Origin: a virus | Taxonomy: Duplodnaviria; Heunggongvirae; Uroviricota; Caudoviricetes | Direction: 5' to 3' (one strand) | DNA length: 18,590 nt | IMG/VR virus record: IMGVR_UViG_2703718776_000018 | Shown: piece by piece, positions 1 to 18,590 of the stretch | Position numbering within the stretch: the first letter of the stretch is position 1 | Layout of the letters: the number at the start of each line of letters is the position of its first letter | Notes under the pieces: generated by a model | What the model was told of the DNA's origin: nothing | Databases searched by the model: none | Seen by the model: the letters and a program-made list of their open reading frames with translations, nothing else | Program-made: the position numbers and the translations under genes

Positions 1-748
1 GGTAGTCCCTGCGGATATTTGCGATACGGGAATGCAGTCGCTGTATTTTGCGTTTCTGCTTCTGCCAGTTGTTGCTGAATTTGACCTTGCGGCTTAACTG
101 TCGCTGAAGTCTCGCCAGCTTCTTCTGGTTTTTCTGAAAACTATTTACAGGTTCAAAGACTGTGCCATCTGACAGCGTGGCGAGTTTAGCCACGCCAGCA
201 TCCAGTCCGACCATTGATGCTGAAGGGTGAACAGGAGTGGATACCTCTCTTTCTGTCTGAATACTGATGTACCACTTACCGCAGGACTGGCTGACAGTAA
301 CATTTTTCACAATACCCGTGACCTGACGGCTATTCCGGTAGCGCATCCAGCCAAGTTTCGGCAGAAAAATACGGCTGTTTTCCTGATCGAGCTTAACACC
401 CTGCGGGTAGCGGAATGCATCATTCTGTCCCCGCTTTTTGAATCGGGGAAAAGCTGCCCGATTCTGGAAGAAGTTTTTGTAAGCCCGCTCAAGGTCTTTC
501 AGTGACTGTTGCAATGGCTGTGAGGGAGAATCTTTAAGCCATTCGGTTTCAGTGTCTTTTTTCCACTCAACCAACCAGGAAGCCATTTTCGTGTAAGGGA
601 TGTATTTTTTACCGGCCTCATGATTCTCATTCTGAAGCGCCAGAGCACGGTTGAAAACGAAACGACAAGCTCCGGCAAAGCGCCTCATTTGACGCTCCTG
701 TTGACCATCTGGTTTTAACCGGAATTTGAATGACACCTGTTGTTTCAT
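1..748 (-). CDS. tnpB: IS200/IS605-family TnpB (OrfB) accessory protein, N-terminal 249 codons only; the 3' part lies beyond the window start
   Basis: Reverse-strand frame is open from the window edge to the ATG at 748-746 (own translation). It begins MKQQVSFKFRLKPDGQQERQMRRFAG, contains VGLDAGVAKLATLSDG (RuvC-I Asp box) and ends at the edge with QRLHSRIANIRRDY, both typical TnpB segments. It is absent from the ORF track because there is no stop codon inside the window. Confidence 0.85.
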   Translation of the reverse strand, partial: MKQQVSFKFRLKPDGQQERQMRRFAGACRFVFNRALALQNENHEAGKKYIPYTKMASWLVEWKKDTETEWLKDSPSQPLQQSLKDLERAYKNFFQNRAAFPRFKKRGQNDAFRYPQGVKLDQENSRIFLPKLGWMRYRNSRQVTGIVKNVTVSQSCGKWYISIQTEREVSTPVHPSASMVGLDAGVAKLATLSDGTVFEPVNSFQKNQKKLARLQRQLSRKVKFSNNWQKQKRKIQRLHSRIANIRRDY

Positions 749-847
749 GTCACTATTTTAAGCAAAAATAGCCGGGAGGAAAACTGTGCCTTATATCCCC
801 ACTATGAGGAGCGTAGGGGGCGGCACATTGGATAAGGCGTAACAGGG
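1..847 (-). mobile_element. Partial IS200/IS605-family element (tnpB-only, IS1341-like arrangement); inner boundary not resolved, somewhere in 749-847
   Basis: tnpB runs off the window edge and no tnpA lies between it and the next gene. An AT-rich hairpin (ctatttt / aaaatag, 752-770) abuts the tnpB start, as expected for a subterminal structure in this family. The boundary itself is inferred, not seen. Confidence 0.5.
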
Positions 848-3835
848 ATGAGCTTAAGCGATCAGGTGGTAATGGCCACCAGCATAGAAACGCTGATCGA
901 GCTGCTAAAGAACCTGCCCGATTATGGGCGGGTTTCGTATGTGGTGACAGCGAAGGGAGACGAGGTAAAAACAGCGTTTGATATCGTCGATGCCTCAGCT
1001 ATTTTGGTATCCAATACTCTGGATGGGAAAATTAATCCTGACTATCCCCAGGAACTTCAGCCGCGCGACCGGACCCGCGCATCCAGCCTTCTTCAGGTTA
1101 ACCAGATATCCAAAGATTTGCGGCCTGCTCAGCTTACCGATTCCGGATTATCCAGCCATGGCGCACCGATAATTGGTGAGGACAATGCAGTTGAGTCAGG
1201 TAATGGACGTACCATGGGGATCATTAAAGCCTATCAGGACGGTAATGCGGATCGGTATCGGGAGTACCTGATTGAACATGCGACCGAATTCGGCATACGT
1301 ACTGAAAAGGTTGAATCAATGACGGCTCCGGTACTGGTGCGCCGCCGGTTAACGAAGGTTGACCGCGTTCAGTTTGCCAAGGACTCAAATATTTCTGATC
1401 TTCAGGAAATGGCAGCCAGTGAAAAGGCTTTTGTTGATGCCGACAGCATAACACCGGCGATGATGGCGCTGTTTAATCCGTCAGAAAGCGGAGATCTGCT
1501 TAGCCGCAGTAATGACGCGTTTATTCGCGGATTTATGACGCAAGTTGGTGCCACACAGGCGGCTGGCCTTGTAACTGAAGATGGGCGACCAACACGGCAA
1601 CTTGTAGACCGTATACAAAACGCGATCTTTGCCAAGGCATATAAGGATGCGCGCCTGGTAAGGATGGTTGCAGAAGAACCTGATCCGGATATGCGTAATG
1701 TTCTGACGGCGCTTAATGCGGCAGCCAATGATTTTGTCCAGATGCAGGCTTTATCAGGAGAAGCGCACAAGCAGGCTGTGACAACTATTGTTGATGGCAT
1801 TGAGACAGCGGATAGCCTCGATAAAAAGGCGCTGGCGGCATTGAAAGATGCGGTAGACCTGGTAAGGCAATCGAAGGAGTCAGGCCAGCATATTACCGAT
1901 GTTATTGCTCAGGGGGATATGTTCAGCGAAATGGCCCCGGAAGTGAAAGCACTCGCGTTGTTCATCGTCGCGAATAACCGTAGCGCGAAGCGTATGGCCA
2001 CCGCCTTTAAGTTGATGGCTCAACGTATCAATGATGAGTTACAGCACCAGGGCCAGGCGCTGGGGGATATGTTTGGCGGCGGCGATGTGTCGTTACAGGA
2101 TATCCTTCGCCAGGTATCTCAGGAACTGGAAAACGAAGGTATGCAAGGGATATCCGGCGGTCTTTTCGAGTCAGCTTCCGGCGGTAGTTACAACGGTGTT
2201 GCTCCATATACCAGTTTGCTATTACATCGAGCATCCGGCATCAAAGACATTATTCATCTGATCAGGCTGCTTTCCCGTAAAGATCCCCAGGATGAACAGC
2301 TTGTACAAGTGCTTGCGCATTTTGTTCGAATGCCTGTTGCCGACGTGAAAAAATGGTGCCGATTATTCGGTATCAGCAATTCGTTACTTCGCGGCTTGTT
2401 AAATCACGCATCCTCCCTTGGGCGCGATGGCTTTGACGAGATAGCGCAGGCGATAAAAAACGGAGATATGCCACCAGCTATTGACTGGTTTTCCATTCGC
2501 CCAACCAGGGTGAAAGCATTCCTTAGCGCGGCGCATTCGGCATCACCATTGGCAGAAATGGTTCAGAGGTTGTCGCTCATATTCACAGACCATACCGCGT
2601 TGGGTGATCTGACTCTGGACGAGATGAAAGAAGCCTCCATTCAGTGGGCCGATCAACAAAATGAGGTTAACTCAGACTTCTTGCCAGCATTCAGGAAGGC
2701 CGTTAGTAAAGCGGATGATGCCCGTGGAATTCTGAAGGCATTTAAGGCATTGCAAAGTCGTGTTAATAAACATGTCGGTGATATCGATGGGGTAACGGCG
2801 GAAGGCCGGGATATCCTTAAAGAGCACGGCATAACGCCAGAGTTTATTGATGAGATCAGGACTGATATGCAGCGTGAGGTCGTATCGTCCCTGCAAATCG
2901 TAGCCAGAGCGTTGGCGGATGCTAATCCGAAGAGTGCGGCCATTGTTAACCGGGTTATTGGTGATATTGAAGCATCGGAGGGCATGGGGGCGCTGAAACT
3001 CTTCCTTTCGCGAGCGTTTAATCCTAACGGCAATATTCTCCCTGGCATTATTGGTGAGGCTAAAAAGTATGTCAGTGAAGAAGAACTTGAGCAGCTTGAC
3101 CAACTACTTAAGCGATTCTCATATAACCCGCAGACACGCTGGCAAATGAATCAGCGAAGTATGGGTTCGGTCCACGAGAAAGTGTTATCTGCCATGAACA
3201 GTGCGATCGCAAACTCATCCGTATCTGAAGAAAAAGCTCTTGAGTGGGCCGACTCTTTTATCACAGAAGAAGTGGAAGAAGCCCGCGCTGGACAGAATGG
3301 TGGGATAGACCTGCGCAAGGAACTTGCTGATATTTATCGCCTGACCGGCGGGAAAATATCGACCTTATCAAAGGTAGTTCACCACCAGGGAAGGGCATAT
3401 GCAAATCTAAATGGTGTTGTTGCTGTCAATTTGAACGATAAAAATGCAAGTGCACTGTGGCACGAGCTGGGTCATCATCTTGAGTACAGTAACCCTGGTT
3501 TGTTAGAGAAAGCCCGGTCATTCCTGAAGGCCAATGTTGAAGGGGATAAGCCATCTTTCGTTAATATCGGTGGGCGTGGCAAGCCTGAATGGTGCTTCAG
3601 ATCTCGATTGAGTAATATTTATATGGCGAAGGTATACCCGCCAGCCTCAGTAAGTAACACCGGGAAAATTCGGCAGAAATCACCGACTATTTCCAAAACG
3701 TCAGCAACGGAAGTATTCTCTATGGCTCTTCAGTTGTATCATGACAAAGAGGCCGCTGCCGCATCACTGATGAATGGTGACGGATTGCTGGAACTGTTAT
3801 TAGGTGTGGCAAAGGAGCTAAATAATGCAGATTAA
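848..3835 (+). CDS. Large 995-aa protein with an N-terminal ParB/Srx-like motif region and a C-terminal HExxH zincin-like motif; polyvalent-protein-like, possibly a virion-associated anti-defence protein (P1 Ddr-like?)
   Basis: Long uninterrupted ORF. Residues 63-73 read NPDYPQELQPR and residues ~116-127 read SGNGRTMGIIKA, with spacing reminiscent of the ParB N-terminal domain. HELGHH lies at residues 872-877 (nt 3461-3478). In-frame stop 4 codons upstream (833-835); the only SD-like sequence (TAAGG, 833-837) is about 10 nt from the ATG. Confidence 0.8.
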   Translation: MSLSDQVVMATSIETLIELLKNLPDYGRVSYVVTAKGDEVKTAFDIVDASAILVSNTLDGKINPDYPQELQPRDRTRASSLLQVNQISKDLRPAQLTDSGLSSHGAPIIGEDNAVESGNGRTMGIIKAYQDGNADRYREYLIEHATEFGIRTEKVESMTAPVLVRRRLTKVDRVQFAKDSNISDLQEMAASEKAFVDADSITPAMMALFNPSESGDLLSRSNDAFIRGFMTQVGATQAAGLVTEDGRPTRQLVDRIQNAIFAKAYKDARLVRMVAEEPDPDMRNVLTALNAAANDFVQMQALSGEAHKQAVTTIVDGIETADSLDKKALAALKDAVDLVRQSKESGQHITDVIAQGDMFSEMAPEVKALALFIVANNRSAKRMATAFKLMAQRINDELQHQGQALGDMFGGGDVSLQDILRQVSQELENEGMQGISGGLFESASGGSYNGVAPYTSLLLHRASGIKDIIHLIRLLSRKDPQDEQLVQVLAHFVRMPVADVKKWCRLFGISNSLLRGLLNHASSLGRDGFDEIAQAIKNGDMPPAIDWFSIRPTRVKAFLSAAHSASPLAEMVQRLSLIFTDHTALGDLTLDEMKEASIQWADQQNEVNSDFLPAFRKAVSKADDARGILKAFKALQSRVNKHVGDIDGVTAEGRDILKEHGITPEFIDEIRTDMQREVVSSLQIVARALADANPKSAAIVNRVIGDIEASEGMGALKLFLSRAFNPNGNILPGIIGEAKKYVSEEELEQLDQLLKRFSYNPQTRWQMNQRSMGSVHEKVLSAMNSAIANSSVSEEKALEWADSFITEEVEEARAGQNGGIDLRKELADIYRLTGGKISTLSKVVHHQGRAYANLNGVVAVNLNDKNASALWHELGHHLEYSNPGLLEKARSFLKANVEGDKPSFVNIGGRGKPEWCFRSRLSNIYMAKVYPPASVSNTGKIRQKSPTISKTSATEVFSMALQLYHDKEAAAASLMNGDGLLELLLGVAKELNNAD

Positions 3836-4145
3836 AATCGCAGCGCCATTAGGCGGAGATGCCATTATCGAATTTGATGATAATGAAGAAGTTTCCGGGC
3901 GTTTAAGCATTATCTCCGGTGACATTACCGAGGACATGATCGCTGAAGCCATAGCTGGGGCAAATCCCAATAGCTATATGGGATTCGTTAACACCCTTGA
4001 TGCTCCCGCAAGTGATGTTCTCCGAACGCTGCATCTTTACGCTGGCTGGTTTGTTGATTGGCCAGCAGTAGATGGTGGCGATGAGGATGATGATGACGAT
4101 GAAGAGGTTTTTAGTGATGAAACAGTAAACCAACTCTTGTATTGA
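3825..4145 (+). CDS. Small, very acidic 106-aa protein translationally coupled to the 995-aa gene
   Basis: Strong SD AAGGAG 7 nt upstream of the ATG at 3825. Overlaps the upstream stop by 11 nt. About 25 Asp/Glu against 4 basic residues, with a C-terminal run DGGDEDDDDDEEVFSDE. Confidence 0.7.
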   Translation: MQIKIAAPLGGDAIIEFDDNEEVSGRLSIISGDITEDMIAEAIAGANPNSYMGFVNTLDAPASDVLRTLHLYAGWFVDWPAVDGGDEDDDDDEEVFSDETVNQLLY

Positions 4146-4274
4146 CAGGAATTGGCATAGAATTGATTGTTCAAATTTCATCCATCACATAGACGACTTC
4201 ATGTTATTTGCCTGATAATTATGGCCTTAATAACCCATGTATATCTTTTGGGTTATATTCTTATCTTTAACAAG

Positions 4275-4320
4275 GTTATAAGAGCGACAATGATAAATTT
4301 ATCACTATCGCTCTTATAAC
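4275..4320. repeat. 46-bp near-perfect palindrome: 13-bp perfect arms (GTTATAAGAGCGA / TCGCTCTTATAAC) enclosing a 14-bp perfect inner palindrome TGATAAATTTATCA; possible bidirectional terminator or protein-binding site
   Basis: Read directly from the sequence; only 2 mismatched positions across 46 bp. Sits between the convergent 106-aa (+) and 95-aa (-) genes. Confidence 0.8.
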
Positions 4321-4348
4321 TCTTTGTTAGCTATAGCTTTAAACAAAT

Positions 4349-4636
4349 TTAGTTTTGAGGCAATGCAACAAAAGTCAGCTCTTGATCTTTGATTAATGCT
4401 TTTGTTTGTTTGGATGTAATTCCCACTTTAGTTTTTACATCATTGTGGAGCTTCTTATACGCTTTTATTTCATCTGCTGTATATCGGAAGCCATTTGCAC
4501 TGTTACTGGACAGTTGAAGTGCGATTACGTCATCACTGACACCCGCATCGCTTAGCTTAGCTATGCGGGTAATAGTGTGGCCTGCGCGAGTGTTTGGGGT
4601 GGATATTTTGTCTAAGAAATTGTTCAGTTTTTCCAT
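4349..4636 (-). CDS. Hypothetical 95-aa protein in an AT-rich cassette; possible HTH-like segment
   Basis: ATG at 4636 with SD GAGGT 8 nt upstream on the reverse strand. Bounded by the palindrome at 4275-4320 and the terminator at 4857-4884. Local GC is clearly lower than the flanks. The segment TITRIAKLSDAGVSDDVIALQL loosely resembles an Xre-type HTH. Confidence 0.65.
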   Translation of the reverse strand: MEKLNNFLDKISTPNTRAGHTITRIAKLSDAGVSDDVIALQLSSNSANGFRYTADEIKAYKKLHNDVKTKVGITSKQTKALIKDQELTFVALPQN

Positions 4637-4856
4637 TGTTTACAACCTCTTACTTGAGTTTATTGCCAGTAGAATTGCCACTATTCTTTTGCCTCAACGA
4701 ATCACAATGTACTGGAATAAGAAACTATGAGCAATACTTACGCTTTGCGAATACAGAAGATGAATAATCAACTTATTACTAAAATGTTAATAATATTATT
4801 CTGTTACATAGTGTTCGCTATAACAATCGGGAGTTGAATGCTAATTCAATAAATAA

Positions 4857-4884
4857 AGAACCCGCCAATTGGCGGGTTCTTTTT
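4857..4884 (-). terminator. Rho-independent terminator (10-bp stem AGAACCCGCC/GGCGGGTTCT, loop AATT) with U-rich tracts on both sides
   Basis: Perfect GC-rich hairpin directly after the stop of the 262-aa reverse-strand gene (stop 4883-4885); followed by TTTATTTATT on the reverse strand and TTTTT on the forward strand. Confidence 0.8.
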
Positions 4885-5671
4885 AATCACTTTCCACTTC
4901 TCCCGTGGTGTTTTCTTGCAGTTCTGTTAATGCAGCACGACATAGGTTCCGGGCATTGGCTATAGCCACACTTTTGACTTCATCCGTCATCGTGCAGGTA
5001 ATGTACTGATCTAGTTCTTCATCGCGGATGATGCTTTTGCCAATCAGAAACTGTATTTGCCAGAGCAGATCGGCATCCATAATCAGAATTTCTGCCGGGC
5101 CTTCAGGGCCAGCCGGGAAGGAAACATAAGACTGTTTGCCCAGGCCGACAACTCGACAACTTGCTTCAAGAATTGCGCGCTTGAGGTCTGACTTTATAAC
5201 GGAAACAGGTTGATTTTCACCAGTGATTACGCCGTTGACATGGAAAGGCATGTAGCTTGAAATTCGCTCTACTTTCCATACGCCAGCAAGCGATCCTTCA
5301 TGCAGCACAATGGGGGTAACCGCGAGTTTCATCTCACCATATAACTGCTGGCAGATAGCTGGATTGCTGAATACATCCAAAGGTTCACACTCAAACAGCG
5401 GCGCAATCTGCATGAGGTCCATCATGGTCATCCCTGGGGTACGAGCAGTAATGAATCTGCGCATACCAGTATCCATTGCGCTCCAGATTGCTACACCATG
5501 CTTTTTGCTCACTTCTTCAGTAAAGCCAAGGTGGCACATGATGGTTTTTTCGATAGCCAGATCAGAGATAGAAACCGTTTCGCCTGGCACTCCATCATTA
5601 TTGACGGTCACTTCGACACTCTGGCCATTACGTAGGCGGTATTGAATGGTTTTAGTATTTTGTGCTGTCAT
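4883..5671 (-). CDS. Hypothetical 262-aa protein downstream of ssb; function unknown
   Basis: Uninterrupted ORF with ATG at 5671, ending at a strong terminator. No motif recognisable by eye. Confidence 0.75.
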   Translation of the reverse strand: MTAQNTKTIQYRLRNGQSVEVTVNNDGVPGETVSISDLAIEKTIMCHLGFTEEVSKKHGVAIWSAMDTGMRRFITARTPGMTMMDLMQIAPLFECEPLDVFSNPAICQQLYGEMKLAVTPIVLHEGSLAGVWKVERISSYMPFHVNGVITGENQPVSVIKSDLKRAILEASCRVVGLGKQSYVSFPAGPEGPAEILIMDADLLWQIQFLIGKSIIRDEELDQYITCTMTDEVKSVAIANARNLCRAALTELQENTTGEVESD

Positions 5672-5868
5672 AGTCTTTTCTCTGCTTAAAAACTGATGTA
5701 TTGCGCCTTCAGGTTGGTTAGGAATGTTTTCCCACCAGCGAAAGCAATATCTCGGGGTGTTCTATTCGTTAAAAGCGCGTGCCATTGCCAACTTTGGCGT
5801 TTTTGAGCGAGTTCGTGCTTTTGTCGGCGTCTGGACCACCGCTTTTTTTTCAGTCGTTTTTTACACAT

Positions 5869-6357
5869 TCAAAACGGAATATCGTCGTCAAAGTCCATTG
5901 GAGGTTCGTTATTAGCGTTGCTCTGAGGTTTACCGCCACCACTGTATTGCTGGTGGTTTTGAGGTTGGTTTGATTGCCCCCAGCCATTTGTGGACTGTGA
6001 ATCGTCGCGACGAGCGCCGATCATTTGCATGGTGCCGCCCTGGCTGACGATAATTTCCGTCGTGTAACGTTCTACACCGGCGTCATCTGTCCACTTACGG
6101 GTTTTAAGTTTCCCTTCGATGTAGACCTGAGAACCTTTTCGTAAATACTCACTCGCAATTTCAGCAAGTTTTCCGAACAAAACGACTTTATGCCATTCTG
6201 TTTGCTCTTTCTGTTGGCCCGTTTGCTTGTCGCGCCATGATTCATTCGTTGCGATGCTGAGTCTTCCGACCGCGCCGCCATTTGGTATATACCTGATCTC
6301 CGGGTCTTGCCCCAGGGTGCCAATCAGGATGACTTTGTTTACACCGCGTTGTGCCAC
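5869..6357 (-). CDS. ssb: Single-stranded DNA-binding protein (162 aa), GTG start
   Basis: N-terminus [20 protein letters not shown].. is a typical SSB OB-fold start. Gly/Gln-rich linker and the canonical acidic tail [14 protein letters not shown] 7 nt before the GTG at 6357. Confidence 0.92.
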
Positions 6358-6376
6358 TTATCTTACCTAATAAAAT

Positions 6377-6393
6377 AAAATAATTAGAGCAAC
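6377..6393 (-). promoter_or_regulatory. Candidate C1-repressor-type operator (reverse strand reads GTTGCTCTAATTATTTT) over the presumed ssb promoter
   Basis: 14/17 match to the P1 C1 operator consensus ATTGCTCTAATAAATTT as I recall it, including a perfect TTGCTCTAAT core. Lies 20-36 nt upstream of the ssb GTG. Confidence 0.4.
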
Positions 6394-6526
6394 AATGTAT
6401 ATCTTTGAAACGTAGCTAACAAGTGATTTGCATTATCCTGTGCCTTCTAAAGGGATCGAGTCAGTCGGTATTGGCTGTGAATGGGTGTTTGTCCTGGAGC
6501 GTAAAAAATTCGCTTATGAGGTCTTT

Positions 6527-7084
6527 ATGAAGGGAAAAACAGCCGCAGGAGGCGGTGCAATTTGCGCTATCGCGGTGATGATTACCATCGTGATGGGTAA
6601 TGGCAATGTGCGAACCAACCAGGCGGGGCTTGAGCTGATTGGTAACGCTGAAGGTTGCCGACGTGATCCATACATGTGCCCGGCGGGGGTATGGACTGAC
6701 GGGATCGGTAATACACACGGGGTAACGCCGGGTGTGCGAAAAACCGACCAGCAAATCGCCGCTGATTGGGAAAAGAATATCCTGATCGCTGAACGCTGTA
6801 TTAATCAGCACTTTCGGGGCAAAGACATGCCCGATAATGCCTTCAGTGCAATGACAAGCGCGGCATTCAATATGGGATGCAATAGCTTACGGACCTACTA
6901 CAGCAAAGCGCGAGGCATGCGAGTCGAAACGTCCATCCACAAGTGGGCGCAGAAAGGGGAATGGGTGAATATGTGTAACCATCTCCCTGATTTTGTGAAC
7001 AGTAACGGCGTGCCCCTGCGAGGTTTAAAGATTCGCCGTGAAAAAGAACGCCAGCTTTGCCTGACGGGGCTGATCAATGAATAA
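6527..7084 (+). CDS. lyz: SAR (signal-arrest-release) endolysin, T4-lysozyme family, 185 aa
   Basis: Starts MKGKTAAGGGAICAIAVMITIVMGNG (Gly/Ala-rich SAR domain with Cys13), then NAEGCRRDPYMCPAGVWTDGIGNTHG carrying the Glu/Asp/Thr catalytic residues. Matches my recollection of P1 Lyz. SD GAGG before the ATG at 6527; the ORF-track start at 6428 is a TTG over-extension. Confidence 0.95.
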   Translation: MKGKTAAGGGAICAIAVMITIVMGNGNVRTNQAGLELIGNAEGCRRDPYMCPAGVWTDGIGNTHGVTPGVRKTDQQIAADWEKNILIAERCINQHFRGKDMPDNAFSAMTSAAFNMGCNSLRTYYSKARGMRVETSIHKWAQKGEWVNMCNHLPDFVNSNGVPLRGLKIRREKERQLCLTGLINE

Positions 7085-7331
7085 ACTCCGGCAGCTCCGC
7101 CGACTTTCGACAATGAAGTTATCGCTGGCGGCGATAGTTTTCGACTCGATTTTCATGGCGGTATATGTGCTCAATGAGACGTGGCCACTGGAACCGCTAT
7201 TATATGCCGGGCTTCGGCTGTGCCTGACATTTTTGAGCATGGCTGCAAGATTGATGCAGCAGAAAGAAACCGCTTCAGATTGCCCACGTCGCGCGGTGCG
7301 CAAATATATGGCACGCAGACGAAGGCGATAA
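7077..7331 (+). CDS. Candidate small membrane protein (84 aa; one or two hydrophobic helices, poly-Arg C-terminus) translationally coupled to lyz; possible lysis accessory protein
   Basis: ATG overlaps the lyz stop (ATGAATAA). Hydrophobic stretches LSLAAIVFDSIFMAVYVL and LLYAGLRLCLTFLSMAARL; tail RRAVRKYMARRRRR. Stop at 7329-7331 is followed immediately by a terminator. Confidence 0.45.
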   Translation: MNKLRQLRRLSTMKLSLAAIVFDSIFMAVYVLNETWPLEPLLYAGLRLCLTFLSMAARLMQQKETASDCPRRAVRKYMARRRRR

Positions 7332-7342
7332 TAGTTAACGAT

Positions 7343-7370
7343 AACCCCGGCAGCCGCCGGGGTTATTTTT
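7343..7370 (+). terminator. Rho-independent terminator (stem CCCCGGC/GCCGGGG, loop AGCC, then TTATTTTT) closing the lyz transcript
   Basis: Seen in sequence between the end of the lyz-coupled ORF and the convergent protease gene. Confidence 0.75.
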
Positions 7371-7375
7371 GATGG

Positions 7376-10106
<2,731 letters not shown>

Positions 10107-10172
10107 TTAATTAGAATAATTCGCATCGTGTTTGAACGGAATTTAACACTAGTCACTTGTTAAGGATTACCA

Positions 10173-13100
10173 ATGAACAAGCTATCTATGGGGGTGTTTC
10201 GCTGTTCAAGTGTCAGCGAAATATTGAAATACATTAGGGCAATAACATCTCACCGAGCGCCGATTAAATACGGCGTGGAAAAGGTGGAAGGCAAAAGCTA
10301 TGACCGACTGCGCCGGGAGGCGAATCAGAAGGCGATAGATTTGCTTAATTCACTGGTGGACGGCGCGACACTGACAGATGAACAGCGCCAGATCCTGGCT
10401 GGGTACACCGGTGAAGGCGGCATTGGCGGGTCCGTCTCCGAATATTACACACCAAAGCCGATCGCTGAAGGTGTCTGGGAGATCATGAAGCTCTACGGCG
10501 CGGACGTAGGTAACACTCTGGAACCATCGGCGGGCACCGGCGTTTTTAATGAGACAAAACCGGTTGGTACGGTGATGACTGCGACTGAGATCAGCAGTGT
10601 TTCCGGTCGTATAAACCAGTTGTTACACCCGGAAGACAGCGTACAGATTTCCCCGTTCGAACAGCTGGCTATAAGCACACCTAACGATTCATTCGACCAT
10701 GTTGTGGGTAACGTTCCGTTCGGCGGTCGTGATAACACACGCAACATCGATAAGCCTTACGCAGAAGAAACGGACATGGGTTCTTACTTCATGCTCCGCA
10801 TGCTGGACAAGATAAAGCCAGGCGGATTCATGTGCGTGATTGTGCCGCCGTCCATTGTTTCAGGTTCAAACATGAAGCGGTTACGCCTGCGCCTATCACG
10901 GAAAGCAGAATTTCTTGGTGCCCACCGCTTGCCTACCGGTACTTTTGACGCAAACGGGACCAGTACGGTCGTAGATGTGGTGCTGATGCGCAAACATCCG
11001 GCAGAGATGGCTGAGAAAATCCCCCTGGTGGATGAAAGCACTCTTGAATCAGCAAATGTGCTTTGGCCAACGTTTATTTCTGGCAAGTGGTTTGAAAAGG
11101 ATGGCCGCCGGTTTGTTCATGGCACCCAAGAAAAGGGCTTCCGGGGGCGTATTGAGGTTCGTGCCGACGGTCAGATTGATAACCAGGCTCTTAAAGCGAA
11201 GCTGATTCATCGTTTCGAAAGCCGTATCGACTGGTCTTTGCTCGATATGGCTGAACCGTCACCGACCGCAGACGTTGTTGGTGAAGGGGAAATGCGCCTG
11301 ATTAATGGCGTATGGCAAAAATATGCTGGTGGTCGCTGGATTGAAGCTGATGCCGGGAAGGAACTTAAGATCGATGCTGCCAGTTATGGCGCGGATAGCT
11401 GGGAGGCTCTTCAGCGTAACCTGACTACAACAGAAGGCCGTCTCGGCATGACATTTACCCAGATGGCAAATGTCCGCGATAAGTACACCACATCAATCAG
11501 CGACGATATGGTGCAGCTGGTGGACTGGATTAACAGCCAGCCTGAAAAATACCGTGAACGCTTGTATCGCGGGGCGATGATTGGCCGGATGTTAATTGAA
11601 TATCAGGACATGAAGGCCGCCGGGCATAGTGCTGAACAAATCGAACAGCAGCGCCTTTCTCTGGTATCCCGTTTGCAGGCAGAGATTGACCGTTTTGGTA
11701 ACCCCGGTCGCGGTCCGATAGCGAAATTATCGGGGAGCGGTGCGCGCGCCTGGTTTGCTTTCCGTGGTGCAATTAAGCTGGATGGCACTATTTCTGACGA
11801 GCTGACAGGAAAACTGGTTACGCATGATTCCAGCGCCAGTTATGACTCCACCAGCTATCAGGACACCCTGCGTTATCTCTACAGTGATCTCACTCGCGAT
11901 CCAATCCAGCTCGATGATTTCCGCCTTGCGTTTACCGGCGAACTGCCAGCCAGTGATGATGAGTTGCTTAATTTATTGGCCAGCACCCCTGGCATTGCGG
12001 TTTCACCGTATGGCGGGATTGTTCCGTTCGCCCGCGCCACCAGCGGCGACATTAACGAGATAGTGGCTCCAAAACAGGAATTCCTCGCCACGCTCCCCGA
12101 CGGTCCAGTAAAGAACAACGTCCTTAATCAGCTGGCAGCGATCGAAGAGAAGCGCATCAAGACGCCAGCAGAGAATATCCGCTTTAAGCTCAATAGCCGT
12201 TGGTTCGACCGCTCCGTCATTCTGGAGTTTTTGCAGGAAAACGGCTATCCGGATCTGCGCTATGTGCAGTCAGTGCAGCTGGAAGGCGACGAAATGGTTT
12301 CTGACACCTATCACGGTGGTGATGGTCTGTTCGTCGGGCACCGATACGGTGTCGTCCAGCGCAAGGATAAAGAAACAGGCGAGATCCGCTACGAGTGGGA
12401 CCGTAAATCAGGTGAAAACGCGACCGGGTTCCCGGCACAACTGGAAAAGTATCTCAATGGTGCGCGTATCGGTGGCAAAGATAGCGCGACGGCGAACGGC
12501 TACCGCGAGCAGATGGCACTGCTTGAGGACCAGTTCAATAAGTGGATCAAGACGCACGATCGCTACGATGAGCTGGTTGCCAAATACAACGATGTGTTCA
12601 ATAGCAATATCCCGTATGAACACTCTGGCGATCCGCTTGGGTTGAAGGGATTAAGCGGTAAGCGCCAGCCATTTGATTACCAGAATAGCGAGGTGCGCCG
12701 ACTGTCCGAAGATGGGCGCGGCATCCTGGGCTTCGGCACCGGGCTGGGTAAAACCACGACCGCGCTGGCGCTTGAGGCGTTCAACTATGAGAACGGTCGC
12801 TCCACCCGTACTGCTTATGTAGTGCCTAAAGCAGTGCTGGAAAACTGGTATTACGAAGCAAAAGAGTTCCTGAGTGAAGAGGCATTCAGTAACTACCTGT
12901 TCGTCGGTCTTGATGTGCTGATGGATGGCGATCAGATTCGCCAGGTGCCGGTGCTCGATGAGAACGGTAAACCTGTTCTTGGTACTGATGGCACTCCAGT
13001 TATGCGCGATGCTCTTAAGCTGGCAGATGAAGCCACTATCACGGCGCGGATGAACGCGATCCCGCACTCAAATTACCGTGCAGTCGTGTTTACCAAAGAA

Positions 13101-16100
13101 CAATACGCCCGCATTCCGCTACGTGATGACACCGTAGATGAGCATGCACAAGACATGCTTTATGACTTCGTTGCCGCCGGGCGCGTAGCCAGCGCAATGG
13201 ATTCCGACTCCCATCGTAAAGAGGCGGCGCGTCGCTGGGTATTGTCGGAGTATTCAGATACCGGTACCGAAAAAGCAGAGAAGTATCCGTACTTTGAGGA
13301 TATGGGCTTCGATAGTGTGATCGCCGACGAAGGTCACAACTACCGCAATAGCTATAAAAATGGTCGCGAAGCGTCACAACTGGCCTATCTGCCCACCAGC
13401 GCGGTGGCGCAATCGGCGCGGGATATGGCAATCAAAAACGCGTACCTGATGAAAAAGAATGGCGGGCGCGGGCCGGTTCTCCTGACTGCAACGCCAGTCG
13501 TTAACACCCCGATCGATGCATACAACATGCTTTCTCATGTTCTGCCGAAGGAATACTGGCAGAAGATGGGGATCTACGGTCCTGATGACTTCGTTAAATT
13601 CTTCGGCAAGACCAGGCTGGAAACGGTACAGAAAATCAGCGGTGAAGTTGAAGAAAAAATGGCGCTGGTGGGCTTTGAAAACCTTGATGCGCTGCGCGGT
13701 ATATTCCATCGCTGGGTAACGCTTAAAACGGCGGAAGACGTTAAGGATACCGTGGAGATCCCGGAGCTGGACGAACACCAGCAGGATGCACCACTTACTG
13801 AAGAACAACTGGCGGCGTATGAAGAATTGCGTCAGCAGGCGGAAGCGGCGGCCAAAGCCAACAATGGCGTAACGACCTCGGTCAATGAAGACGGCGTGAT
13901 TGAGCACGAGAAAGCCCGTCCGATCTTCTCAATAATCAGGGATATGGACCGCGTATGTACTGACATGGACCTGTACTATCGCCGGATCACCTATCGTTTC
14001 CTGCCGGAGTACGCAGATGCGGTGCAGCAGCTGGCGGACAGTTTGCCTAAACAAGCCACCAGCGAAGACGACGACAGTGATGATTCAATCACGCAGCAAT
14101 CGCAATACTCCCTGATAGATAAGGGCGAGTTTATTCAGTTGCAGGTTCCGGAAGCGTTCGAGCAGGAAGTGAATAAGCGCCTGGCCAGGTTTGGCATTGA
14201 CGAACAGACCGTAACTCACCCCGTTACGCCCAAATACGCGAAGCTGATTGCCACGCTGAAGGAGTTTTTCCCGGAAGGTAAGCAAATCATCTTCACCGAT
14301 GAAAAAACGCAGCACCAGAAGCTCAAGCGCATTATCTGCAATGCTCTTAACCTTGAACCTTCAAAGGTGGGGATACTGAATGCTCAGACGGTTGCCGAGG
14401 CAGGTAAAACCGGTAAGAAACTGAAAGCGGTTAAACCGCCGAAAGAGCTACCGGATGAACCAACAGATGCACAGATAGCGAAATACAACGAGCAAATGGC
14501 TCTGTATGACGCCTATATCGCGCAGCAAAATGAAATGTCGCTGGGCGGGCTGGAAAAGATTGCTGCCGACTTCCAGGAGGGCCGGACTCCGATCATCATC
14601 TGCAACAAAAAGGCAGAGGTGGGTATCAACCTGCATCGAGGAACGACTGACATCCATCATCTGACGTTGCCATGGACACCAGCCAGTATCGCACAGCGTA
14701 ACGGTCGCGGTGCCCGAGTTGGTTCCAACCGTGCAAGCGTTCGCGTTCACTACTACTGCGGCAAGGGTTCTTTCGATGAATACCGACTGAAGACGCTGAA
14801 GCGTAAAGCAGGCTGGATCTCCGATATCCTCCGTTCAGATAAGTCAGAAATGGAGAACGCCGACGCCAACGATATGATCGAAATGCAGATGTATACCGCT
14901 AAGGATGATGGCGAACGTCTGGCAATGATGCAGGTTCAAATGGATAAGGCGAAAGCCGCGCAACGCGCTCGCCAGAAAGAACAGGCTACTATCGACCTTC
15001 AGAACTACATCAAGGCGCAGCACGCAGCTGGTGAGGATGTGGAGGTGCTTACCGCTGAATTAGAGCGAAGAAAAGCGGAACTCGAAAAGACCACCGCCGA
15101 CGTCGCCAAATTCAAACAGGCGGTAATGGCCAAAGCAGCTGATAACGCAGACTGGAAAGCCCGCTGGGGTAGCGTCCATCACACAGACCGTACGTTGTTA
15201 GCACAGTATCGCGCGTCGTTGAAAAGCGCCATTCAGCGCAAGGCTAATATCTCTCAAGCCATCTCCCGCTATGAGAAATTATTGAACCGTACTCAGAAGG
15301 CCGCGACGGATATCAAACGCCTTCGCCCGCTGGTGGAGGATGCAATAAATAAAGGCATTCTGGATGTTGATCCTGACCTGGTTAACCATGCGAGTGAGTT
15401 CCTTATTATCGGCGATCGCTCATGGCGTGTAGGCCAATACTACGATTGTGCCGGTGATATCGTTCGCATTAAGTCGCTGGACTTCGACAGCCAGCGCGCA
15501 GACGTGGAGATTATCTTTACCTTCAAAGGTACCAAATCGGGTAACTGGGATGTGAAGACGCTGGATAAACAGGTTGATGTAACTCCCGATGAAGATGCTG
15601 TTATGCAGAAAATCAGTGGTGGCGTCTCCATCGCCGGGATTAACGACATCATTTCCTGTGACGATTTCTACCGTTTCCAGCAGCGCGGCATGATCAAAAT
15701 CACTGACTCATACGGCGTTCAGACTACAGAGTCAGGCTATAGCATTGATTTTGTTGGTACCTATACGGACCCACTGAAGCATGCGGTTTACCCGGATCGC
15801 CGTGACGGCGCGCTGAAGTCGTCAATTGCAAAATGGGTGCTTGGTATGATGTCTGAAGGGAATAACCGCCAGGTCCGTTTGGCAGAAGTATTCCTGACTG
15901 AACTGTTTGGCTCCAATTATGGCGATGTAATCGCGTCATATGGAGATACGCTATCCCCTGAAGCAATTCAGGAGAAAATAGCGGATGCGATCGCCAGAAT
16001 GCCGGAGAAAACAAGCCAGGGGGCTACTCGTAACGGGGATTCTGAACTTGAGGTCACCAATGCCATTTTCGGTACCCATGAGTTCCGGGCGTCAGATTAT

Positions 16101-16940
16101 GAGATCACCACAGCACAGTTTGGCACCATTGGCATTTACAGCAATAAAGCCGAGATCAAGCAGGCAATGGACGCAGCAAGCGCGCGTATCGCAGCAGAAC
16201 GGGAAGCCAATCTGAATCATGCAGTCGCCGCACTGACTCAATCGTGGGTAACAGCAATCAGGGAGGCCGCCACCACAGGGAAAATCACACCTGCAATTGC
16301 GGATGTCGTAAACGACGGCTCTAAATTTATGGATGCCTATCAAATGGATGCGGTGAAGTTGCCATCAGCCTATGGTCAACTCAGCTATCGCATGACCTAC
16401 AACCTGGTATCAATGTTTTCCGACCTTGCCATCCTTGGGCTGGTGGATCTTAACGAGGTTACGCCGGAATTGCTCAGCATGCGCAAGAATCATGTGGAGA
16501 TATTGCAGAGAATTAACACGGTTCTTGCCGGGCGCACCGATGAAGAGAAACAGGCCGACGCTGATCGGATAAACCTGGCCCTTGGCAACATCACGGAGGA
16601 AGAAATTGCCGCCAGAAACGAGAAACAAGAAGAGTTATCATCAATACAGGGTGATGCCACCAGCATAGCTCAGTCTCTTGGTCTGAATTATCGCGTATCC
16701 ACCGCCGACCTGAAGATGATGTACGCACCAAAATTCGCCGCTGGCGAGGTATTTGGGCTTCAGGAAGCCTCAGGCATGAAAGGCGTTCTTTTCCGTGCGA
16801 AAGACGCAATCAAGGCGAAATTCGGCGCTCGCTGGCTGCCAGCGAAGGCGAAGAACAGCGATTTCCCGGGTAACTGGTGGATTATCGAGACAAAACACAA
16901 CGTGGCGGACGTTCTGGCCGTCATCCAACAATACGCATAA
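10173..16940 (+). CDS. darB: DarB-type antirestriction protein, 2255 aa: N6-adenine methyltransferase-like domain fused to an SF2 (SNF2/DExH-like) helicase, plus a long uncharacterised C-terminal region
   Basis: SD AAGGA 6 nt before the ATG. MTase motifs LEPSAGTGVF (residues 116-125) and GNVPFGG (179-185, nt 10707-10727). Helicase motifs GFGTGLGKTT (853-862, nt 12729-12758), DEGH (1052-1055, nt 13326-13337), LLTATPVVN, QRNGRGARVG. Length equals P1 DarB as I recall it. Confidence 0.9.
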   Translation: MNKLSMGVFRCSSVSEILKYIRAITSHRAPIKYGVEKVEGKSYDRLRREANQKAIDLLNSLVDGATLTDEQRQILAGYTGEGGIGGSVSEYYTPKPIAEGVWEIMKLYGADVGNTLEPSAGTGVFNETKPVGTVMTATEISSVSGRINQLLHPEDSVQISPFEQLAISTPNDSFDHVVGNVPFGGRDNTRNIDKPYAEETDMGSYFMLRMLDKIKPGGFMCVIVPPSIVSGSNMKRLRLRLSRKAEFLGAHRLPTGTFDANGTSTVVDVVLMRKHPAEMAEKIPLVDESTLESANVLWPTFISGKWFEKDGRRFVHGTQEKGFRGRIEVRADGQIDNQALKAKLIHRFESRIDWSLLDMAEPSPTADVVGEGEMRLINGVWQKYAGGRWIEADAGKELKIDAASYGADSWEALQRNLTTTEGRLGMTFTQMANVRDKYTTSISDDMVQLVDWINSQPEKYRERLYRGAMIGRMLIEYQDMKAAGHSAEQIEQQRLSLVSRLQAEIDRFGNPGRGPIAKLSGSGARAWFAFRGAIKLDGTISDELTGKLVTHDSSASYDSTSYQDTLRYLYSDLTRDPIQLDDFRLAFTGELPASDDELLNLLASTPGIAVSPYGGIVPFARATSGDINEIVAPKQEFLATLPDGPVKNNVLNQLAAIEEKRIKTPAENIRFKLNSRWFDRSVILEFLQENGYPDLRYVQSVQLEGDEMVSDTYHGGDGLFVGHRYGVVQRKDKETGEIRYEWDRKSGENATGFPAQLEKYLNGARIGGKDSATANGYREQMALLEDQFNKWIKTHDRYDELVAKYNDVFNSNIPYEHSGDPLGLKGLSGKRQPFDYQNSEVRRLSEDGRGILGFGTGLGKTTTALALEAFNYENGRSTRTAYVVPKAVLENWYYEAKEFLSEEAFSNYLFVGLDVLMDGDQIRQVPVLDENGKPVLGTDGTPVMRDALKLADEATITARMNAIPHSNYRAVVFTKEQYARIPLRDDTVDEHAQDMLYDFVAAGRVASAMDSDSHRKEAARRWVLSEYSDTGTEKAEKYPYFEDMGFDSVIADEGHNYRNSYKNGREASQLAYLPTSAVAQSARDMAIKNAYLMKKNGGRGPVLLTATPVVNTPIDAYNMLSHVLPKEYWQKMGIYGPDDFVKFFGKTRLETVQKISGEVEEKMALVGFENLDALRGIFHRWVTLKTAEDVKDTVEIPELDEHQQDAPLTEEQLAAYEELRQQAEAAAKANNGVTTSVNEDGVIEHEKARPIFSIIRDMDRVCTDMDLYYRRITYRFLPEYADAVQQLADSLPKQATSEDDDSDDSITQQSQYSLIDKGEFIQLQVPEAFEQEVNKRLARFGIDEQTVTHPVTPKYAKLIATLKEFFPEGKQIIFTDEKTQHQKLKRIICNALNLEPSKVGILNAQTVAEAGKTGKKLKAVKPPKELPDEPTDAQIAKYNEQMALYDAYIAQQNEMSLGGLEKIAADFQEGRTPIIICNKKAEVGINLHRGTTDIHHLTLPWTPASIAQRNGRGARVGSNRASVRVHYYCGKGSFDEYRLKTLKRKAGWISDILRSDKSEMENADANDMIEMQMYTAKDDGERLAMMQVQMDKAKAAQRARQKEQATIDLQNYIKAQHAAGEDVEVLTAELERRKAELEKTTADVAKFKQAVMAKAADNADWKARWGSVHHTDRTLLAQYRASLKSAIQRKANISQAISRYEKLLNRTQKAATDIKRLRPLVEDAINKGILDVDPDLVNHASEFLIIGDRSWRVGQYYDCAGDIVRIKSLDFDSQRADVEIIFTFKGTKSGNWDVKTLDKQVDVTPDEDAVMQKISGGVSIAGINDIISCDDFYRFQQRGMIKITDSYGVQTTESGYSIDFVGTYTDPLKHAVYPDRRDGALKSSIAKWVLGMMSEGNNRQVRLAEVFLTELFGSNYGDVIASYGDTLSPEAIQEKIADAIARMPEKTSQGATRNGDSELEVTNAIFGTHEFRASDYEITTAQFGTIGIYSNKAEIKQAMDAASARIAAEREANLNHAVAALTQSWVTAIREAATTGKITPAIADVVNDGSKFMDAYQMDAVKLPSAYGQLSYRMTYNLVSMFSDLAILGLVDLNEVTPELLSMRKNHVEILQRINTVLAGRTDEEKQADADRINLALGNITEEEIAARNEKQEELSSIQGDATSIAQSLGLNYRVSTADLKMMYAPKFAAGEVFGLQEASGMKGVLFRAKDAIKAKFGARWLPAKAKNSDFPGNWWIIETKHNVADVLAVIQQYA

Positions 16941-16945
16941 CAGGA

Positions 16946-16964
16946 GCGCCCGGTTCGCCGGGCG
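16946..16964 (+). promoter_or_regulatory. GC-rich stem-loop (GCGCCCGG-TTCG-CCGGGCG) inside the ulx translation initiation region
   Basis: 7-bp stem with a TTCG tetraloop, 5 nt after the darB stop. An AGGAG lies immediately 5' of the stem and the ulx ATG 9 nt 3' of it. No U-tract follows. Confidence 0.5.
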
Positions 16965-16973
16965 TCGCATAAT

Positions 16974-17414
16974 ATGGCCACACTATCTGATACAATAAAA
17001 CCGAATAAAACATATCTTGAGGCGGTACTGCGTACGGCGTTGTTAGGAAAGACAGAAGACGAATACGTTGATTTCTTCCTGTCAGGGCTACGTGGGCGAT
17101 TACTGAAAAATCCCCGCCTGTACCGCAGCTATGGCCCATACTGGCCGGAAATTAAAAAATTATTACTGGAGCGCGGTTATGGTAATTTCGGTCGTCTCGT
17201 TGACCGTGACGTTCGCAAAATTTACCGTTATGACCGCCCGGCGCTAACACTCATAGCCGCGACGCTCTACAGCCAGGAGCGTTTTGATAATGGTCAGATA
17301 TACTCAGCCTGGCATTTACTGCCAGTGCCTGAAGAAGTTGACGACCAGGACTATGAGTTTGAGTCTTACGATTTGGAAGTTGAAGCCTTGGCACAGGCTG
17401 GAGAGAAAACTTGA
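16974..17414 (+). CDS. ulx: Ulx-like protein (146 aa), co-transcribed downstream of darB
   Basis: ORF directly after darB and overlapping the next gene start. Position and size agree with my recollection of P1 ulx (upstream of lxc). Not verifiable without a search. Confidence 0.6.
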   Translation: MATLSDTIKPNKTYLEAVLRTALLGKTEDEYVDFFLSGLRGRLLKNPRLYRSYGPYWPEIKKLLLERGYGNFGRLVDRDVRKIYRYDRPALTLIAATLYSQERFDNGQIYSAWHLLPVPEEVDDQDYEFESYDLEVEALAQAGEKT

Positions 17415-17659
17415 AAAAGCGATACTACACAGTAAAGCATGGGACGCTACGAGCATTACAAGAGTTTGCTGACAAGCATAACGTTGAGGTGCGCAGGGAA
17501 GGGGGAAGTAAAGCTCTGCGCATGTACCGTCCGGACGGGAAATGGCGGACGGTCGTCGATTTCAAAACTAACAGCGTTCCCCAGGGCGTCCGCGACCGGG
17601 CATTCGAAGAATGGGAACAGATCATCATAGATAACGCATTGCTCCTGAATGCGGATTGA
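17411..17659 (+). CDS. lxc: Lxc/Bof-like small protein (82 aa), TTG start overlapping the ulx stop
   Basis: TTG at 17411 with SD GGAGA 7 nt upstream. Overlap TTGA with the ulx stop. Followed by a terminator. Size and position consistent with P1 lxc (bof) from memory. Confidence 0.5.
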   Translation: MKKRYYTVKHGTLRALQEFADKHNVEVRREGGSKALRMYRPDGKWRTVVDFKTNSVPQGVRDRAFEEWEQIIIDNALLLNAD

Positions 17660-17669
17660 TTTATATATC

Positions 17670-17699
17670 GGGCAGTTGTAGCTGCCCGTTAAATTTTTG
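17670..17699 (+). terminator. Rho-independent terminator (stem CGGGCAG/CTGCCCG, loop TTGTAG, then TTAAATTTTT) between convergent genes
   Basis: Seen in sequence, immediately after the lxc-like stop and before the stop of the reverse-strand 196-aa gene. Confidence 0.75.
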
Positions 17700-17710
17700 C
17701 CGCTCTTCAA

Positions 17711-18301
17711 TTACACTATATCTTTTACTATAGAATTAGCATCCTCCAGTACGCCAATTTCTTCGATGCGTTTTTTTATTATTAATCGATTTGAAGCAAT
17801 GATTGTGGACCATCTTGTTTCCCAAGCTCTATAAGCATGCCACGAATAACCTAATCTCATTTCTTTGCTCATGTTGGACATTGAGTATTCAACGGCGTCT
17901 AAATATTCATTTTCATACTTAGTTCCACCAATTTCTAAAAGGCTGCCGAAATATATAAGCCATTTTGCAAGCTGCTCGTATTGCTCCCAAGCACCACTCT
18001 CTCTTGTTAAATCTCTTTTTTGTTTTATTATTCTCTTGAAAAAATCAACTACTTGTCCGTCATTCCAGTCGAAACCCTCAGATATAATCGAGGAGGTTAT
18101 TTGATAGAATGAATCTTCTAATCTAAGGTATTCATCCTTATAGTTGAAAGTGCCTGATAAAACTCTTTTTATACTTTGTCTGGCTCTTGCTATGACGCCT
18201 TCAATTAACATTATGTTAATGCTCAATCTCTTAAAGAAAGAGTCTATTTCGGTGTTGTCAATTACTCGTATTCCAAAACAATAAAAATAATAATCCTTCA
18301 T
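17711..18301 (-). CDS. Hypothetical 196-aa protein in an AT-rich island next to IS1; function unknown
   Basis: Uninterrupted ORF with ATG at 18301. Region 17700-18374 is markedly AT-rich compared with the darB/ulx side. No SD-like sequence stronger than AAGT upstream. Confidence 0.7.
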   Translation of the reverse strand: MKDYYFYCFGIRVIDNTEIDSFFKRLSINIMLIEGVIARARQSIKRVLSGTFNYKDEYLRLEDSFYQITSSIISEGFDWNDGQVVDFFKRIIKQKRDLTRESGAWEQYEQLAKWLIYFGSLLEIGGTKYENEYLDAVEYSMSNMSKEMRLGYSWHAYRAWETRWSTIIASNRLIIKKRIEEIGVLEDANSIVKDIV

Positions 18302-18331
18302 ATCTTGACTTACTTCACTGCGAGAGATGAA

Positions 18332-18348
18332 AAATATATTAGAGCACA
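18332..18348 (-). promoter_or_regulatory. Candidate C1-repressor-type operator (reverse strand reads TGTGCTCTAATATATTT) upstream of the 196-aa gene
   Basis: 14/17 match to the recalled consensus ATTGCTCTAATAAATTT with a perfect TGCTCTAATA core. Lies 31-47 nt upstream of the ATG at 18301. Confidence 0.4.
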
Positions 18349-18374
18349 GAGCGTTACCTTTCGAGAATATTTTG

Positions 18375-18590
18375 TAATCATTTATGGTAATGACTCCAAC
18401 TTATTGATAGAGTTTTATGTTCAGATAATGCCCGATGACTTTGTCATGCAGCTCCACCGATTTTGAGAACGACAGCGACTTCCGTCACAGCCGTGCCAGG
18501 TGCTGCCTCAGATTCAGGTTATGCCGCTCAATTCGCTGCGTATATCGCTTGCTGATTACGTGCAGCTTTCCCTTCAGGCGGGATTCATAC
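18375..18590 (-). mobile_element. IS1, partial: terminal inverted repeat and 3' portion of the transposase gene; the element continues beyond the window end
   Basis: From 18375 the forward strand reads GGTAATGACTCCAACTTATTGATAG.., the IS1 terminal repeat. The reverse complement through 18590 matches the IS1 3' region I recall (..CTGCATGACAAAGTCATCGGGCATTATCTGAACATAAAAC..). Confidence 0.9.
18390..18590 (-). CDS. insB: IS1 transposase InsB, C-terminal part (runs off the window end)
   Basis: Reverse-strand frame ends ..[17 protein letters not shown] with the stop at 18390-18392, the characteristic InsB C-terminus. Confidence 0.85.

Follow-up and report, generated by a model that had tools for sequence, protein, structure and literature searches.

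A tnpA-less, IS609-related tnpB element inserted between ddrA and ddrB in the darA operon of P1-like phage-plasmids

The stretch of DNA analyzed here (the window; 18,590 nucleotides of IMG/VR virus record IMGVR_UViG_2703718776_000018) begins with two genes that face away from each other. On the minus strand, an open reading frame of 249 amino acids occupies positions 2 to 748 without a stop codon and continues past the left edge of the window; its translation begins MKQQVSFKFRLKPDG, and its ATG is the reverse complement of positions 746 to 748. This partial product matched the Pfam families HTH_OrfB_IS605 (E value, 2e-16) and OrfB_IS605 (E value, 9e-24), marking the gene as a tnpB. The 995-amino-acid open reading frame on the plus strand is ddrB of phage P1: it matched the Pfam family ddrB-ParB (E value, 4e-39), and its nucleotide identity to the ddrB genes of P1, P7, and other Punavirus genomes is 96 to 98%. 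The DdrB protein belongs to the Dar proteins that are packaged in the virion (PMC12810830). An earlier note on this DNA described the tnpB as ending about 100 bp before the 995-amino-acid gene. The distance was right, since 99 nt (positions 749 to 847) separate the tnpB ATG from the ddrB ATG at position 848, but it is the 5' end of tnpB that lies toward ddrB, which makes the two genes divergent. The in-frame TAA upstream of ddrB lies at positions 833 to 835, with four sense codons between it and the ATG. The features of this region are collected in Table 1.

Table 1. Features at the left end of the window, with positions, strand, and basis
Feature	Position	Strand	Basis or remark
tnpB, 5' part (codons 1 to 249 of 402)	1..748	-	HTH/WED-REC region and first RuvC aspartate, D183; translation, Pfam, ISDra2 alignment
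Weak terminator-like hairpin and T-run, GCCAGCTTCTTCTGGT TTTTCTGAAA, antisense within tnpB	114..139	+	2 sites versus 1.9 expected: chance level
Sigma-70-like match ATGACA-18-TATTTT (9/12), pointing from IS to ddrB	730..759	+	2 sites versus 1.8 expected: chance level
IS left end (LE), 83 nt	749..831	-	Boundary from P1 alignment; compared with IS609 copies on chromosomes and in pJIE250-3
Perfect 7-bp inverted repeat CTATTTT-N5-AAAATAG in the tnpB leader	753..771	.	Predicted hairpin; partly kept in the pJIE250-3 copy
Target and TAM TTAT (ATAA on the plus strand), directly 5' of LE	832..835	-	TTAT flank in all IS copies compared
Native P1 sequence: last base of the final ddrA sense codon, old stop codon, and 12-nt spacer with weak SD	832..847	+	
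ddrB, 995 aa, intact; virion-packaged component of the P1 Dar antirestriction system	848..3835	+	Pfam, P1/P7 identity, dN/dS

When the window was compared by megablast with related phages, the IS-free P1-type genomes aligned from position 832 onward only, and RCS47, SJ46, and vB_EcoM-813R1 aligned across the whole of positions 1 to 1500. Comparison of P1 with three IS-bearing phages showed an insert of exactly 1335 bp between GCAGC and ATAAGG of P1. The insertion is seamless, with no base duplicated or lost relative to P1, and the ends of the insert are not inverted repeats. The junction reads GCAGC/ATAAGGCGTAACACGGATG in P1 and ...CATTGG/ATAAGGCGTAACAGGGATG in the window, which places the right boundary of the IS at 831/832. 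Read in the orientation of the IS, the 5' flank (...CGCCTTAT) is followed by the 83-nt LE (CCAATGTGCC..., also given as CCAATGTGCCGCCCCCTACGCTCCTCATAGTGGGGATATAAGGCACAG...AAAATAGTGAC), tnpB (402 amino acids), the right end or RE (...CCACGCCCTTCGGGGCGTGGAGGATGTCAC), and the 3' flank (GCTGCCTCTTTAATG...); the uninterrupted ddrA/ddrB junction is GCAGCATAAGG. The IS entered on the 3' side of TTAT, a single base ahead of the ddrA stop codon and 16 nt upstream of the ddrB ATG. In P1, ddrA ends ...GAG GCA GCA TAA, and ddrB starts 12 nt further on. In the IS-bearing genomes, ddrA keeps its 121 codons because the right end of the IS supplies G-TGA, so that the gene now ends GCG TGA. A perfect inverted repeat, CTATTTT-N5-AAAATAG, sits a few nucleotides 5' of the tnpB ATG.

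The region to the left of the window was recovered through an exact match to the DdrB protein in contig LOCZ01000293.1, which has 0 mismatches to the window over 9835 nt; the 3' end of tnpB, the RE, and the upstream operon were all taken from this contig. Here the 1335-bp IS carries an uninterrupted tnpB of 402 amino acids, as do the copies in RCS47 and SJ46, and lydA, lydB, hdf, darA, and ddrA are all intact. An intact ddrA (121 amino acids) also lies to the left of the IS in RCS47, SJ46, 813R1, and pHeN100_02, and ddrB and hxr are intact downstream of it. The order darA-ddrA-tnpB-ddrB-hxr is common to 813R1, RCS47, SJ46, pHeN100_02, pSvP1, an Escherichia albertii plasmid, and LOCZ01000293.1. 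Apart from the inserted tnpB, the operon downstream of the late promoter LPdar (lydA-lydB-hdf-darA-ddrA-ddrB-hxr) has the same order in LOCZ01000293.1 and other IS-bearing genomes as in P1, and the LPdar box, AAGTTACTT-TGCA-TACCAT, is present upstream of lydA in LOCZ01000293.1. In P1, ddrB is an internal gene of the LPdar late operon and has no promoter of its own. Since LOCZ01000293.1 keeps both the upstream genes and LPdar, the insertion removed neither an upstream gene nor a promoter.

These comparisons bear on most of what the earlier note had proposed from the letters alone. Its central claim, that an IS200/IS605-family tnpB element lies directly upstream of the 995-amino-acid gene, is borne out by the Pfam matches and by the mapping of the 1335-bp insert, and leftward extension and alignment with P1, as it had suggested, yielded the full element and the insertion point. 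It had allowed that positions 749 to 847 might prove to be native sequence in IS-free P1-like genomes; positions 749 to 831 are absent there, and homology resumes at 832. It had also placed the guide RNA region at the 3' end of tnpB, outside the window, where LOCZ01000293.1 locates it. The in-frame stop and the weak SD, which it had read as signs that a native gene and promoter were displaced, both exist, but the stop is the original TAA of ddrA and the weak SD is native to P1.

The complete TnpB (residues 1 to 249, including D183, from the window and the remainder from LOCZ01000293.1) matched the Pfam families PF12323, PF01385, and PF07282. It aligned over its whole length with the ISDra2 TnpB of Deinococcus radiodurans (8EXA and 8H1J; E value, 9e-52): D183 corresponds to D191 of ISDra2 TnpB, E278 and D361 of the latter also have aligned equivalents, and both CxxC pairs are conserved. 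The two proteins differ in their TAM, which is predicted to be TTAT for the P1-borne TnpB and is TTGAT for ISDra2 TnpB. At the DNA level, the element is about 95% identical (94 to 96%) to the tnpB and RE of Escherichia coli IS609 over IS nucleotides 100 to 1334. Of 5426 complete E. coli genomes, 5015 contain IS609 itself. Chromosomal IS609 (insP/tnpA plus insQ/tnpB) contains a divergent 143-amino-acid tnpA that starts 7 nt from tnpB, whereas the P1-borne element has only 83 nt between its tip and the tnpB ATG. No homologue of IS609 TnpA was detected by tblastn in the window or in LOCZ01000293.1, and the element is therefore nonautonomous, like the IS1341-type tnpB-only forms. The sole tblastn match, at 29.6 bits, lay antisense inside prt and lacked the HUH motif; it was rejected as chance.

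The ends of the element were also compared with those of IS609, for which cleavage sites TTAT and TCAA have been reported (Venturini et al. 2019, PMC6906374). TTAT lies directly 5' of the LE in every P1-like copy examined, in three chromosomal IS609 copies, and in the pJIE250-3 copy. The P1-borne element and IS609 share the LE motif GGGGATATAAGGC(G/A)C(G/A)GTTTTCC, the RE hairpin followed by AGGATGTCA, and a GATGTCA(A/C) terminus. The RE hairpin of the P1-borne element, CCACGCCC-TTCG-GGGCGTGG, is strong and IS609-like (fold z, -3.5), and the 4 nt 5' of it are GAAT where IS609 has GGAT. In chromosomal IS609, the LE hairpin is CCCCGTCC-TTCA-GGGCGGGG and the RE hairpin is followed by AGGATGTCAA. 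The first 99 nt, from the LE tip through the inner hairpin to nucleotide 16 of tnpB, have diverged from IS609. The outer stem of the LE is kept with compensatory changes (GCGCC/GGCGC in IS609, GTGCC/GGCAC here), and the inner hairpin, which does not resemble that of the RE, consists only of CCCC(T/C)AC..GTGGGG around a 10-nt loop; the DNA fold z score of the P1-borne LE is -1.3, compared with -4.3 for the canonical IS609 LE. All P1-like copies with a recovered right end terminate in GATGTCAC, with TCAC and not the TCAA of the family, whereas the chromosomal IS609 and pJIE250-3 copies terminate in GATGTCAA (TCAA).

Together, these data support the reading, to which we assign a probability of about 0.85, that positions 1 to 831 of the window are the left 831 bp of a 1335-bp, tnpA-less element of the IS609 family (IS200/IS605) that was inserted once, 3' of TTAT in the darA operon, by single-strand peel-and-paste transposition. 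How ddrB would be expressed across the element and why the element would no longer move are steps that we infer. The insertion has already been reported and is in itself an ordinary finding: Venturini et al. 2019 (PMC6906374) list an "IS609-like sequence" in pSvP1 as well as the copy in pJIE250-3. The pSvP1 element is the same insertion, with the order ddrB-insQ-ddrA and the same spacing. The pJIE250-3 copy resembles it in having no tnpA, in having a short LE joined to tnpB by a TTT..TTAAAATAGTG leader, and in being flanked by TTAT. However, it occupies a different TTAT, immediately behind pro, the gene for the head-processing protein; its LE hairpin and its TCAA end are those of canonical IS609, and the ddrA-ddrB junction of pJIE250-3 is empty. 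A copy at a different site with canonical ends represents an independent event, and the existence of a separate tnpB-only copy indicates that the tnpB-only architecture is a natural mobile form.

The distribution of the element was followed through its characteristic LE variant. This variant is present in 75 PLSDB plasmids, the IS-ddrB junction is likewise present in 75 PLSDB records, and the uninterrupted ddrA-ddrB site is present in about 356, so that roughly 17% of P1-like plasmids carry the IS. Among complete E. coli genomes, 64 contained the LE variant, at 66 places in total, and every one of these lay on a plasmid, with no chromosomal copy. When 185,579 species-representative genomes were scanned twice with exact patterns, which would miss diverged relatives, there were 0 matches. 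All 12 IMG/VR contigs shared an identical ddrB-side junction, and the 9 whose fetched stretch included the right end also shared the ddrA-side junction and the 1335-bp length. The hosts of the IS-bearing plasmids include E. coli, Salmonella, and E. albertii. What looked like a second copy in NZ_CP029117.1 was set aside: this is a linear 121-kb assembly with a low-quality terminal overlap, and both copies adjoin ddrA. In the E. albertii plasmid NZ_CP099904.1, two places scored for the LE variant, and the ddrB-adjacent copy is the one that was inspected. Every copy with this LE variant that was located sits at the ddrA/ddrB site, and the P1-borne copies differ from one another at up to 51 of 1335 positions. 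One site together with this much divergence points to a single old insertion that is no longer moving. From the missing tnpA, the altered LE inner hairpin and the altered bases 5' of it, and the TCAC end, we infer that the element no longer transposes; it would be passed on vertically and by homologous recombination among P1-like plasmids.

The consequences for ddrB appear to be small. The gene is a full 995-codon open reading frame in the window, RCS47, SJ46, and P1, with dN/dS values of 0.07 to 0.16 between IS-bearing genomes and 0.07 to 0.19 over all pairwise comparisons. A full-length gene under purifying selection makes silencing by the IS unlikely. Expression of ddrB is likely to come from the Lpa-dependent late promoter LPdar, by transcription that runs through the IS in the direction antisense to tnpB, in which case the gene would lose only its close, 12-nt coupling to ddrA. 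A terminator scan found no strong terminator on the plus strand inside the IS, leaving the hairpin and T-run at positions 114 to 139 as the sole candidate block to plus-strand read-through of the operon. Either this weak hairpin or the lost translational coupling could lower DdrB levels. No combination of an Lpa box and a -10 element, as in an additional P1 late promoter, was found between the IS and ddrB. Sigma-70-like and terminator-like sites are as numerous as expected from shuffled sequence, and the outward promoter-like site and the weak terminator are therefore both unreliable.

The main value of these results is a correction of annotation, since the 995-amino-acid gene is ddrB of the P1 Dar antirestriction system. 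With its upstream neighbor and promoter intact, there is no reason to consider the Dar system broken. The locus is also a neat natural case of an IS200/IS605 element that entered a tightly packed phage operon at almost no cost and supplied its own stop codon.

Two other accounts of the insertion fit these observations poorly. The earlier note had suggested that the 995-amino-acid gene lost its native upstream gene and promoter to the IS, by removal or displacement, and that it might now be silenced or read only from the IS. The 99-nt gap without a convincing promoter and the weak SD speak for this, and so does the fact that only one, chance-level, sigma-70-like match points out of the IS. The deletion is refuted, however, by the intact ddrA on the other side of the IS and by the exact 1335-bp insertion without loss of P1 sequence; P1 ddrB has no promoter of its own and lies 12 nt after ddrA in an operon whose LPdar is retained; and a silenced ddrB is at odds with its full length and its purifying selection in IS-bearing lineages. 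We therefore regard displacement as very improbable. Slightly better placed, though still improbable, is the view that this is an actively transposing nonautonomous IS, mobilized in trans by chromosomal IS609 TnpA, for which the ddrA/ddrB junction is one recent landing site. Most E. coli genomes do carry IS609, some with an intact tnpA, and the different tnpB-only copy at another TTAT in pJIE250-3 shows that the architecture can move. Against recent mobility stand the position of the LE-variant copies, all at the same site with none on chromosomes or in the species-representative genomes; the inner hairpin of the LE and the bases on its 5' side, which differ from both the LE and RE hairpins of IS609; the TCAC, not TCAA, at the RE terminus; and the differences among P1-borne copies, which mark an old insertion.

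The tnpB gene is intact in 13 of the 15 copies examined, and both exceptions come from error-prone records. Among P1-borne copies, the dN/dS of tnpB is 0.17 to 0.19. These copies are mosaics that share blocks with chromosomal IS609 (for example, IS nucleotides 875 to 941 in pHeN100_02), so that selection within the phage is inseparable from imported variation. The low dN/dS was accordingly rejected as proof of selection in the phage, being confounded by gene conversion from chromosomal IS609.

An omega RNA would be expected to derive from the tnpB 3' end and RE, with its guide taken from the flank. This region folds better than shuffled sequence (RNA fold z, -3.2) and, on the tnpB strand, matched the Rfam families HgcC, sot0042, and RAGATH-18, all below the gathering thresholds; the HgcC match scored 22.6 bits against a gathering score of 50, and its alignment continues past the end of the IS by the first few bases of flanking DNA. 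The predicted omega RNA, about 150 to 250 nt long, would end in ...GGAGGAUGUCAC and then about 16 nt, GCUGCCUCUUUAAUGU. The putative guide, GCTGCCTCTTTAATGTTGGC..., is antisense to the 3' end of ddrA, and TTAT precedes its match in the empty site. The TTAT and the 24-nt guide match are perfect in five of seven IS-free relatives (P1, P7, pJIE250-3, Ro157c2YLVW, and 673R5); JL22 and phi456 have a single T>C change at guide position 11. TnpB with its 3'-end omega RNA is probably still functional, in which case it would cut the empty site, TTAT followed by GCTGCCTCTTTAATGT, by the normal IS605-type mechanism of retention and homing. TnpB-driven retention or homing is thus possible, the predicted guide having an exact match at the empty ddrA/ddrB site in both P1 and P7.

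Precedents exist for such behavior. Retention and homing by IS605-family TnpB are established (Meers et al. 2023, PMC10055086; PMC10690162), and a TnpB plasmid gene drive has been demonstrated (Mears et al. 2025, PMC11870625). A guide that matches the empty site is what the retention and homing model predicts, and it agrees with the plasmid gene drive as well. The P1-borne element resembles the systems of PMC10055086 and PMC11870625 in that the guide records the insertion site, the TAM and target are present in the empty site of sister replicons, and the replicon is plasmid-like. It differs from them in that the cognate transposase is missing, the LE looks degenerate, and the replicon is also a temperate phage. 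With no transposase and a degenerate-looking LE, any drive would be decoupled from transposition.

Recombination among P1-like elements is pervasive. In the flanks of 17 IS-bearing and 7 IS-free genomes, diversity was equal within and between the two classes, with no fixed differences even in the junction-adjacent 300 bp, and IS-bearing and IS-free genomes alike include both of the major left-flank haplotypes. This pattern is compatible alike with homing, with general recombination, and with rare precise excision. Possibly, tnpB and its omega RNA act as a selfish, transposase-independent gene drive, cutting empty junctions in coresident or coinfecting elements and spreading by break-stimulated homing or excluding IS-free rivals. 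A drive would explain a frequency of about 17% across diverged backbones, the span of hosts from E. coli to Salmonella and E. albertii, and an IS that lies on several haplotypes also found IS-free, as the lack of fixed flank differences up to the junction indicates. The machinery appears to be present, with the RuvC D-E-D triad and the zinc finger intact, tnpB kept whole in 13 of 15 copies, and the TAM and guide match perfect in most IS-free relatives; the mechanism itself has the precedents cited above. However, the mosaic flanks are accounted for just as well by pervasive recombination, and the IS is a mosaic, too. P1 prophages are approximately single copy and P1-like plasmids are mutually incompatible, so that encounters would be limited, and 83% of P1-like plasmids are still without the IS. 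We consider such a drive possible but clearly less probable than the passive inheritance of an old insertion. A more specific proposal may be entertained as speculation and is rather unlikely: the cassette would serve a temperate phage-plasmid as an RNA-guided homing element or gene drive that needs no transposase, locked in place by its degenerate LE and missing tnpA and converting or excluding IS-free P1- and P7-type genomes. Far less credible is that the element is a domesticated, nonmobile TnpB derivative that acts as a TldR-like RNA-guided regulator and is now a standard component of the P1 Dar operon. Its fixed position, the absence of tnpA, and the intact open reading frame would suit such a role. 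TldR-type regulators, however, lose the RuvC catalytic residues and the transposon ends, and the P1-borne element keeps both: the catalytic D-E-D triad and zinc finger are retained, and the LE, the RE, and the TTAT target are recognizable. Moreover, the element is absent from about 83% of P1-like plasmids, including P1 and P7, and its guide is the flank, as in ordinary IS copies, and not a promoter elsewhere.

The old, single insertion of a tnpA-less IS609 relative remains our preferred reading. If TnpB is active, P1-like plasmids, which are widespread and in many cases carry ESBL genes, would offer a natural system for transposase-less TnpB retention and homing on a phage-plasmid. If homing does occur, JL22 and phi456, with their T>C change at guide position 11, may carry an escape allele.

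The IS609 element between ddrA and ddrB is not the only such insertion among P1-like phage-plasmids. In pJIE250-3 (NZ_MN510445), a tnpB-only IS609 copy lies directly downstream of pro, the head-processing protein gene (positions 3579-4918 of the extracted stretch, L024). This copy has a canonical left end and the ends TTAT/TCAA, and the ddrA-ddrB junction of the same plasmid is unoccupied. The pJIE250-3 copy is a separate insertion event from the one at ddrA-ddrB.

The P1-borne tnpB genes were also compared with chromosomal E. coli IS609 copies. In pHeN100_02, a block of 12 variable sites at nucleotides 875-941 of the element, beyond the left edge of the window, carries the chromosomal IS609 alleles, unlike the RCS47-type copies. 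A 5' block is likewise common to the SJ46-type copies and chromosomal IS609. These shared allele blocks are evidence that IS609 copies on plasmids and on chromosomes have undergone gene conversion with one another.

The alignment further revealed two forms of the right-end hairpin, also off-window. On the plus strand, the RCS47-type copies read CCACGCCC-CGAA-GGGCGTGG (L003, the RCS47-type stretch, 2510-2529), whereas the SJ46-type copies read CCACGCCC-TTCG-GGGTGTGG (L004, the SJ46-type stretch, 2510-2529), such that the orientation of the loop is flipped. As read from the sequences, this difference looks like inversion of a palindrome rather than four point changes. The flip changes the loop of the hairpin that would serve TnpA and the predicted omega RNA.

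The predicted guide is read from the ddrA flank. In JL22 and phi456, both of which lack the element, the 3' end of ddrA has TGAAGAGGCAGC in place of TAAAGAGGCAGC 11 nt from the insertion point; within the predicted target of the guide, this is a single mismatched base, at position 11. In the RCS47-type stretch (L003), the 3' end of ddrA contains a terminator-like hairpin that starts 16 nt downstream of the right end of the element, right past the point where a 16-nt guide would end; in a terminator scan, its frequency was at the level of chance. On the other side of tnpB, the leader has no obvious SD and contains an inverted repeat that is kept in part in the pJIE250-3 copy.

Sequence features of the element, its flank, and the region downstream of hxr
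Feature	Coordinates	Strand	Remark
Terminator-like hairpin and T-run, ddrA 3' end	L003 2460-2480 (off-window)	minus (tnpB strand)	native P1 sequence
Perfect 7-bp inverted repeat, CTATTTT-AAGCA-AAAATAG	window 753-771		tnpB leader, right upstream of tnpB ATG
95-aa ORF and 262-aa ORF	window 4150-5700	minus	downstream of hxr

The place downstream of hxr that holds these two ORFs is occupied by a porin gene (ompC/nmpC/ompD) in pHeN100_02, P7, and JL22, by isaB-IS1-isaA in P1, and by a dGTPase gene in pJIE250-3. Judged by gene content, this stretch adjoining the Dar operon is a variable cargo hotspot.

A tblastn match of IS609 TnpA residues 63-101 to window 9627-9758 (plus strand, antisense to prt; 29.6 bits) is without the HUH motif and was dismissed as a chance match. 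IS609-type tnpB fragments are present in unrelated phage records, since 214 bp of the filamentous phage If1 record (U02303, "ORF348") are 97% identical to tnpB at window 1-214, and 732 bp of Morganella phage IME1369_01, annotated there as "putative virulence protein," match window 1-732 at 95%. Among the records with the ddrA-ddrB insertion, vB_EcoM-813R1 (L001) has homopolymer frameshifts in tnpB (6550-6560) and a split ddrB, and NZ_CP029117.1 (L009 1-5000) has a duplicated terminal overlap of low quality. These features are probably sequencing or assembly artifacts and not pseudogenes.

Follow-up and report, generated by a model that had tools for sequence, protein, structure and literature searches.

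The Dar system of the workhorse bacteriophage P1 is the classic case of proteins that are injected with the DNA against type I restriction. Mobile elements facing the same type of restriction also encode the small, very acidic proteins Ocr (T7 gp0.3), which is made early, and ArdA. Small acidic proteins of a different kind are VirE1, which serves VirE2 in Agrobacterium, and the class I type III secretion chaperones, proteins of ~7-15 kDa whose genes lie beside that of the cargo and are often translationally coupled to it. Such chaperones are not delivered themselves but block the action or aggregation of their cargo before export.

The six Dar proteins of P1 are ejected jointly, and their action is directed at type I restriction-modification (PMC12810830; PMC12707154); the protection they afford is in cis only, on DNA packaged within the same virion (PMC12707154). 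Proteomics identified DdrB in P1 virions from 39 peptides, and the protein carries the annotation 'aids DarB addition to capsid' (PMC9024508). It has also been described as a polyvalent protein that combines a ParB domain with a C-terminal MPTase and is processed to 76 kDa (Iyer et al. 2017, PMC5512222).

The distal darA operon in the window

The window, as we call the whole 18,590-nucleotide stretch of DNA analysed here (IMGVR_UViG_2703718776_000018), contains a region that sequence comparison matches to P1 with 98.3% nucleotide identity across 99% of its length. Positions 848-3835 correspond to ddrB and positions 3825-4145 to hxr, the pair with which the late darA (defence-against-restriction) operon ends in P1, where their products are DdrB (P1_gp022, YP_006491.1) and Hxr (P1_gp021, YP_006490.1). 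Gene content, gene order and the 11-nt overlap of the pair are identical in P1, and synteny extends beyond the pair, with ddrB-hxr...ssb-lyz-pro-prt-darB-ulx-lxc in identical order. The pair is already catalogued in this P1-like phage-plasmid and the module is not new; what is found re-discovers annotated genes and constitutes a lead, not a discovery.

The original prediction, made from the sequence, had offered two options, P1 ddrA/ddrB or an uncharacterised new module. The second is contradicted by the annotated P1 ddrB/hxr pair; the first is correct for the large gene, which is ddrB, while the small gene is hxr and not ddrA. The neighbourhood of dar and morphogenesis genes that had been proposed is likewise found in part. 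While darB, ulx, prt and pro lie inside the window downstream of the pair, darA and ddrA are outside it because a tnpB of the IS200/IS605 family stands between them and ddrB.

The 5' part of this insQ-like tnpB (249 aa) occupies positions 2-748 on the reverse strand (Pfam HTH_OrfB_IS605, E=2e-16; OrfB_IS605, E=9e-24). The element sits in the ddrA/ddrB spacer and ends near position 831, with P1 homology restarting at 832. Phage SJ46 carries the same IS200/IS605 element between an intact ddrA and ddrB, and the insertion between these genes, found in the window, SJ46 and vB_EcoM-813R1, is a difference from P1. It is context and lies outside the ddrB-hxr module.

Modular architecture of DdrB

The ddrB gene (848-3835, forward strand), assigned by its 98.3% nucleotide identity to P1 ddrB, encodes a polyvalent protein of 995 aa, the head-packaged antirestriction component of the Dar system, and PHROG 2299 matches it along its full length. 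DdrB is tripartite, with a conserved N-terminal module bearing the ParB/Srx domain, a hypervariable middle and a C-terminal HExxH domain.

In homologue alignments, the N-terminal module covers aa 1-445 (848-2182, forward strand) and comprises the ParB domain and a conserved region of ~270 aa; its invariant columns stretch over aa 27-441, and its identity between lineages is 58-99%. The DdrB-like domain of the ParB/Srx superfamily (aa 36-167; 953-1348, forward strand) is recognised by Pfam PF18763 (ddrB-ParB), which takes its name from DdrB, with E=4.2e-39 and 133.9 bits where the gathering cut-off is 27.6, over profile positions 2-120 of 121. The open reading frame of 995 aa, the QPR box at aa 71, the SGNGRTMGIIKA box at aa 117 of its translation and the HELGHH motif are all located as originally predicted, and the proposal of a ParB-like, HExxH-bearing polyvalent protein that is packaged against restriction describes P1 DdrB as matched by PF18763 and as already published (PMC5512222, PMC9024508). 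The extended boxes QPRDR (aa 71-75) and ESGNGR (aa 116-121) show no variation among 8 homologues with identities as low as 38%, and with E116-R121 invariant DdrB has the conserved active-site arginine that is reported as a feature of the DdrB-like ParB domain (PMC5512222). Y129, Y137 and several Asp/Asn residues are also invariant in DdrB homologues and are candidates for two further hallmarks of this domain, a lineage-specific Asp/Asn where strand 2 ends and a conserved Tyr within an additional helix. In some P1-like plasmids (L013-L016, L019), the N-terminal module alone forms a protein of 437-460 aa, which demonstrates the modularity of DdrB in that the ParB-bearing module can stand alone. 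A putative antisense ORF within ddrB, iddB (1402-1800, reverse strand), appears in the ORF list and is annotated in P1 as 'unknown protein function'.

Identity comparison delimits a hypervariable middle at aa 446-765 (2183-3142, forward strand), which is only 16-32% identical to that of non-P1 lineages, although their N-terminal modules reach 58-89%; a family match was sought for this region and none was found. The C-terminal HExxH domain (aa 766-995; 3143-3832, forward strand) is a predicted zincin-like metallopeptidase, a class expected to fold as a three-stranded sheet with one helix on its N-terminal and two on its C-terminal side. Its HELGHH motif begins at aa 872 (nt 3461, with HELGH spanning 3461-3475), while the chance expectation of an HExxH in a protein of the length and composition of DdrB is 0.025. 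HELGH is invariant in DdrB homologues to ~38% identity, and the HExxH motif recurs in stand-alone relatives (L022, L034, L067). Nine residues (H872, E873, H876, H877, E879, E914, T954, E955 and S958) are invariant in seven homologues whose C-terminal domains are 23-46% identical to that of the window, and the invariant glutamates E879, E914 and E955, the last in an S-T-E-V/I-F-S motif, are candidates for the third zinc ligand, which in this class would be a glutamate of the helix that follows the HExxH helix.

A Pfam search with the C-terminal domain of the window gave zero matches at E<=10, the seven homologues gave sub-threshold matches to Zincin_1 (E=0.008) and Reprolysin_5 (E=0.044) in one homologue each, and a profile search of the PDB with this domain returned nothing relevant. 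With no significant match in these curated-profile and PDB searches, the basis for calling the domain a metallopeptidase is the motif together with the profile analysis in PMC5512222, and the assignment is a predicted one. The HMM check that had been suggested for both proteins thus supported the ParB domain (PF18763) but gave no curated peptidase match for the C-terminal domain.

Apart from P1 itself, close described relatives are the polyvalent proteins that Iyer, Burroughs, Anand, de Souza & Aravind (2017) reported from phages and from conjugative elements, among which DdrB is the DdrB-ParB prototype, and the C-terminal MPTase and the late, head-packaged context are alike. Their MPTase class and the domain in the window differ in that the latter matches no curated peptidase HMM, and the small acidic gene downstream goes unmentioned in that work (PMC5512222). 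By analogy with P1, DdrB would be made late, be packaged in the head along with its fellow Dar proteins and leave it together with the DNA, adding to type I restriction protection partly through helping DarB to enter the capsid, and the predicted zincin metallopeptidase may process DdrB itself. The calculated mass of its N-terminal 700 aa is 76.4 kDa.

Hxr and its association with the DdrB C-terminal half

The hxr gene (3825-4145, forward strand) encodes a protein of 106 aa that is 93% identical in amino-acid sequence to P1 Hxr and is matched by PHROG 2292 (E=7e-59). The last ~12 residues are unlike those of P1 (DDDDDEEVFSDETVNQLLY against DDDDDFGDHVDQIVY), and this C-terminal variant is shared with phage vB_EcoM-Ro157c2YLVW. 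With 25 acidic (Asp+Glu) and 3 basic (Lys+Arg) residues, Hxr has a net charge of -22 and a pI of 4.05, and its C terminus reads ...DGGDEDDDDDEEVFSDETVNQLLY, as anticipated for an acidic partner of 106 aa with a charge near -20. An AF2 model predicts an alpha/beta core at aa 1-82 (3825-4070, forward strand; pLDDT ~80-85) in the order beta-beta-beta-alpha-alpha-beta, with three or four strands (2-6, 12-16, 28-32, 76-78) and two helices (36-44, 62-71), followed by a disordered polyacidic tail at aa 83-106 (4071-4142, forward strand; pLDDT below 50). The tail holds -12 of the net -22, over half, and an acidic tail is present in every Hxr member (net -5 to -14 across 21-26 aa), while the net charge of the core is -10 in the window and -2 to -7 in other lineages.

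Hxr had no Pfam match of any sort, HTH included, at E<=1 and none in NCBIfam, and its family profile had no relative in the PDB; no sequence or fold similarity to solved or viral-predicted structures was found. The family counts 19 representatives in 1.84 billion proteins, 3 of them spurious repeat-protein matches, and Hxr is carried by 20 of 50,697 phage records. A modest new result is that Hxr is a tiny orphan family restricted to P1-like plasmid prophages.

The coupling of the two genes can be read directly from the sequence, as predicted. The Shine-Dalgarno sequence AAGGAG of hxr (3812-3817, forward strand) lies within the 3' end of ddrB, 7 nt before the hxr ATG at 3825, and the ddrB stop codon TAA at 3833-3835 creates the 11-nt overlap. 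A small acidic gene overlaps the end of ddrB by 8-17 nt in 18/18 loci that encode a P1-type DdrB C-terminal domain, and 17 of these overlapping genes are identified Hxr-family members; the eighteenth, from Rosenbergiella (L020), encodes a protein of net charge -14 that is not recognised by the Hxr profile at E<=1e-3. No Hxr gene was seen at ~60 loci that have a homologue of the DdrB N-terminal module without the HExxH domain, which include the P1-like plasmids with the short DdrB and Vibrio ParB+InPase forms. Furthermore, the identity of Hxr follows that of the C-terminal domain and not that of the N-terminal module, as at locus L002, where the N-terminal module is 89% identical, the middle 29%, the C-terminal domain 46% and Hxr 45%. 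The data show the variable middle and the HExxH domain to be an optional DdrB cassette, with hxr as part of it.

These comparative data, 18 loci with the C-terminal domain against ~60 without, strongly support the original prediction that the two genes act together, with the qualification that all Hxr-positive loci belong to one element group, the P1-like plasmids of Enterobacterales, and are not 18 independent events. Because hxr adjoins the 3' end of ddrB, co-inheritance and parallel divergence could also stem from plain linkage or shared ancestry, without a functional tie.

Possible roles of Hxr

We favour, at about even chances, a reading of the region as the distal darA operon in which DdrB acts as known and Hxr is a dedicated partner of the variable and peptidase-bearing half of DdrB. 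With hxr translation coupled to the end of ddrB, Hxr would be produced in roughly fixed ratio to DdrB in the producing cell; it is inherited, lost and diversified along with the middle and C-terminal half. Alongside the observed gene identities, domains and co-occurrence we infer a further, as yet unproven, step, in which Hxr may stay bound to the variable or peptidase-bearing part of DdrB up to processing and packaging, either chaperoning it or restraining its peptidase activity or DNA binding. Knock-down of hxr by CRISPRi left plating unaffected, which was true too of every dar gene in a non-restricting host (PMC10695390).

The VirE1-type chaperones offer a comparison, as Hxr resembles them in size, pI, gene position and coupling. 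The analogy is of the 'works like' kind only: there is no homology, the delivery machine is a phage capsid and not a secretion system, and DdrB is a putative cargo. More tentatively, Hxr may found a new family of acidic partners dedicated to capsid-delivered polyvalent effectors, as the phage equivalent of VirE1-like secretion chaperones. It would then bind the half of DdrB that evolves fast and bears the peptidase, controlling its processing, solubility or head loading, or else it may be a new tail-based DNA or protein mimic riding with DdrB; this broader proposal is possible but clearly less probable than the reading above, and the label of an 'Xre-like repressor' would be wrong either way. 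As a partnership, hxr and DdrB provide a cheap and concrete hypothesis for Dar assembly or for engineering protein delivery by the P1 capsid.

The strict link to DdrB would fit equally well if Hxr were itself a minor packaged head protein, ejected in the company of DdrB, with an acidic tail that keeps DdrB or other basic Dar proteins off the capsid DNA or aids their exit. Such a role, which we regard as unlikely, is in keeping with a late operon common to six packaged proteins, yet Hxr is not reported in the P1 virion analyses consulted and has no recognisable capsid-targeting signal, a signal so far defined for DarB only. Its absence among the 27 proteins detected in P1 virions (PMC9024508) is weak evidence, because 1 Lys and 2 Arg give one convenient tryptic peptide against a two-peptide cut-off, and tryptic LC-MS/MS would probably miss it.

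Similarly improbable, in our assessment, is a DNA mimic of the Ocr/ArdA kind that works alongside DdrB by titrating restriction enzymes, of type I or another type, or DNA-binding defence proteins. Hxr shares with Ocr and ArdA its small size and high negative charge density (net -22 over 106 aa), the negative charge is kept throughout the family, hxr is located in an antirestriction operon, and it diverges fast, as arms-race genes would. However, this part of the original prediction has charge as its sole support, as searches revealed no sequence or fold similarity and the Pfam search at E<=1 would have included any Ocr or ArdA model. The lack of a fold match is not decisive, DNA mimics having many unrelated folds, but the charge of Hxr is concentrated in the tail predicted to be disordered, which would not provide a rigid, DNA-shaped surface, and that of the core ranges from -2 to -10 among family members. 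In contrast to the early Ocr, hxr is last in the LPdar late-promoter operon, with no annotated internal promoter, and a soluble inhibitor made late would give no protection to incoming DNA unless packaged, for which the virion data again speak weakly against Hxr. Action of Dar in cis only (PMC12707154) also misfits a freely diffusing mimic, and the strict dependence on one neighbour gene and its C-terminal domain would be unexpected of a stand-alone inhibitor.

The database annotation of Hxr as an Xre-like helix-turn-helix repressor, which derives from the original P1 annotation alone (28% identity over ~58 aa to B. subtilis Xre) and was later copied to other records, is highly improbable and effectively refuted, as Hxr matches no HTH_3, HTH_31 or other HTH model in Pfam at E<=1 and nothing in NCBIfam, has no PDB relative despite the many Xre-family structures, is modelled with a beta-rich core and not a five-helix bundle, has a pI and net charge unsuited to DNA binding, and has its gene in the last position of a late structural operon. 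Withdrawing the label would correct a misannotation that has propagated through P1-like phage and plasmid records for 20 years.

Beyond hxr, the genes on its 3' side differ from locus to locus, and isaB and IS1, which follow hxr in P1, are missing in the window. A near-perfect, loopless hairpin of 23+23 nt lies 3' of hxr at positions 4275-4320 (inverted repeat, 91% complementary) and may mark the end of the operon.

Identity of the region and the two ends of DdrB

The whole 18.6-kb window is 98-99% identical to P1-family phages (P1, P7, SJ46, RCS47, vB_EcoM-Ro157c2YLVW and others), and alignment to the annotated P1 reference NC_005856 identifies 848-3835 as ddrB and 3825-4145 as hxr. These are the last two genes of an operon that in the P1 annotation runs lydA-lydB-hdf-darA-ddrA-ddrB-hxr from the late promoter LPdar. 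The original prediction had suggested that the pair may equal ddrA/ddrB or else form an uncharacterised two-gene module. The large gene is indeed ddrB, but comparison with the P1 annotation shows the small one to be hxr and not ddrA, and the module is already known from P1. The features on which that prediction was built are all in place: QPR (aa 71), SGNGRTMGIIKA (aa 117) and HELGHH (aa 872) occur in the 995-aa protein, the 106-aa partner is strongly acidic (net charge -22, pI 4.05), and an AAGGAG 7 nt ahead of the hxr ATG, together with an 11-nt overlap between hxr and the end of ddrB, gives the geometry of translational coupling.

Six Dar proteins, DdrB among them, occur in the P1 head; DdrB was identified there by 39 unique peptides at 59.5% coverage (PMC9024508), and the same paper annotates it as 'aids DarB addition to capsid'. 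Two further papers describe Dar proteins as ejected with the DNA and acting against type I systems (PMC12810830; PMC12707154), and plating on a non-restricting host does not need ddrB (PMC10695390). PMC5512222 reports processing of DdrB to about 76 kDa; the computed masses of the N-terminal 700 residues (76.4 kDa) and of residues 301-995 (75.9 kDa) are so close that the retained end cannot be told by mass alone. Our reading of the protein matches this literature.

At the N-terminal end, residues 36-167 match the Pfam family ddrB-ParB (PF18763; E=4e-39), which is named after DdrB, and the QPRDR and ESGNGR boxes are invariant in eight homologues down to 38% identity. The predicted ParB-like character is thereby confirmed, and was already curated.

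At the C-terminal end, an HExxH motif would be expected by chance 0.025 times in a protein like DdrB, and H872, E873, H876, H877, E879, E914, T954, E955 and S958 are invariant in seven aligned C-terminal domains. In the zincin pattern, HExxH lies on one helix and the helix that follows supplies a glutamate ligand (Iyer et al. 2017, PMC5512222), an arrangement that the invariant residues appear to fit. The window C-domain had no Pfam match at E<=10; when all seven C-domains were scanned, zincin matches were sub-threshold and confined to single homologues. Searches of PDB sequences with DdrB and with a C-domain profile gave noise only, NCBIfam and PADLOC had nothing for either DdrB or Hxr, and neither stand-alone C-domain relatives nor the HExxH regions found in further polyvalent proteins offered, when scanned against Pfam, a usable bridge to a curated peptidase family. 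Since curated profiles and the PDB are silent, the peptidase assignment rests on the invariant motif and the published profile analysis (PMC5512222). The proposed HExxH peptidase stands as to its motif, present and invariant, but lacks a curated profile match, and we regard the C-domain as a predicted metallopeptidase.

Modules of DdrB and the distribution of hxr

A comparison covering 88 sequences, namely the window and P1 together with 86 further loci retrieved through their homology to DdrB, divides DdrB into three parts. The N-terminal ~445 aa are 58-99% identical, the middle (aa 446-765) is almost unalignable at 16-32%, and the C-domain is intermediate at 29-46%. The N module occurs alone in several P1-like plasmids (from Erwinia, Pantoea, Enterobacter and Buttiauxella), as proteins of 437-460 aa that end exactly at the module boundary, and Vibrio versions of DdrB carry an InPase domain in place of the C half. 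This modular organisation, as judged from sequence comparison, is offered as a new lead. We also observed the P1-type HExxH domain as a separate protein of 620-670 aa in three loci of distant bacteria (L022 7976-9988, L034 7424-9403 and L067 5191-7050), from a Pseudomonadota MAG, Sphaerotilus natans and a Desulfobacteraceae MAG. The protein bears the motif WHE[ML][AG]H[HL]LE...TEV[FI]SMG, and its gene adjoins that of a giant polyvalent protein with the ParB-bearing DdrB-N module, so that the halves of P1 DdrB are neighbouring genes in those bacteria. An Hxr-like N-terminal hairpin, seen by eye in the protein that follows the split HExxH protein in these loci, was dropped; comparison of Hxr with that protein by hmmsearch (all filters off) and hhalign gave an E-value of about 0.3 and a probability of 0.2%.

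The hxr gene is co-inherited with the HExxH half of ddrB. All 18 loci whose DdrB has the P1-type C-domain (the window, P1, L002-L006, L008-L012, L020 and L089-L092) also possess a small acidic gene that begins before the ddrB stop, with an overlap of 8-17 nt, and in 17 of them this gene is an identified member of the Hxr family. Thirteen of these 17 matched the Hxr profile (for L002, a Salmonella plasmid, E=3e-36 once the gene start was corrected), and the four in L089-L092 were located by direct look-up of Hxr-family proteins; the gene in the Rosenbergiella locus L020 encodes an acidic protein (-14) below the profile threshold. No overlapping acidic gene was found in the ~60 loci that have a DdrB-N homologue without the C-domain and a visible downstream region, including the P1-like plasmids with short DdrB. 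On the other side of hxr the neighbour varies by locus, being a porin, an Arc-like gene, toxin-antitoxin pairs, ssb or a CHAP-domain gene. The divergence of Hxr tracks the C-domain and not the N module: in L002, identity is 89% for the N module, 29% for the middle, 46% for the C-domain and 45% for Hxr. Taken together, the constant overlap, its absence elsewhere and the parallel divergence mean that hxr behaves as one cassette with the variable half of ddrB, and this strict association is a second lead that we consider new. As ddrB and hxr are adjacent, recombination with break-points inside the variable middle would yield the same pattern with no functional tie, and the Hxr-positive loci all come from a single group of related plasmids. 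A role for Hxr as an immunity protein for the ParB module was rejected, as DdrB proteins with only that module exist without any Hxr.

The Hxr family and its possible role

The label 'homolog of Xre', now in many records, originates from the 2004 P1 annotation and 28% identity over about 58 aa. No HTH family in Pfam matched Hxr at E<=1, and a family profile search for PDB relatives returned noise only, although Xre-type structures are abundant there. An AlphaFold model derived from an alignment of 13 sequences (the single-sequence model, at pLDDT 43, was not usable) gives a core of residues 1-82 at pLDDT about 80-85, with strands at 2-6, 12-16, 28-32 and 76-78, helices at 36-44 and 62-71 and no helical bundle, followed by an acidic tail (83-106) that is predicted to be disordered. 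Together with the pI of 4.05, these results refute an Xre-type repressor, which we likewise put forward as a new lead.

The Hxr family is very small. Among 1.84 billion representative proteins, scanned exhaustively with HMMER, there were 19 matches, three of them spurious repeat proteins; a profile search added a few further members, and 20 of 50,697 phage records carry Hxr (19 P1-family phages and one Cronobacter phage). The long matches inspected (P0141 and P0146, in the 539-954-aa class) are FG-GAP/VCBS-type repeat proteins that match 'GDITEDMIAEAI' and are not relatives. The motifs G-D, P-N-S, G-x-V-N, V-L-R-S/T, G-W and W-P recur in all members, each of which ends in a tail of 21-26 residues with a net charge of -5 to -14; the composition of the tail is kept though its sequence is not, so selection acts on tail charge. 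The poly-Asp run in this tail (window 4086-4103; P0001-P0004 and P0012) varies from 5 to 8 consecutive Asp among near-identical P1-like sequences, and P0005 has a frameshift there; the length variation fits slippage in a GAT/GAC repeat. In two members of 184 and 187 aa, P0007 (L089 4501-5055, overlapping the end of a 997-aa ddrB) and P0148, the entire unit is duplicated in tandem, with a short acidic linker on copy 1 and the full poly-Asp tail on copy 2.

We tentatively propose, with a little less than even confidence, that Hxr is a dedicated partner of the C-terminal half of DdrB. Hxr would be produced together with DdrB late in infection and, ahead of processing and packaging, would chaperone that half or restrain it. 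Small acidic chaperones are encoded beside other translocated proteins, such as VirE1 for VirE2 and the class I type III secretion chaperones; these are the closest functional analogies, and analogies only, with no homology to Hxr. It is improbable, in our estimation, that Hxr is itself packaged in the virion, although such a protein might have gone unseen: with a single Lys and two Arg, P1 Hxr gives tryptic peptides of 4, 22, 41 and 35 residues, so that a virion proteome with a two-peptide cut-off (PMC9024508) would probably miss it. The charge of Hxr had led to the proposal of an Ocr/ArdA-type DNA mimic, which we now consider unlikely, as half of that charge lies in a floppy tail, hxr is expressed as part of a late operon, the Dar system protects only in cis, that is, the DNA of the same virion (PMC12707154), and the link of Hxr is to a single domain of a single protein.

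Surroundings of the operon

Two different P1-like lineages each carry an IS200/IS605-family tnpB-only element in the same 12-bp spacer immediately behind the ddrA stop, and the two elements, at window 1-831 and L002 2703-4000, are unrelated. The window element is also present in SJ46 and vB_EcoM-813R1, the other lies in the Salmonella plasmid, where DdrB identity is 60%, and their TnpB proteins share only 33% identity, which suggests independent insertions into a hotspot. Both are antisense to the operon and possibly polar on ddrB-hxr. Inside ddrB, the antisense ORF iddB annotated in P1 (1402-1800, minus strand, 132 aa) is intact.

Downstream of hxr, 4146-4880 differs from P1 in that isaB and IS1 are absent. 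This segment holds a loop-less 23+23-nt hairpin (4275-4320), an orphan 95-aa ORF (4349-4636, minus strand) without Pfam or PHROG match and a strong terminator-like hairpin (4855-4882), after which comes an IsaA-family gene (phrog_2326; 4883-5671, minus strand). Further along lie ssb, lyz, pro, prt, darB (10173-16940, by comparison with P1), ulx and lxc. Homology to P1 ends at ~17660, where P1 has type III mod/res genes. The final stretch, 18388-18590, runs to the window edge and is presumably the left end of IS1 (GGTAATGACTCCAACTTATTGATAG...). The adjoining minus-strand ORF at 17711-18301 (196 aa) looks truncated, since it matches only positions 240-434 of the 434-aa phrog_7567, perhaps through the neighbouring IS1.

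Follow-up and report, generated by a model that had tools for sequence, protein, structure and literature searches.

In a P1-like phage-plasmid (IMG/VR record IMGVR_UViG_2703718776_000018; the whole stretch of 18,590 nucleotides that was analysed is called the window), an AT-rich cassette between hxr and an isaB-like gene carries a single 95-codon gene, orf95, which is a real cargo gene of the moron type. On balance, we think it probable that positions 4146-4853 were acquired horizontally as a self-contained moron, with its own promoter and a gene for an HTH-like regulator. The absence of the cassette from relatives, the adjacency of its flanking genes in SJ46, its deviant composition, the lack of C1 and late-promoter sites, and the moron positions of its homologs elsewhere together support the cargo reading. 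The features of the region are as follows.

3825-4145, plus strand: hxr (106 aa; named after the P1 annotation; matches phrog_2292 at 7e-59), left neighbour of the cassette
4146-4853, no strand: AT-rich accessory cassette (moron), reaching from the hxr stop codon to the backbone terminator
4230-4256, no strand: second hairpin (ATAACCCA...TGGGTTAT), followed by a U-rich tract on the plus strand
4275-4320, no strand: near-perfect palindrome of 46 nt, 28 nt downstream of the orf95 stop codon
4349-4636, minus strand: orf95 (95 aa), from an uncharacterised protein family of mobile genetic elements (MGEs), predicted four-helix HTH-like fold
4645-4650, minus strand: Shine-Dalgarno (SD) sequence AAGAGG, as read from the minus strand
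4662-4683, no strand: direct repeat ATTGCCA(G/C)TA in two copies, candidate operator at chance level
4706-4734, minus strand: weak sigma-70-like promoter candidate TTGCTC-17-TACATT, the best placed
4727-4837, plus strand: hydrophobic 36-aa ORF, divergent from orf95, with a weak ribosome-binding site
4823-4851, minus strand: marginal candidate for a sigma-32-type promoter, ATTGAAT-N12-CCCGATTG, at the cassette's right edge
4855-4882, no strand: bidirectional intrinsic terminator predicted from its hairpin, right-hand boundary of the cassette
4883-5671, minus strand: uninterrupted isaB/isaA-like gene (262 aa; matches phrog_2326 at 4e-147), right neighbour

In P1-like phage-plasmids, the interval from hxr to ssb is a highly variable, non-essential cargo slot, and the acquired unit would be one of its occupants. 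In P1, the genes hxr, isaA, isaB, ssb, and ddrB are all non-essential (PMC10695390). The left neighbour, hxr, is the final gene of the dar anti-restriction operon, and ddrB also precedes the cassette. The P1 version of the isaB/isaA-like gene is split by IS1, the cargo of the interval in that genome; P7 and JL22 carry an nmpC/ompD porin gene, vB_EcoM-673R5 a dGTPase-like gene, and 813R1 other genes. In SJ46, hxr and isaA (isaB-like) are separated by a gap of about 30 bp with the terminator and without the cassette. The cassette resembles the other Punavirus cargo in its location in this interval and in a presence that varies among otherwise 98%-identical backbones, but its content differs, it has neither a transposase nor terminal inverted repeats, and its gene has no assigned function.

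A single AT-rich cassette with one 95-aa gene had been proposed from the letters of the sequence, and this description stands: the GC content is 34.6% for 4146-4853 and 49.5% for the whole window. Among 708-nt segments of the window, 0.7% are as low in GC, and all of these lie either in the cassette or at 17.5-18.6 kb, in another AT-rich island. The further claim that orf95 is lower in GC than its neighbours survived in part. Its GC is 39.9%, and its GC3 (0.375) is below that of ddrB, the isaB-like gene, ssb, and lyz (0.49, 0.46, 0.51, and 0.55, respectively), whereas the GC3 of hxr is similarly low (0.383). Apart from its own palindromes, the cassette has no similarity to other parts of the window.

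A comparison of presence and absence across P1-like genomes, suggested with the original prediction, located the cassette in 15 of 483 P1-like plasmids (about 3%, identity at least 98.8%) and in phage Ro157c2YLVW; it was not found in P1, P7, SJ46, or 97% of the P1-like plasmids. It is present in one of about 20 Punavirus phage records. Among 5,426 complete E. coli genomes, 25 carry it, in every case on a plasmid of 90–103 kb and never on the chromosome. The plasmid carriers are mostly Shiga-toxin-producing E. coli (STEC) of serogroups O111, O157, and O103, and E. albertii. The copy in E. coli O111:H- 11128 (NC_013370.1) is 100% identical to that of the window. The combination that would have spoken against the moron idea (flank-like GC together with universal conservation and a known function) was not found; a rare gene of deviant composition lies between genes that are adjacent in SJ46.

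Other forms of mobile DNA describe the cassette less well. An origin as an IS or MITE was rejected, as no inverted repeat joins the ends of 4146-4853 and no transposase ORF is present. The clean insertion of a transposable element was rejected as well, the left junction being instead a diverged 3′ end of hxr: cassette carriers share an allele of the hxr C-terminus that differs from those of SJ46 and P1. In integron gene cassettes, the attC site lies downstream of the ORF and has a core of the form RYYYAAC ... GTTRRRY. Read on either strand, the palindrome downstream of orf95 opens with GTTATAA and closes with TTATAAC, which is the wrong order and does not fit the attC core.

Phage morons such as bor and lom of lambda, and those of HK97-type phages, have been reviewed as a concept (PMC3594210). 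Like them, orf95 is a single gene absent from close relatives, placed between genes that are adjacent elsewhere, lower in GC, and flanked by terminator-like hairpins; it also points in the direction opposite to the dar operon, and neither the C1 nor the late circuit connects to it. It differs in that its promoter is at candidate level and its right-hand terminator is borrowed from the backbone. orf95 is an ordinary moron, and the result for the window is neat but not unexpected: one rare allele of the hxr-ssb interval, enriched in STEC and E. albertii, is a self-contained unit with a single gene.

The structured elements on both sides of orf95, which had been proposed as insulators, are present, although the one on the right is not part of the cargo. 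On the left, the palindrome has arms at 4275-4300 and 4295-4320 with 92% complementarity, and RNA from either strand folds at −37 to −44 kcal/mol (z of −7 to −8); UCUUUGUU comes next on the plus strand. The palindrome is likely to act as a transcription stop between the convergent transcripts of hxr (dar operon) and orf95. On the right, the terminator hairpin has 12–14 bp, T-runs on both strands, and z of about −6. Its homolog in the hxr/isaA intergenic region of SJ46 reads CCCGCCAGTCGGCGGG and is followed by a T-run, and since SJ46 lacks the cassette, 4855-4882 is a backbone element and not cargo. Transcripts of the dar operon and isaB, which converge on orf95, would then be blocked by the palindrome and second hairpin at one end and by the backbone terminator at the other. 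Rfam gave only sub-threshold matches, due to the hairpins.

An SD sequence of good quality had also been predicted, and it is there, with 9 nt from the GAGG to the ATG. The region further upstream is less clear. orf95 may have a promoter of its own within the 217 bp upstream, controlled by neither the P1 C1 repressor nor the Lpa late system. No operator for C1 (ATTGCTCTAATAAATTT, 17 bp) occurs in the cassette within three mismatches; only three sites in the window are within that limit, at 6377, 10227, and 18332. No P1 late promoter was recognized upstream of orf95, where the best minus-strand match to the consensus (AAGTgACTT-N4-TAnAAT, derived from five annotated P1 late promoters) reached 8/12. 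Among sigma-70 candidates in the upstream region, none scored above shuffled sequence, and the best-placed one (4706-4734) was not significant at 8.5 bits, with shuffles giving best scores of 8.3 ± 1.7.

The ATTGCCA repeat, which had been pointed out as one helical turn apart, is real and lies at the positions given for it (4662-4668 and 4674-4680), 12 bp from start to start and 26–44 bp upstream of the ATG, but it occurs at chance level and is polymorphic. Dinucleotide shuffles of the 217-nt upstream region contained a 7-mer repeat in 25% of cases and a 9/10 repeat in 13%, and position 6 of both copies varies among carriers and close relatives. The window as a whole has seven copies of ATTGCCA against 4.1 ± 1.9 expected, so the motif is not enriched. 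As an operator common to the family of orf95, it was rejected, since none of the 22 other family genes examined has it upstream.

That family is the more useful by-product of the analysis. It has no name in Pfam, NCBIfam, or PHROGs and is uncharacterised; orf95 is an added member. A word-indexed search returned three clusters, as for an orphan gene, and the full HMMER scan 121 (E down to 3e-19, 35–58% identity), so the orf95 protein is not an orphan; another figure for the family, whose protein is small and strongly conserved, is more than 200 clusters. Its motifs are well conserved, with nine residues invariant (K10, R17, G19, R24, A39, Q41, S46, Y52, and D66). Carriers include proteobacterial prophages, ICEs, megaplasmids, and genomic islands. 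In phages (a P22-like prophage of Photorhabdus, IMG/VR phage contigs), the gene separates the lysis genes from the terminase and is encoded on the opposite strand, and it is also found at the edges of ICEs and defence islands. An unnamed family with an HTH-like prediction thus occupies moron positions in prophages and the margins of ICEs and islands.

Structure prediction gave some support to an HTH-like segment, as originally suggested. The AlphaFold2 (AF2) model, made with 112 sequences (pLDDT 78.6 overall, 94–97 in the core), is a compact fold of four helices with an HTH-like arrangement, and the median net charge of the family core is +4. However, no HTH profile in Pfam or NCBIfam matched the orf95 protein or any of 68 family members. 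A PDB profile search gave nothing below E = 0.03, and Foldseek against PDB and BFVD gave nothing below E = 0.1. The protein, with its predicted four-helix domain and positively charged core, would most likely be a small nucleic-acid-binding regulator. Small HTH domains of the sigma-70 region 4, DeoR-SorC N-terminal, LuxR-FixJ, and Mor-C types differ from the family, which has no sequence-profile match, an 8-residue loop between helices 2 and 3, and a putative recognition helix that is near-invariant across very different, unrelated elements. Such invariance is unusual for MGE repressors, and the target could therefore be a conserved host protein rather than DNA.

A different reading of the family, possible if improbable, is that it belongs to the host heat-shock (sigma-32/RpoH) regulon, with the window copy transcribed from the degenerate site at 4851-4823 on the minus strand. 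In E. coli, the sigma-32 promoter consensus is CTTGAAA-N13-14-CCCCATnT. The motif TTGAAA-N13/14-CCCCATnT, at 11/13 or better, was found in 11 of 36 non-redundant family upstream regions (about 30%), always 55–115 nt before the ATG and with spacers unrelated in sequence, compared with 1.8% of dinucleotide shuffles and 1.3% of locus-wide 250-nt windows. When scored with a PWM made from 17 family promoters, the orf95 site falls in the top 0.006% of window positions, and the upstream region would be expected to contain about 0.05 such hits. However, it scores 9.4 bits where family sites score 14.8–23.3, matches the consensus at 10/13 positions with a spacer of 12 nt, and lies 213 nt upstream of the gene. 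The enterobacterial relatives in Photorhabdus (locus L014) and Providencia (L011) also lack the motif at the usual place. The family thus shares with the RpoH regulon a motif at a fixed distance in roughly a third of its genes, but its members are MGE cargo and not chaperones or proteases, and the match in the window is marginal.

With a sigma-32 promoter, the orf95 protein would be made under host proteotoxic stress. It is tentatively conceivable that the family as a whole is under sigma-32, with its invariant surface recognizing one conserved host target (a site on DNA, or a protein, for example RNA polymerase) and coupling proteotoxic stress to the behaviour of the element. Such coupling could act on induction, on transfer, or on the control of neighbouring defence or anti-defence cargo, and a real promoter link would offer a way into how mobile elements read host stress.

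Variation among carriers counts against the favoured reading. orf95 could instead be the remnant of a larger module that has lost its upstream partner and current function and persists by linkage, which we consider quite unlikely. Directly upstream, the closest relatives (56–57% identity) and the ICE members all carry a small gene on the same strand, of which the window has no counterpart and the cassette no remnant; among eight carriers, one has a frameshift and another replaces the invariant glycine (G19D), and the protein departs from the consensus at several positions that are 85–96% conserved in the family. Four of the five substitutions in orf95 among these carriers are non-synonymous (4:1), which together with the frameshift and G19D suggests that orf95 may be under weak selection in P1-like plasmids, although substitutions are too few for an estimate of selection. 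The decay reading is further countered by the intactness of orf95 in 14 of the 16 sequenced carriers that were examined and, at 99% or more, in 25 E. coli genomes, by the presence of all nine family-invariant residues, and by the many family members that are stand-alone genes with their own promoter. A conserved partner was also rejected for the family: only about 7 of 25 loci have a Sigma70_r4-like gene (119–145 aa) ahead of the family gene, and by hhalign this gene has no relation to the family.

The same neighbourhoods could indicate an Aca-like regulator of anti-defence or defence-associated cargo, an HTH gene controlling the variable genes next to it, with the window copy placed beside the dar operon after ddrB and hxr; we regard this as doubtful, and less likely again. 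In the closest relatives, the small genes directly upstream (88–165 aa) are unrelated to each other and the gene downstream is the conserved one, and the ICE and Xanthomonas members adjoin nSTAND3, Hachiman (HamA/HamB), and Gabija-like genes. The family is similar to Aca regulators in being a small conserved HTH-like gene on MGEs that often lies downstream of variable small genes. However, it has no homology to known Aca proteins or to their HTH Pfam families, several of the upstream partners resemble HTH proteins themselves, and many members, the window copy included, stand alone without such a partner. PADLOC matched none of orf95, hxr, the isaB-like gene, and the small ORFs, and there is no link to a CRISPR or defence phenotype; co-location in variable regions is expected of any cargo.

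It is highly improbable that the true cargo is the 36-aa peptide (a small membrane protein or type I toxin, for instance), for which orf95 or its 5′ UTR would serve as a regulator or antisense. The C-terminal half of the peptide is hydrophobic, its ORF is divergent from orf95 and would be antisense to a long orf95 leader, and positions 4720-4853 are invariant among eight carriers, but the ribosome-binding site is weak, no family match was obtained for the peptide, and Rfam gave no toxin or antitoxin match at threshold. AT-rich DNA often contains hydrophobic ORFs by chance, and this one is probably such a case; a conserved antisense counterpart upstream of other family members was looked for and not found. 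That the orf95 protein is a packaging-related DNA-binding protein similar to a small terminase hardly deserves credence: the family gene adjoins terminase genes in phages, but always on the strand opposite to the terminase operon and in phages that each have their own TerS, the rmsd of the structural match is 7.5 Å, family members are also frequent on ICEs and islands without packaging genes, and P1 has PacA.

A few matches were set aside. The giant repeat proteins P0088, P0097, P0110, P0113, and P0120, which matched over part of the domain, are generic repeat proteins with spurious matches to many Pfam families, and a weak PHROG match to a virion RNA polymerase (E = 0.033) was likewise rejected. 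In six family loci, a motif CTTGTTAGG lies about 100–130 nt upstream, a modest enrichment (6 vs 2.8 ± 1.6).

The AT-rich cassette at 4146–4853, which holds the 95-aa gene orf95, is a genuine, independently acquired accessory gene that forms a self-contained unit: a moron, at a locus already known to vary among P1-like phage-plasmids. It is rare, it sits at a variable locus, and it appears to have no link to the C1 or late circuits, in line with the original prediction of an acquired cargo gene, whose described features were all located where stated. Punavirus (P1-like) phages and phage-plasmids are 97–99% identical to the window region, and its genes were named from the annotations of P1, SJ46 and P7 and from PHROGs. 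The region under study comprises the 737 bp from the hxr stop codon to the isaB-like stop codon, and the features of the locus are:

848–3835, plus strand, ddrB
3825–4145, plus strand, hxr, last gene of the dar anti-restriction operon
4230–4256, second hairpin
4275–4300 and 4295–4320, arms of the palindrome, 92% complementary
4349–4636, minus strand, orf95
4855–4882, both strands, bidirectional terminator hairpin with a 12–14-bp GC-rich stem and T-runs on both strands
4883–5671, minus strand, isaB-like gene in uninterrupted form (in P1 split by IS1 into isaB and isaA)
5869–6357, minus strand, ssb
6428–7084, plus strand, lyz

The cassette is rare among its relatives. In phage records it occurs only in vB_EcoM-Ro157c2YLVW, and it is absent from P1, P7, SJ46, 813R1, 673R5, JL22 and RCS47. 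PLSDB holds 15 plasmids with the cassette (at least 98.8% identity, 92–102 kb, all non-mobilizable) vs 483 with the adjacent ddrB-hxr backbone. Among complete E. coli genomes it was found in 25 of 5,426, never on the chromosome; these carriers are mostly STEC O111:H8/H-, O157:H7 and O103:H2, and E. albertii plasmids carry it as well. The interval it occupies is a cargo slot, filled elsewhere by IS1 (P1), an nmpC/ompD porin (P7, JL22), a dGTPase-like gene (673R5) or other ORFs (813R1). Between hxr and ssb, the dGTPase-like gene of vB_EcoM-673R5 (L077, 1840–3769) is split into two CDSs and accompanied by a 122-aa ORF, and P7 (L004, 2571–3686) has the nmpC porin. A genome-wide CRISPRi study found hxr, isaA, isaB, ssb and ddrB to be non-essential for P1 (PMC10695390), and a survey of phage-plasmids reported that resistance-gene insertions in P1-like elements adjoin gene families including SSB and lysozyme (PMC9600943). 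A second presence/absence polymorphism lies within the same variable interval: in the window, ~200 bp (5672–5868) separate the isaB-like gene from ssb, and it is there that phage Ro157c2YLVW and several plasmids have a 678-bp DUF2829 gene.

The left junction offers no clean insertion point. In cassette carriers the last ~40 nt of hxr (~14 residues) are a diverged allele (…EEVFSDETVNQLLY vs …DDFGDHVDQIVY), which points to replacement through recombination with a less closely related element, not to transposition; neither terminal inverted repeats, a transposase nor an attC-like core was found in 4146–4853. Hxr itself is annotated in P1 as 'possible repressor; homolog of Xre'; the window protein has no Pfam or NCBIfam HTH match, its sole match being PHROG 2292 (function not assigned).

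The low GC of the cassette was borne out by calculation (34.6% vs 49.5% for the whole window); equally long windows with GC this low make up 0.7% and are located here or in an island at ~17.5–18.6 kb. The GC3 of the gene itself, 0.375, is below that of ddrB (0.49), the isaB-like gene (0.46), ssb (0.51) and lyz (0.55); backbone hxr is similarly low (0.383). A Shine-Dalgarno sequence, AAGAGG, lies 9 nt ahead of the ATG. The structured elements said to insulate the gene exist on both sides, and the palindrome and the 4230–4256 hairpin fold far above shuffles on either strand (z −7 to −8), but the terminator does not belong to the cargo, because SJ46, without the cassette, has a homologous hairpin (CCCGCCAGTCGGCGGG, then a T-run) within the ~30 bp separating its hxr and isaA. 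U-rich tracts follow the 4230–4256 hairpin and the palindrome on the plus strand, reading from hxr, and the two structures may stop dar-operon transcription before it enters orf95 antisense. Rfam gave no match at gathering thresholds. The ATTGCCA direct repeat is present at 4662 and 4674 (12-bp spacing, 26–44 bp before the ATG) but is at chance level: when the 217 nt upstream of the gene are dinucleotide-shuffled, 25% of the shuffles contain an exact 7-mer repeat with a spacing of 8–25 bp and 13% a 9/10 repeat. Position 6 is mutated in both copies among close relatives (4667 C>A, 4679 C>T). A 36-aa hydrophobic ORF with a weak ribosome-binding site (4727–4837, plus strand) has no homologues in the libraries, the upstream regions of other family genes contain no equivalent, and it is most likely a chance ORF. 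Inside codons 20–34 of orf95 lies a 22-nt imperfect inverted repeat (4534–4577; core CCCGCAT...ATGCGGG).

The orf95 protein has no Pfam, PHROG, NCBIfam or PADLOC family match, and a fast word-indexed search (3 clusters) suggested an orphan gene. Searching 1.84 billion representatives exhaustively with HMMER ruled this out, returning 121 clusters at E ≤1e-3 and 61 at ≤1e-10, nearly all of 90–135 aa and 35–58% identity. A profile search added 211 clusters, annotated 'hypothetical' throughout, from Photorhabdus, Xenorhabdus, Providencia, Vibrio, Pseudomonas, Xanthomonas, Nitrosomonas, Paraburkholderia and others; five giant repeat proteins among the family matches were spurious. The product adds a new member to a widespread but unnamed family of small proteins borne on mobile elements. 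Conservation is striking for a protein this small (consensus …EKVSSPASRAGSxVERxGxMLEEGVxxxVIALQMTKNSxNxxxYTxxDVxAxxKLYxDSKTKVxITAKQxRALIxDQ), with K10, R17, G19, R24, A39, S46, Y52 and D66 (window numbering) invariant and Q41 99% conserved. The window protein keeps all nine and is off-consensus at several positions that are 85–96% conserved. Eight carriers differ at 13 cassette sites, including E2A, P14T, G19D, a silent change at K27 and S75A in orf95. Two variants look damaging: G19D, which alters the invariant glycine in E. albertii p2RM9973 (L020, NZ_CP043272.1), and a 1-nt insertion at ~4431 that truncates the gene in CP027590 (L023, NZ_CP027590.1). The variants as a whole are too few to measure selection, but constraint in the P1-like lineage may be weak.

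The original prediction also hinted at an HTH-like regulator. AlphaFold2 performed poorly without an alignment (pLDDT 62.6), and with 112 homologues reached 78.6 (94–97 for residues 20–60), modelling four helices (14–30, 35–45, 54–68, 75–86). These helices and the family core's median net charge of +4 make the fold plausible at the level of class, not of a named HTH family, and Foldseek found no match below E = 0.1 in PDB or BFVD. An HTH-like fold is probable, with moderate support from the model, and DNA binding is putative. The role of the protein, with function, promoter and target all inferred, is most likely that of a small regulator that binds nucleic acids and is produced independently of the lytic programme of P1.

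Contexts of family genes are diverse, with mobile elements in every case and no neighbour conserved across the whole family. A P22-like prophage of Photorhabdus and phage contigs from IMG/VR have the gene by itself on the opposite strand. There it is flanked by the lysis cassette (holin, endolysin and Rz genes) on one side and TerS/TerL/portal on the other, or it neighbours a Nu1-like TerS with TerL; an opposite-strand spot between lysis and terminase genes is a textbook moron position. In Tn4371-like ICEs, a small Sigma70_r4-like gene precedes it where the T4SS genes (TrbI, DUF2274) end, and the pair adjoins a 1,408-aa nSTAND3 protein. The same pair is part of a conserved arrangement in Xanthomonas hortorum (L015/L040, 7591–12817) and a Halomonas MAG (L030), where a Sigma70_r4-like gene (119–145 aa) and the family gene are followed by Hachiman HamA/HamB, with a Gabija-like UvrD/OLD pair nearby in Xanthomonas. 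The remaining loci have integrases, IS elements or toxin-antitoxin genes alongside. An hhalign comparison showed the Sigma70_r4-like partner and the family to be unrelated. In the relatives nearest to the window protein (56–57% identity), the family gene is directly preceded on its own strand by a small gene, but these small genes are of three unrelated kinds, and no remnant of such a partner was found in the cassette.

No C1 operator occurs in the cassette at ≤3 mismatches. The best match upstream of orf95 to a P1 late-promoter consensus (AAGTgACTT-N4-TAnAAT, built from five annotated P1 late promoters) is 8/12, and the best-placed candidate of a sigma-70 PWM scan, TTGCTC-17-TACATT (4734–4706, minus strand), does not score above shuffled sequence. 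The gene therefore appears unconnected to P1 immunity and late circuits, which fits a moron, its promoter being putative. The window has three C1-operator-like sites at this threshold: 6377, the known ssb operator; a 17-mer, ATTGCCCTAATGTATTT, at 10227–10243 (minus strand, 3 mismatches) in a GC dip at ~10.05–10.35 kb, probably a known P1 operator; and 18332–18348 (3 mismatches), within a second AT-rich island (17500–18590, GC 0.31–0.37).

Many family genes are preceded by a motif, C/G-TTGAAA-N13/14-CCCCATaT, that we assign to sigma-32 (RpoH) on the basis of the E. coli consensus, CTTGAAA-N13-14-CCCCATnT. It scores ≥11/13 in 11 of 36 non-redundant 250-nt upstream regions (~30%) vs 1.8% of dinucleotide shuffles and 1.3% of the remaining 250-nt windows from these loci, and ≥12 in 4 of 36 vs 0.2–0.3% in controls. 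Always 55–115 nt ahead of the ATG, confined to the sense strand and with spacers unrelated in sequence, the sites (L016, L026, L029, L033, L036, L037, L045, L049, L051, L057, L061, L073) look like a functional promoter, and expression in the wider family may be stress-inducible. Enterobacterial relatives have no such motif at the usual place. The window candidate, ATTGAAT-N12-CCCGATTG (4851–4823), lies at the extreme end of the cassette, 213 nt away from the ATG, and is marginal (9.4 bits vs 14.8–23.3 for training sites; ~0.05 such matches expected in the upstream region). The cassette is ordinary as a kind of element and gains modest interest because its family is uncharacterised and the sigma-32 link is testable. 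A CTTGTTAGG-like motif occurs 98–132 nt upstream of the ATG in L031, L033, L041 and L057, and more weakly in L029 and L045, 10–45 nt upstream of the sigma-32-like -35 box, with modest enrichment (6 vs 2.8 ± 1.6). The upstream regions of the window and the Photorhabdus locus L014 share CCGATTGTTA.

Follow-up and report, generated by a model that had tools for sequence, protein, structure and literature searches.

The isaA gene behind ssb in P1-like phage-plasmids: a corrected gene model, a predicted two-domain protein and a possible role in counter-defence

What is the 262-aa protein encoded next to ssb in an 18,590-nucleotide stretch of viral DNA (the whole stretch that was analyzed, hereafter the window), and what might it do for the element that carries it? 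The original prediction described a well-formed gene without a recognisable motif, ending in a strong terminator and lying between ssb and a variable AT-rich cassette, and proposed an accessory function (exclusion, anti-defence, or replication helper). As shown below, the gene belongs to the P1 lineage. Phage P1 is a workhorse of Escherichia coli genetics, and P1/D6-like phage-plasmids commonly carry resistance and virulence genes in clinical Enterobacteriaceae; to our knowledge, isaA has had no assigned function since the 2004-era P1 reference annotation. The genes of the window are as follows.

848–3835, plus strand: ddrB
3825–4145, plus strand: hxr
4150–4880: AT-rich DNA, the cassette between hxr and isaA
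4883–5671, minus strand: isaA, 262 aa, ATG start and TAA stop
5869–6357, minus strand: ssb (Pfam SSB, E = 7e-40), the first gene of the operon
beyond ssb in window order, plus strand: lyz
between lyz and darB, minus strand: pro/prt
10173–16940, plus strand: darB, the last gene in the listed window order

Searches with megablast and tblastn showed that the ORF shares 94% amino acid identity with phage P1 IsaA over all 262 residues. The product is 97.7% identical to its counterparts in phages 813R1, Ro157c2YLVW, and SJ46, and 100% identical copies were found in IMG/VR contig 646311924_000007 (97,897 bp) and E. coli plasmid NZ_AP027178.1. It matches phrog_2326 (E = 4.4e-147; residues 4–262 on profile positions 2–261 of 264), a family annotated as "unknown function." By these sequence comparisons, the ORF is the ortholog of P1 isaA ("IS1-associated gene A") and is already catalogued, and the window comes from a P1-like phage-plasmid. 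P1 isaA (P1_gp017, YP_006486.1) likewise follows ssb and precedes hxr-ddrB. The window, P1, and 58 IMG/VR loci all have these genes in the order lyz, ssb, isaA, hxr, ddrB, and the Ssb of the window is 96–100% identical to the P1-type Ssb of related loci. The two loci differ in that P1 IsaA carries a two-residue FH insertion and that P1 has IS1 and isaB after isaA, whereas the window lacks IS1 and has another AT-rich cassette. The GC content was 0.30–0.33 in the 3′ flank of isaA versus 0.47–0.49 within the gene, in agreement with the AT-rich cassette originally described alongside it. This variable slot between isaA and hxr contains a 95-aa ORF (4349–4636, minus strand) that had no Pfam, PHROG, or PADLOC match and is common to few relatives only (L004, L006, L015, L050, and gp14 of Ro157).

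The P1 reference record gives IsaA as 320 aa, starting from a GTG within the ssb–isaA spacer (L001, P1 NC_005856, 4001–4963). In the window, this longer frame meets a TAG stop (spacer 5672–5868), and it is broken at two different places in many of the 24 spacer haplotypes; the pN/pS of the N-terminal extension frame is at least 0.87. In phages with an extra gene at this point, isaA begins at a GTG three codons further in, and the distant homologs all begin at the equivalent residue (the MTAQ/VENTK position). These observations show that the 262-aa form is the real product. The 320-aa model was rejected on the stops and the pN/pS of its extension, and the P1 annotation appears to be over-extended by 56 codons.

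Across 42 distinct alleles (60 related loci and the window), isaA showed a pN/pS of 0.13 and no internal stops, which, together with the intact 262-codon ATG-to-TAA frame, bears out the description of a well-formed gene. By its substitution pattern, isaA is clearly functional and under purifying selection. Within the P1 group, pN/pS was 0.09–0.17 in each of the three structural segments of IsaA, and positive selection in the variable N-terminal domain was not seen. A 111-aa antisense ORF (5310–5645, plus strand) lies inside isaA; since the isaA frame is under strong constraint at the level of codons, this ORF is probably spurious.

The transcriptional setting of isaA was examined through the sites that flank it.

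4855–4882, minus strand: intrinsic-terminator-like hairpin, with a 12-pair stem (seven G-C pairs), a 4-nt loop, and a T-rich tail
5686–5868, minus strand: 60-codon ORF in the 197-nt ssb–isaA spacer, starting at a TGAATG on the ssb stop
6377–6393, minus strand: putative C1 operator GTTGCTCTAATTATTTT, equivalent to Ossb/Op21, 20 nt upstream of the ssb start

The operator site has three mismatches to the C1 operator consensus and is co-linear with the annotated P1 Ossb, from which it differs at two positions. Three C1-operator-like sites were found in the window, against 0.04 expected. The other two (10227–10243 and 18332–18348, both on the minus strand) also have three mismatches each to the consensus, and the former lies at the 5′ end of darB, near the annotated hypothetical C1 operator for the pro genes of P7. 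Scanning of the minus strand revealed no promoter- or terminator-like site between ssb and isaA, and the only minus-strand terminator in the scan was the hairpin directly after isaA, as originally predicted. From the operator, the uninterrupted interval, and the terminator, we infer that ssb, the spacer, and isaA form one C1-repressed transcription unit with isaA as the last cistron. With the C1 operator on the ssb operon, isaA would be silent in the lysogen and expressed early upon infection or induction.

In related alleles (L031, L014, L037, and others), a hairpin occupies this position as well, and the two arms of its stem carry matching changes (GAACCCGCC/GGCGGGTTC versus AATCCCGCC/GGCGGGATT); in P1, the isaA stop is followed by an unrelated hairpin. 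The matching changes and the different P1 hairpin argue for selection on termination directly after the gene. In the commonest alternative haplotype, the hairpin arrangement is replaced by a further gene that overlaps the isaA stop. This 364-aa ORF, seen in L007 (5782–6876, plus strand) and about 20 similar loci, lies on the same strand as isaA with an 8-nt overlap. It contains a P-loop-like TPHGIGETS motif and had no Pfam or PADLOC match; from this arrangement, it may be functionally coupled to isaA. In GenBank records MH422554 and MH445380, a "terminase large subunit" feature lies under the match region and may correspond to the 364-aa ORF.

The ssb–isaA distance of 197 nt agrees with the roughly 200 bp of noncoding sequence originally reported, and the term "noncoding" needs qualification, as the spacer contains the 60-codon ORF. 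This ORF ends 15 nt before the isaA ATG and is open in 23 of the 24 haplotypes; a 5-nt insertion that some of these have before the ATG of the ORF itself leaves it open. Its predicted product is very basic (pI 11.8; MCKKRLKKKRWSRRRQ...). Pfam gave nothing above its curated cutoff for this product, PHROG and PADLOC gave no match, and the pN/pS of 0.64 indicates weak constraint. The ORF might be a small gene with translational coupling, or a mere leader. Inside the ORF, window-type haplotypes have a run of eight at 5843–5850 (T8 on the plus strand, A8 on the coding strand), and most relatives have AAAGAAAA at these window positions. Structured RNAs and known RNA families were also considered for the spacer and rejected: the fold of the spacer RNA was not unusual (z = −1.25), and no Rfam family matched anywhere in the window.

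Structure prediction and remote homology searching had been proposed as checks on this protein. The AlphaFold2 model built on a 27-sequence alignment reached a pLDDT of 87.6 and a pTM of 0.83, replacing an earlier seven-sequence run with a pLDDT of 60.6. In this model, an N-terminal alpha/beta domain (residues ~1–115), whose core at 37–93 is arranged alpha-beta-beta-beta-alpha, is followed by a second alpha/beta domain (~116–228) with most of the conserved residues and by a helix at 230–261, after which many homologs have an acidic or proline-rich tail. Only L128, W132, G176, and D221 are invariant in the family; all four are present in the window protein, as are the family motifs NGxLxGxWxVER and RAPELDxY. 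The predicted topologies of the two domains are similar, and an internal duplication was not detectable by sequence (hhalign E = 0.41).

One of the domains has a predicted nuclease-like or dsRBD-like fold without catalytic residues. No conserved catalytic constellation was found in IsaA, and the conserved D...(D/E)xK residues that mark the core strands of the PD-(D/E)xK superfamily were not found either. A dsRBD is defined by an alpha-beta-beta-beta-alpha fold with a basic RNA-binding surface; the N-terminal core of IsaA is predicted with this topology, and the protein is acidic throughout. No membrane or signal features, DNA-binding motif, or enzymatic motif were recognised. Scans of IsaA against Pfam, NCBIfam, and PADLOC gave no match (for Pfam, also none for the 27 family members; for PADLOC-DB, no family at E ≤ 1), phmmer and profile searches of PDB sequences gave nothing below E = 0.7, and Foldseek searches of PDB and BFVD with the model gave no significant match except a P1 IsaA fragment. 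Two single-domain PDB entries of about 110 aa, 1r7l (a Bacillus cereus prophage protein and structural-genomics target, 16% identity to IsaA) and 4pup (9% identity), have no sequence-level relation to IsaA; neither has an assigned function, so the match transfers no mechanism to IsaA, and nothing informative was found in the literature on 1r7l and its fold family. The absence of a recognisable motif held up, and the searches found no homolog of IsaA among housekeeping proteins of known function.

The IsaA family is rare. An exhaustive HMMER profile search of 1.84 billion representatives yielded 41 proteins (E ≤ 1e-3), and the sole additions from a second such search were "hypothetical proteins" from Xenorhabdus, Yersinia, and Raoultella; all 27 aligned members match phrog_2326 alone among the PHROGs. 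In PLSDB, IsaA was found on 474 plasmids, almost all about 90–100 kb and non-mobilizable, of which 336 encode it at ≥90% identity and 138 at below 60%. The P1 portal protein was found on 674 plasmids (about 494 close and 180 distant), indicating that roughly 70% of P1-like plasmids carry IsaA. The family was found solely in P1-like phage-plasmids. Among the published variable regions of these elements is the isaA-IS1-isaB segment (PMC9603915). P7 lacks isaA, and the nmpC porin gene fills the slot; the cargo between isaA and hxr varies as well, being isaB/IS1 in P1, a wHTH-HipA-like kinase gene in L048 (HipA_C, E = 3e-15), or absent. Judged by its homologs and their distribution, the IsaA family is an old gene confined to P1-like phage-plasmids and not a fast-moving cassette.

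The gene context was surveyed at 80 IMG/VR isaA loci, with a locus scan that used a profile from a shallower alignment. The P1-type order runs from leftward lyz through rightward ssb, the spacer, a Tad2-like gene (23 of 58 loci), rightward isaA, and the variable cassette where present to leftward hxr and ddrB. The D6-type order, found in 22 of 22 loci, is cre, a c8-like gene, orf116, dUTPase, a Tad2-like gene, and isaA, followed by a convergent phd/doc module. Phage D6 orf113 and its D6-like homologs are 48% identical to the window IsaA over the full length. The D6-like isaA is operon-terminal, as in the window, and differs in standing next to phd/doc at the end of the cre-c8-orf116-dUTPase-Tad2 operon instead of after ssb.

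In all eight distant lineages with readable flanks (15–30% IsaA identity), leftward c1 is followed by rightward cre, a c8 homolog of ~110 aa, and then isaA. The ~110-aa gene and P1 C8 share PHROG 1968 (phrog_1968). Between the c8 homolog and isaA, zero to three genes (a wHTH protein, dUTPase) are inserted; a 4-nt overlap with the isaA start is frequent, and c8 and isaA themselves overlap in several of these lineages. L096 has exactly cre-c8-isaA-ref, and ref also lies shortly downstream in L084. Across L084–L096, the block of leftward c1 and rightward cre, c8-like gene, and isaA (with or without ref) is kept at 15–25% IsaA identity, and the c8–isaA junction repeatedly takes inserts (a wHTH protein, dUTPase, Tad2). 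P1 has cre-c8-ref-mat without isaA at that site. P1 Mat, a 250-aa protein encoded near cre, was considered as an IsaA paralog and rejected (hhalign probability 0.2%). From this synteny, we infer that isaA ancestrally stood at the end of the cre-c8 operon and moved behind ssb in the P1 group.

In Ro157c2YLVW and D6, isaA is directly preceded by a gene that matched Pfam PF11195, "Thoeris anti-defense 2-like," with an E value of ~1e-22 that clears the curated cutoff. Tad2 (DUF2829) proteins were experimentally shown to sequester the Thoeris signal gcADPR (bioRxiv 10.1101/2023.05.01.538930), and Tad2 is present in 93% of D6-type and 56% of P1-type phage-plasmids (2025 preprint). In our survey, a Tad2-like gene stood upstream of isaA in 45 of the 80 IMG/VR loci (e.g., L002, 5373–6050; L003, 2594–3034). 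Viewed from the Tad2 side, isaA was immediately downstream in 57 of 57 P1/D6-type loci, with a gap of 6–9 nt in 56 and a 1.4-kb insertion in the other; the four Tad2 loci without isaA were the most divergent Tad2 matches. Tad2 resembles isaA in being a small, early, nonessential phage gene, and IsaA has no sequence or fold similarity to it. The Tad2-like gene has a variable N-terminal extension (146 to about 225 aa in total), and lineages that share 48% identity in IsaA share ~85% in the Tad2 C-domain. This disparity suggests recent exchange of Tad2, landing at the isaA start each time. The window and P1 both lack the Tad2-like gene, and the window isaA ATG stands at the position of the Tad2 start codon, with the same ribosome-binding region. 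The arrangement could mean that one insertion site has been reused by homologous recombination, not that the two genes share a function.

In a genome-wide CRISPRi analysis of P1, isaA was nonessential, with an EOP of 0.86 ± 0.47 (PMC10695390); the gene is dispensable for lytic growth on the laboratory host. Unlike the Dar/Ddr anti-restriction proteins of P1, which are packaged in the virion, IsaA is unmentioned in the main text and supplement of the P1 virion proteome study (PMC9024508), which is an absence of mention only. Our literature search did not find a paper assigning a function to IsaA. The accessory function originally proposed gains support from the CRISPRi data, the variable region, the nmpC swap in P7, and the Tad2-like neighbour; its exclusion variant is unlikely, since the operon lies under a C1 operator.

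Our leading explanation, put forward tentatively, is that IsaA is an early, non-enzymatic, protein-binding accessory factor, probably for counter-defence or host interference. It draws on the expression timing, on dispensability on the laboratory host combined with strong purifying selection, on the acidity and the lack of catalytic residues, on the position in a cargo hotspot beside the dar/ddr anti-restriction operon, and on the invariant coupling to the Tad2-like gene. Under this explanation, isaA would be off in the lysogen and its product made early upon infection or induction; IsaA would act stoichiometrically through protein binding, not as an enzyme or a nucleic-acid binder, and its target would most likely be a component of host immunity or host interference met in the first minutes after DNA entry. 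More than half of the carriers could co-translate it with a Tad2-like signal sponge encoded 6–9 nt upstream, and in the window and P1 it would act without this partner. A more specific version, which we consider doubtful, would make IsaA the founder of a new anti-defence family of P1-like phage-plasmids, an acidic binder that neutralises an immune effector or sensor and forms a two-gene module with Tad2 where the latter is present; at the protein level, IsaA might then block the TIR/Thoeris-type pathway that Tad2 counters, or a parallel one.

Several observations pull against counter-defence. Neither sequence nor fold relates IsaA to a known defence or anti-defence family, no diversifying selection was seen in any domain in the P1 group, and the reuse of a single insertion site could account for the Tad2 adjacency. 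Furthermore, the restriction of the family to P1-like phage-plasmids and the cre-c8(-ref) synteny, kept down to 15–25% identity, fit a vertically inherited, lifestyle-linked backbone gene better than a roaming anti-defence gene. IsaA could also be a helper in DNA transactions, modulating recombination, replication, or cyclisation of the genome on its entry or induction by binding a protein such as Ssb, RecA, Ref, or Cre, a proposal we regard as possible but on the unlikely side. In the leading regions of conjugative plasmids, psiB/psiA come after ssb, and an isaA gene co-transcribed with ssb in the P1 group, as the operon layout suggests, would be analogous in logic. The cre-c8 operon of the distant relatives, where the RecA-dependent nuclease gene ref adjoins isaA (L096) or lies near it (L084), the dUTPase gene preceding isaA in D6-like elements and L092, and the predicted nuclease-like or dsRBD-like domain are all consistent with a helper of this kind. 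However, isaA is nonessential, P7 and roughly a third of P1-like plasmids do without it, the acidity of the protein makes direct nucleic-acid binding unlikely, no Pfam match to PsiA/PsiB or any other family was obtained, and cre-c8-ref is intact in P1 without isaA at that site.

The same synteny would also accommodate a partnership of IsaA with C8 in deciding between lysis and lysogeny or on plasmid establishment: in eight of eight distant lineages, the c8 homolog precedes isaA, with cre upstream of both and c1 adjacent, the two genes overlap by 4 nt in several, and the P1 annotation of c8 reads "establishment of lysogeny, putative." Yet in the P1 group isaA is separated from c8 and driven by a different, C1-repressed promoter, elsewhere the two frequently have other genes between them, IsaA has no DNA-binding motif, and it is often lost in nature, all of which leaves this partnership distinctly improbable. 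The cargo hotspot itself, which elsewhere holds a porin gene, an HTH-HipA-like kinase gene, and other morons, might instead point to a protein for defence or superinfection exclusion, encoded by the prophage to the benefit of its host, and the D6-like isaA lies within the cre operon, which may be expressed in the lysogen. We consider this very unlikely: the window operon has a C1 operator and should be off in the lysogen, and the protein has no PADLOC match, membrane or signal features, or enzymatic motif.

This analysis newly contributes a corrected start for IsaA, a confident model of its two domains, the order cre-c8-isaA as the ancestral synteny, and the invariant adjacency of Tad2 and isaA. 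With these four elements, a vague "accessory" label becomes a set of testable hypotheses. If counter-defence proves true, IsaA would represent a new family and help to explain the host range of phage-plasmids; if not, the gene would point to an unrecognised helper of the cre/c8/ref early functions.

Follow-up and report, generated by a model that had tools for sequence, protein, structure and literature searches.

Operators of the C1 immunity repressor of phage P1 are asymmetric sites of 17 bp with the consensus ATTGCTCTAATAAATTT (PMC8546580), and the same consensus emerges from the 20 annotated C1 operators of the P1 genome (AF234172.1). Binding of C1 to its operators is enhanced by Lxc, and the interplay of C1, Lxc, and Coi has been described (PMC8546580). 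The monovalent operators, namely Oc4/Op51, OrepL/Op53, Odmt/Op68, OpmgT/Op88, Olpa/Op94, and others, are likewise asymmetric 17-bp sites and possess a GC(T/A)CTAAT core. Several of them (Oc4, OrepL, Odmt, and Olpa) read along the promoter that they regulate and overlap or abut the sigma-70 promoter of a lytic-cycle gene, with differences in their exact placement: OrepL overlaps the -10 element, Olpa and Oc4 overlap the -35 element, and Odmt ends at the first base of the -35. In the same P1 record the feature Omat (2628-2645) is annotated on the - strand with a length of 18 bp; its sequence, CATGCACTAATAAATAT, is in fact that of the + strand at 2628-2644, and this GenBank feature thus seems to have been placed on the wrong strand.

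The closest described counterpart of the site considered here is the operator in front of the P1 gene for the single-stranded DNA-binding protein, ssb. It is annotated as "operator 21 (Op21)", a binding site of the major repressor C1, at 5683-5699 of AF125376.2, and as the monovalent, C1-controlled Ossb, the former Op21, at 21015-21031 of AF234172.1; the P7 counterpart, Op(ssb), is annotated as controlling ssb expression at 24773-24789 of AF503408.1. The same intergenic region holds LPlyz, which has a -22 box and a -10 element like the other Lpa-activated late promoters of P1 (LPs, LPdar, LPsit, LPpac, and others). Op21 is said to have been identified through C1 binding, and ssb-P1 is reportedly fully repressed in lysogens. 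The gene has further been grouped with dmt and kilA as C1-controlled, with induction in rt-qPCR after thermal induction of a c1.100 lysogen (PMC4713147), and the P1 annotation of Op21 cites the GenBank record M25412.

The window and its ssb-lyz intergenic region

The window, i.e., the whole 18,590-nt stretch of DNA analysed, belongs to a P1-like (Punavirus) plasmid prophage. Most of the window shares 98-99% identity with P1, SJ46, and vB_EcoM-Ro157c2YLVW, and its gene order is ddrB-hxr ... ssb / lyz-lydD / pro-prt / darB-ulx-lxc. The last of these genes, lxc (bof; 17411-17659, + strand), is an 82-aa ORF for the C1 co-repressor and is collinear with P1 lxc at 9750-9998. As c1 lies outside the 18.6-kb window, we infer its presence in the same element from relatives. 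The complete plasmid NZ_AP027178.1, which has the identical operator allele and 100% identity over window positions 6340-6450, encodes a C1 that differs from P1 c1.100 at three amino acids, and its operators at the remaining P1 positions are canonical. Canonical operators elsewhere are likewise seen in Ro157c2YLVW, in whose 80.7-kb record no annotated c1 was found.

Some of the surrounding gene content departs from that of P1. Downstream of ssb (window 4349-5868), ORFs of 60, 262, and 95 aa, none with a significant Pfam match, replace P1 isaA-IS1-isaB, an arrangement also present in Ro157c2YLVW and NZ_AP027178.1, where the products are annotated as hypothetical proteins. Next to lxc, where P1 has EcoP1 mod/res, the window (17711-18590) carries a SIR2-family gene that is possibly an anti-phage defence gene. 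This gene has 436 codons in NZ_AP027178.1; the window keeps the C-terminal ~225 codons, including a 196-aa ORF, and a Pfam search of this fragment gave no match. The gene is cut at position 18386, and the interrupting sequence, which we take to be the end of an IS1, matches thousands of plasmids.

Two genes flank the intergenic region. The ssb gene (5869-6357, - strand) starts with GTG and codes for a 162-aa single-stranded DNA-binding protein (Pfam SSB PF00436, E = 6.9e-40), and its region is 98.9% identical to P1 at the nucleotide level. On the other side, lyz (6527-7084, + strand; ATG at 6527), the gene annotated as lyz in P1, codes for a T4-lysozyme-like endolysin of 185 aa and shares 97-100% identity with the best 80 of the 147 IMG/VR P1-like loci that encode lyz. 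Between them lies the C1-operator-like 17-mer GTTGCTCTAATTATTTT (6377-6393, - strand; the + strand reads AAAATAATTAGAGCAAC), which occupies the same alignment columns as the annotated operator of P1 and P7 and has identical flanks. The site further shares with Op21/Ossb its strand relative to ssb, the core TTGCTCTAAT, and a position between the -10 of the ssb promoter and the ssb ribosome-binding site (6365-6373, - strand; regulatory feature 5703-5711 of P1 AF125376.2), divergent from LPlyz. The operator of P1 and P7 reads ATTGCTCTAATTAATTT, from which the window allele departs twice, with G in place of A at position 1 and T in place of A at position 14.

The promoter that this operator adjoins, Pr21 (= P2ssb; 6394-6422, - strand), is a sigma-70 promoter transferred from the P1 annotation, with a sequence identical to that of P1. 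Its -35 TTGTTA (6417-6422) and -10 TACATT (6394-6399) are separated by a 17-nt spacer, and the operator begins with the very next base. Like Oc4, OrepL, Odmt, and Olpa, Ossb reads along its predicted promoter and abuts it; unlike any of these four, it sits directly downstream of the -10. A second ssb promoter, P1ssb, marked "predicted" in AF234172.1 and moved through the alignment to about 6360-6387 (- strand), would have its -35 hexamer (6383-6388) inside the operator. A 19-nt leader, ATTTTATTAGGTAAGATAAGTG, separates the operator's 3' end from the GTG at 6357, so that the position just 5' of ssb given in the initial annotation is correct. Its statement that the site lies over the ssb promoter is right for the start-site region just downstream of the -10, but not for the hexamers of Pr21, which the operator leaves free. 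Over 6250-6600, a generic scan for sigma-70 promoters and terminators called neither; it missed Pr21/P2ssb because only 8 of the 12 hexamer positions match the consensus. By analogy to P1, on whose annotation its status rests, we regard Pr21/P2ssb as a predicted promoter with unchanged hexamers.

Reading in the opposite direction, the Lpa-dependent late promoter LPlyz (6421-6439, + strand) is identical to its P1 counterpart. It is composed of a -22 box, AAGTGATTT (6421-6429), which fits those of 10 other annotated P1 late promoters (AAGTGACTT-like), and a -10 TATCCT (6434-6439). Their spacing is that of most other annotated P1 late promoters, LPhot having a longer one. The -22 box shares 2 bp with the -35 of the divergent ssb promoter and starts 28 bp from the operator edge, close to the 25 bp or so initially estimated. 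LPlyz is separate from the operator and constitutes a second, late signal, and the earlier suggestion that early-repressed and late-activated signals occur together in this one intergenic region agrees with the pairing of Pr21/P2ssb and LPlyz annotated in P1.

Match to the C1 operators and the two-base allele

Compared with the consensus ATTGCTCTAATAAATTT, the 17-mer deviates only at positions 1, 12, and 14; the match of 14 of 17 and the exact 10-bp core (positions 2-11) are both as initially claimed. The consensus used for that claim is itself correct, since the literature and the 20 annotated P1 operators agree on it. The initial annotation had also proposed scoring with a weight matrix. On a leave-one-out matrix built from the 19 other annotated P1 operators (Ossb excluded), the 17-mer scores 18.84 bits and is the best site in the window. 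The annotated P1 operators range from 15.0 to 28.4 bits in 19 of 20 cases, the exception being Oc1b (6.5 bits), and the window site falls within this range, as do, for example, Orlf (18.1), Olpa (19.8), and Oc1c (15.0). P1 Op21 itself matches the consensus at 16 of 17 positions and reaches 26.3 bits, as against 18.8 for the window allele, i.e., 7.5 bits more. The window holds three sites with at most three mismatches to the consensus, compared with 0.04 expected from 200 dinucleotide shuffles, and only 18 of 3000 first-order Markov windows (0.6%) hold any site scoring at least 18.84 bits. The consensus match cannot be put down to chance in AT-rich sequence, and the 17-mer belongs among the P1/P7 C1 operators by its sequence and GC(T/A)CTAAT core, by this excess over chance, and by positional orthology.

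Several other operator-like sequences came to light in the same scans. One of these, ATTGCCCTAATGTATTT (window 10227-10243, - strand; 16.5 bits, a score reached by ~4% of simulated windows), is located within the 5' end of darB, facing LPpro/prt; the same sequence occurs in P1 at 17166-17182, where it has no operator annotation. Among 28 IMG/VR contigs with this site, it is unchanged in 23, and two have ATTGCACTAATGTATTT, which scores much better (21 bits). Another, TGTGCTCTAATATATTT (window 18332-18348, - strand; 15.3 bits, reached by ~9% of simulated windows), was rejected as an operator in front of the 196-aa ORF; it is located within the coding sequence of the SIR2-family gene cut by the presumed IS1, rather than before a gene, and is thus probably fortuitous. 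A further unannotated sequence, ATTGCTATAATTATTTG (18.5 bits), is found just upstream of c8 in P1 (AF234172.1, 1485-1501), and NZ_AP027178.1 has a better form, ATTGCTCTAATTATTTG (22.6 bits), at 54074 (- strand) beside a c8-like ORF, in what is apparently the corresponding position; this hints at a putative additional C1 site upstream of c8.

Across 211 aligned bp, the window differs from the P1/P7 consensus by three substitutions and one indel, none of which affects the promoter hexamers or LPlyz. Two of the three substitutions fall inside the operator, namely A to G at position 1 (window 6393) and A to T at position 14 (window 6380), which could indicate relaxed or altered constraint. Of the 19 other annotated P1 operators, 5 likewise have T at position 14; at position 1 they have A, C, or T, and none of the 20 has G there. 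From these comparisons we infer that substitutions at the degenerate positions 1 and 14 leave the operator functional, perhaps weaker. Co-evolution of the operator with an altered specificity of C1 was rejected as unlikely, since the C1 of NZ_AP027178.1 is near-identical to that of P1 and the other operators in this plasmid and in Ro157c2YLVW are canonical.

The G1/T14 allele is rare. Among 72 IMG/VR P1-like contigs retrieved by exact flanks, 62 have the P1 form, six have ATTGCTCTAATCATTTT, three have the window allele, and one has ATTGCTCTAGTTGATTT; of 491 plasmids that matched in PLSDB, 5 show 100% identity across window 6340-6450, plasmids of O111 and O26 strains among them. Phage Ro157c2YLVW, from an STEC O157 host, is identical over window 6150-6750. 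Most occurrences of the allele are in P1-like plasmids of E. coli of the STEC type (O26, O111, and the phage with the O157 host). In a separate sample of 84 sequences (the window plus 83 loci), picked by lyz and hence independently of the intergenic sequence, the operator varies only at positions 1, 12, 13, and 14, with positions 2-11 invariant. This invariance is not significant in the 84 sequences (0 of 10 columns variable against a background of 19%, or 32 of 169 intergenic columns; p ~0.12). Farther afield, a distant blastn search with 6150-6750 matched the intergenic region only in ~20 records of the P1 group, the more distant matches being confined to ssb or lyz coding sequence, and the GTDB genomes supplied three close relatives with a full lyz plus one 262-bp contig fragment.

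Proposed regulation and alternative readings

Judged from sequence, the 17-mer is very probably a functional monovalent operator for a P1-type C1 immunity repressor and the ortholog of Op21/Ossb. The basis for this reading is twofold: that C1 binds Op21 and controls ssb is taken from the annotation of and literature on P1, and the present analysis contributes the identity, the orthology, the match statistics, the intact hexamers, and the canonical C1 and regulon of complete relatives with the same allele. The initial proposal that ssb is under immunity-repressor control is supported by analogy, in that the orthologous operator is annotated as C1-controlled in P1 and P7 and ssb is among the C1-controlled genes of P1 (PMC4713147).

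We propose that in the plasmid prophage C1 would bind the asymmetric operator with the help of the Lxc encoded in the same window. Given that the operator starts one base past the -10 of Pr21/P2ssb and would also cover the -35 of the predicted second ssb promoter, bound C1 would occlude the start-site region, and ssb would therefore be silent in lysogeny. Once C1 is inactivated, whether by Coi, Ant, or induction, ssb would be transcribed as an early lytic gene, and at a later stage Lpa would activate the divergent LPlyz, leading to the expression of lyz-lydD.

The effect of C1 at this site could extend in both directions. The P1 record AF234172.1 has a sigma-70 promoter reading towards lyz, Plyz, marked "predicted", which corresponds to window 6338-6364 (+ strand; -35 at 6338-6343, -10 at 6359-6364) inside the 5' end of ssb; relative to lyz it is upstream of the operator, which thus stands between the two, and the P1 27-mer is unchanged at window 6338. 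C1 bound here might roadblock or occlude this rightward promoter as well, and thereby stop premature endolysin production in lysogens. We consider such a bidirectional effect unlikely, as Plyz is a prediction only, the generic scan misses it, and lyz expression is ascribed to the late promoter LPlyz.

With respect to the two substitutions, one reading that goes beyond neutral polymorphism is that the G1/T14 form of Ossb is a weaker operator tuned to permit low-level production of phage SSB in the lysogen. We rate this as rather improbable; if it were true, the low level of SSB could aid maintenance of the plasmid prophage or make contact with host SSB partners. The same two changes (A1G and A14T) might alternatively have weakened C1 binding through decay of the operator, leaving ssb leaky or constitutive in the lysogens of this lineage. 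Such decay would be in line with the G at position 1 that the annotated operators lack, with the 7.5-bit deficit relative to P1 Op21, with the concentration in the operator of two of the three intergenic substitutions relative to P1, and with the fact that no other member of the canonical operator set is weaker in either Ro157c2YLVW or NZ_AP027178.1. However, functional P1 operators vary at both of the changed positions, the 10-bp core is preserved, and the annotated Orlf and Oc1c score no higher than this site. In addition, Lxc, the reported enhancer of C1 binding, is encoded in the window, and the allele has been kept in several independent E. coli plasmids; on balance, decay appears very improbable. 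That the 17-mer is a chance AT-rich match devoid of a regulatory role has a negligible probability: although the intergenic region is AT-rich and the generic sigma-70 scan calls no promoter in it, the excess over simulated expectation speaks against such a match, and the exact positional orthology with the annotated P1 and P7 operator effectively refutes it.

Significance of the site and its allele

As an orthologous C1 operator, the site is ordinary: both the operator and the whole arrangement around it are already known, having been published and annotated for P1, and hence they are not a discovery. What the case illustrates is that a real repressor operator was recognizable from sequence alone in the initial annotation. 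It further ties the window to a P1-like plasmid prophage whose immunity wiring is the standard one: C1 and Lxc would act on Ossb to control ssb, and Lpa on LPlyz to drive the lysis genes. The known regulation of P1 is left unchanged, and the sole new item is a natural two-base allele of the operator. This G1/T14 allele could serve as a ready-made test of the contribution of positions 1 and 14 to the affinity of C1 for its operators.

What the first reader, a model, noticed from the sequence alone, without database searches (positions are those of the whole stretch)
6417..6436. 10-bp box TAACAAGTGA shared upstream of lyz and the portal gene
The identical 10-mer occurs at 6417-6426 upstream of lyz on the forward strand and at 10154-10163 upstream of the portal gene on the reverse strand. 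Each is followed after 4-6 nt by a -10-like hexamer (CATTAT; TTAAAT), and neither region has a convincing -35. Both genes are late functions, so this may be the activator-dependent late-promoter element of this phage (Lpa-type).
Basis: seen in the sequence. Interest (0 to 1): 0.5.

Follow-up and report, generated by a model that had tools for sequence, protein, structure and literature searches.

The report
Known P1 late promoters, LPlyz and LPpro

Summary
The window is a P1-like phage-plasmid: about 98% identical to phage P1 and 99.7% to E. coli plasmid pO26_EH031_1.

**Observation.** TAACAAGTGA occurs exactly twice, at 6417-6426 (+) and 10153-10162 (-). No shuffle out of 200 gave two copies.

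**Identity.** Both copies fall on late promoters annotated in the P1 reference, AF234172. These are LPlyz (previously identified late promoter of gene 17) and LPpro. The 23-nt cores are identical to P1.

**Family layout.** All 11 annotated P1 late promoters align as AC + 9-bp inverted repeat AAGTGACTT (the "-22 region", Lpa site) + 4 nt + TAnnnT. LPhot is the one exception, with a 9-nt spacer. None has a -35.

**Independent test.** A matrix built only from the nine other P1 late promoters ranks the two window sites first and second. They score 22.8 and 19.4; the next site scores 11.7 and the best shuffle 18.8.

**Correction.** The family-consistent -10 hexamers are TATCCT (6434-6439) and TAAATT (10145-10140), not CATTAT and TTAAAT.

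**Relatives.** Cronobacter phage JK004 keeps the element at both sites. Phage D6, whose Lpa is 31% identical, uses a different box in the same layout.

**Verdict.** Interpretation supported; already known; low interest.

The parts
6417..6426 (+). It covers positions -3 to +6 of the late-promoter element of LPlyz.
   Evidence: placed by alignment A1.
6419..6429 (+). Conserved Lpa box of LPlyz. AC sits at 6419-6420, followed by the 9-bp imperfect inverted repeat AAGTGATTT at 6421-6429 (the annotated '-22 region').
   Evidence: P1 annotation of the -22 region of LPlyz. Sequence identical to P1. Column conservation: A 10/11, C 9/11, then AAGTGACTT.
6434..6439 (+). -10 hexamer of LPlyz, TATCCT, 4 nt after the box. 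The expected start site is about 6445-6447; this is inferred, not mapped.
   Evidence: Annotated minus_10_signal of LPlyz. TAnnnT register: A2 and T6 are invariant in 11/11 P1 late promoters. JK004 keeps the same register (TACGAT).
6527..7084 (+). lyz (endolysin), the first gene served by LPlyz. lydD (7077-7331) follows it.
10153..10162 (-).
10150..10160 (-). Conserved Lpa box of LPpro. AC sits at 10160-10159, followed by the 9-bp imperfect inverted repeat AAGTGACTA at 10158-10150.
   Evidence: P1 annotation of the -22 region of LPpro. Identical to P1. Top hit of the leave-out matrix, score 22.8.
10140..10145 (-). -10 hexamer of LPpro, TAAATT, preceded by TGT (an extended -10-like TGn). The expected start site is about 10134-10132; this is inferred.
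   Evidence: Annotated minus_10_signal of LPpro. Fully conserved in JK004.
7376..10097 (-). The prt (portal, 8388-10097) and pro (head processing, 7376-8395) operon served by LPpro.
6417..6422 (-). The opposite strand of the first six bases of copy 1 (TTGTTA) is the annotated -35 of the divergent sigma-70 promoter P2ssb. Its -10 is TACATT at 6399-6394. The C1 operator Ossb lies at 6377-6393.
   Evidence: P1 annotation carried over by a 1601-nt offset.

Best explanation
The two copies of TAACAAGTGA are the upstream portions of two Lpa-dependent late promoters of a P1-like phage-plasmid. LPlyz (core 6417-6439, + strand) drives lyz-lydD. LPpro (core 10162-10140, - strand) drives prt-pro.

Each promoter has no -35. 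It consists of a near-palindromic 9-bp box (AAGTGAyTw, consensus AAGTGACTT) centred near -22, preceded by a conserved AC. Exactly 4 nt downstream lies a -10 hexamer of the form TAnnnT.

Mechanism from the literature (not tested here): the phage late-promoter activator Lpa (gp10) binds the box sequence-specifically. Together with the host RNA-polymerase-associated protein SspA, it lets the sigma-70 holoenzyme start at these promoters late in lytic growth.

Shown here: sequence identity to the annotated P1 promoters, family-wide motif geometry, specificity of the motif in the window and in the P1 genome, conservation in a diverged relative, and presence of lpa in a near-identical element.

Inferred: actual Lpa binding, the start sites, and late timing in this particular element.
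For: 1. The window is about 98% identical to P1 over 5400-11400. The 10-mers map onto the annotated 'late promoter LPlyz' and 'late promoter LPpro', each with its -22 region and -10 signal. The LPlyz note reads '100 pct identical to previously identified late promoter of gene 17'. The 23-nt cores are identical to P1.
2. An alignment of all 11 annotated P1 late promoters gives an information profile of A(-1) 10/11, C(0) 9/11, A A G T g A C T t, a 4-nt uninformative spacer (9 nt in LPhot), then T-A-n-a-a-T with A2 and T6 in 11/11.
3. A matrix trained only on the 9 other P1 late promoters ranks the two window sites first and second of about 37,000 positions. Scores are 22.8 and 19.4. The third-best site scores 11.7, and the maximum over 200 shuffles is 18.8.
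4. Scanning the whole P1 genome with the degenerate pattern gives 5 exact hits and 6 one-mismatch hits. Nine of these 11 are annotated late promoters. My analytic chance expectation is about 1.5.
5. Cronobacter phage JK004 (portal 82% and Lpa 67% identical) keeps the element at both homologous positions while the flanks diverge. The portal site is 21/23 identical. At the lyz site the box is 10/11 identical and TAnnnT stays at 4-nt spacing.
6. The closest complete relative, pO26_EH031_1 (99.7% over window 1-18385), encodes a 'late promoter-activating protein'. It also carries P1-identical LPpac and LP26 cores.
7. [quoted passage not shown] Lpa is a sequence-specific DNA-binding activator that acts with SspA as co-activator (PMC1891329 citing Hansen et al. 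2003). lyz transcription depends on Lpa (PMC8198154). [quoted passage not shown]
Against: Nothing in the data contradicts this explanation. The limits are as follows.
- lpa itself is not inside the window.
- No transcription start sites or binding data exist for this element.
- The annotation does not label LPpro 'previously identified' as it does LPlyz, so its experimental status is unclear to me.
- Both window boxes are imperfect palindromes (3 of 4 arm pairs).
- LPlyz has the second-lowest family score.
- The primary papers (Lehnherr 1991/1992, Schmidt 1996, Lobocka 2004) could not be read here.
Confidence: 0.94

Rival explanations
1. The repeated 10-mer is a chance coincidence with no shared function.
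For: A 10-mer is short, and the identity ends after exactly 10 nt.
Against: No shuffle out of 200 gave two exact copies; the mean was 0.03. Both sites are the top two hits of a matrix trained on other promoters. Both sit at annotated late promoters. Both are conserved in JK004.
Confidence: 0.01
2. The box is a -35-like element (TTAACA / CTAACA resembles TTGACA) of ordinary sigma-70 promoters that need no activator.
For: TTAACA matches TTGACA at 5 of 6 positions and CTAACA at 4 of 6. On the opposite strand of copy 1, TTGTTA is indeed annotated as the -35 of the divergent sigma-70 promoter P2ssb. So at the lyz site these bases do double duty.
Against: The distance from that hexamer to the -10 is 12 nt, whereas sigma-70 needs 16-18. 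The sigma-70 scan finds no promoter on the relevant strand at either site. Conservation across the 11 promoters is strongest in AAGTGACTT, which lies where a spacer would be. The literature says late transcription requires Lpa and SspA.
Confidence: 0.03
3. The box is a binding site for a different regulator, for example the C1 repressor or a host factor, rather than Lpa.
For: A C1 operator (Ossb) lies only about 25 nt upstream of copy 1.
Against: Ossb is a separate annotated 17-mer (window 6377-6393) with an unrelated sequence. No C1 operator is annotated at the portal site. The motif tracks late genes across the genome. It also changes together with Lpa divergence: it is kept in JK004 (Lpa 67% identical) and replaced in D6 (Lpa 31% identical).
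Confidence: 0.02

Closest known systems
Phage P1 late promoters LPlyz and LPpro (GenBank AF234172 / NC_005856, Lobocka et al. 2004 annotation; gene 17 promoter from X87673)
   Same: Positional orthologues. The flanking genes are the same (ssb/lyz and prt/darB) and the 23-nt cores are identical in box, spacer and -10.
   Different: Only flanking substitutions. There is one base change downstream of each -10, and two changes in the nearby Ossb operator.
The other nine P1 Lpa-dependent late promoters (LPmat, LPdar, LPs, LPsit, LP23, LP26, LPpmgL, LPhot, LPpac)
   Same: The architecture is AC + AAGTGACTT + 4 nt + TAnnnT with no -35. LPhot is the exception, with a 9-nt spacer. They lie upstream of lysis, morphogenesis and packaging genes.
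   Different: The right arm of the palindrome is degenerate in the two window promoters (ATTT and ACTA instead of ACTT). The upstream bases are TAAC rather than the more common TGAC or CAAC.
Phage T4 middle promoters (MotA box at -30 plus AsiA remodelling of sigma-70 region 4). This analogy is from general knowledge and was not tested here.
   Same: A phage activator box replaces the -35 element. A good -10 is retained. A second protein acts on the sigma-70 region 4 area of the host polymerase.
   Different: The proteins are unrelated. The box is at -30 rather than -22. The co-factor is phage-encoded (AsiA) rather than host-encoded (SspA).
Francisella MglA-SspA/PigR system
   Same: An RNAP-bound protein of the SspA family is proposed to serve as the contact point for a DNA-bound activator. 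The P1 Lpa/SspA case is cited as the precedent (PMC1891329).
   Different: It is a bacterial virulence regulon, not a phage late switch, and it uses different DNA sites and a different activator.

Membership tests
P1-type Lpa-dependent late promoter | A 9-bp (near-)inverted repeat matching AAGTGACTT, centred about 22 nt upstream of the start | tested here: met
   AAGTGATTT (6421-6429) and AAGTGACTA (10158-10150) each match 8 of 9 positions. They coincide with the annotated -22 regions.
P1-type Lpa-dependent late promoter | A -10 hexamer (TAnnnT) at a fixed short distance (4 nt) downstream of the box | tested here: met
   TATCCT (6434-6439) and TAAATT (10145-10140). Ten of the 11 P1 late promoters share this spacing, and A2 and T6 are invariant.
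P1-type Lpa-dependent late promoter | No functional -35 hexamer at 16-18 nt from the -10 | tested here: met
   The sigma-70 consensus scan gives no hit on the promoter strand at either site. The only -35-like hexamer is 12 nt from the -10.
P1-type Lpa-dependent late promoter | Located upstream of, and oriented towards, a late (lysis, morphogenesis or packaging) gene | tested here: met
   The downstream genes are lyz (6527-7084, +) and prt-pro (10097-7376, -).
P1-type Lpa-dependent late promoter | Recognised by a model built from independent family members, above background | tested here: met
   The leave-out matrix gives scores of 22.8 and 19.4. The window's third-best site scores 11.7 and the shuffle maximum is 18.8.
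P1-type Lpa-dependent late promoter | The cognate activator gene lpa is present in the same element | tested here: inconclusive
   lpa lies outside the 18.6-kb window. The 99.7%-identical plasmid pO26_EH031_1 encodes a late promoter-activating protein next to pacA, with LPpac between them.
P1-type Lpa-dependent late promoter | Transcription depends on Lpa and host SspA and occurs late; Lpa binds the box | not testable with these tools
   This is known for P1 only from the literature (PMC10695390, PMC1891329, PMC8198154).

The most novel reading that the evidence does not exclude
The Lpa recognition element may be an asymmetric 11-mer (AC + AAGTGACTT) rather than the symmetric 9-bp inverted repeat that is annotated. 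The upstream AC is conserved in 9-10 of 11 P1 promoters, but its mirror (GT after the box) is not (4-5 of 11). This asymmetry could be what sets promoter direction.

In addition, the box appears to co-vary with Lpa across P1-like phages. D6, with Lpa 31% identical, uses AAATCACAnACT + 3 nt + yAnnnT at the positions homologous to LPpro, LPs, LP23 and others.

Either point may already be in papers I could not read (Lehnherr 1992; Lobocka 2004; Gilcrease & Casjens 2018).
Probability: 0.4. Interest if true: 0.25.

Novelty: already known. Interest (0 to 1): 0.08.

Why it matters
It matters little beyond correct annotation. These are the textbook Lpa/SspA-dependent late promoters of phage P1, present unchanged in a P1-like plasmid prophage.

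The practical value is threefold:
- It confirms that this element has intact late-gene control signals for lysis and head assembly.
- It fixes the register of the -10 hexamers and the expected start sites.
- It gives a simple, specific pattern (ACAAGTNAYTW-N5-A-N3-T) for marking late operons in P1-like phage-plasmids, many of which are annotated only with 'hypothetical protein'.

The comparison with D6 hints at a tractable activator/box specificity pair, but this is a side observation.

Tried and rejected
- **Primary papers not available.** I tried to read Lobocka 2004 (PMC523184), Lehnherr 1991 (PMC208978) and Gilcrease & Casjens 2018 (PMC5800970). None is held, so the published consensus and mapped start sites could not be checked directly. 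I relied on the GenBank annotation and on secondary statements.
- **Full-text search for the box sequence.** Searching for AAGTGACTT and similar strings returned only unrelated primer sequences.
- **Python access to loci.** The large P1 loci (L002, L003) and D6 locus L005 were not available to Python. Whole-genome checks therefore used IUPAC pattern searches instead of the matrix.
- **One-mismatch copy at 18000-18009.** Rejected. It lies inside a SIR2-family ORF, has no -10 in register, and is not among the top matrix hits.
- **Bidirectional use of the LPpro box towards darB** (as at LP26/LPpmgL). Rejected. The reverse reading scores 10.4, which is chance level, and the darB ATG is only 15 nt from the box.
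- **Pfam scan of unnamed neighbouring ORFs.** It gave nothing.

Full report
**Observation**

The 10-mer TAACAAGTGA occurs exactly twice in the window, at 6417-6426 on the + strand and at 10153-10162 on the - strand. In 200 dinucleotide-preserving shuffles the mean number of exact matches was 0.03, and none had two. The bases on either side of the 10-mer differ between the two copies. The identity is therefore a shared motif and not a duplicated segment. A one-mismatch copy at 18000-18009 is at chance level.

**What the window is**

Megablast places the window in the P1 group. It is 97.9-98.2% identical to phage P1 over 5400-11400. It is 99.7% identical over 1-18385 to the 97-kb E. coli plasmid pO26_EH031_1. 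Gene order follows P1: ddrB, hxr, two small unnamed ORFs, ssb (-), lyz and lydD (+), pro and prt (-), darB (+), ulx, lxc.

Copy 1 lies in the ssb/lyz divergent intergenic region, 101 nt before the lyz ATG at 6527. Copy 2 lies in the 75-nt prt/darB divergent intergenic region, 56 nt before the prt start at 10097.

**What the box is**

The richly annotated P1 reference (AF234172) marks both places as late promoters.
- LPpro is marked as a late promoter without that note.
- Each is annotated as a 9-bp '-22 region' followed 4 nt later by a -10 signal.

Read off the sequence and carried over to the window, these are:

| Promoter | -22 box | Spacer | -10 hexamer |
|---|---|---|---|
| LPlyz (+) | AAGTGATTT, 6421-6429 | GCAT | TATCCT, 6434-6439 |
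| LPpro (-) | AAGTGACTA, 10158-10150 | GTGT | TAAATT, 10145-10140 |

The 23-nt cores in the window are identical to P1.

**Family anatomy**

I collected all 11 late promoters annotated in P1: LPmat, LPpro, LPlyz, LPdar, LPs, LPsit, LP23, LP26, LPpmgL, LPhot and LPpac. I aligned them with the two window sites (alignment A1). The per-column counts are:

| Position (box start = 1) | Conservation |
|---|---|
| -1 | A in 10/11 |
| 0 | C in 9/11 |
| 1 to 9 | A A G T g A C T t, with T4, A6 and T8 invariant |
| next 4 columns | uninformative spacer (LPhot has 9 nt here; its 5 extra columns were removed before counting) |
| -10 hexamer | T-A-n-a-a-T, with A2 and T6 in 11/11 |

AAGT-G-ACTT is the '9 bp inverted repeat' of the literature. 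That is two weakly conserved bases (TA), the conserved AC, the left arm and centre of the palindrome, and one base of the right arm. The exact identity stops there because the right arms differ (ATTT versus ACTA).

**Specificity**

A log-odds matrix (positions -3 to +19) was trained on the nine P1 late promoters that are not represented in the window. It ranks the two window sites first and second among all positions on both strands.

| Site | Score |
|---|---|
| 10140-10162 (-) | 22.8 |
| 6417-6439 (+) | 19.4 |
| Third-best site in the window | 11.7 |
| Mean of the best hit in 200 shuffles | 12.8 |
| Highest hit in any shuffle | 18.8 |

The window therefore holds exactly two such promoters.

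Across the whole P1 genome, the pattern ACAAGTNAYTWNNNNNANNNT has 5 exact matches and 6 one-mismatch matches. Nine of these 11 are annotated late promoters. My analytic expectation for at most 1 mismatch in 2 x 94.8 kb is about 1.5, which accounts for the two unannotated hits. Two-mismatch hits are at chance level according to the tool's shuffles.

**Register of the -10**

They sit 3 nt and 1 nt upstream of the register shared by the family.

Cronobacter phage JK004 (portal 82% identical) supports the annotated register. Its lyz-proximal promoter reads CAACAAGCGATTT-GGGA-TACGAT.

With the -10 hexamers ending at 6439 and 10140, start sites are expected near 6445-6447 (+) and 10134-10132 (-). 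These start sites are inferred and have not been mapped.

**No -35**

The sigma-70 consensus scan finds nothing on the promoter strand at either site. The TTAACA / CTAACA inside the box resembles TTGACA but lies only 12 nt from the -10. At the lyz site, the opposite strand of TAACAA (TTGTTA, 6422-6417) is the annotated -35 of the divergent, C1-controlled promoter P2ssb. Those six bases therefore serve two promoters.

**Comparative evidence**

| Phage | Lpa identity to P1 | Late-promoter box |
|---|---|---|
| JK004 | 67% | P1-type, kept at both homologous places |
| D6 | 30.6% | Different box, same layout |

- **JK004.** The portal site (TCACAAGTGACCAGTGTTAAATT) is 21/23 identical to the window. 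The lyz site keeps 10/11 of the AC + box. The surrounding intergenic DNA diverges.
- **D6.** Its portal is 50% identical. It has no P1-type box in the homologous region. Instead it carries a different shared box, AAATCACAnACT, followed after 3 nt by yAnnnT. This box lies upstream of the portal gene, a peptidoglycan hydrolase, R, pmgB and the major capsid gene. Weaker copies lie upstream of lydA and a ddrB-like gene. The same architecture with a different box, tracking the divergence of the activator, fits the box being the activator's site.

**The activator**

lpa is outside the window. The near-identical plasmid pO26_EH031_1 encodes a 'late promoter-activating protein' next to pacA. It also holds P1-identical LPpac and LP26 cores.

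**Mechanism (from the literature, not tested here)**

[quoted passage not shown] SspA is thought to contact RNA polymerase and DNA-bound Lpa simultaneously, and does not itself bind late-promoter DNA (PMC1891329, citing Hansen et al. 2003).
- lyz transcription depends on Lpa (PMC8198154).

**Rivals**

- Chance is excluded.
- An ordinary sigma-70 promoter is excluded by spacing and by the scans.
- A C1 or other regulator site is unlikely. Ossb is a separate 17-mer at 6377-6393, and the motif tracks late genes and Lpa divergence.

**Verdict**

The feature is the already annotated pair LPlyz and LPpro of phage P1, so novelty is nil and interest is low.

The only mildly new points are that the conserved element extends 2 nt (AC) upstream of the annotated 9-bp box, asymmetrically, and that D6 uses a different box. 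Both may already be published in papers not available here.

Noticed in passing
L005 (phage D6, MF356679 14599-34191 rc) 8951-8962 +, 14966-14977 -, 2661-2672 +, 6445-6456 +; L009 (D6 34100-63000) 4025-4036 -, 11401-11412 -, 20034-20045 -, 20089-20100 -: Phage D6 (Lpa 31% identical to P1 Lpa) lacks the P1 box. It has its own shared box, AAATCACAnACT, followed after 3 nt by yAnnnT. The box lies upstream of the portal gene, hydrolase orf16, lydA, the ddrB-like gene, R, pmgB and the capsid gene, which are the places homologous to P1 LPpro, LPdar, LPs and LP23. There is none in D6 1-14700, and D6 63001-91159 was not scanned. I do not know whether this is published.
   Followed up: partly
L004 (Cronobacter phage JK004) 14217-14239 +: JK004 has an extra P1-type box plus -10 (TCACAAGTGATCTGCTTTACGAT, matrix score 14.5). 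It sits 10 nt from the lyz start on the opposite strand and points towards the gene at the position of P1 ssb (JK004_114, annotated only as a hypothetical protein). It could be a late promoter for that gene or a borderline chance hit.
   Followed up: no
window 18386-18590: The last 205 bases are the end of an IS1 element (97% identical to IS1B copies on thousands of plasmids). It is inserted into a SIR2-family gene that is intact in pO26_EH031_1. The window ORF 17711-18301 (-) is the remaining 3' part of that gene.
   Followed up: partly
window 1-748 (-): By comparison with pO26_EH031_1, the start of the window lies inside a gene for a TnpB-family RNA-guided endonuclease (IS200/IS605-type accessory protein). 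P1 has darA/ddrA at this position upstream of ddrB.
   Followed up: no
window 4146-5868: The gene content between hxr and ssb differs from the P1 reference. There is no IS1 and no isaB-sized ORF. Two minus-strand ORFs (4349-4636 and 4883-5671) have no Pfam match.
   Followed up: partly
window 6377-6393: The C1 operator Ossb differs from P1 at 2 of 17 positions (operator strand GTTGCTCTAATTATTTT versus P1 ATTGCTCTAATTAATTT), including the first base. The effect on C1 control of ssb is unknown.
   Followed up: no
L003 (P1 AF234172 48001-94800) 28780-28800 - and 31332-31352 +: Two one-mismatch matches to the late-promoter pattern are not annotated in P1. One is ACAAGTGACTGGTGATAACCT, inside the 5' end of gene 7. 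The other is ACAAGCGATTACCGCCATCCT, inside pmgM upstream of pmgN. Their number fits the chance expectation of about 1.5, but internal late promoters are not excluded.
   Followed up: no
A1 alignment columns (positions -1, 0 versus +10, +11 of the box): The conserved AC upstream of the 9-bp inverted repeat has no mirrored GT downstream (G in 4/11, T in 5/11). The element is therefore asymmetric even though its core is palindromic. LPpro also has an extended -10-like TGT before TAAATT.
   Followed up: partly

Follow-up and report, generated by a model that had tools for sequence, protein, structure and literature searches.

The lysis gene lydD has been part of the P1 and P7 annotations since the early 2000s, and experiments published in 2022 showed its product to be a pinholin (Bednarek et al. 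2022, PMC9025707). The study used P1 mutants and plasmids with the lyz operon of P7; the P7 version is the one closest to the DNA analyzed here. Mutants with deletions and insertions were made, lysis kinetics were followed, lydD was co-expressed with lyz from plasmids, and lyz was replaced by lambda R. The addition of lydD to lyz made lysis faster and more complete, and lydE made no difference. Plaques were obtained from the lydA lydC mutant and none from the lydA lydD double mutant; therefore, LydD with Lyz is sufficient on solid medium. When lambda R took the place of lyz, LydD could not support lysis, and the result was the same in a two-plasmid system. The loss of lydD shifted the lysis morphology from the pattern of a SAR endolysin with a pinholin to the canonical pattern. 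In shaken liquid cultures of E. coli, LydD is accessory and LydA is the main holin: a lydA mutant with intact lydD did not lyse, and the loss of LydD delayed lysis (PMC9025707). The conclusion was that LydD is a pinholin and partner of the SAR endolysin Lyz (PMC9025707), and lydD was listed as "pinholin" in a later paper from the same group (PMC10067587). In a genome-wide CRISPRi screen, lyz was essential, while lydD and lydE, a frame nested in lydD, were non-essential (PMC10695390).

Here, the lyz locus of a P1/P7-type (Punavirus) segment is described and compared with these systems. The segment is a stretch of 18,590 nucleotides from the IMG/VR virus record IMGVR_UViG_2703718776_000018, and the whole stretch is called the window. 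It shows 99% identity to Escherichia phage vB_EcoM-Ro157c2YLVW over 91% of its length, and 98% identity to SJ46 and P1.

Structure of the lyz-lydD operon

The features around lyz are listed in Table 1. The sequence of the late promoter LPlyz has no differences from the annotated LPlyz of P1 and P7. Lyz is the same protein as Lyz of P7 and is one residue off Lyz of P1. It matches Pfam Phage_lysozyme (2e-22) and the endolysin family phrog_7 (2e-68). Hydropathy indicates that its residues 6–24 form a Gly/Ala-rich, weakly hydrophobic, N-terminal signal-arrest-release (SAR) segment. The operon is bounded by the convergent neighbour pro/proB.

Table 1. Features of the window at and around the lyz-lydD operon.
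Feature	Position	Strand	Basis or remarks
ssb	5869–6357	−	
LPlyz, late promoter of the lyz-lydD operon	6421–6439	+	-22 box AAGTGATTT, -10 TATCCT; annotation transfer
lyz, SAR endolysin, 185 aa	6527–7084	+	sequence and family matches
Shine-Dalgarno-like GGGG	7066–7069	+	7 nt 5' of the lydD ATG, within the lyz end
lydD, 84-aa pinholin	7077–7331	+	P1/P7 identity, phrog_21930, dN/dS, hydropathy, AlphaFold2, PMC9025707
"lydE" frame, GTG start, 63 codons	7181–7372	+	nested in lydD, other frame, runs through the terminator hairpin
Intrinsic terminator of the lyz-lydD operon	7342–7370	+	10-bp GC-rich stem, 4-nt loop, TTTTT
pro/proB (head processing), convergent	7376–8395	−	P1/P7 annotation at the homologous position and ORF list

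An ORF of 84 codons beginning inside the lyz stop had been predicted, and the frame was confirmed. The 3' end of lyz reads AAT GAA TAA, and the ATG of lydD lies inside these codons, so that the two genes overlap by 8 nt (ATGAATAA). The frame ends with a TAA stop, and the encoded protein is MNKLRQLRRLSTMKLSLAAIVFDSIFMAVYVLNETWPLEPLLYAGLRLCLTFLSMAARLMQQKETASDCPRRAVRKYMARRRRR.

A translation signal was looked for upstream of this ATG. The GGGG in the lyz end pairs with the 3' end of 16S rRNA with a duplex energy of -6.2 kcal/mol, which is roughly in the top 12% of window positions. A Shine-Dalgarno (SD)-like element was found 5' of Met1 in every lineage examined, including Cronobacter phage JK004, a P1-like plasmid of Salmonella Newport, and the homologues from Aeromonas phages, with energies from -3.7 to -9.3 kcal/mol. 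The element of the Aeromonas phages is GGAGG (-9.3).

The ORF was also said to end just before an intrinsic terminator, and this agrees with the folding analysis. The stem TAACCCCGGC/GCCGGGGTTA occupies positions 7342–7365 with the loop AGCC, starts 10 nt past the lydD stop, and is followed by TTTTT at 7366–7370. The region 7325–7380 folds at -28.3 kcal/mol (z = -5.6), and 0 of 200 shuffles were as stable. A simple terminator scan did not list a plus-strand site 3' of lydD, but folding shows the hairpin clearly. P1-like contigs of IMG/VR keep the hairpin. At this place, JK004 and the Salmonella plasmid carry another stem, and a T-run comes after it.

Identity and annotation of lydD

The LydD protein of the window is 100% identical at the amino acid level to the P1 protein AAQ13988.1 and the P7 protein AAQ07492.1, which are encoded at the same position. 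The lydD CDS is annotated at this place in P7 (AF503408) and P1 (AF234172, AF234173, and NC_005856) with the label "lysis determinant D; putative holin", and the flanks, LPlyz, lyz, terminator, and convergent pro, are the same as in the window. The nucleotide sequence of lydD shows 5 synonymous differences from P1 and is identical to P7. LydD matches the "holin" family phrog_21930 over residues 1–84 of 84 (E = 9e-59), and no NCBIfam model matches it. Judging from these identities, the ORF is the already known lydD and not a new gene. The original prediction, which took the ORF to be unannotated in P1, was incorrect on this point.

The annotation of lydD is inconsistent among public records. 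Megablast of positions 6400–7450 against phage records returned 19 full-length matches with 97.6–100% identity. The records that leave lydD uncalled include that of the 100%-identical phage vB_EcoM-Ro157c2YLVW; the 100%-identical MH160767.1 has only "lysozyme" and "ProB" under the match. Among the matches listed, most RefSeq P1-like plasmids show "lysozyme" only. Some records name lydD an antiholin (MH422554.1 and NZ_AP018809.1). Since many records leave lydD uncalled, the lapse of the original prediction is understandable.

Conservation of the lydD frame

As many as 28 ORFs of at least 30 aa overlap the 2.5 kb stretch around lydD. The length of 84 codons alone is not beyond chance, and therefore conservation in relatives was tested. 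In both JK004 and the Salmonella Newport plasmid, the lydD frame is open with 84 codons. The dN/dS ratio of lydD is 0.06 against JK004 (69 of 255 nt differ, 42 of these 69 at codon position 3) and 0.09 against the Salmonella plasmid (72 of 255 nt differ, 42 of these 72 at codon position 3). The changes in codons 4–12, which lie outside the lyz overlap and 5' of Met13, are mostly synonymous, and this argues for translation from Met1.

Conservation across P1-like genomes had been suggested as a check, and the frame was not disrupted in the relatives. It is intact in all 80 P1-like contigs in IMG/VR, which represent 41 distinct nucleotide sequences, and the ATGAATAA junction is kept in every one of them. 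The only length variation in these contigs is in-frame and affects the terminal Arg run (RRR to RRRRR). Among the plasmids of PLSDB, LydD is encoded by 495, of which 469 show at least 99% identity and 494 cover at least 80% of the protein. A 2-nt insertion truncates LydD in the plasmid CP042641.1. The Salmonella plasmid has another stop/start overlap, ATGA, and thus the coupling between lyz and lydD is preserved by a different sequence. From this pattern of substitution, lydD is a real gene whose frame is under purifying selection.

Two other readings were considered: that the ORF is open by chance, or that the coupled regulator is in truth the nested lydE. In their favour, lydD is passed over by many automated annotations, and P1 records label lydE "putative antiholin". 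The probability of either is nonetheless negligible: against a chance frame stand the dN/dS of 0.06–0.09 and the intact frame in 80 of 80 contigs, and against lydE stand the features of that frame itself. The dN/dS of lydE in its own frame is 2.2–3.0. The frame is 71 aa long in P1 and SJ46 and 63 aa in the window and P7, but it is cut to 40 aa in JK004 and to 32 aa in the Salmonella plasmid. lydE matched nothing in PHROG or Pfam. The dS of lydD is 1.7–2.2 in the part overlapped by lydE and 1.7 to saturation upstream, so that the overlap imposes no reduced synonymous rate on lydD. The removal of lydE caused no lysis phenotype (PMC9025707).

lydE as a coupled regulator was rejected on account of dN/dS above 2, truncation in relatives, the lack of a family match, the lack of a phenotype (PMC9025707), and non-essentiality in the CRISPRi screen (PMC10695390). 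It is probably not a functional gene.

Translation start of lydD

Phage 21 S21 (71/68) and lambda S (S107/S105) suggest by analogy a dual start, in which Met1 would give an 84-aa antiholin and Met13 a 72-aa pinholin. Every homologue in the alignment has this Met13, even the 38%-identical Aeromonas protein, in which it is numbered Met17. Initiation at Met13 would also drop the four N-terminal positive charges, which are seemingly incompatible with an S21-like mechanism. The translation signals point the other way. The internal ATG is without an SD-like sequence in all six lineages (+1.9 to -2.2 kcal/mol, where the background mean of the window is -2.6). Met1 is always preceded by one, in the range given above. 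The two ATGs are 36–48 nt apart, which is too far for one common SD. Codons 4–12 are under purifying selection, and therefore the long form is the selected product. Two start sites are for these reasons considered very unlikely. The dual-start hypothesis was rejected, given the missing SD at Met13 in six lineages and the purifying selection on the N-terminal extension.

Membrane architecture of LydD

Hydrophobic helices and a strongly basic tail had been predicted, and both are present. Kyte-Doolittle hydropathy, averaged over 19 residues, gives two hydrophobic segments at residues 15–33 (mean 1.89) and 41–59 (1.42), separated by the short acidic loop ETWPLEP. Helix 2 is marginally hydrophobic and contains two Arg. 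K/R account for 4 of the first 13 residues. The C-terminal tail (residues 61–84) has 10 K/R in 24 residues and ends with RRRRR. The layout of LydD can thus be described as a cationic N-terminus (1–13), helix 1 (~14–33), a loop (34–40), helix 2 (~41–60), and an Arg-rich tail (61–84).

The AlphaFold2 model, built on a shallow alignment, shows helices at residues 3–35 and 40–83 connected by a 4-residue loop. The mean pLDDT is 70 (moderate confidence), with 75–81 in the membrane core. This model agrees with the published description of LydD with two transmembrane domains and about 80% helix (PMC9025707). The positive-inside rule predicts a hairpin with both the N-terminus and the C-terminus in the cytoplasm.

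Candidate residues for an ionic interaction within the membrane are Asp23 of helix 1 together with Arg47 and Arg58 of helix 2.

Function of LydD

It is very likely that lydD is the second gene of a late lyz-lydD operon, and that LydD is the pinholin that frees the SAR endolysin Lyz. A small membrane protein of pinholin or antiholin type, coupled to the SAR endolysin and acting in lysis timing, was what the original prediction had proposed. This was right, the type being that of a pinholin. The suggested deletion of the ORF with measurement of lysis timing is already published, and the loss of lydD delays lysis (PMC9025707). The gene adjoins the endolysin gene also in JK004 and the Salmonella plasmid, as does its homologue in the Aeromonas phage vB_AsaM-56, where the lysozyme is putatively of SAR type.

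The proposed sequence of events is as follows. The Lpa-dependent late promoter LPlyz would drive lyz and lydD of a P1/P7-type phage or phage-plasmid. Initiation at Met1 through a weak SD and the start/stop overlap with lyz would allow LydD to be made together with the endolysin. LydD would form a helical hairpin in the inner membrane, and both its cationic N-terminus and its Arg-rich C-tail would lie on the cytoplasmic side. Small lesions (pinholes) made by LydD at a set time would then collapse the proton-motive force. The depolarisation would release the membrane-tethered Lyz into the periplasm in an active form, and the cell wall would be degraded. In this scheme, the topology of LydD, the size of its pores, and the way in which the holes form are inferred.

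The records MH422554.1 and NZ_AP018809.1, with their antiholin label, imply that LydD is instead a negative regulator of lysis timing. Its four N-terminal positive charges could be taken in the same sense, as extra N-terminal charges turn S21 68 into an inhibitor (PMC9025707). Such a role is very improbable. The addition of lydD to lyz speeds lysis and its loss delays lysis, which is the opposite of the behaviour of an inhibitor, and LydD alone with Lyz supports plaques in the lydA lydC mutant (PMC9025707).

The annotation "putative holin" could equally be read as a canonical, large-hole class II holin. LydD is small, has two transmembrane domains and a basic C-tail, and is called "holin" in PHROG and GenBank. 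LydA and LydC, the class II holins of P1, are also small proteins with two transmembrane domains, and they cooperate with Lyz (PMC9025707). LydA, LydC, and the antiholin LydB belong to the same phage lysis system as LydD, but their sequences differ from LydD. Their genes are, unlike lydD, unlinked to lyz; they lie outside the window, within the dar operon or beside it. The canonical endolysin R is supported by LydA and LydC but not by LydD (PMC9025707); canonical lambda R with LydD gave no lysis, whether R replaced lyz in P1 or was supplied in the two-plasmid system (PMC9025707). In addition, lydD is coupled to the gene of a SAR endolysin, an enzyme for which large holes are unnecessary. This too argues against a class II holin, and the assignment is highly unlikely. 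A pinholin serving Lyz is the preferred reading.

The discovery value of this locus is small, given that the annotation of lydD dates from the early 2000s and its characterisation as a pinholin from 2022. Its value lies in annotation. The gene is skipped in many records of P1-like phages and plasmids, and it could be called "pinholin LydD" consistently. The "putative antiholin" label of the nested lydE should probably not be propagated.

Comparison with other pinholins and the DUF7940 family

The pinholin S21 of phage 21 is encoded 5' of R21. The gene order is reversed in the lyz operon, where lydD comes after the endolysin gene. LydD and S21 68 are alike as the functional partner of a SAR endolysin. 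Both LydD and S21 are proteins of ~70–85 aa with two helices and a basic C-terminus, encoded by a gene adjacent to the endolysin gene. At the sequence level, BLASTP of LydD against S21 71 (the sequence used is 100% identical to the phage 21 record OL657228.1) gave no alignment at E <= 100. LydD has no match to PF04971 (Phage_holin_2_1), on which S21 71 scores 122 bits.

The architecture is also different. LydD has four N-terminal positive charges, while S21 68 has one. Helix 1 is the more hydrophobic helix in LydD (1.89 vs. 1.42), while helix 1 of S21 is weak and SAR-like (0.64 vs. 1.72). The glycine zipper, a hallmark of the S21 family, is absent from LydD, which has a single Gly in helix 2; its absence is also reported in PMC9025707. 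LydD has no usable dual start, unlike S21. Membership of LydD in the S21 family was rejected because of the lack of a PF04971 match, the lack of a BLASTP alignment, and the different architecture. Since LydD is without the S21 hallmarks, "pinholin" is a functional label here, and the mechanism of LydD may differ from that of S21.

A relationship below the family cut-off was found with DUF7940 (PF25612), a Pfam family of unknown function. LydD aligned with positions 7–63 of the 63 profile positions with 22.8 bits (E = 1.4e-4), where the cut-off is 27 bits. LydD of JK004 (21.1) and LydD of the Salmonella plasmid (22.9) are likewise below the 27-bit gathering threshold. The protein gp03 of the Aeromonas phage vB_AsaM-56 (Popoffvirus) scores 42.2 bits on DUF7940, and the precomputed table assigns PF25612 to its relatives. 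gp03 is a homologue of LydD detectable by tblastn with 36% identity, and the identity to the Aeromonas proteins is 36–38% overall. The searches of protein databases reached homologues in the enterobacterial and Aeromonas clades only. A first scan of IMG/VR returned only near-identical P1-like loci. When the ranking was repeated with the Aeromonas protein, it yielded five loci of Popoffvirus-like type and a few diverged loci of P1-like type, with no further lineages. Based on the profile scores and alignments, LydD looks like an outlying homologue of DUF7940, which is below the threshold and not a formal member.

The locus of vB_AsaM-56 resembles the lyz operon. The gp03 gene overlaps the lysozyme gene's 3' end. 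The lysozyme has a Gly/Ala-rich hydrophobic segment at its N-terminus, which is a putative SAR domain. Genes for Rz-like spanins directly follow gp03 in phage 56, whereas the spanin genes of P1 are in an unlinked operon (PMC9025707) and lydD is followed by the terminator. The hairpin layout is common to LydD and the DUF7940 proteins of Aeromonas phages, although the latter (70 aa) are without the long Arg-rich tail of LydD. Ten residues are invariant in both clades: M13, D23, N33, P37, P40, Y43, R47, T51, S54, and R58 in LydD numbering.

The link to LydD, although below the threshold, suggests a function for DUF7940, and the family probably consists of holins or pinholins. A more specific proposal, put forward tentatively and with somewhat less than even confidence, is that LydD and the Aeromonas DUF7940 proteins constitute one pinholin family distinct from that of phage 21. 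In these proteins, positive charges would hold the N-terminus on the cytoplasmic side, helix 1 could not exit the membrane, and holes would form through Asp23, Arg47, and Arg58. If this is true, DUF7940 could be renamed as a pinholin family, and it would offer a second model for small-hole timing besides S21.

Conservation and variation of LydD

Coordinates of features in and around lydD and at the right end of the window
Feature	Coordinates	Strand	Remark
Asp23 of LydD	window 7143-7145		
Arg47 of LydD	window 7215-7217		
Arg58 of LydD	window 7248-7250		
LydD C-terminal arginine run	window 7314-7328		
lydE	window 7181-7372	+	putative antiholin in the P1 annotation
Aeromonas phage vB_AsaM-56 gp03, LydD homologue	L004:1189-1401		DUF7940 member
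196-aa ORF	window 17711-18301	-	right end of the window

Pfam DUF7940 matches LydD (window 7077-7331) with a sub-threshold score of 22.8 bits (cut-off 27), and the LydD homologues of Aeromonas phages, at 36% identity, are true members of this family and are found in lysozyme-holin-spanin cassettes. Based on this match and the setting of the Aeromonas phage members, DUF7940 may be a holin or pinholin family. Three charged residues within both predicted membrane helices, Asp23, Arg47, and Arg58, show no variation across the range from P1 to Aeromonas phages; they may constitute an intramembrane salt bridge relevant to hole formation.

The arginine run at the C-terminus is variable in length and always in frame among the 80 P1-like IMG/VR contigs. 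RRRRR is the form in 57 contigs and RRRR in 14, while RRRSR (4), RRRKR (3), and RRR (2) are also observed. The variation in the length of this run may tune lysis timing. At the junction of lyz and lydD in a Salmonella Newport plasmid (NZ_CP077703.1; L005:1201-1204), ATGA, a 4-nt overlap of stop and start, is present in place of ATGAATAA. The translational coupling of lydD to lyz is thus kept in this plasmid via a different sequence.

Among the relatives seen, lydD is disrupted only in the plasmid pNCYU-24-74-3 (CP042641.1; L007, about 1370-1380), where a 2-nt insertion truncates the protein at 59 aa. The disruption comes from faulty sequencing or, alternatively, from natural loss of the gene; given the accessory role of lydD, such a loss could be tolerated.

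Annotation of lydD and lydE

Many deposited annotations of P1-like phages and plasmids do not include lydD, such as MH160767.1, which is 100% identical to the window across 6400-7450, OP279344.1, and many RefSeq plasmids. The lydE frame shows no sign of coding constraint, with dN/dS of 2.2-3.0 in its own frame. Its length differs among relatives (32, 40, 63, or 71 aa), and in the window it crosses the terminator hairpin. The lydE annotation, which is being propagated, is probably spurious.

Ends of the window

The P1 backbone is left at both ends of the window, at 1-832 and 17669-18590. The left end matches SJ46 and vB_EcoM-813R1, not P1, and both phages carry an IS200/IS605-type transposase at the matching stretch. 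The right end, beyond lxc, has no match in the best phage hits, and no Pfam match was found for the 196-aa ORF encoded there. The site of this ORF is variable; P1 has res/mod at this site, while SJ46 has a RelA/SpoT-family gene.

Follow-up and report, generated by a model that had tools for sequence, protein, structure and literature searches.

The darB locus of a P1-like plasmid prophage

The window, which is the whole 18,590-nt stretch of DNA analyzed here, is a P1-like plasmid prophage. Its open reading frame at 10173-16940 encodes DarB, the P1 anti-restriction protein, an identity established by near-identity over the full length together with the same locus; the gene is ordinary and already annotated, and its classification is unchanged. 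The encoded protein differs from P1 DarB at 20 of 2255 residues. The segment examined in this work, 14400-16940, encodes residues 1410-2255 (nucleotide 14400 corresponding in frame to residue 1410), is 99.1% identical to P1 darB at the DNA level, and is under purifying selection (dN/dS of 0.15 compared to P1). As in P1, pro and prt lie upstream and divergent, ulx and lxc lie downstream, and darB sits between prt and ulx; the synteny of the portal gene, darB, and ulx also matches P1. The genes that bear on the analysis are:

10173-16940, + strand: darB, a single intact frame of 2255 amino acids plus stop, encoding an N6-adenine methyltransferase, then an SNF2 translocase, then a tail
16974-17414, + strand: ulx, 146 amino acids, 33 nt 3' of darB

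N6-adenine methyltransferase and SNF2 helicase motifs are present in one DarB polypeptide (Pfam; location of motifs I-VI). The methyltransferase part matched Pfam N6_Mtase at residues 145-291, with NVPFG at 180-184, and also matched Eco57I, and the SNF2 part matched SNF2-rel_dom, ResIII, and Helicase_C, with motifs running from motif I (853-861) through motif VI (1508-1517). The protein as a whole is acidic (pI 5.45). According to the literature, P1 capsids carry DarB, which is injected and protects in cis against EcoB/EcoK, and we assume by analogy that the 99%-identical copy studied here would do the same. Ulx is a virion protein that aids DarB localization (Table 1, PMC9024508). The opposite strand of 14400-16940 contains a single ORF of 100 amino acids, which leaves an internal gene unsupported; promoter-like and terminator-like sites in this segment occur at chance frequency only, and a search of it for repeats of note found none.

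Domain anatomy of residues 1410-2255

A preliminary description of this DNA had proposed that roughly 850 C-terminal residues of DarB are free of catalytic motifs, contain a coiled-coil-like segment, and may hold capsid-targeting or additional effector domains. The observation was confirmed in part, and its interpretation is partly supported. About 600 residues (1650-2255; 738 when everything past motif VI is included) indeed have no assignment to a known family, but helicase motifs V and VI and a Helicase_C match at 1455-1517 fall inside the supposedly motif-free region. Domain-boundary and structure prediction, which that description had suggested, delimited folded parts of the tail at residues 1578, 1726, 1870, and 2165, and we adopted these positions as domain boundaries:

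14400-14723, + strand: rest of the SNF2 RecA2 lobe, residues 1410-1517 (Helicase_C, other helicase profile matches, and motif positions)
14622-14636, + strand: helicase motif V, GINLH, residues 1484-1488 (motif location)
14694-14723, + strand: helicase motif VI, QRNGRGARVG, residues 1508-1517 (motif location)
14724-14906, + strand: post-motif-VI brace, residues 1518-1578, HYYxGKGSFDEFRLxTLKRKxxW...NADA (alignment A1 and conservation profile)
14907-15350, + strand: predicted basic three-helix coiled-coil stalk, residues 1579-1726 (helices 1579-1619, 1623-1665, and 1670-1726)
15351-15782, + strand: barrel region, residues 1727-1870, a predicted seven-stranded SH3-like (BAH/Tudor/KOW-type) beta-barrel with strands at 1743-1801
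15783-16667, + strand: acidic, mostly helical body, residues 1871-2165 (conservation and model)
16668-16937, + strand: small basic alpha/beta C-terminal domain, residues 2166-2255 (alignments A1 and A3; AlphaFold)

Residues 1410-1578 still belong to the SNF2 DNA translocase and consist of the end of RecA2, which carries motifs V and VI, and then the brace. The Helicase_C match scored 27.7 bits against a cut-off of 23.5 (E 3e-6), the NCBIfam DrmD, DpdE, and PLD-antiphage helicase profiles also matched the RecA2 part, and residues 1410-1517 are about 50% identical among divergent orthologues. The brace, with a mean identity of 47.5% compared to 50-53% in the catalytic lobes, is equally conserved; S1533, F1534, D1535, R1538, K1545, W1548, and N1562 are invariant in alignment A1, and DarB has the shared SNF2 signature after motif VI as an invariant SFD..R......K..W. 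The DrmD profile aligned to DarB 1461-1649 and the DarB-like phrog_10089 to 1461-1658, both covering the brace. AlphaFold confidence for the brace was low when the model omitted the motor.

For the tail beyond the brace, AlphaFold, run on shallow input alignments of 20-30 sequences, predicts four parts: the stalk, the beta-barrel, the acidic helical body, and the small basic alpha/beta end domain. The coiled-coil-like segment was borne out, with DKAKAAQRARQKEQ at 1591-1604 and ELERRKAELEK at 1629-1639 lying in a stretch modeled as three long helices of 41-57 residues each (pLDDT >90). Matches of the family profile in the PDB over this stretch were to Smc, Rad50, and keratin coiled coils only, and the top Foldseek matches (SH3BP5, HlyD, and JetC coils) were not significant. 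The DrmD and PHROG profiles stretch into the stalk, to about 1650-1670. Stalk length differs among orthologues, and its charge is basic in 20 of 20 (pI about 9.7, net charge about +7.5).

Because coiled coils dominated the whole-tail Foldseek list, we re-modeled the tail without the stalk. The mean pLDDT was 81.8 for the whole-tail model and 87.3 for residues 1712-2255, and the latter model (pTM 0.69) suggests that this segment forms one compact body. A conserved lead-in beginning at 1714, IKRLRP..AI..GLLDVDPD, precedes the predicted barrel, which is elaborated by a helix and beta-hairpin at 1805-1860. The helical body contains the conserved motifs VYPD..D..LK (1872-1882) and LFG..Y....YG (1911-1924), residue N1991, a long helix at 1992-2035, and a variable, partly P1-specific insert at about 2032-2071; profile searches and fold searches of the PDB and BFVD gave no match for residues 1871-2165. 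The end domain, modeled at a pLDDT of about 90, has the pattern GI.v..NT ... F.AG....L.D..GK.G.L..AK..LK...GA.F ... F.G.WW.IP in A1 and A3, with K2214 and W2236 invariant. Its median pI is 9.0, it is basic in 75% of orthologues, and searches of the PDB and Pfam with residues 2166-2255 returned no match.

Distribution and conservation of the tail

Scans of full-length DarB and of the tail with Pfam, NCBIfam, and PHROG profiles yielded, past about 1650-1670, only the PHROGs of DarB itself (1685, 21007, and 21829). Within 1650-2255, DarB passed no Pfam gathering threshold, no Pfam family recurred when the members of three orthologue alignments (20, 26, and 30 sequences) were scanned singly, up to E = 10 for the end domain, and profile and fold searches for a helicase-associated domain found no match. 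Two singletons from these Pfam scans, Tudor_1_RapA (E 0.08) and Par3_HAL_N_term (E 0.04), were treated as noise. When the PDB was queried by sequence, the single sequence and profiles A1 and A3 returned only coiled-coil proteins and the sub-threshold entries 4iaj, 4gdz, and 2wb3. Foldseek gave no matches at E ≤ 1e-3 in either the PDB, where the list for the whole-tail model was mostly coiled coils, or BFVD; the best BFVD match (E 2e-3, TM 0.19) was to a DEXDc protein fragment from an uncultured phage and is probably a remote DarB-like tail.

Homologues are confined to one lineage. A phmmer search with residues 1650-2255 against 1.84 billion representatives returned only 68 matches, and the divergent full-length ones were all DarB orthologues of 2024-2463 amino acids that aligned at their extreme C-terminus. 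These homologues are located either on P1-like plasmids or on 77-99 kb contigs of Vibrio, Aeromonas, and Thaumasiovibrio (~80-100 kb for the contigs of Enterobacterales, Vibrio, and Aeromonas taken together), and P1-like phages are the only carriers of the tail among 50,697 phage records. Word-indexed searches with the single sequence, A1, and end-domain A3 likewise found only P1-like sequences and fragments. Neither the search of the 1.84 billion representatives nor the A3 search revealed the tail as a mobile module in other architectures, and the end domain occurs only as a DarB terminus or as fragments of one.

No part of DarB evolves faster than the tail, which shows 12-25% identity between orthologues compared to about 50% for the enzymes. 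This divergence is compatible with a host- or partner-specific interface and also with weak constraint. Only five polar residues of 1727-2255 (Y1873, D1875, N1991, E/D2198, and K2214) reach a conservation of 85% or more across 20 orthologues, and they are spread over different subdomains; judged from the alignment, no conserved catalytic constellation is apparent in this segment. The tail matched no enzyme family in Pfam, NCBIfam, PHROGs, or the PDB. The tail does contain further domains that are conserved and confidently folded, but the suggestion that they are effectors fares poorly: the lack of a match to any enzyme in profile searches and in fold searches of the PDB and BFVD and the dispersal of the polar residues speak against an enzyme, and a putative role in binding or regulation is the likelier one.

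Candidate roles and comparison with known systems

We propose, as a reading we hold at about even confidence, that the region is a composite of the end of the SNF2 motor (1410-1578) and a non-catalytic binding or positioning arm restricted to P1-type proteins (1579-2255). The appendage would be a basic stalk bearing a compact head made of the barrel, the acidic helical body, and the basic end domain. The stalk and end domain may contact the co-injected phage DNA, and the barrel and head may hold a partner, which could be DNA in a particular state, a type I restriction complex, or another Dar protein. The methyltransferase-translocase would thereby stay on the incoming genome and act in cis. 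The basic charge of the stalk and end domain could equally serve packing against DNA within the capsid.

Capsid targeting by the tail, as envisaged in the preliminary description, is made unlikely by published work placing the signal in DarB residues 1-30 (PMC9024508). Gonzales et al. (2022) found that N-terminal deletions abolish DarB packaging, and residues 1-30 alone bring TetR-mCherry into P1 capsids (PMC9024508). Because these residues suffice to target a reporter, a C-terminal signal is not needed for targeting. The same results weigh against an assembly or ejection module, in which the tail docks DarB onto such head-internal proteins as Ulx, DdrB, and the DarA-Hdf lattice, or organizes unfolding and exit through the tail tube, and takes no part in anti-restriction chemistry; moreover, a C-terminal requirement is unreported, although PMC9024508 includes no C-terminal truncations. 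Several observations nevertheless favor such a module. DarB enters after the other Dar proteins, in a step that depends on DarA, Hdf, DdrB, and Ulx, according to Piya 2017 as relayed in PMC9024508 and PMC12810830. The close linkage of ulx to darB is kept in the distant P1-like plasmid Leclercia pE1_003, where 'olxA', directly 3' of a darB-like gene, is 48% identical to Ulx, whereas the DarB tails are only about 25% identical. Unassigned density surrounds DarA in capsid cryo-EM, and the tail is confined to P1-type, capsid-packaged DarB. On balance, we regard an assembly role as unlikely but worth keeping in view.

A bolder form of the binding proposal, which we consider rather improbable, is that the head (the BAH/Tudor/YccV-like barrel and end domain) is a new specificity module for unmodified or hemimethylated type I target DNA, or for the EcoKI/EcoB complex, and guides the translocase so that the restriction enzyme is evicted or pre-empted. 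If correct, it would explain both the protection by DarB against only a subset of type I systems and the fastest evolution of this part of the protein. It is very improbable that part of the tail is an unrecognized enzyme or acts directly to inhibit type I restriction enzymes, making DarB a polyvalent protein with three activities: profile searches and fold searches of the PDB and BFVD matched no enzyme or inhibitor family, the conserved polar residues are few and dispersed, and the tail is not seen as a mobile module elsewhere, even though polyvalent injected proteins typically string together several effector domains (Iyer et al., 2017, PMC5512222), the mechanism of DarB is undefined (PMC11109961), and a helical body and end domain without fold analogues leave room for a new activity. 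Least credible is a reading of the entire region as standard SNF2 helicase accessory structure: the DrmD, DpdE, and PHROG helicase profiles do pass motif VI and the brace is strongly conserved, but these profiles stop at about 1650-1670, and the roughly 600 residues beyond, including the beta-barrel and the alpha/beta domain, are P1-type-specific.

No other component of the classic P1 Dar anti-restriction system is as large as DarB, the mechanism of which is still undefined almost 40 years on from the discovery of the protein. Between a quarter and a third of its length, roughly 600-740 of the 2255 residues, had no assigned role. This part is a conserved, folded module of the P1 lineage rather than a linker; it is probably not the capsid-targeting signal and not obviously an enzyme. 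Its four boundaries allow clean truncation and binding work, and knowing which parts of DarB are dispensable would be useful as protein delivery by P1 via the N-terminal signal is being developed.

Compared to DarB of phages P1 and P7 (YP_006479; PHROG 1685), the protein described here is the same, with 2255 amino acids, the same neighbors, and no difference of substance; the surrounding element differs from P1 in lacking the isaB-IS1 segment and the EcoP1 mod/res genes after lxc. DarB-like methylase-SNF2 polyvalent proteins of phages and conjugative elements (phrog_10089 and phrog_11801) have the LPD36-MTase-SNF2 dyad in common with DarB (Iyer et al., 2017), and the profile similarity runs on past RecA2 and the brace into the first portion of the coiled coil, ending at about 1658. 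They lack the head of ~600 residues, which is found only in P1-type orthologues of ~2000-2460 amino acids. DISARM DrmD (NF038317) matches DarB 1461-1649 over its positions 549-723 (E 3e-11), a span that takes in RecA2, the brace, and the next helices, but DarB scores 42 bits against a cut-off of 610, with no match past 1650; because its scores are far under the family cut-offs, DarB is not a DrmD. The T4 IPIII CTS and DarB 1-30 are short capsid-targeting sequences, whereas the DarB tail is a folded module of 70-80 kDa. The predicted barrel may resemble the Tudor, KOW, and BAH barrels carried by nucleic-acid motors and methyltransferases, such as the C-terminal Tudor of PcrA/UvrD, the Tudor of ERCC6L2, the KOW of Spt5/NusG, and the BAH of RSC2, PBRM1, and DNMT1, as well as HspQ/YccV.

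The darB gene and its surroundings

The window, 18.6 kb long, represents a P1-like element in which the genes around darB follow the P1 order: ddrB, hxr, ..., ssb, lyz, pro and prt (divergent), darB, ulx, and lxc. Positions 14400–16940 are 99.1% identical to phage P1 darB and 97–99% identical to the corresponding DNA of P7, SJ46, RCS47, and other punaviruses. Codon 1410 begins at base 14400, which lies in frame in the following gene.

10173–16940, + strand, darB, a single ORF encoding 2255 aa

The preliminary description identified this gene correctly. The gene darB was already known; our analysis contributes a domain map, shows the tail to be confined to one lineage, and sets boundaries that can be tested. 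The encoded protein differs from P1 DarB at 20 positions, 8 of them beyond residue 1410. A DarB tail protein 100% identical to that of the window is encoded by the E. coli plasmid NZ_CP027575.1, and the tail is present on 695 PLSDB plasmids.

Elsewhere in the window, 4101–4882 has no P1 match, and the isaB-IS1 segment of P1 is missing between hxr and isaA. Downstream of lxc, EcoP1 mod/res is absent; ~730 bp of unmatched DNA (17658–18385) carries a 196-aa minus-strand ORF (17711–18301), and 18386–18590 is an inverted IS1 end, 98.5% identical to IS1 of P1. Chi sites (GCTGGTGG), whose over-representation is a known P1 property, number 17 compared to 0.53 expected and span 876–16664; 10 of the 17 lie inside darB (11325–16664), including three in 14400–16940 (15329, +; 16439, +; 16657, −). 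A 2024 study reported that plasmid-borne darB relieves EcoKI restriction via Chi sites, independently of the protein, with the Chi sites of the cloned gene triggering RecBCD- and ClpXP-dependent restriction alleviation that mimics protein-mediated anti-restriction (PMC11109961).

Boundary between motor and tail

The helicase motifs of DarB occupy the following residues.

853–861, motif I, GFGTGLGKT
1052–1057, motif II, DEGHNY
1104–1108, motif III, LTATP
1484–1488, motif V, GINLH
1508–1517, motif VI, QRNGRGARVG

A Pfam Helicase_C match covers 1455–1517, and therefore the first ~108 residues encoded by 14400–16940 still belong to the second RecA-like lobe. Profile alignments extend past motif VI for NCBIfam DrmD (1461–1649) and the DarB-like phrog_10089 (1461–1658), and NCBIfam DpdE aligns with 1460–1525. 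Residues 1518–1578, which we take from general knowledge of SNF2 enzymes to be a post-motif-VI brace, match the catalytic lobes in conservation, with a mean identity of 47.5% among 20 orthologous tails compared to 50–53% for the MTase, RecA1, and RecA2 domains, and contain the invariant residues S1533, F1534, D1535, R1538, K1545, W1548, and N1562. AlphaFold2 gave a poor model of the brace on its own, as would be the case if it packs against the motor. Together, RecA2 and the brace make up the first ~170 residues of the region, which are motor. Thus, the ~850-aa tail previously described as motif-free, every helicase motif having been put in roughly the first 1500 residues, contains motifs V and VI and the Helicase_C match, and the stretch lacking profile assignment comprises ~600 residues (1650–2255), or 738 if the count starts after motif VI. 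The lack of assignment is real, but the tail it concerns is about 25% shorter than stated. The coiled-coil strings noted earlier were found at 1591–1604 and 1629–1639.

Past residue ~1670, searches of Pfam, NCBIfam, and PHROGs matched nothing but the PHROGs of DarB itself (1685, 21007, and 21829), and Pfam scans of each member of three orthologue alignments returned unrelated singletons only. Sequence searches of the PDB, with a single sequence and with a profile, recovered only coiled-coil proteins (Smc, Rad50, keratins), whose matches fall on profile positions ~83–200, corresponding to the stalk.

Databases split the DarB tail into separate 'protein families' starting at residues ~1399, ~1794, or ~1801, among them PHROGs 21007 (857 aa) and 21829 (462 aa) and the homologue clusters P0019–P0023 (455–462 aa, hundreds of members). 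These families look like gene-calling products of disrupted or partial darB rather than independent genes. The label of phrog_21007 is 'DNA methyltransferase', yet it has no methyltransferase domain.

Distribution and divergence of the tail

Only 68 proteins among 1.84 billion cluster representatives matched residues 1650–2255 (phmmer, E ≤ 1e-3). Besides P1-like fragments, these were proteins of 2024–2463 aa that share DarB's MTase-SNF2 architecture and aligned at their extreme C-termini with 22–35% identity. Contigs bearing tail homologues come from Vibrio cholerae, V. vulnificus, V. anguillarum, Aeromonas, and Thaumasiovibrio; at 77–99 kb, they are as large as P1-like plasmid prophages, for example pVv01 (PMC4132613). 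A distant P1-like plasmid of Leclercia keeps the order pro, prt / darB-like / ulx-like, and its Ulx is 48% identical. Across 50,697 phage genomes, the tail was found only in punaviruses and Cronobacter phage JK004 (71% identity), and a profile built on the final 93 residues detected DarB ends and fragments only. This distribution makes the tail a fixed, lineage-specific part of P1-type DarB, as opposed to a mobile domain. No other part of DarB evolves as fast (identities of 21% for the coil, 20% for the barrel, 12–25% for the helical body, and 24.5% for the end domain), with a dN/dS of 0.15 compared to 0.06 for residues 1–1517 (window versus P1; small counts), indicating purifying selection.

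The darB-like gene of the Leclercia adecarboxylata plasmid pE1_003 (3848–10689) is divided between overlapping ORFs of 1501 and 821 aa that are read in different frames, broken near the RecA2 lobe, with only the first annotated (SNF2-related protein); the split could reflect a frameshift, a pseudogene, or an error in sequencing. The homologues P0001, P0017, P0036, P0005, P0009, and P0012 are in-frame internal-deletion or fusion ORFs encoded in many public E. coli and Salmonella assemblies, all retaining the DarB C-terminus. Deletions include DarB 1–297 joined to 1538–2255 and 1–548 joined to 2093–2255; fusions (with a Pfam check) include DarA_N/DarA_C::DarB 1672–2255 (12 contigs, up to 88 kb), DdrB-ParB::DarB 1745–2255, and gp6-like baseplate::DarB 1789–2255. 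Genuine recombinational deletions in defective P1-like plasmids may explain these ORFs, as may artefacts of assembly. In P0089, a 2463-aa metagenome orthologue, a ~370-aa insert at ~880–1240 splits the helicase Walker A motif (borders GLGK/AQPLDEPVLTPDGW and VTHN/TFTSLAF) and, judged from its sequence alone, resembles an intein that includes a homing-endonuclease-like part.

Predicted architecture and possible roles

AlphaFold2 models of residues 1518–2255, built with the 20-tail alignment (pLDDT 81.8, pTM 0.51), and of 1712–2255, built with a 30-sequence alignment (pLDDT 87.3, pTM 0.69), predicted the following elements.

1579–1619, 1623–1665, 1670–1726, three long helices (pLDDT >90)
1743–1801, seven-stranded beta-barrel, then helices and a hairpin to 1860
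1879–2168, mostly helical body, containing a 44-residue helix (1992–2035)
~2032–2071, insert in the helical body (low confidence, poorly occupied)
2171–2252, alpha/beta end domain

The pTM of 0.69 suggests that 1712–2255 is one compact body. Foldseek searches with the full tail model gave nothing significant in the PDB (coiled coils only), and a search of BFVD gave nothing at E ≤ 1e-3. The stalk is basic in 20 of 20 orthologues (pI about 9.7, net charge about +7.5), and the end domain in 75% (median pI 9.0); the barrel and helical body are acidic, and whole DarB has a pI of 5.45.

Beyond the motor, the remainder is most plausibly a non-catalytic arm, in which a basic coiled-coil stalk bears a compact recognition head; we give roughly even chances to the tail being such a binding arm. 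The main rival, in which the tail would serve the ordered assembly of the head or ejection via Ulx, DdrB, or DarA-Hdf, draws on the conserved darB-ulx linkage but is weakened by the N-terminal targeting signal, and we regard it as possible but distinctly less probable. N-terminal deletions block DarB packaging, and residues 1–30 are enough to load TetR-mCherry into P1 heads, results at odds with the earlier suggestion that the tail targets DarB to the capsid; C-terminal truncations are absent from that report (Gonzales et al., 2022; PMC9024508). In the 2026 P1 capsid structure, no density could be assigned to DarB (PMC12810830), Iyer et al., 2017 (PMC5512222) described DarB only as LPD36-MTase-SNF2, and no paper found in our literature search deals with the tail.

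A cryptic enzyme or inhibitor is unlikely. Glycines and hydrophobics predominate among the conserved residues of 1727–2255, and the conserved polar residues (Y1873, P1874, D1875, N1991, E/D2198, K2214, and W2236) are scattered over subdomains and are unlike an active site; nothing indicates the effector activity that had also been proposed. That the whole region is helicase accessory structure is very improbable, with profiles stopping at ~1670.

The fold searches also listed candidate resemblances to the following.

BAH domains (PBRM1, ORC1b; RSC2 and DNMT1 lower), up to 7.7
Spt5 KOW, 6.4
HspQ/YccV, 6.2
SMN/TDRD3 Tudor, 5.7–6.2
ERCC6L2 Tudor, 5.9
PcrA/UvrD C-terminal Tudor, 5.6–5.7

Tudor, KOW, and BAH barrels, as in PcrA/UvrD, ERCC6L2, Spt5/NusG, RSC, and DNMT1, recruit a partner or read nucleic-acid or chromatin state. 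By analogy with these barrels, and given its basic surfaces, we infer that the tail may bind DNA or a partner, which would make DarB continue to act in cis on the injected genome.

Follow-up and report, generated by a model that had tools for sequence, protein, structure and literature searches.

A SIR2-family gene split by IS1 beside lxc in a P1-like contig

Gene order and the IS1 boundary

The window analysed here, a stretch of 18,590 nucleotides, is the entire contig LODA01000074.1 of the draft assembly GCA_001609765.1. We assign it to an Escherichia coli P1-like phage-plasmid, an assignment that shares the high probability of the overall reading given below. Towards the right-hand side, darB (10173–16940), ulx (16974–17414) and lxc (17411–17659) follow one another on the plus strand, and the terminator hairpin of lxc (17669–17688, plus strand; also found in an intact plasmid, L001, at 4070–4089) separates them from an open reading frame (ORF) of 196 amino acids that runs convergently to lxc on the minus strand (17711–18301) and is annotated in GenBank as a hypothetical protein (KYV96718.1; AMK90_22220). 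The last feature is the right end of an IS1 element (18386–18590, minus strand), comprising the terminal inverted repeat and the 3′ part of insB and broken off at the contig end; the window stops inside IS1 because assemblers break at repeats. A preliminary description of this DNA had correctly placed the ORF between the lxc terminator and IS1, and was also right that it lies in the most AT-rich part of the window: the GC content of 17711–18385 is 33.8% as opposed to 49.5% for the window, the lowest value among all 675-nt windows. An Rfam scan of the window returned no match. A second low-GC stretch (4001–4750; 36–38% GC) contains a 95-aa minus-strand ORF (4349–4636) and lies between hxr-like and isaA-like genes, where P1 carries IS1 and isaB; the window has no IS1 there.

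Upstream of the ATG of the 196-aa ORF, the same frame runs on for 28 further sense codons and meets no stop before the IS1 boundary. The DNA from 17600 to 18385 matches several P1-like plasmids of E. coli with 100% identity (for example, NZ_CP027575.1); this identity ends exactly at 18385, and the next base is the first base of IS1 (18386, sequence GGTAATGACTCC; 99% identical to the IS1 of P1), so that the junction coincides precisely with the outermost base of the terminal inverted repeat. In the intact plasmids the frame belongs to a 1308-bp gene for a "SIR2 family protein" (WP_032271833.1, 435 aa), in the locus order darB–ulx–lxc / SIR2–mat–ref–c8–cre. The window retains this gene from nucleotide 634 of 1308 onwards (17711–18385, minus strand; codons 212–435 and the stop codon), that is, only the C-terminal 45% of the protein, and the ATG assigned to the ORF is the internal Met240. 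As a gene, the 196-aa ORF is an artefact of calling a start at this methionine; what had been described as an orphan gene is part of codons 212–435 of a 435-codon SIR2 gene split by IS1. Matches to the uncharacterized family PHROG 7567 have the same structure, as the ORF covers only profile positions 240–434 of 434 and the full-length SIR2 protein matches end to end (positions 1–434, 2e-229). For ORFs that lie beside an insertion sequence at a contig end, the open frame upstream is worth checking before a label of 'hypothetical protein' is trusted.

Searches of a phage collection (50,697 records, P1 included) by megablast, blastn and tblastn, with either 17660–18385 or the 196-aa ORF, gave no match; the intact relatives came from plasmid and E. 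coli collections. We found no stand-alone 196-aa version, the short database entries being truncated in other ways or called as partial where a contig ends, and the same SIR2/IS1 junction was absent from every record of the phage, plasmid and E. coli collections searched. The preliminary description had also raised the possibility of a conserved IS1-associated gene of P1. The candidates isaA and isaB, which likewise adjoin IS1 in a P1-type genome, were rejected, as tblastn and blastn showed the ORF to resemble no phage record and the IS1 of P1 sits at another locus, between isaA and isaB near ssb, a site that the window covers without an IS1.

IS1 usually duplicates 9 bp of its target, and one copy of the duplication is present at 18377–18385 (ATCATTTAT on the plus strand, ATAAATGAT on the gene strand). 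The far IS1 junction lies outside the window, and the 9-bp duplication was read from the match to a predicted protein. On the assumption that 9 bp were duplicated and that the left end of IS1, with its known sequence, comes next, the N-terminal half of the gene was predicted to comprise residues 1–214 and an IS1-encoded tail, GDAANLLI. Exactly this 222-aa protein (KYV96619.1/WP_062859568.1; AMK90_21665) is on record, and it comes from the genome that contains the 196-aa ORF. In an exact-sequence look-up, the versions with duplications of 6, 7, 8 and 10 bp were absent, and the 11-bp version, which ends at the junction, had as its sole match a record from another isolate that is marked as partial.

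A junction of this kind could also arise from a chimeric contig end in a draft assembly, with the gene intact in the real plasmid. The window is a short-read contig that ends inside a repeat, and its IS1 carries two unusual substitutions, including one that puts a stop codon into insB, as such an artefact might show. Against this stand the coincidence of the junction with the terminal base of the inverted repeat, and the annotation in the same genome of an N-terminal fragment that carries both the left-end IS1 tail and the 9-bp duplication. Both halves are, furthermore, recorded on two contigs each (the longest, of 97,216 bp, carries both KYW17724.1 and KYW12356.1), which suggests a second assembly with internal junctions, and partial proteins from other isolates stop at or near the same junction (P0138 at residue 214, P0147 at residue 212). 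We therefore regard an assembly artefact as extremely improbable. Relative to canonical IS1, the two substitutions lie at 18411 and 18487, the second of which converts a glycine codon of insB into TGA, 35 codons ahead of the normal end, so this IS1 copy may be transposition-defective, or the differences may be consensus errors at the contig end.

In our reading, a single 435-codon SIR2 gene was once carried in the variable mat–lxc cargo slot, and IS1 transposed into codon 212, duplicating 9 bp. The split left two pieces: an N-terminal fragment of 222 aa, encoded on another contig, and the C-terminal remnant in the window, for which the gene caller used the first in-frame ATG (Met240) to yield a 196-aa 'hypothetical protein'. 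Since no substitution separates the remnant from intact alleles, the insertion is recent.

The intact SIR2 protein and its family

The intact protein matches the Pfam family SIR2_2 (PF13289) over residues 117–252 (1.9e-23; 83.6 bits, cut-off 24.5), and its PADLOC matches are PDC-S25, ThsA, LmuA and Dsr1/2. The 196-aa ORF has no Pfam, NCBIfam or PADLOC match; the window copy is a fragment of a SIR2_2 member and not itself a member, because the profile is matched by the intact homologue and not by the ORF. Sequence matches in the PDB are KomC and ThsA, and His157 of the intact protein aligns with KomC His146, the residue altered in the deposited KomC(H146N), an entry for a SIR2-domain NADase. 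An AlphaFold (AF2) model (pLDDT 86, pTM 0.80; the modelled sequence was an 88%-identical full-length homologue) comprises a six-stranded Rossmann/SIR2 domain (residues 1–253) and an all-helical C-terminal domain (C-domain; residues 258–431) that forms an alpha-solenoid. The best Foldseek matches of the model were DSR2, ThsA and KomC, and those of the C-domain were generic HEAT/ARM-like only. The homology and structure searches proposed in the preliminary description identify the intact relatives as defence-type SIR2 proteins that resemble KomC, ThsA and DSR2.

IS1 cuts the gene inside the helix formed by residues 206–219. The remnant still encodes the end of this helix, the last two SIR2-domain β-strands and the complete alpha-solenoid at the C-terminus, and its Rossmann fold is incomplete, with four of the six strands gone. 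The catalytic residues Asn121 (TTNYD) and His157 (HxHG) are both encoded upstream of the cut at codon 212; the remnant is therefore without them, and they are kept only in the separate 222-aa fragment.

A search for the family gave 705 matches, mostly of around 434 aa, in Gammaproteobacteria and beyond, among which TTNYD and HxHGS are nearly invariant. Values of dN/dS among intact alleles (0.05–0.16) indicate that the family is under strong purifying selection, and the C-domain evolves faster, its dN being 3–7 times that of the SIR2 domain. Within the C-domain, the alignment of residues 334–411 has 16 invariant positions, of which five are tryptophans (for example, W344, W353, W393, W399 and W403); these suggest a conserved core or pocket. 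No conserved partner gene was found at the compared loci, where the SIR2 gene lies beside mat and lxc, beside an integrase or beside unrelated genes (upstream of a Pseudoalteromonas homologue, for example, lies a 207-aa gene that is unrelated to Mat and belongs to no Pfam family), and the absence of such a partner suggests that SIR2 is a single-gene system.

Among known systems, the predicted SIR2 NADase fold of the intact protein is closest to those of KomC, ThsA, DSR2 and the SIR2-STAND protein of AVAST type 5. The cargo gene nevertheless differs from each of these systems. In Thoeris, ThsA binds gcADPR through a C-terminal SLOG domain and has the TIR protein ThsB as a neighbour, whereas the SIR2 cargo has neither a SLOG domain nor a TIR partner; the KomA and KomB neighbours of Kongming are not found beside it; and it has no STAND ATPase as in AVAST type 5. 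DSR1 and DSR2 have about 1000–1200 aa, in contrast to only 435 aa for the intact SIR2 protein, and the NCBIfam Dsr1 and Dsr2 models give scores of 25.8 and 23 bits, far below their cut-off of 1400. The best PADLOC match is PDC-S25 (2.1e-27), which, like PHROG 7567, is uncharacterized; its best stretch covers only profile positions 128–286 of 517, and the C-domain would differ from that of PDC-S25, since the match spans the SIR2 part only.

By analogy with these systems, the intact ancestor was very probably an abortive-infection-type anti-phage gene, and we infer that its product was an abortive-infection NADase whose C-terminal domain sensed a phage cue. The preliminary description had suggested a superinfection-exclusion or abortive-infection function for the 196-aa ORF. 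As an intuition about acquired cargo that probably acts in abortive infection, this fits the ancestor, given that the same slot holds other defence genes in relatives; it does not carry over to a remnant without the catalytic half. In the literature we found no published test of NADase or anti-phage activity for any member of this exact family, no tested member of PDC-S25 (the one mention concerns a predicted system in a strain) and no paper linking SIR2 to P1-like elements. The family, compact (around 434 aa) and widespread, joins a SIR2 domain to an alpha-solenoid and is a natural candidate for a DSR2-like sensor-NADase consisting of a single protein; the plasmid with the IS1-split gene would serve as a natural isogenic knock-out for testing the SIR2 cargo.

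In relatives, this SIR2 gene also occurs in other decayed versions (P0001, P0014 and P0139). They comprise a deletion that joins Mat residues 1–81 in frame to SIR2 from around residue 125, a fusion to an IS3-type transposase after around residue 404, and a 166-aa C-terminal fragment from Met270 on 37 contigs (P0139). We considered recurrent inactivation as a pattern on this basis and dropped it, as the full-length gene is present in 124 of the 127 complete carrier plasmids in PLSDB.

The operator-like 17-mer and expression of the remnant

The preliminary description had drawn attention to a C1-operator-like site upstream of the 196-aa ORF. The site is present: the 17-mer TGTGCTCTAATATATTT (18332–18348, minus strand) matches the consensus ATTGCTCTAATAAATTT at 14 of 17 positions and lies 31–47 nt upstream of the ATG. 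A window-wide operator scan gave three matches (0.04 expected), one of which is the known ssb operator. The probability of a chance match was 0.016 in the 675-nt remnant (dinucleotide shuffles) and 0.043 in the full gene (synonymous codons permuted with the protein fixed). With a PWM score of 17.8 bits, the site falls within the range of 17 P1 sites (14.4–27.4 bits), at its low end, and is comparable to the ref operator (17.1 bits) and the ssb operator of the window (18.5 bits); it has the perfect core TGCTCTAAT of P1 operators and is oriented like the ref and c8 operators of the leftward gene cluster.

In other respects the 17-mer is unlike the C1 operators of P1. It has a G at position 2, unlike all 17 P1 sites, and it lies 670 nt inside a coding sequence and not at a promoter, where it encodes Leu224-Cys-Ser-Asn-Ile-Phe-Phe230 and overlaps the conserved SNIF motif of the family. 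It is also not conserved among relatives, as the P1 operators are: the 17-mer has three mismatches in two allele groups and four in two others, and is absent from alleles of 58% identity, whereas the ref and c8 operators do not differ by a single letter among the five plasmid loci in which that region was compared. The CapRel cargo of phages SJ46 and 673R5 has no such operator-like site. The match is thus better attributed to coding sequence in AT-rich DNA than to a regulatory site, and the drift of the site among alleles beside invariant ref and c8 operators does not support the suggestion that the gene is wired into the immunity circuit.

Nor does the surrounding DNA look like a promoter region, as had been supposed; it is coding sequence. 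No sigma-70-like site of at least 9/12 was found on the minus strand from the ORF to the contig end. The best candidate by eye, TCGAAA (18364–18359) and TAATAT (18341–18336) with a 17-nt spacer, reaches 8/12. The predicted anti-Shine–Dalgarno pairing upstream of the ATG of the ORF is −1.2 kcal/mol, compared with −5.9 at the true start of the intact gene and −5.9 for darB, so a Shine–Dalgarno sequence is likewise lacking. These data bear on the reading in which the 196-aa ORF was acquired as a gene in its own right, is transcribed from a promoter that C1 represses, and serves in superinfection exclusion or abortive infection. The ORF, its AT-richness and the 14/17 match are real, the match is nominally rarer than chance, its PWM score is that of an operator, and a −10-like TAATAT lies in the operator core with a weak −35 (TCGAAA) 17 nt upstream. 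The ORF is, however, an internal piece of a 435-aa protein without the catalytic half and with no stand-alone counterpart, it has neither a promoter at the scan threshold nor a Shine–Dalgarno sequence, and the putative operator is coding in the intact gene and degenerates to four mismatches, or disappears, in other alleles. We consider an independent gene highly improbable.

Binding of C1 at 18332–18348 is conceivable, given a chance probability of 2–4% for the match and a PWM score and orientation that resemble those of real operators. The 17-mer might be a genuine weak C1 operator gained by this SIR2 allele group, in which the Cys225 codon TGC (Gly in the wider family) completes the TGCTCTAAT core, and might control a C1-repressed internal promoter for the C-domain alone; we think this very doubtful. 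Were it so, the built-in TAATAT would serve as the −10 element, the alpha-solenoid C-domain would be made alone as a sensor or decoy fragment of an NADase tied to the immunity state of the prophage, and this domain would be the only product left in the IS1-split copy.

Under the preferred reading, as a remnant of a gene split by IS1, the fragment is best read as a non-functional pseudogene fragment, and the lack of expression signals leads us to infer that it is silent. Transcription could nonetheless reach it, as insA–insB point towards the remnant and read-through from IS1 could give some remnant mRNA. With expression from such read-through or a weak internal promoter, a free alpha-solenoid might act as a dominant-negative, a decoy or a sequestrant of the trigger, its targets being, for example, intact SIR2 proteins of co-resident elements or the phage trigger. 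Modelled alone, the C-domain is predicted to form a fold of its own (pLDDT 89), and small amounts of a stable fragment are therefore conceivable; related defence SIR2 proteins are oligomers or filaments (according to the titles of PDB entries), with which truncated subunits could interfere; and other C-terminal fragments recur, such as that on 37 contigs. Conversely, the remnant has no ribosome-binding site, and a fusion protein with insB is not possible, because the insB stop codon (18401–18403) is in frame and closes the remnant frame. There is no sign of selection on the remnant, which, being 100% identical to intact alleles, has had no time for it; the gene is whole in almost all complete carrier plasmids, and many 'partial' database entries are mere contig ends. 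An active, weakly expressed remnant is accordingly very unlikely, and the two residual possibilities, C1 binding at the in-gene site and a low level of free C-domain with decoy or dominant-negative activity, are improbable even when taken together. The explanation as a whole, in which a defence-type SIR2 gene of an E. coli P1-like phage-plasmid was recently split by IS1 and left a non-functional pseudogene fragment in the window, is in our assessment highly probable.

A second unannotated 17-mer of the window that resembles a C1 operator lies inside the first 71 nt of darB (ATTGCCCTAATGTATTT; 10227–10243, minus strand) and matches the consensus at 14 of 17 positions with a PWM score of 20 bits. 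Phage P1 has the identical 17-mer (OP279344, position 12605), which is not marked as an operator in the P1 reference record. The known ssb operator of the window (Op21; GTTGCTCTAATTATTTT, 6377–6393, minus strand) has three mismatches to the consensus, compared with one in P1, which suggests that the backbone of the window is that of a diverged P1 relative.

Cargo in the mat–lxc interval

We compared the slot between mat and lxc in the window (17660–18385) and in eight further loci (L001, L003–L005, L007, L008, L021 and L022). In Salmonella phage SJ46 and phage vB_EcoM-673R5, it contains a RelA/SpoT-family gene. The SJ46 slot protein is a 373-aa RelA/SpoT protein with Tyr155, which fits the published mutant CapRelSJ46(Y155A); CapRelSJ46 has been shown experimentally to be a capsid-sensing abortive-infection system of phage SJ46 (PMC9712102).

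At least three groups of SIR2 alleles (100%, 84–88% and 57–59% identity) occupy the slot in P1-like plasmids, and SIR2 alleles are found there in more than 120 E. coli plasmids. In P1 itself, the interval holds res and mod (EcoP1I), and the record title "P1 del res del mod" agrees with this. EcoP1I, a type III restriction–modification system, and CapRelSJ46, a fused toxin–antitoxin that pyrophosphorylates tRNA, are both unrelated to SIR2, and share with it the position between mat and the convergent lxc and the status of cargo with a defence function; unlike both, the SIR2 cargo of the window is inactivated. On these comparisons, the mat–lxc interval behaves as a swap site, or hotspot, for defence cargo, and the suggestion of horizontally acquired cargo is borne out by AT-rich DNA in a slot occupied by res/mod in P1 and by CapRel in SJ46. 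The finding as first written matters little; the hotspot, and the family that combines SIR2 with an alpha-solenoid, are by-products of some value.

SIR2 homologues are also carried outside this slot. In four E. coli chromosomes (L014–L017), a 59%-identical homologue (6001–7311 of each locus) lies at the edge of an integrated prophage beside the ccm operon, a typical position for prophage defence cargo, and an integrase adjoins it in three of the four loci.
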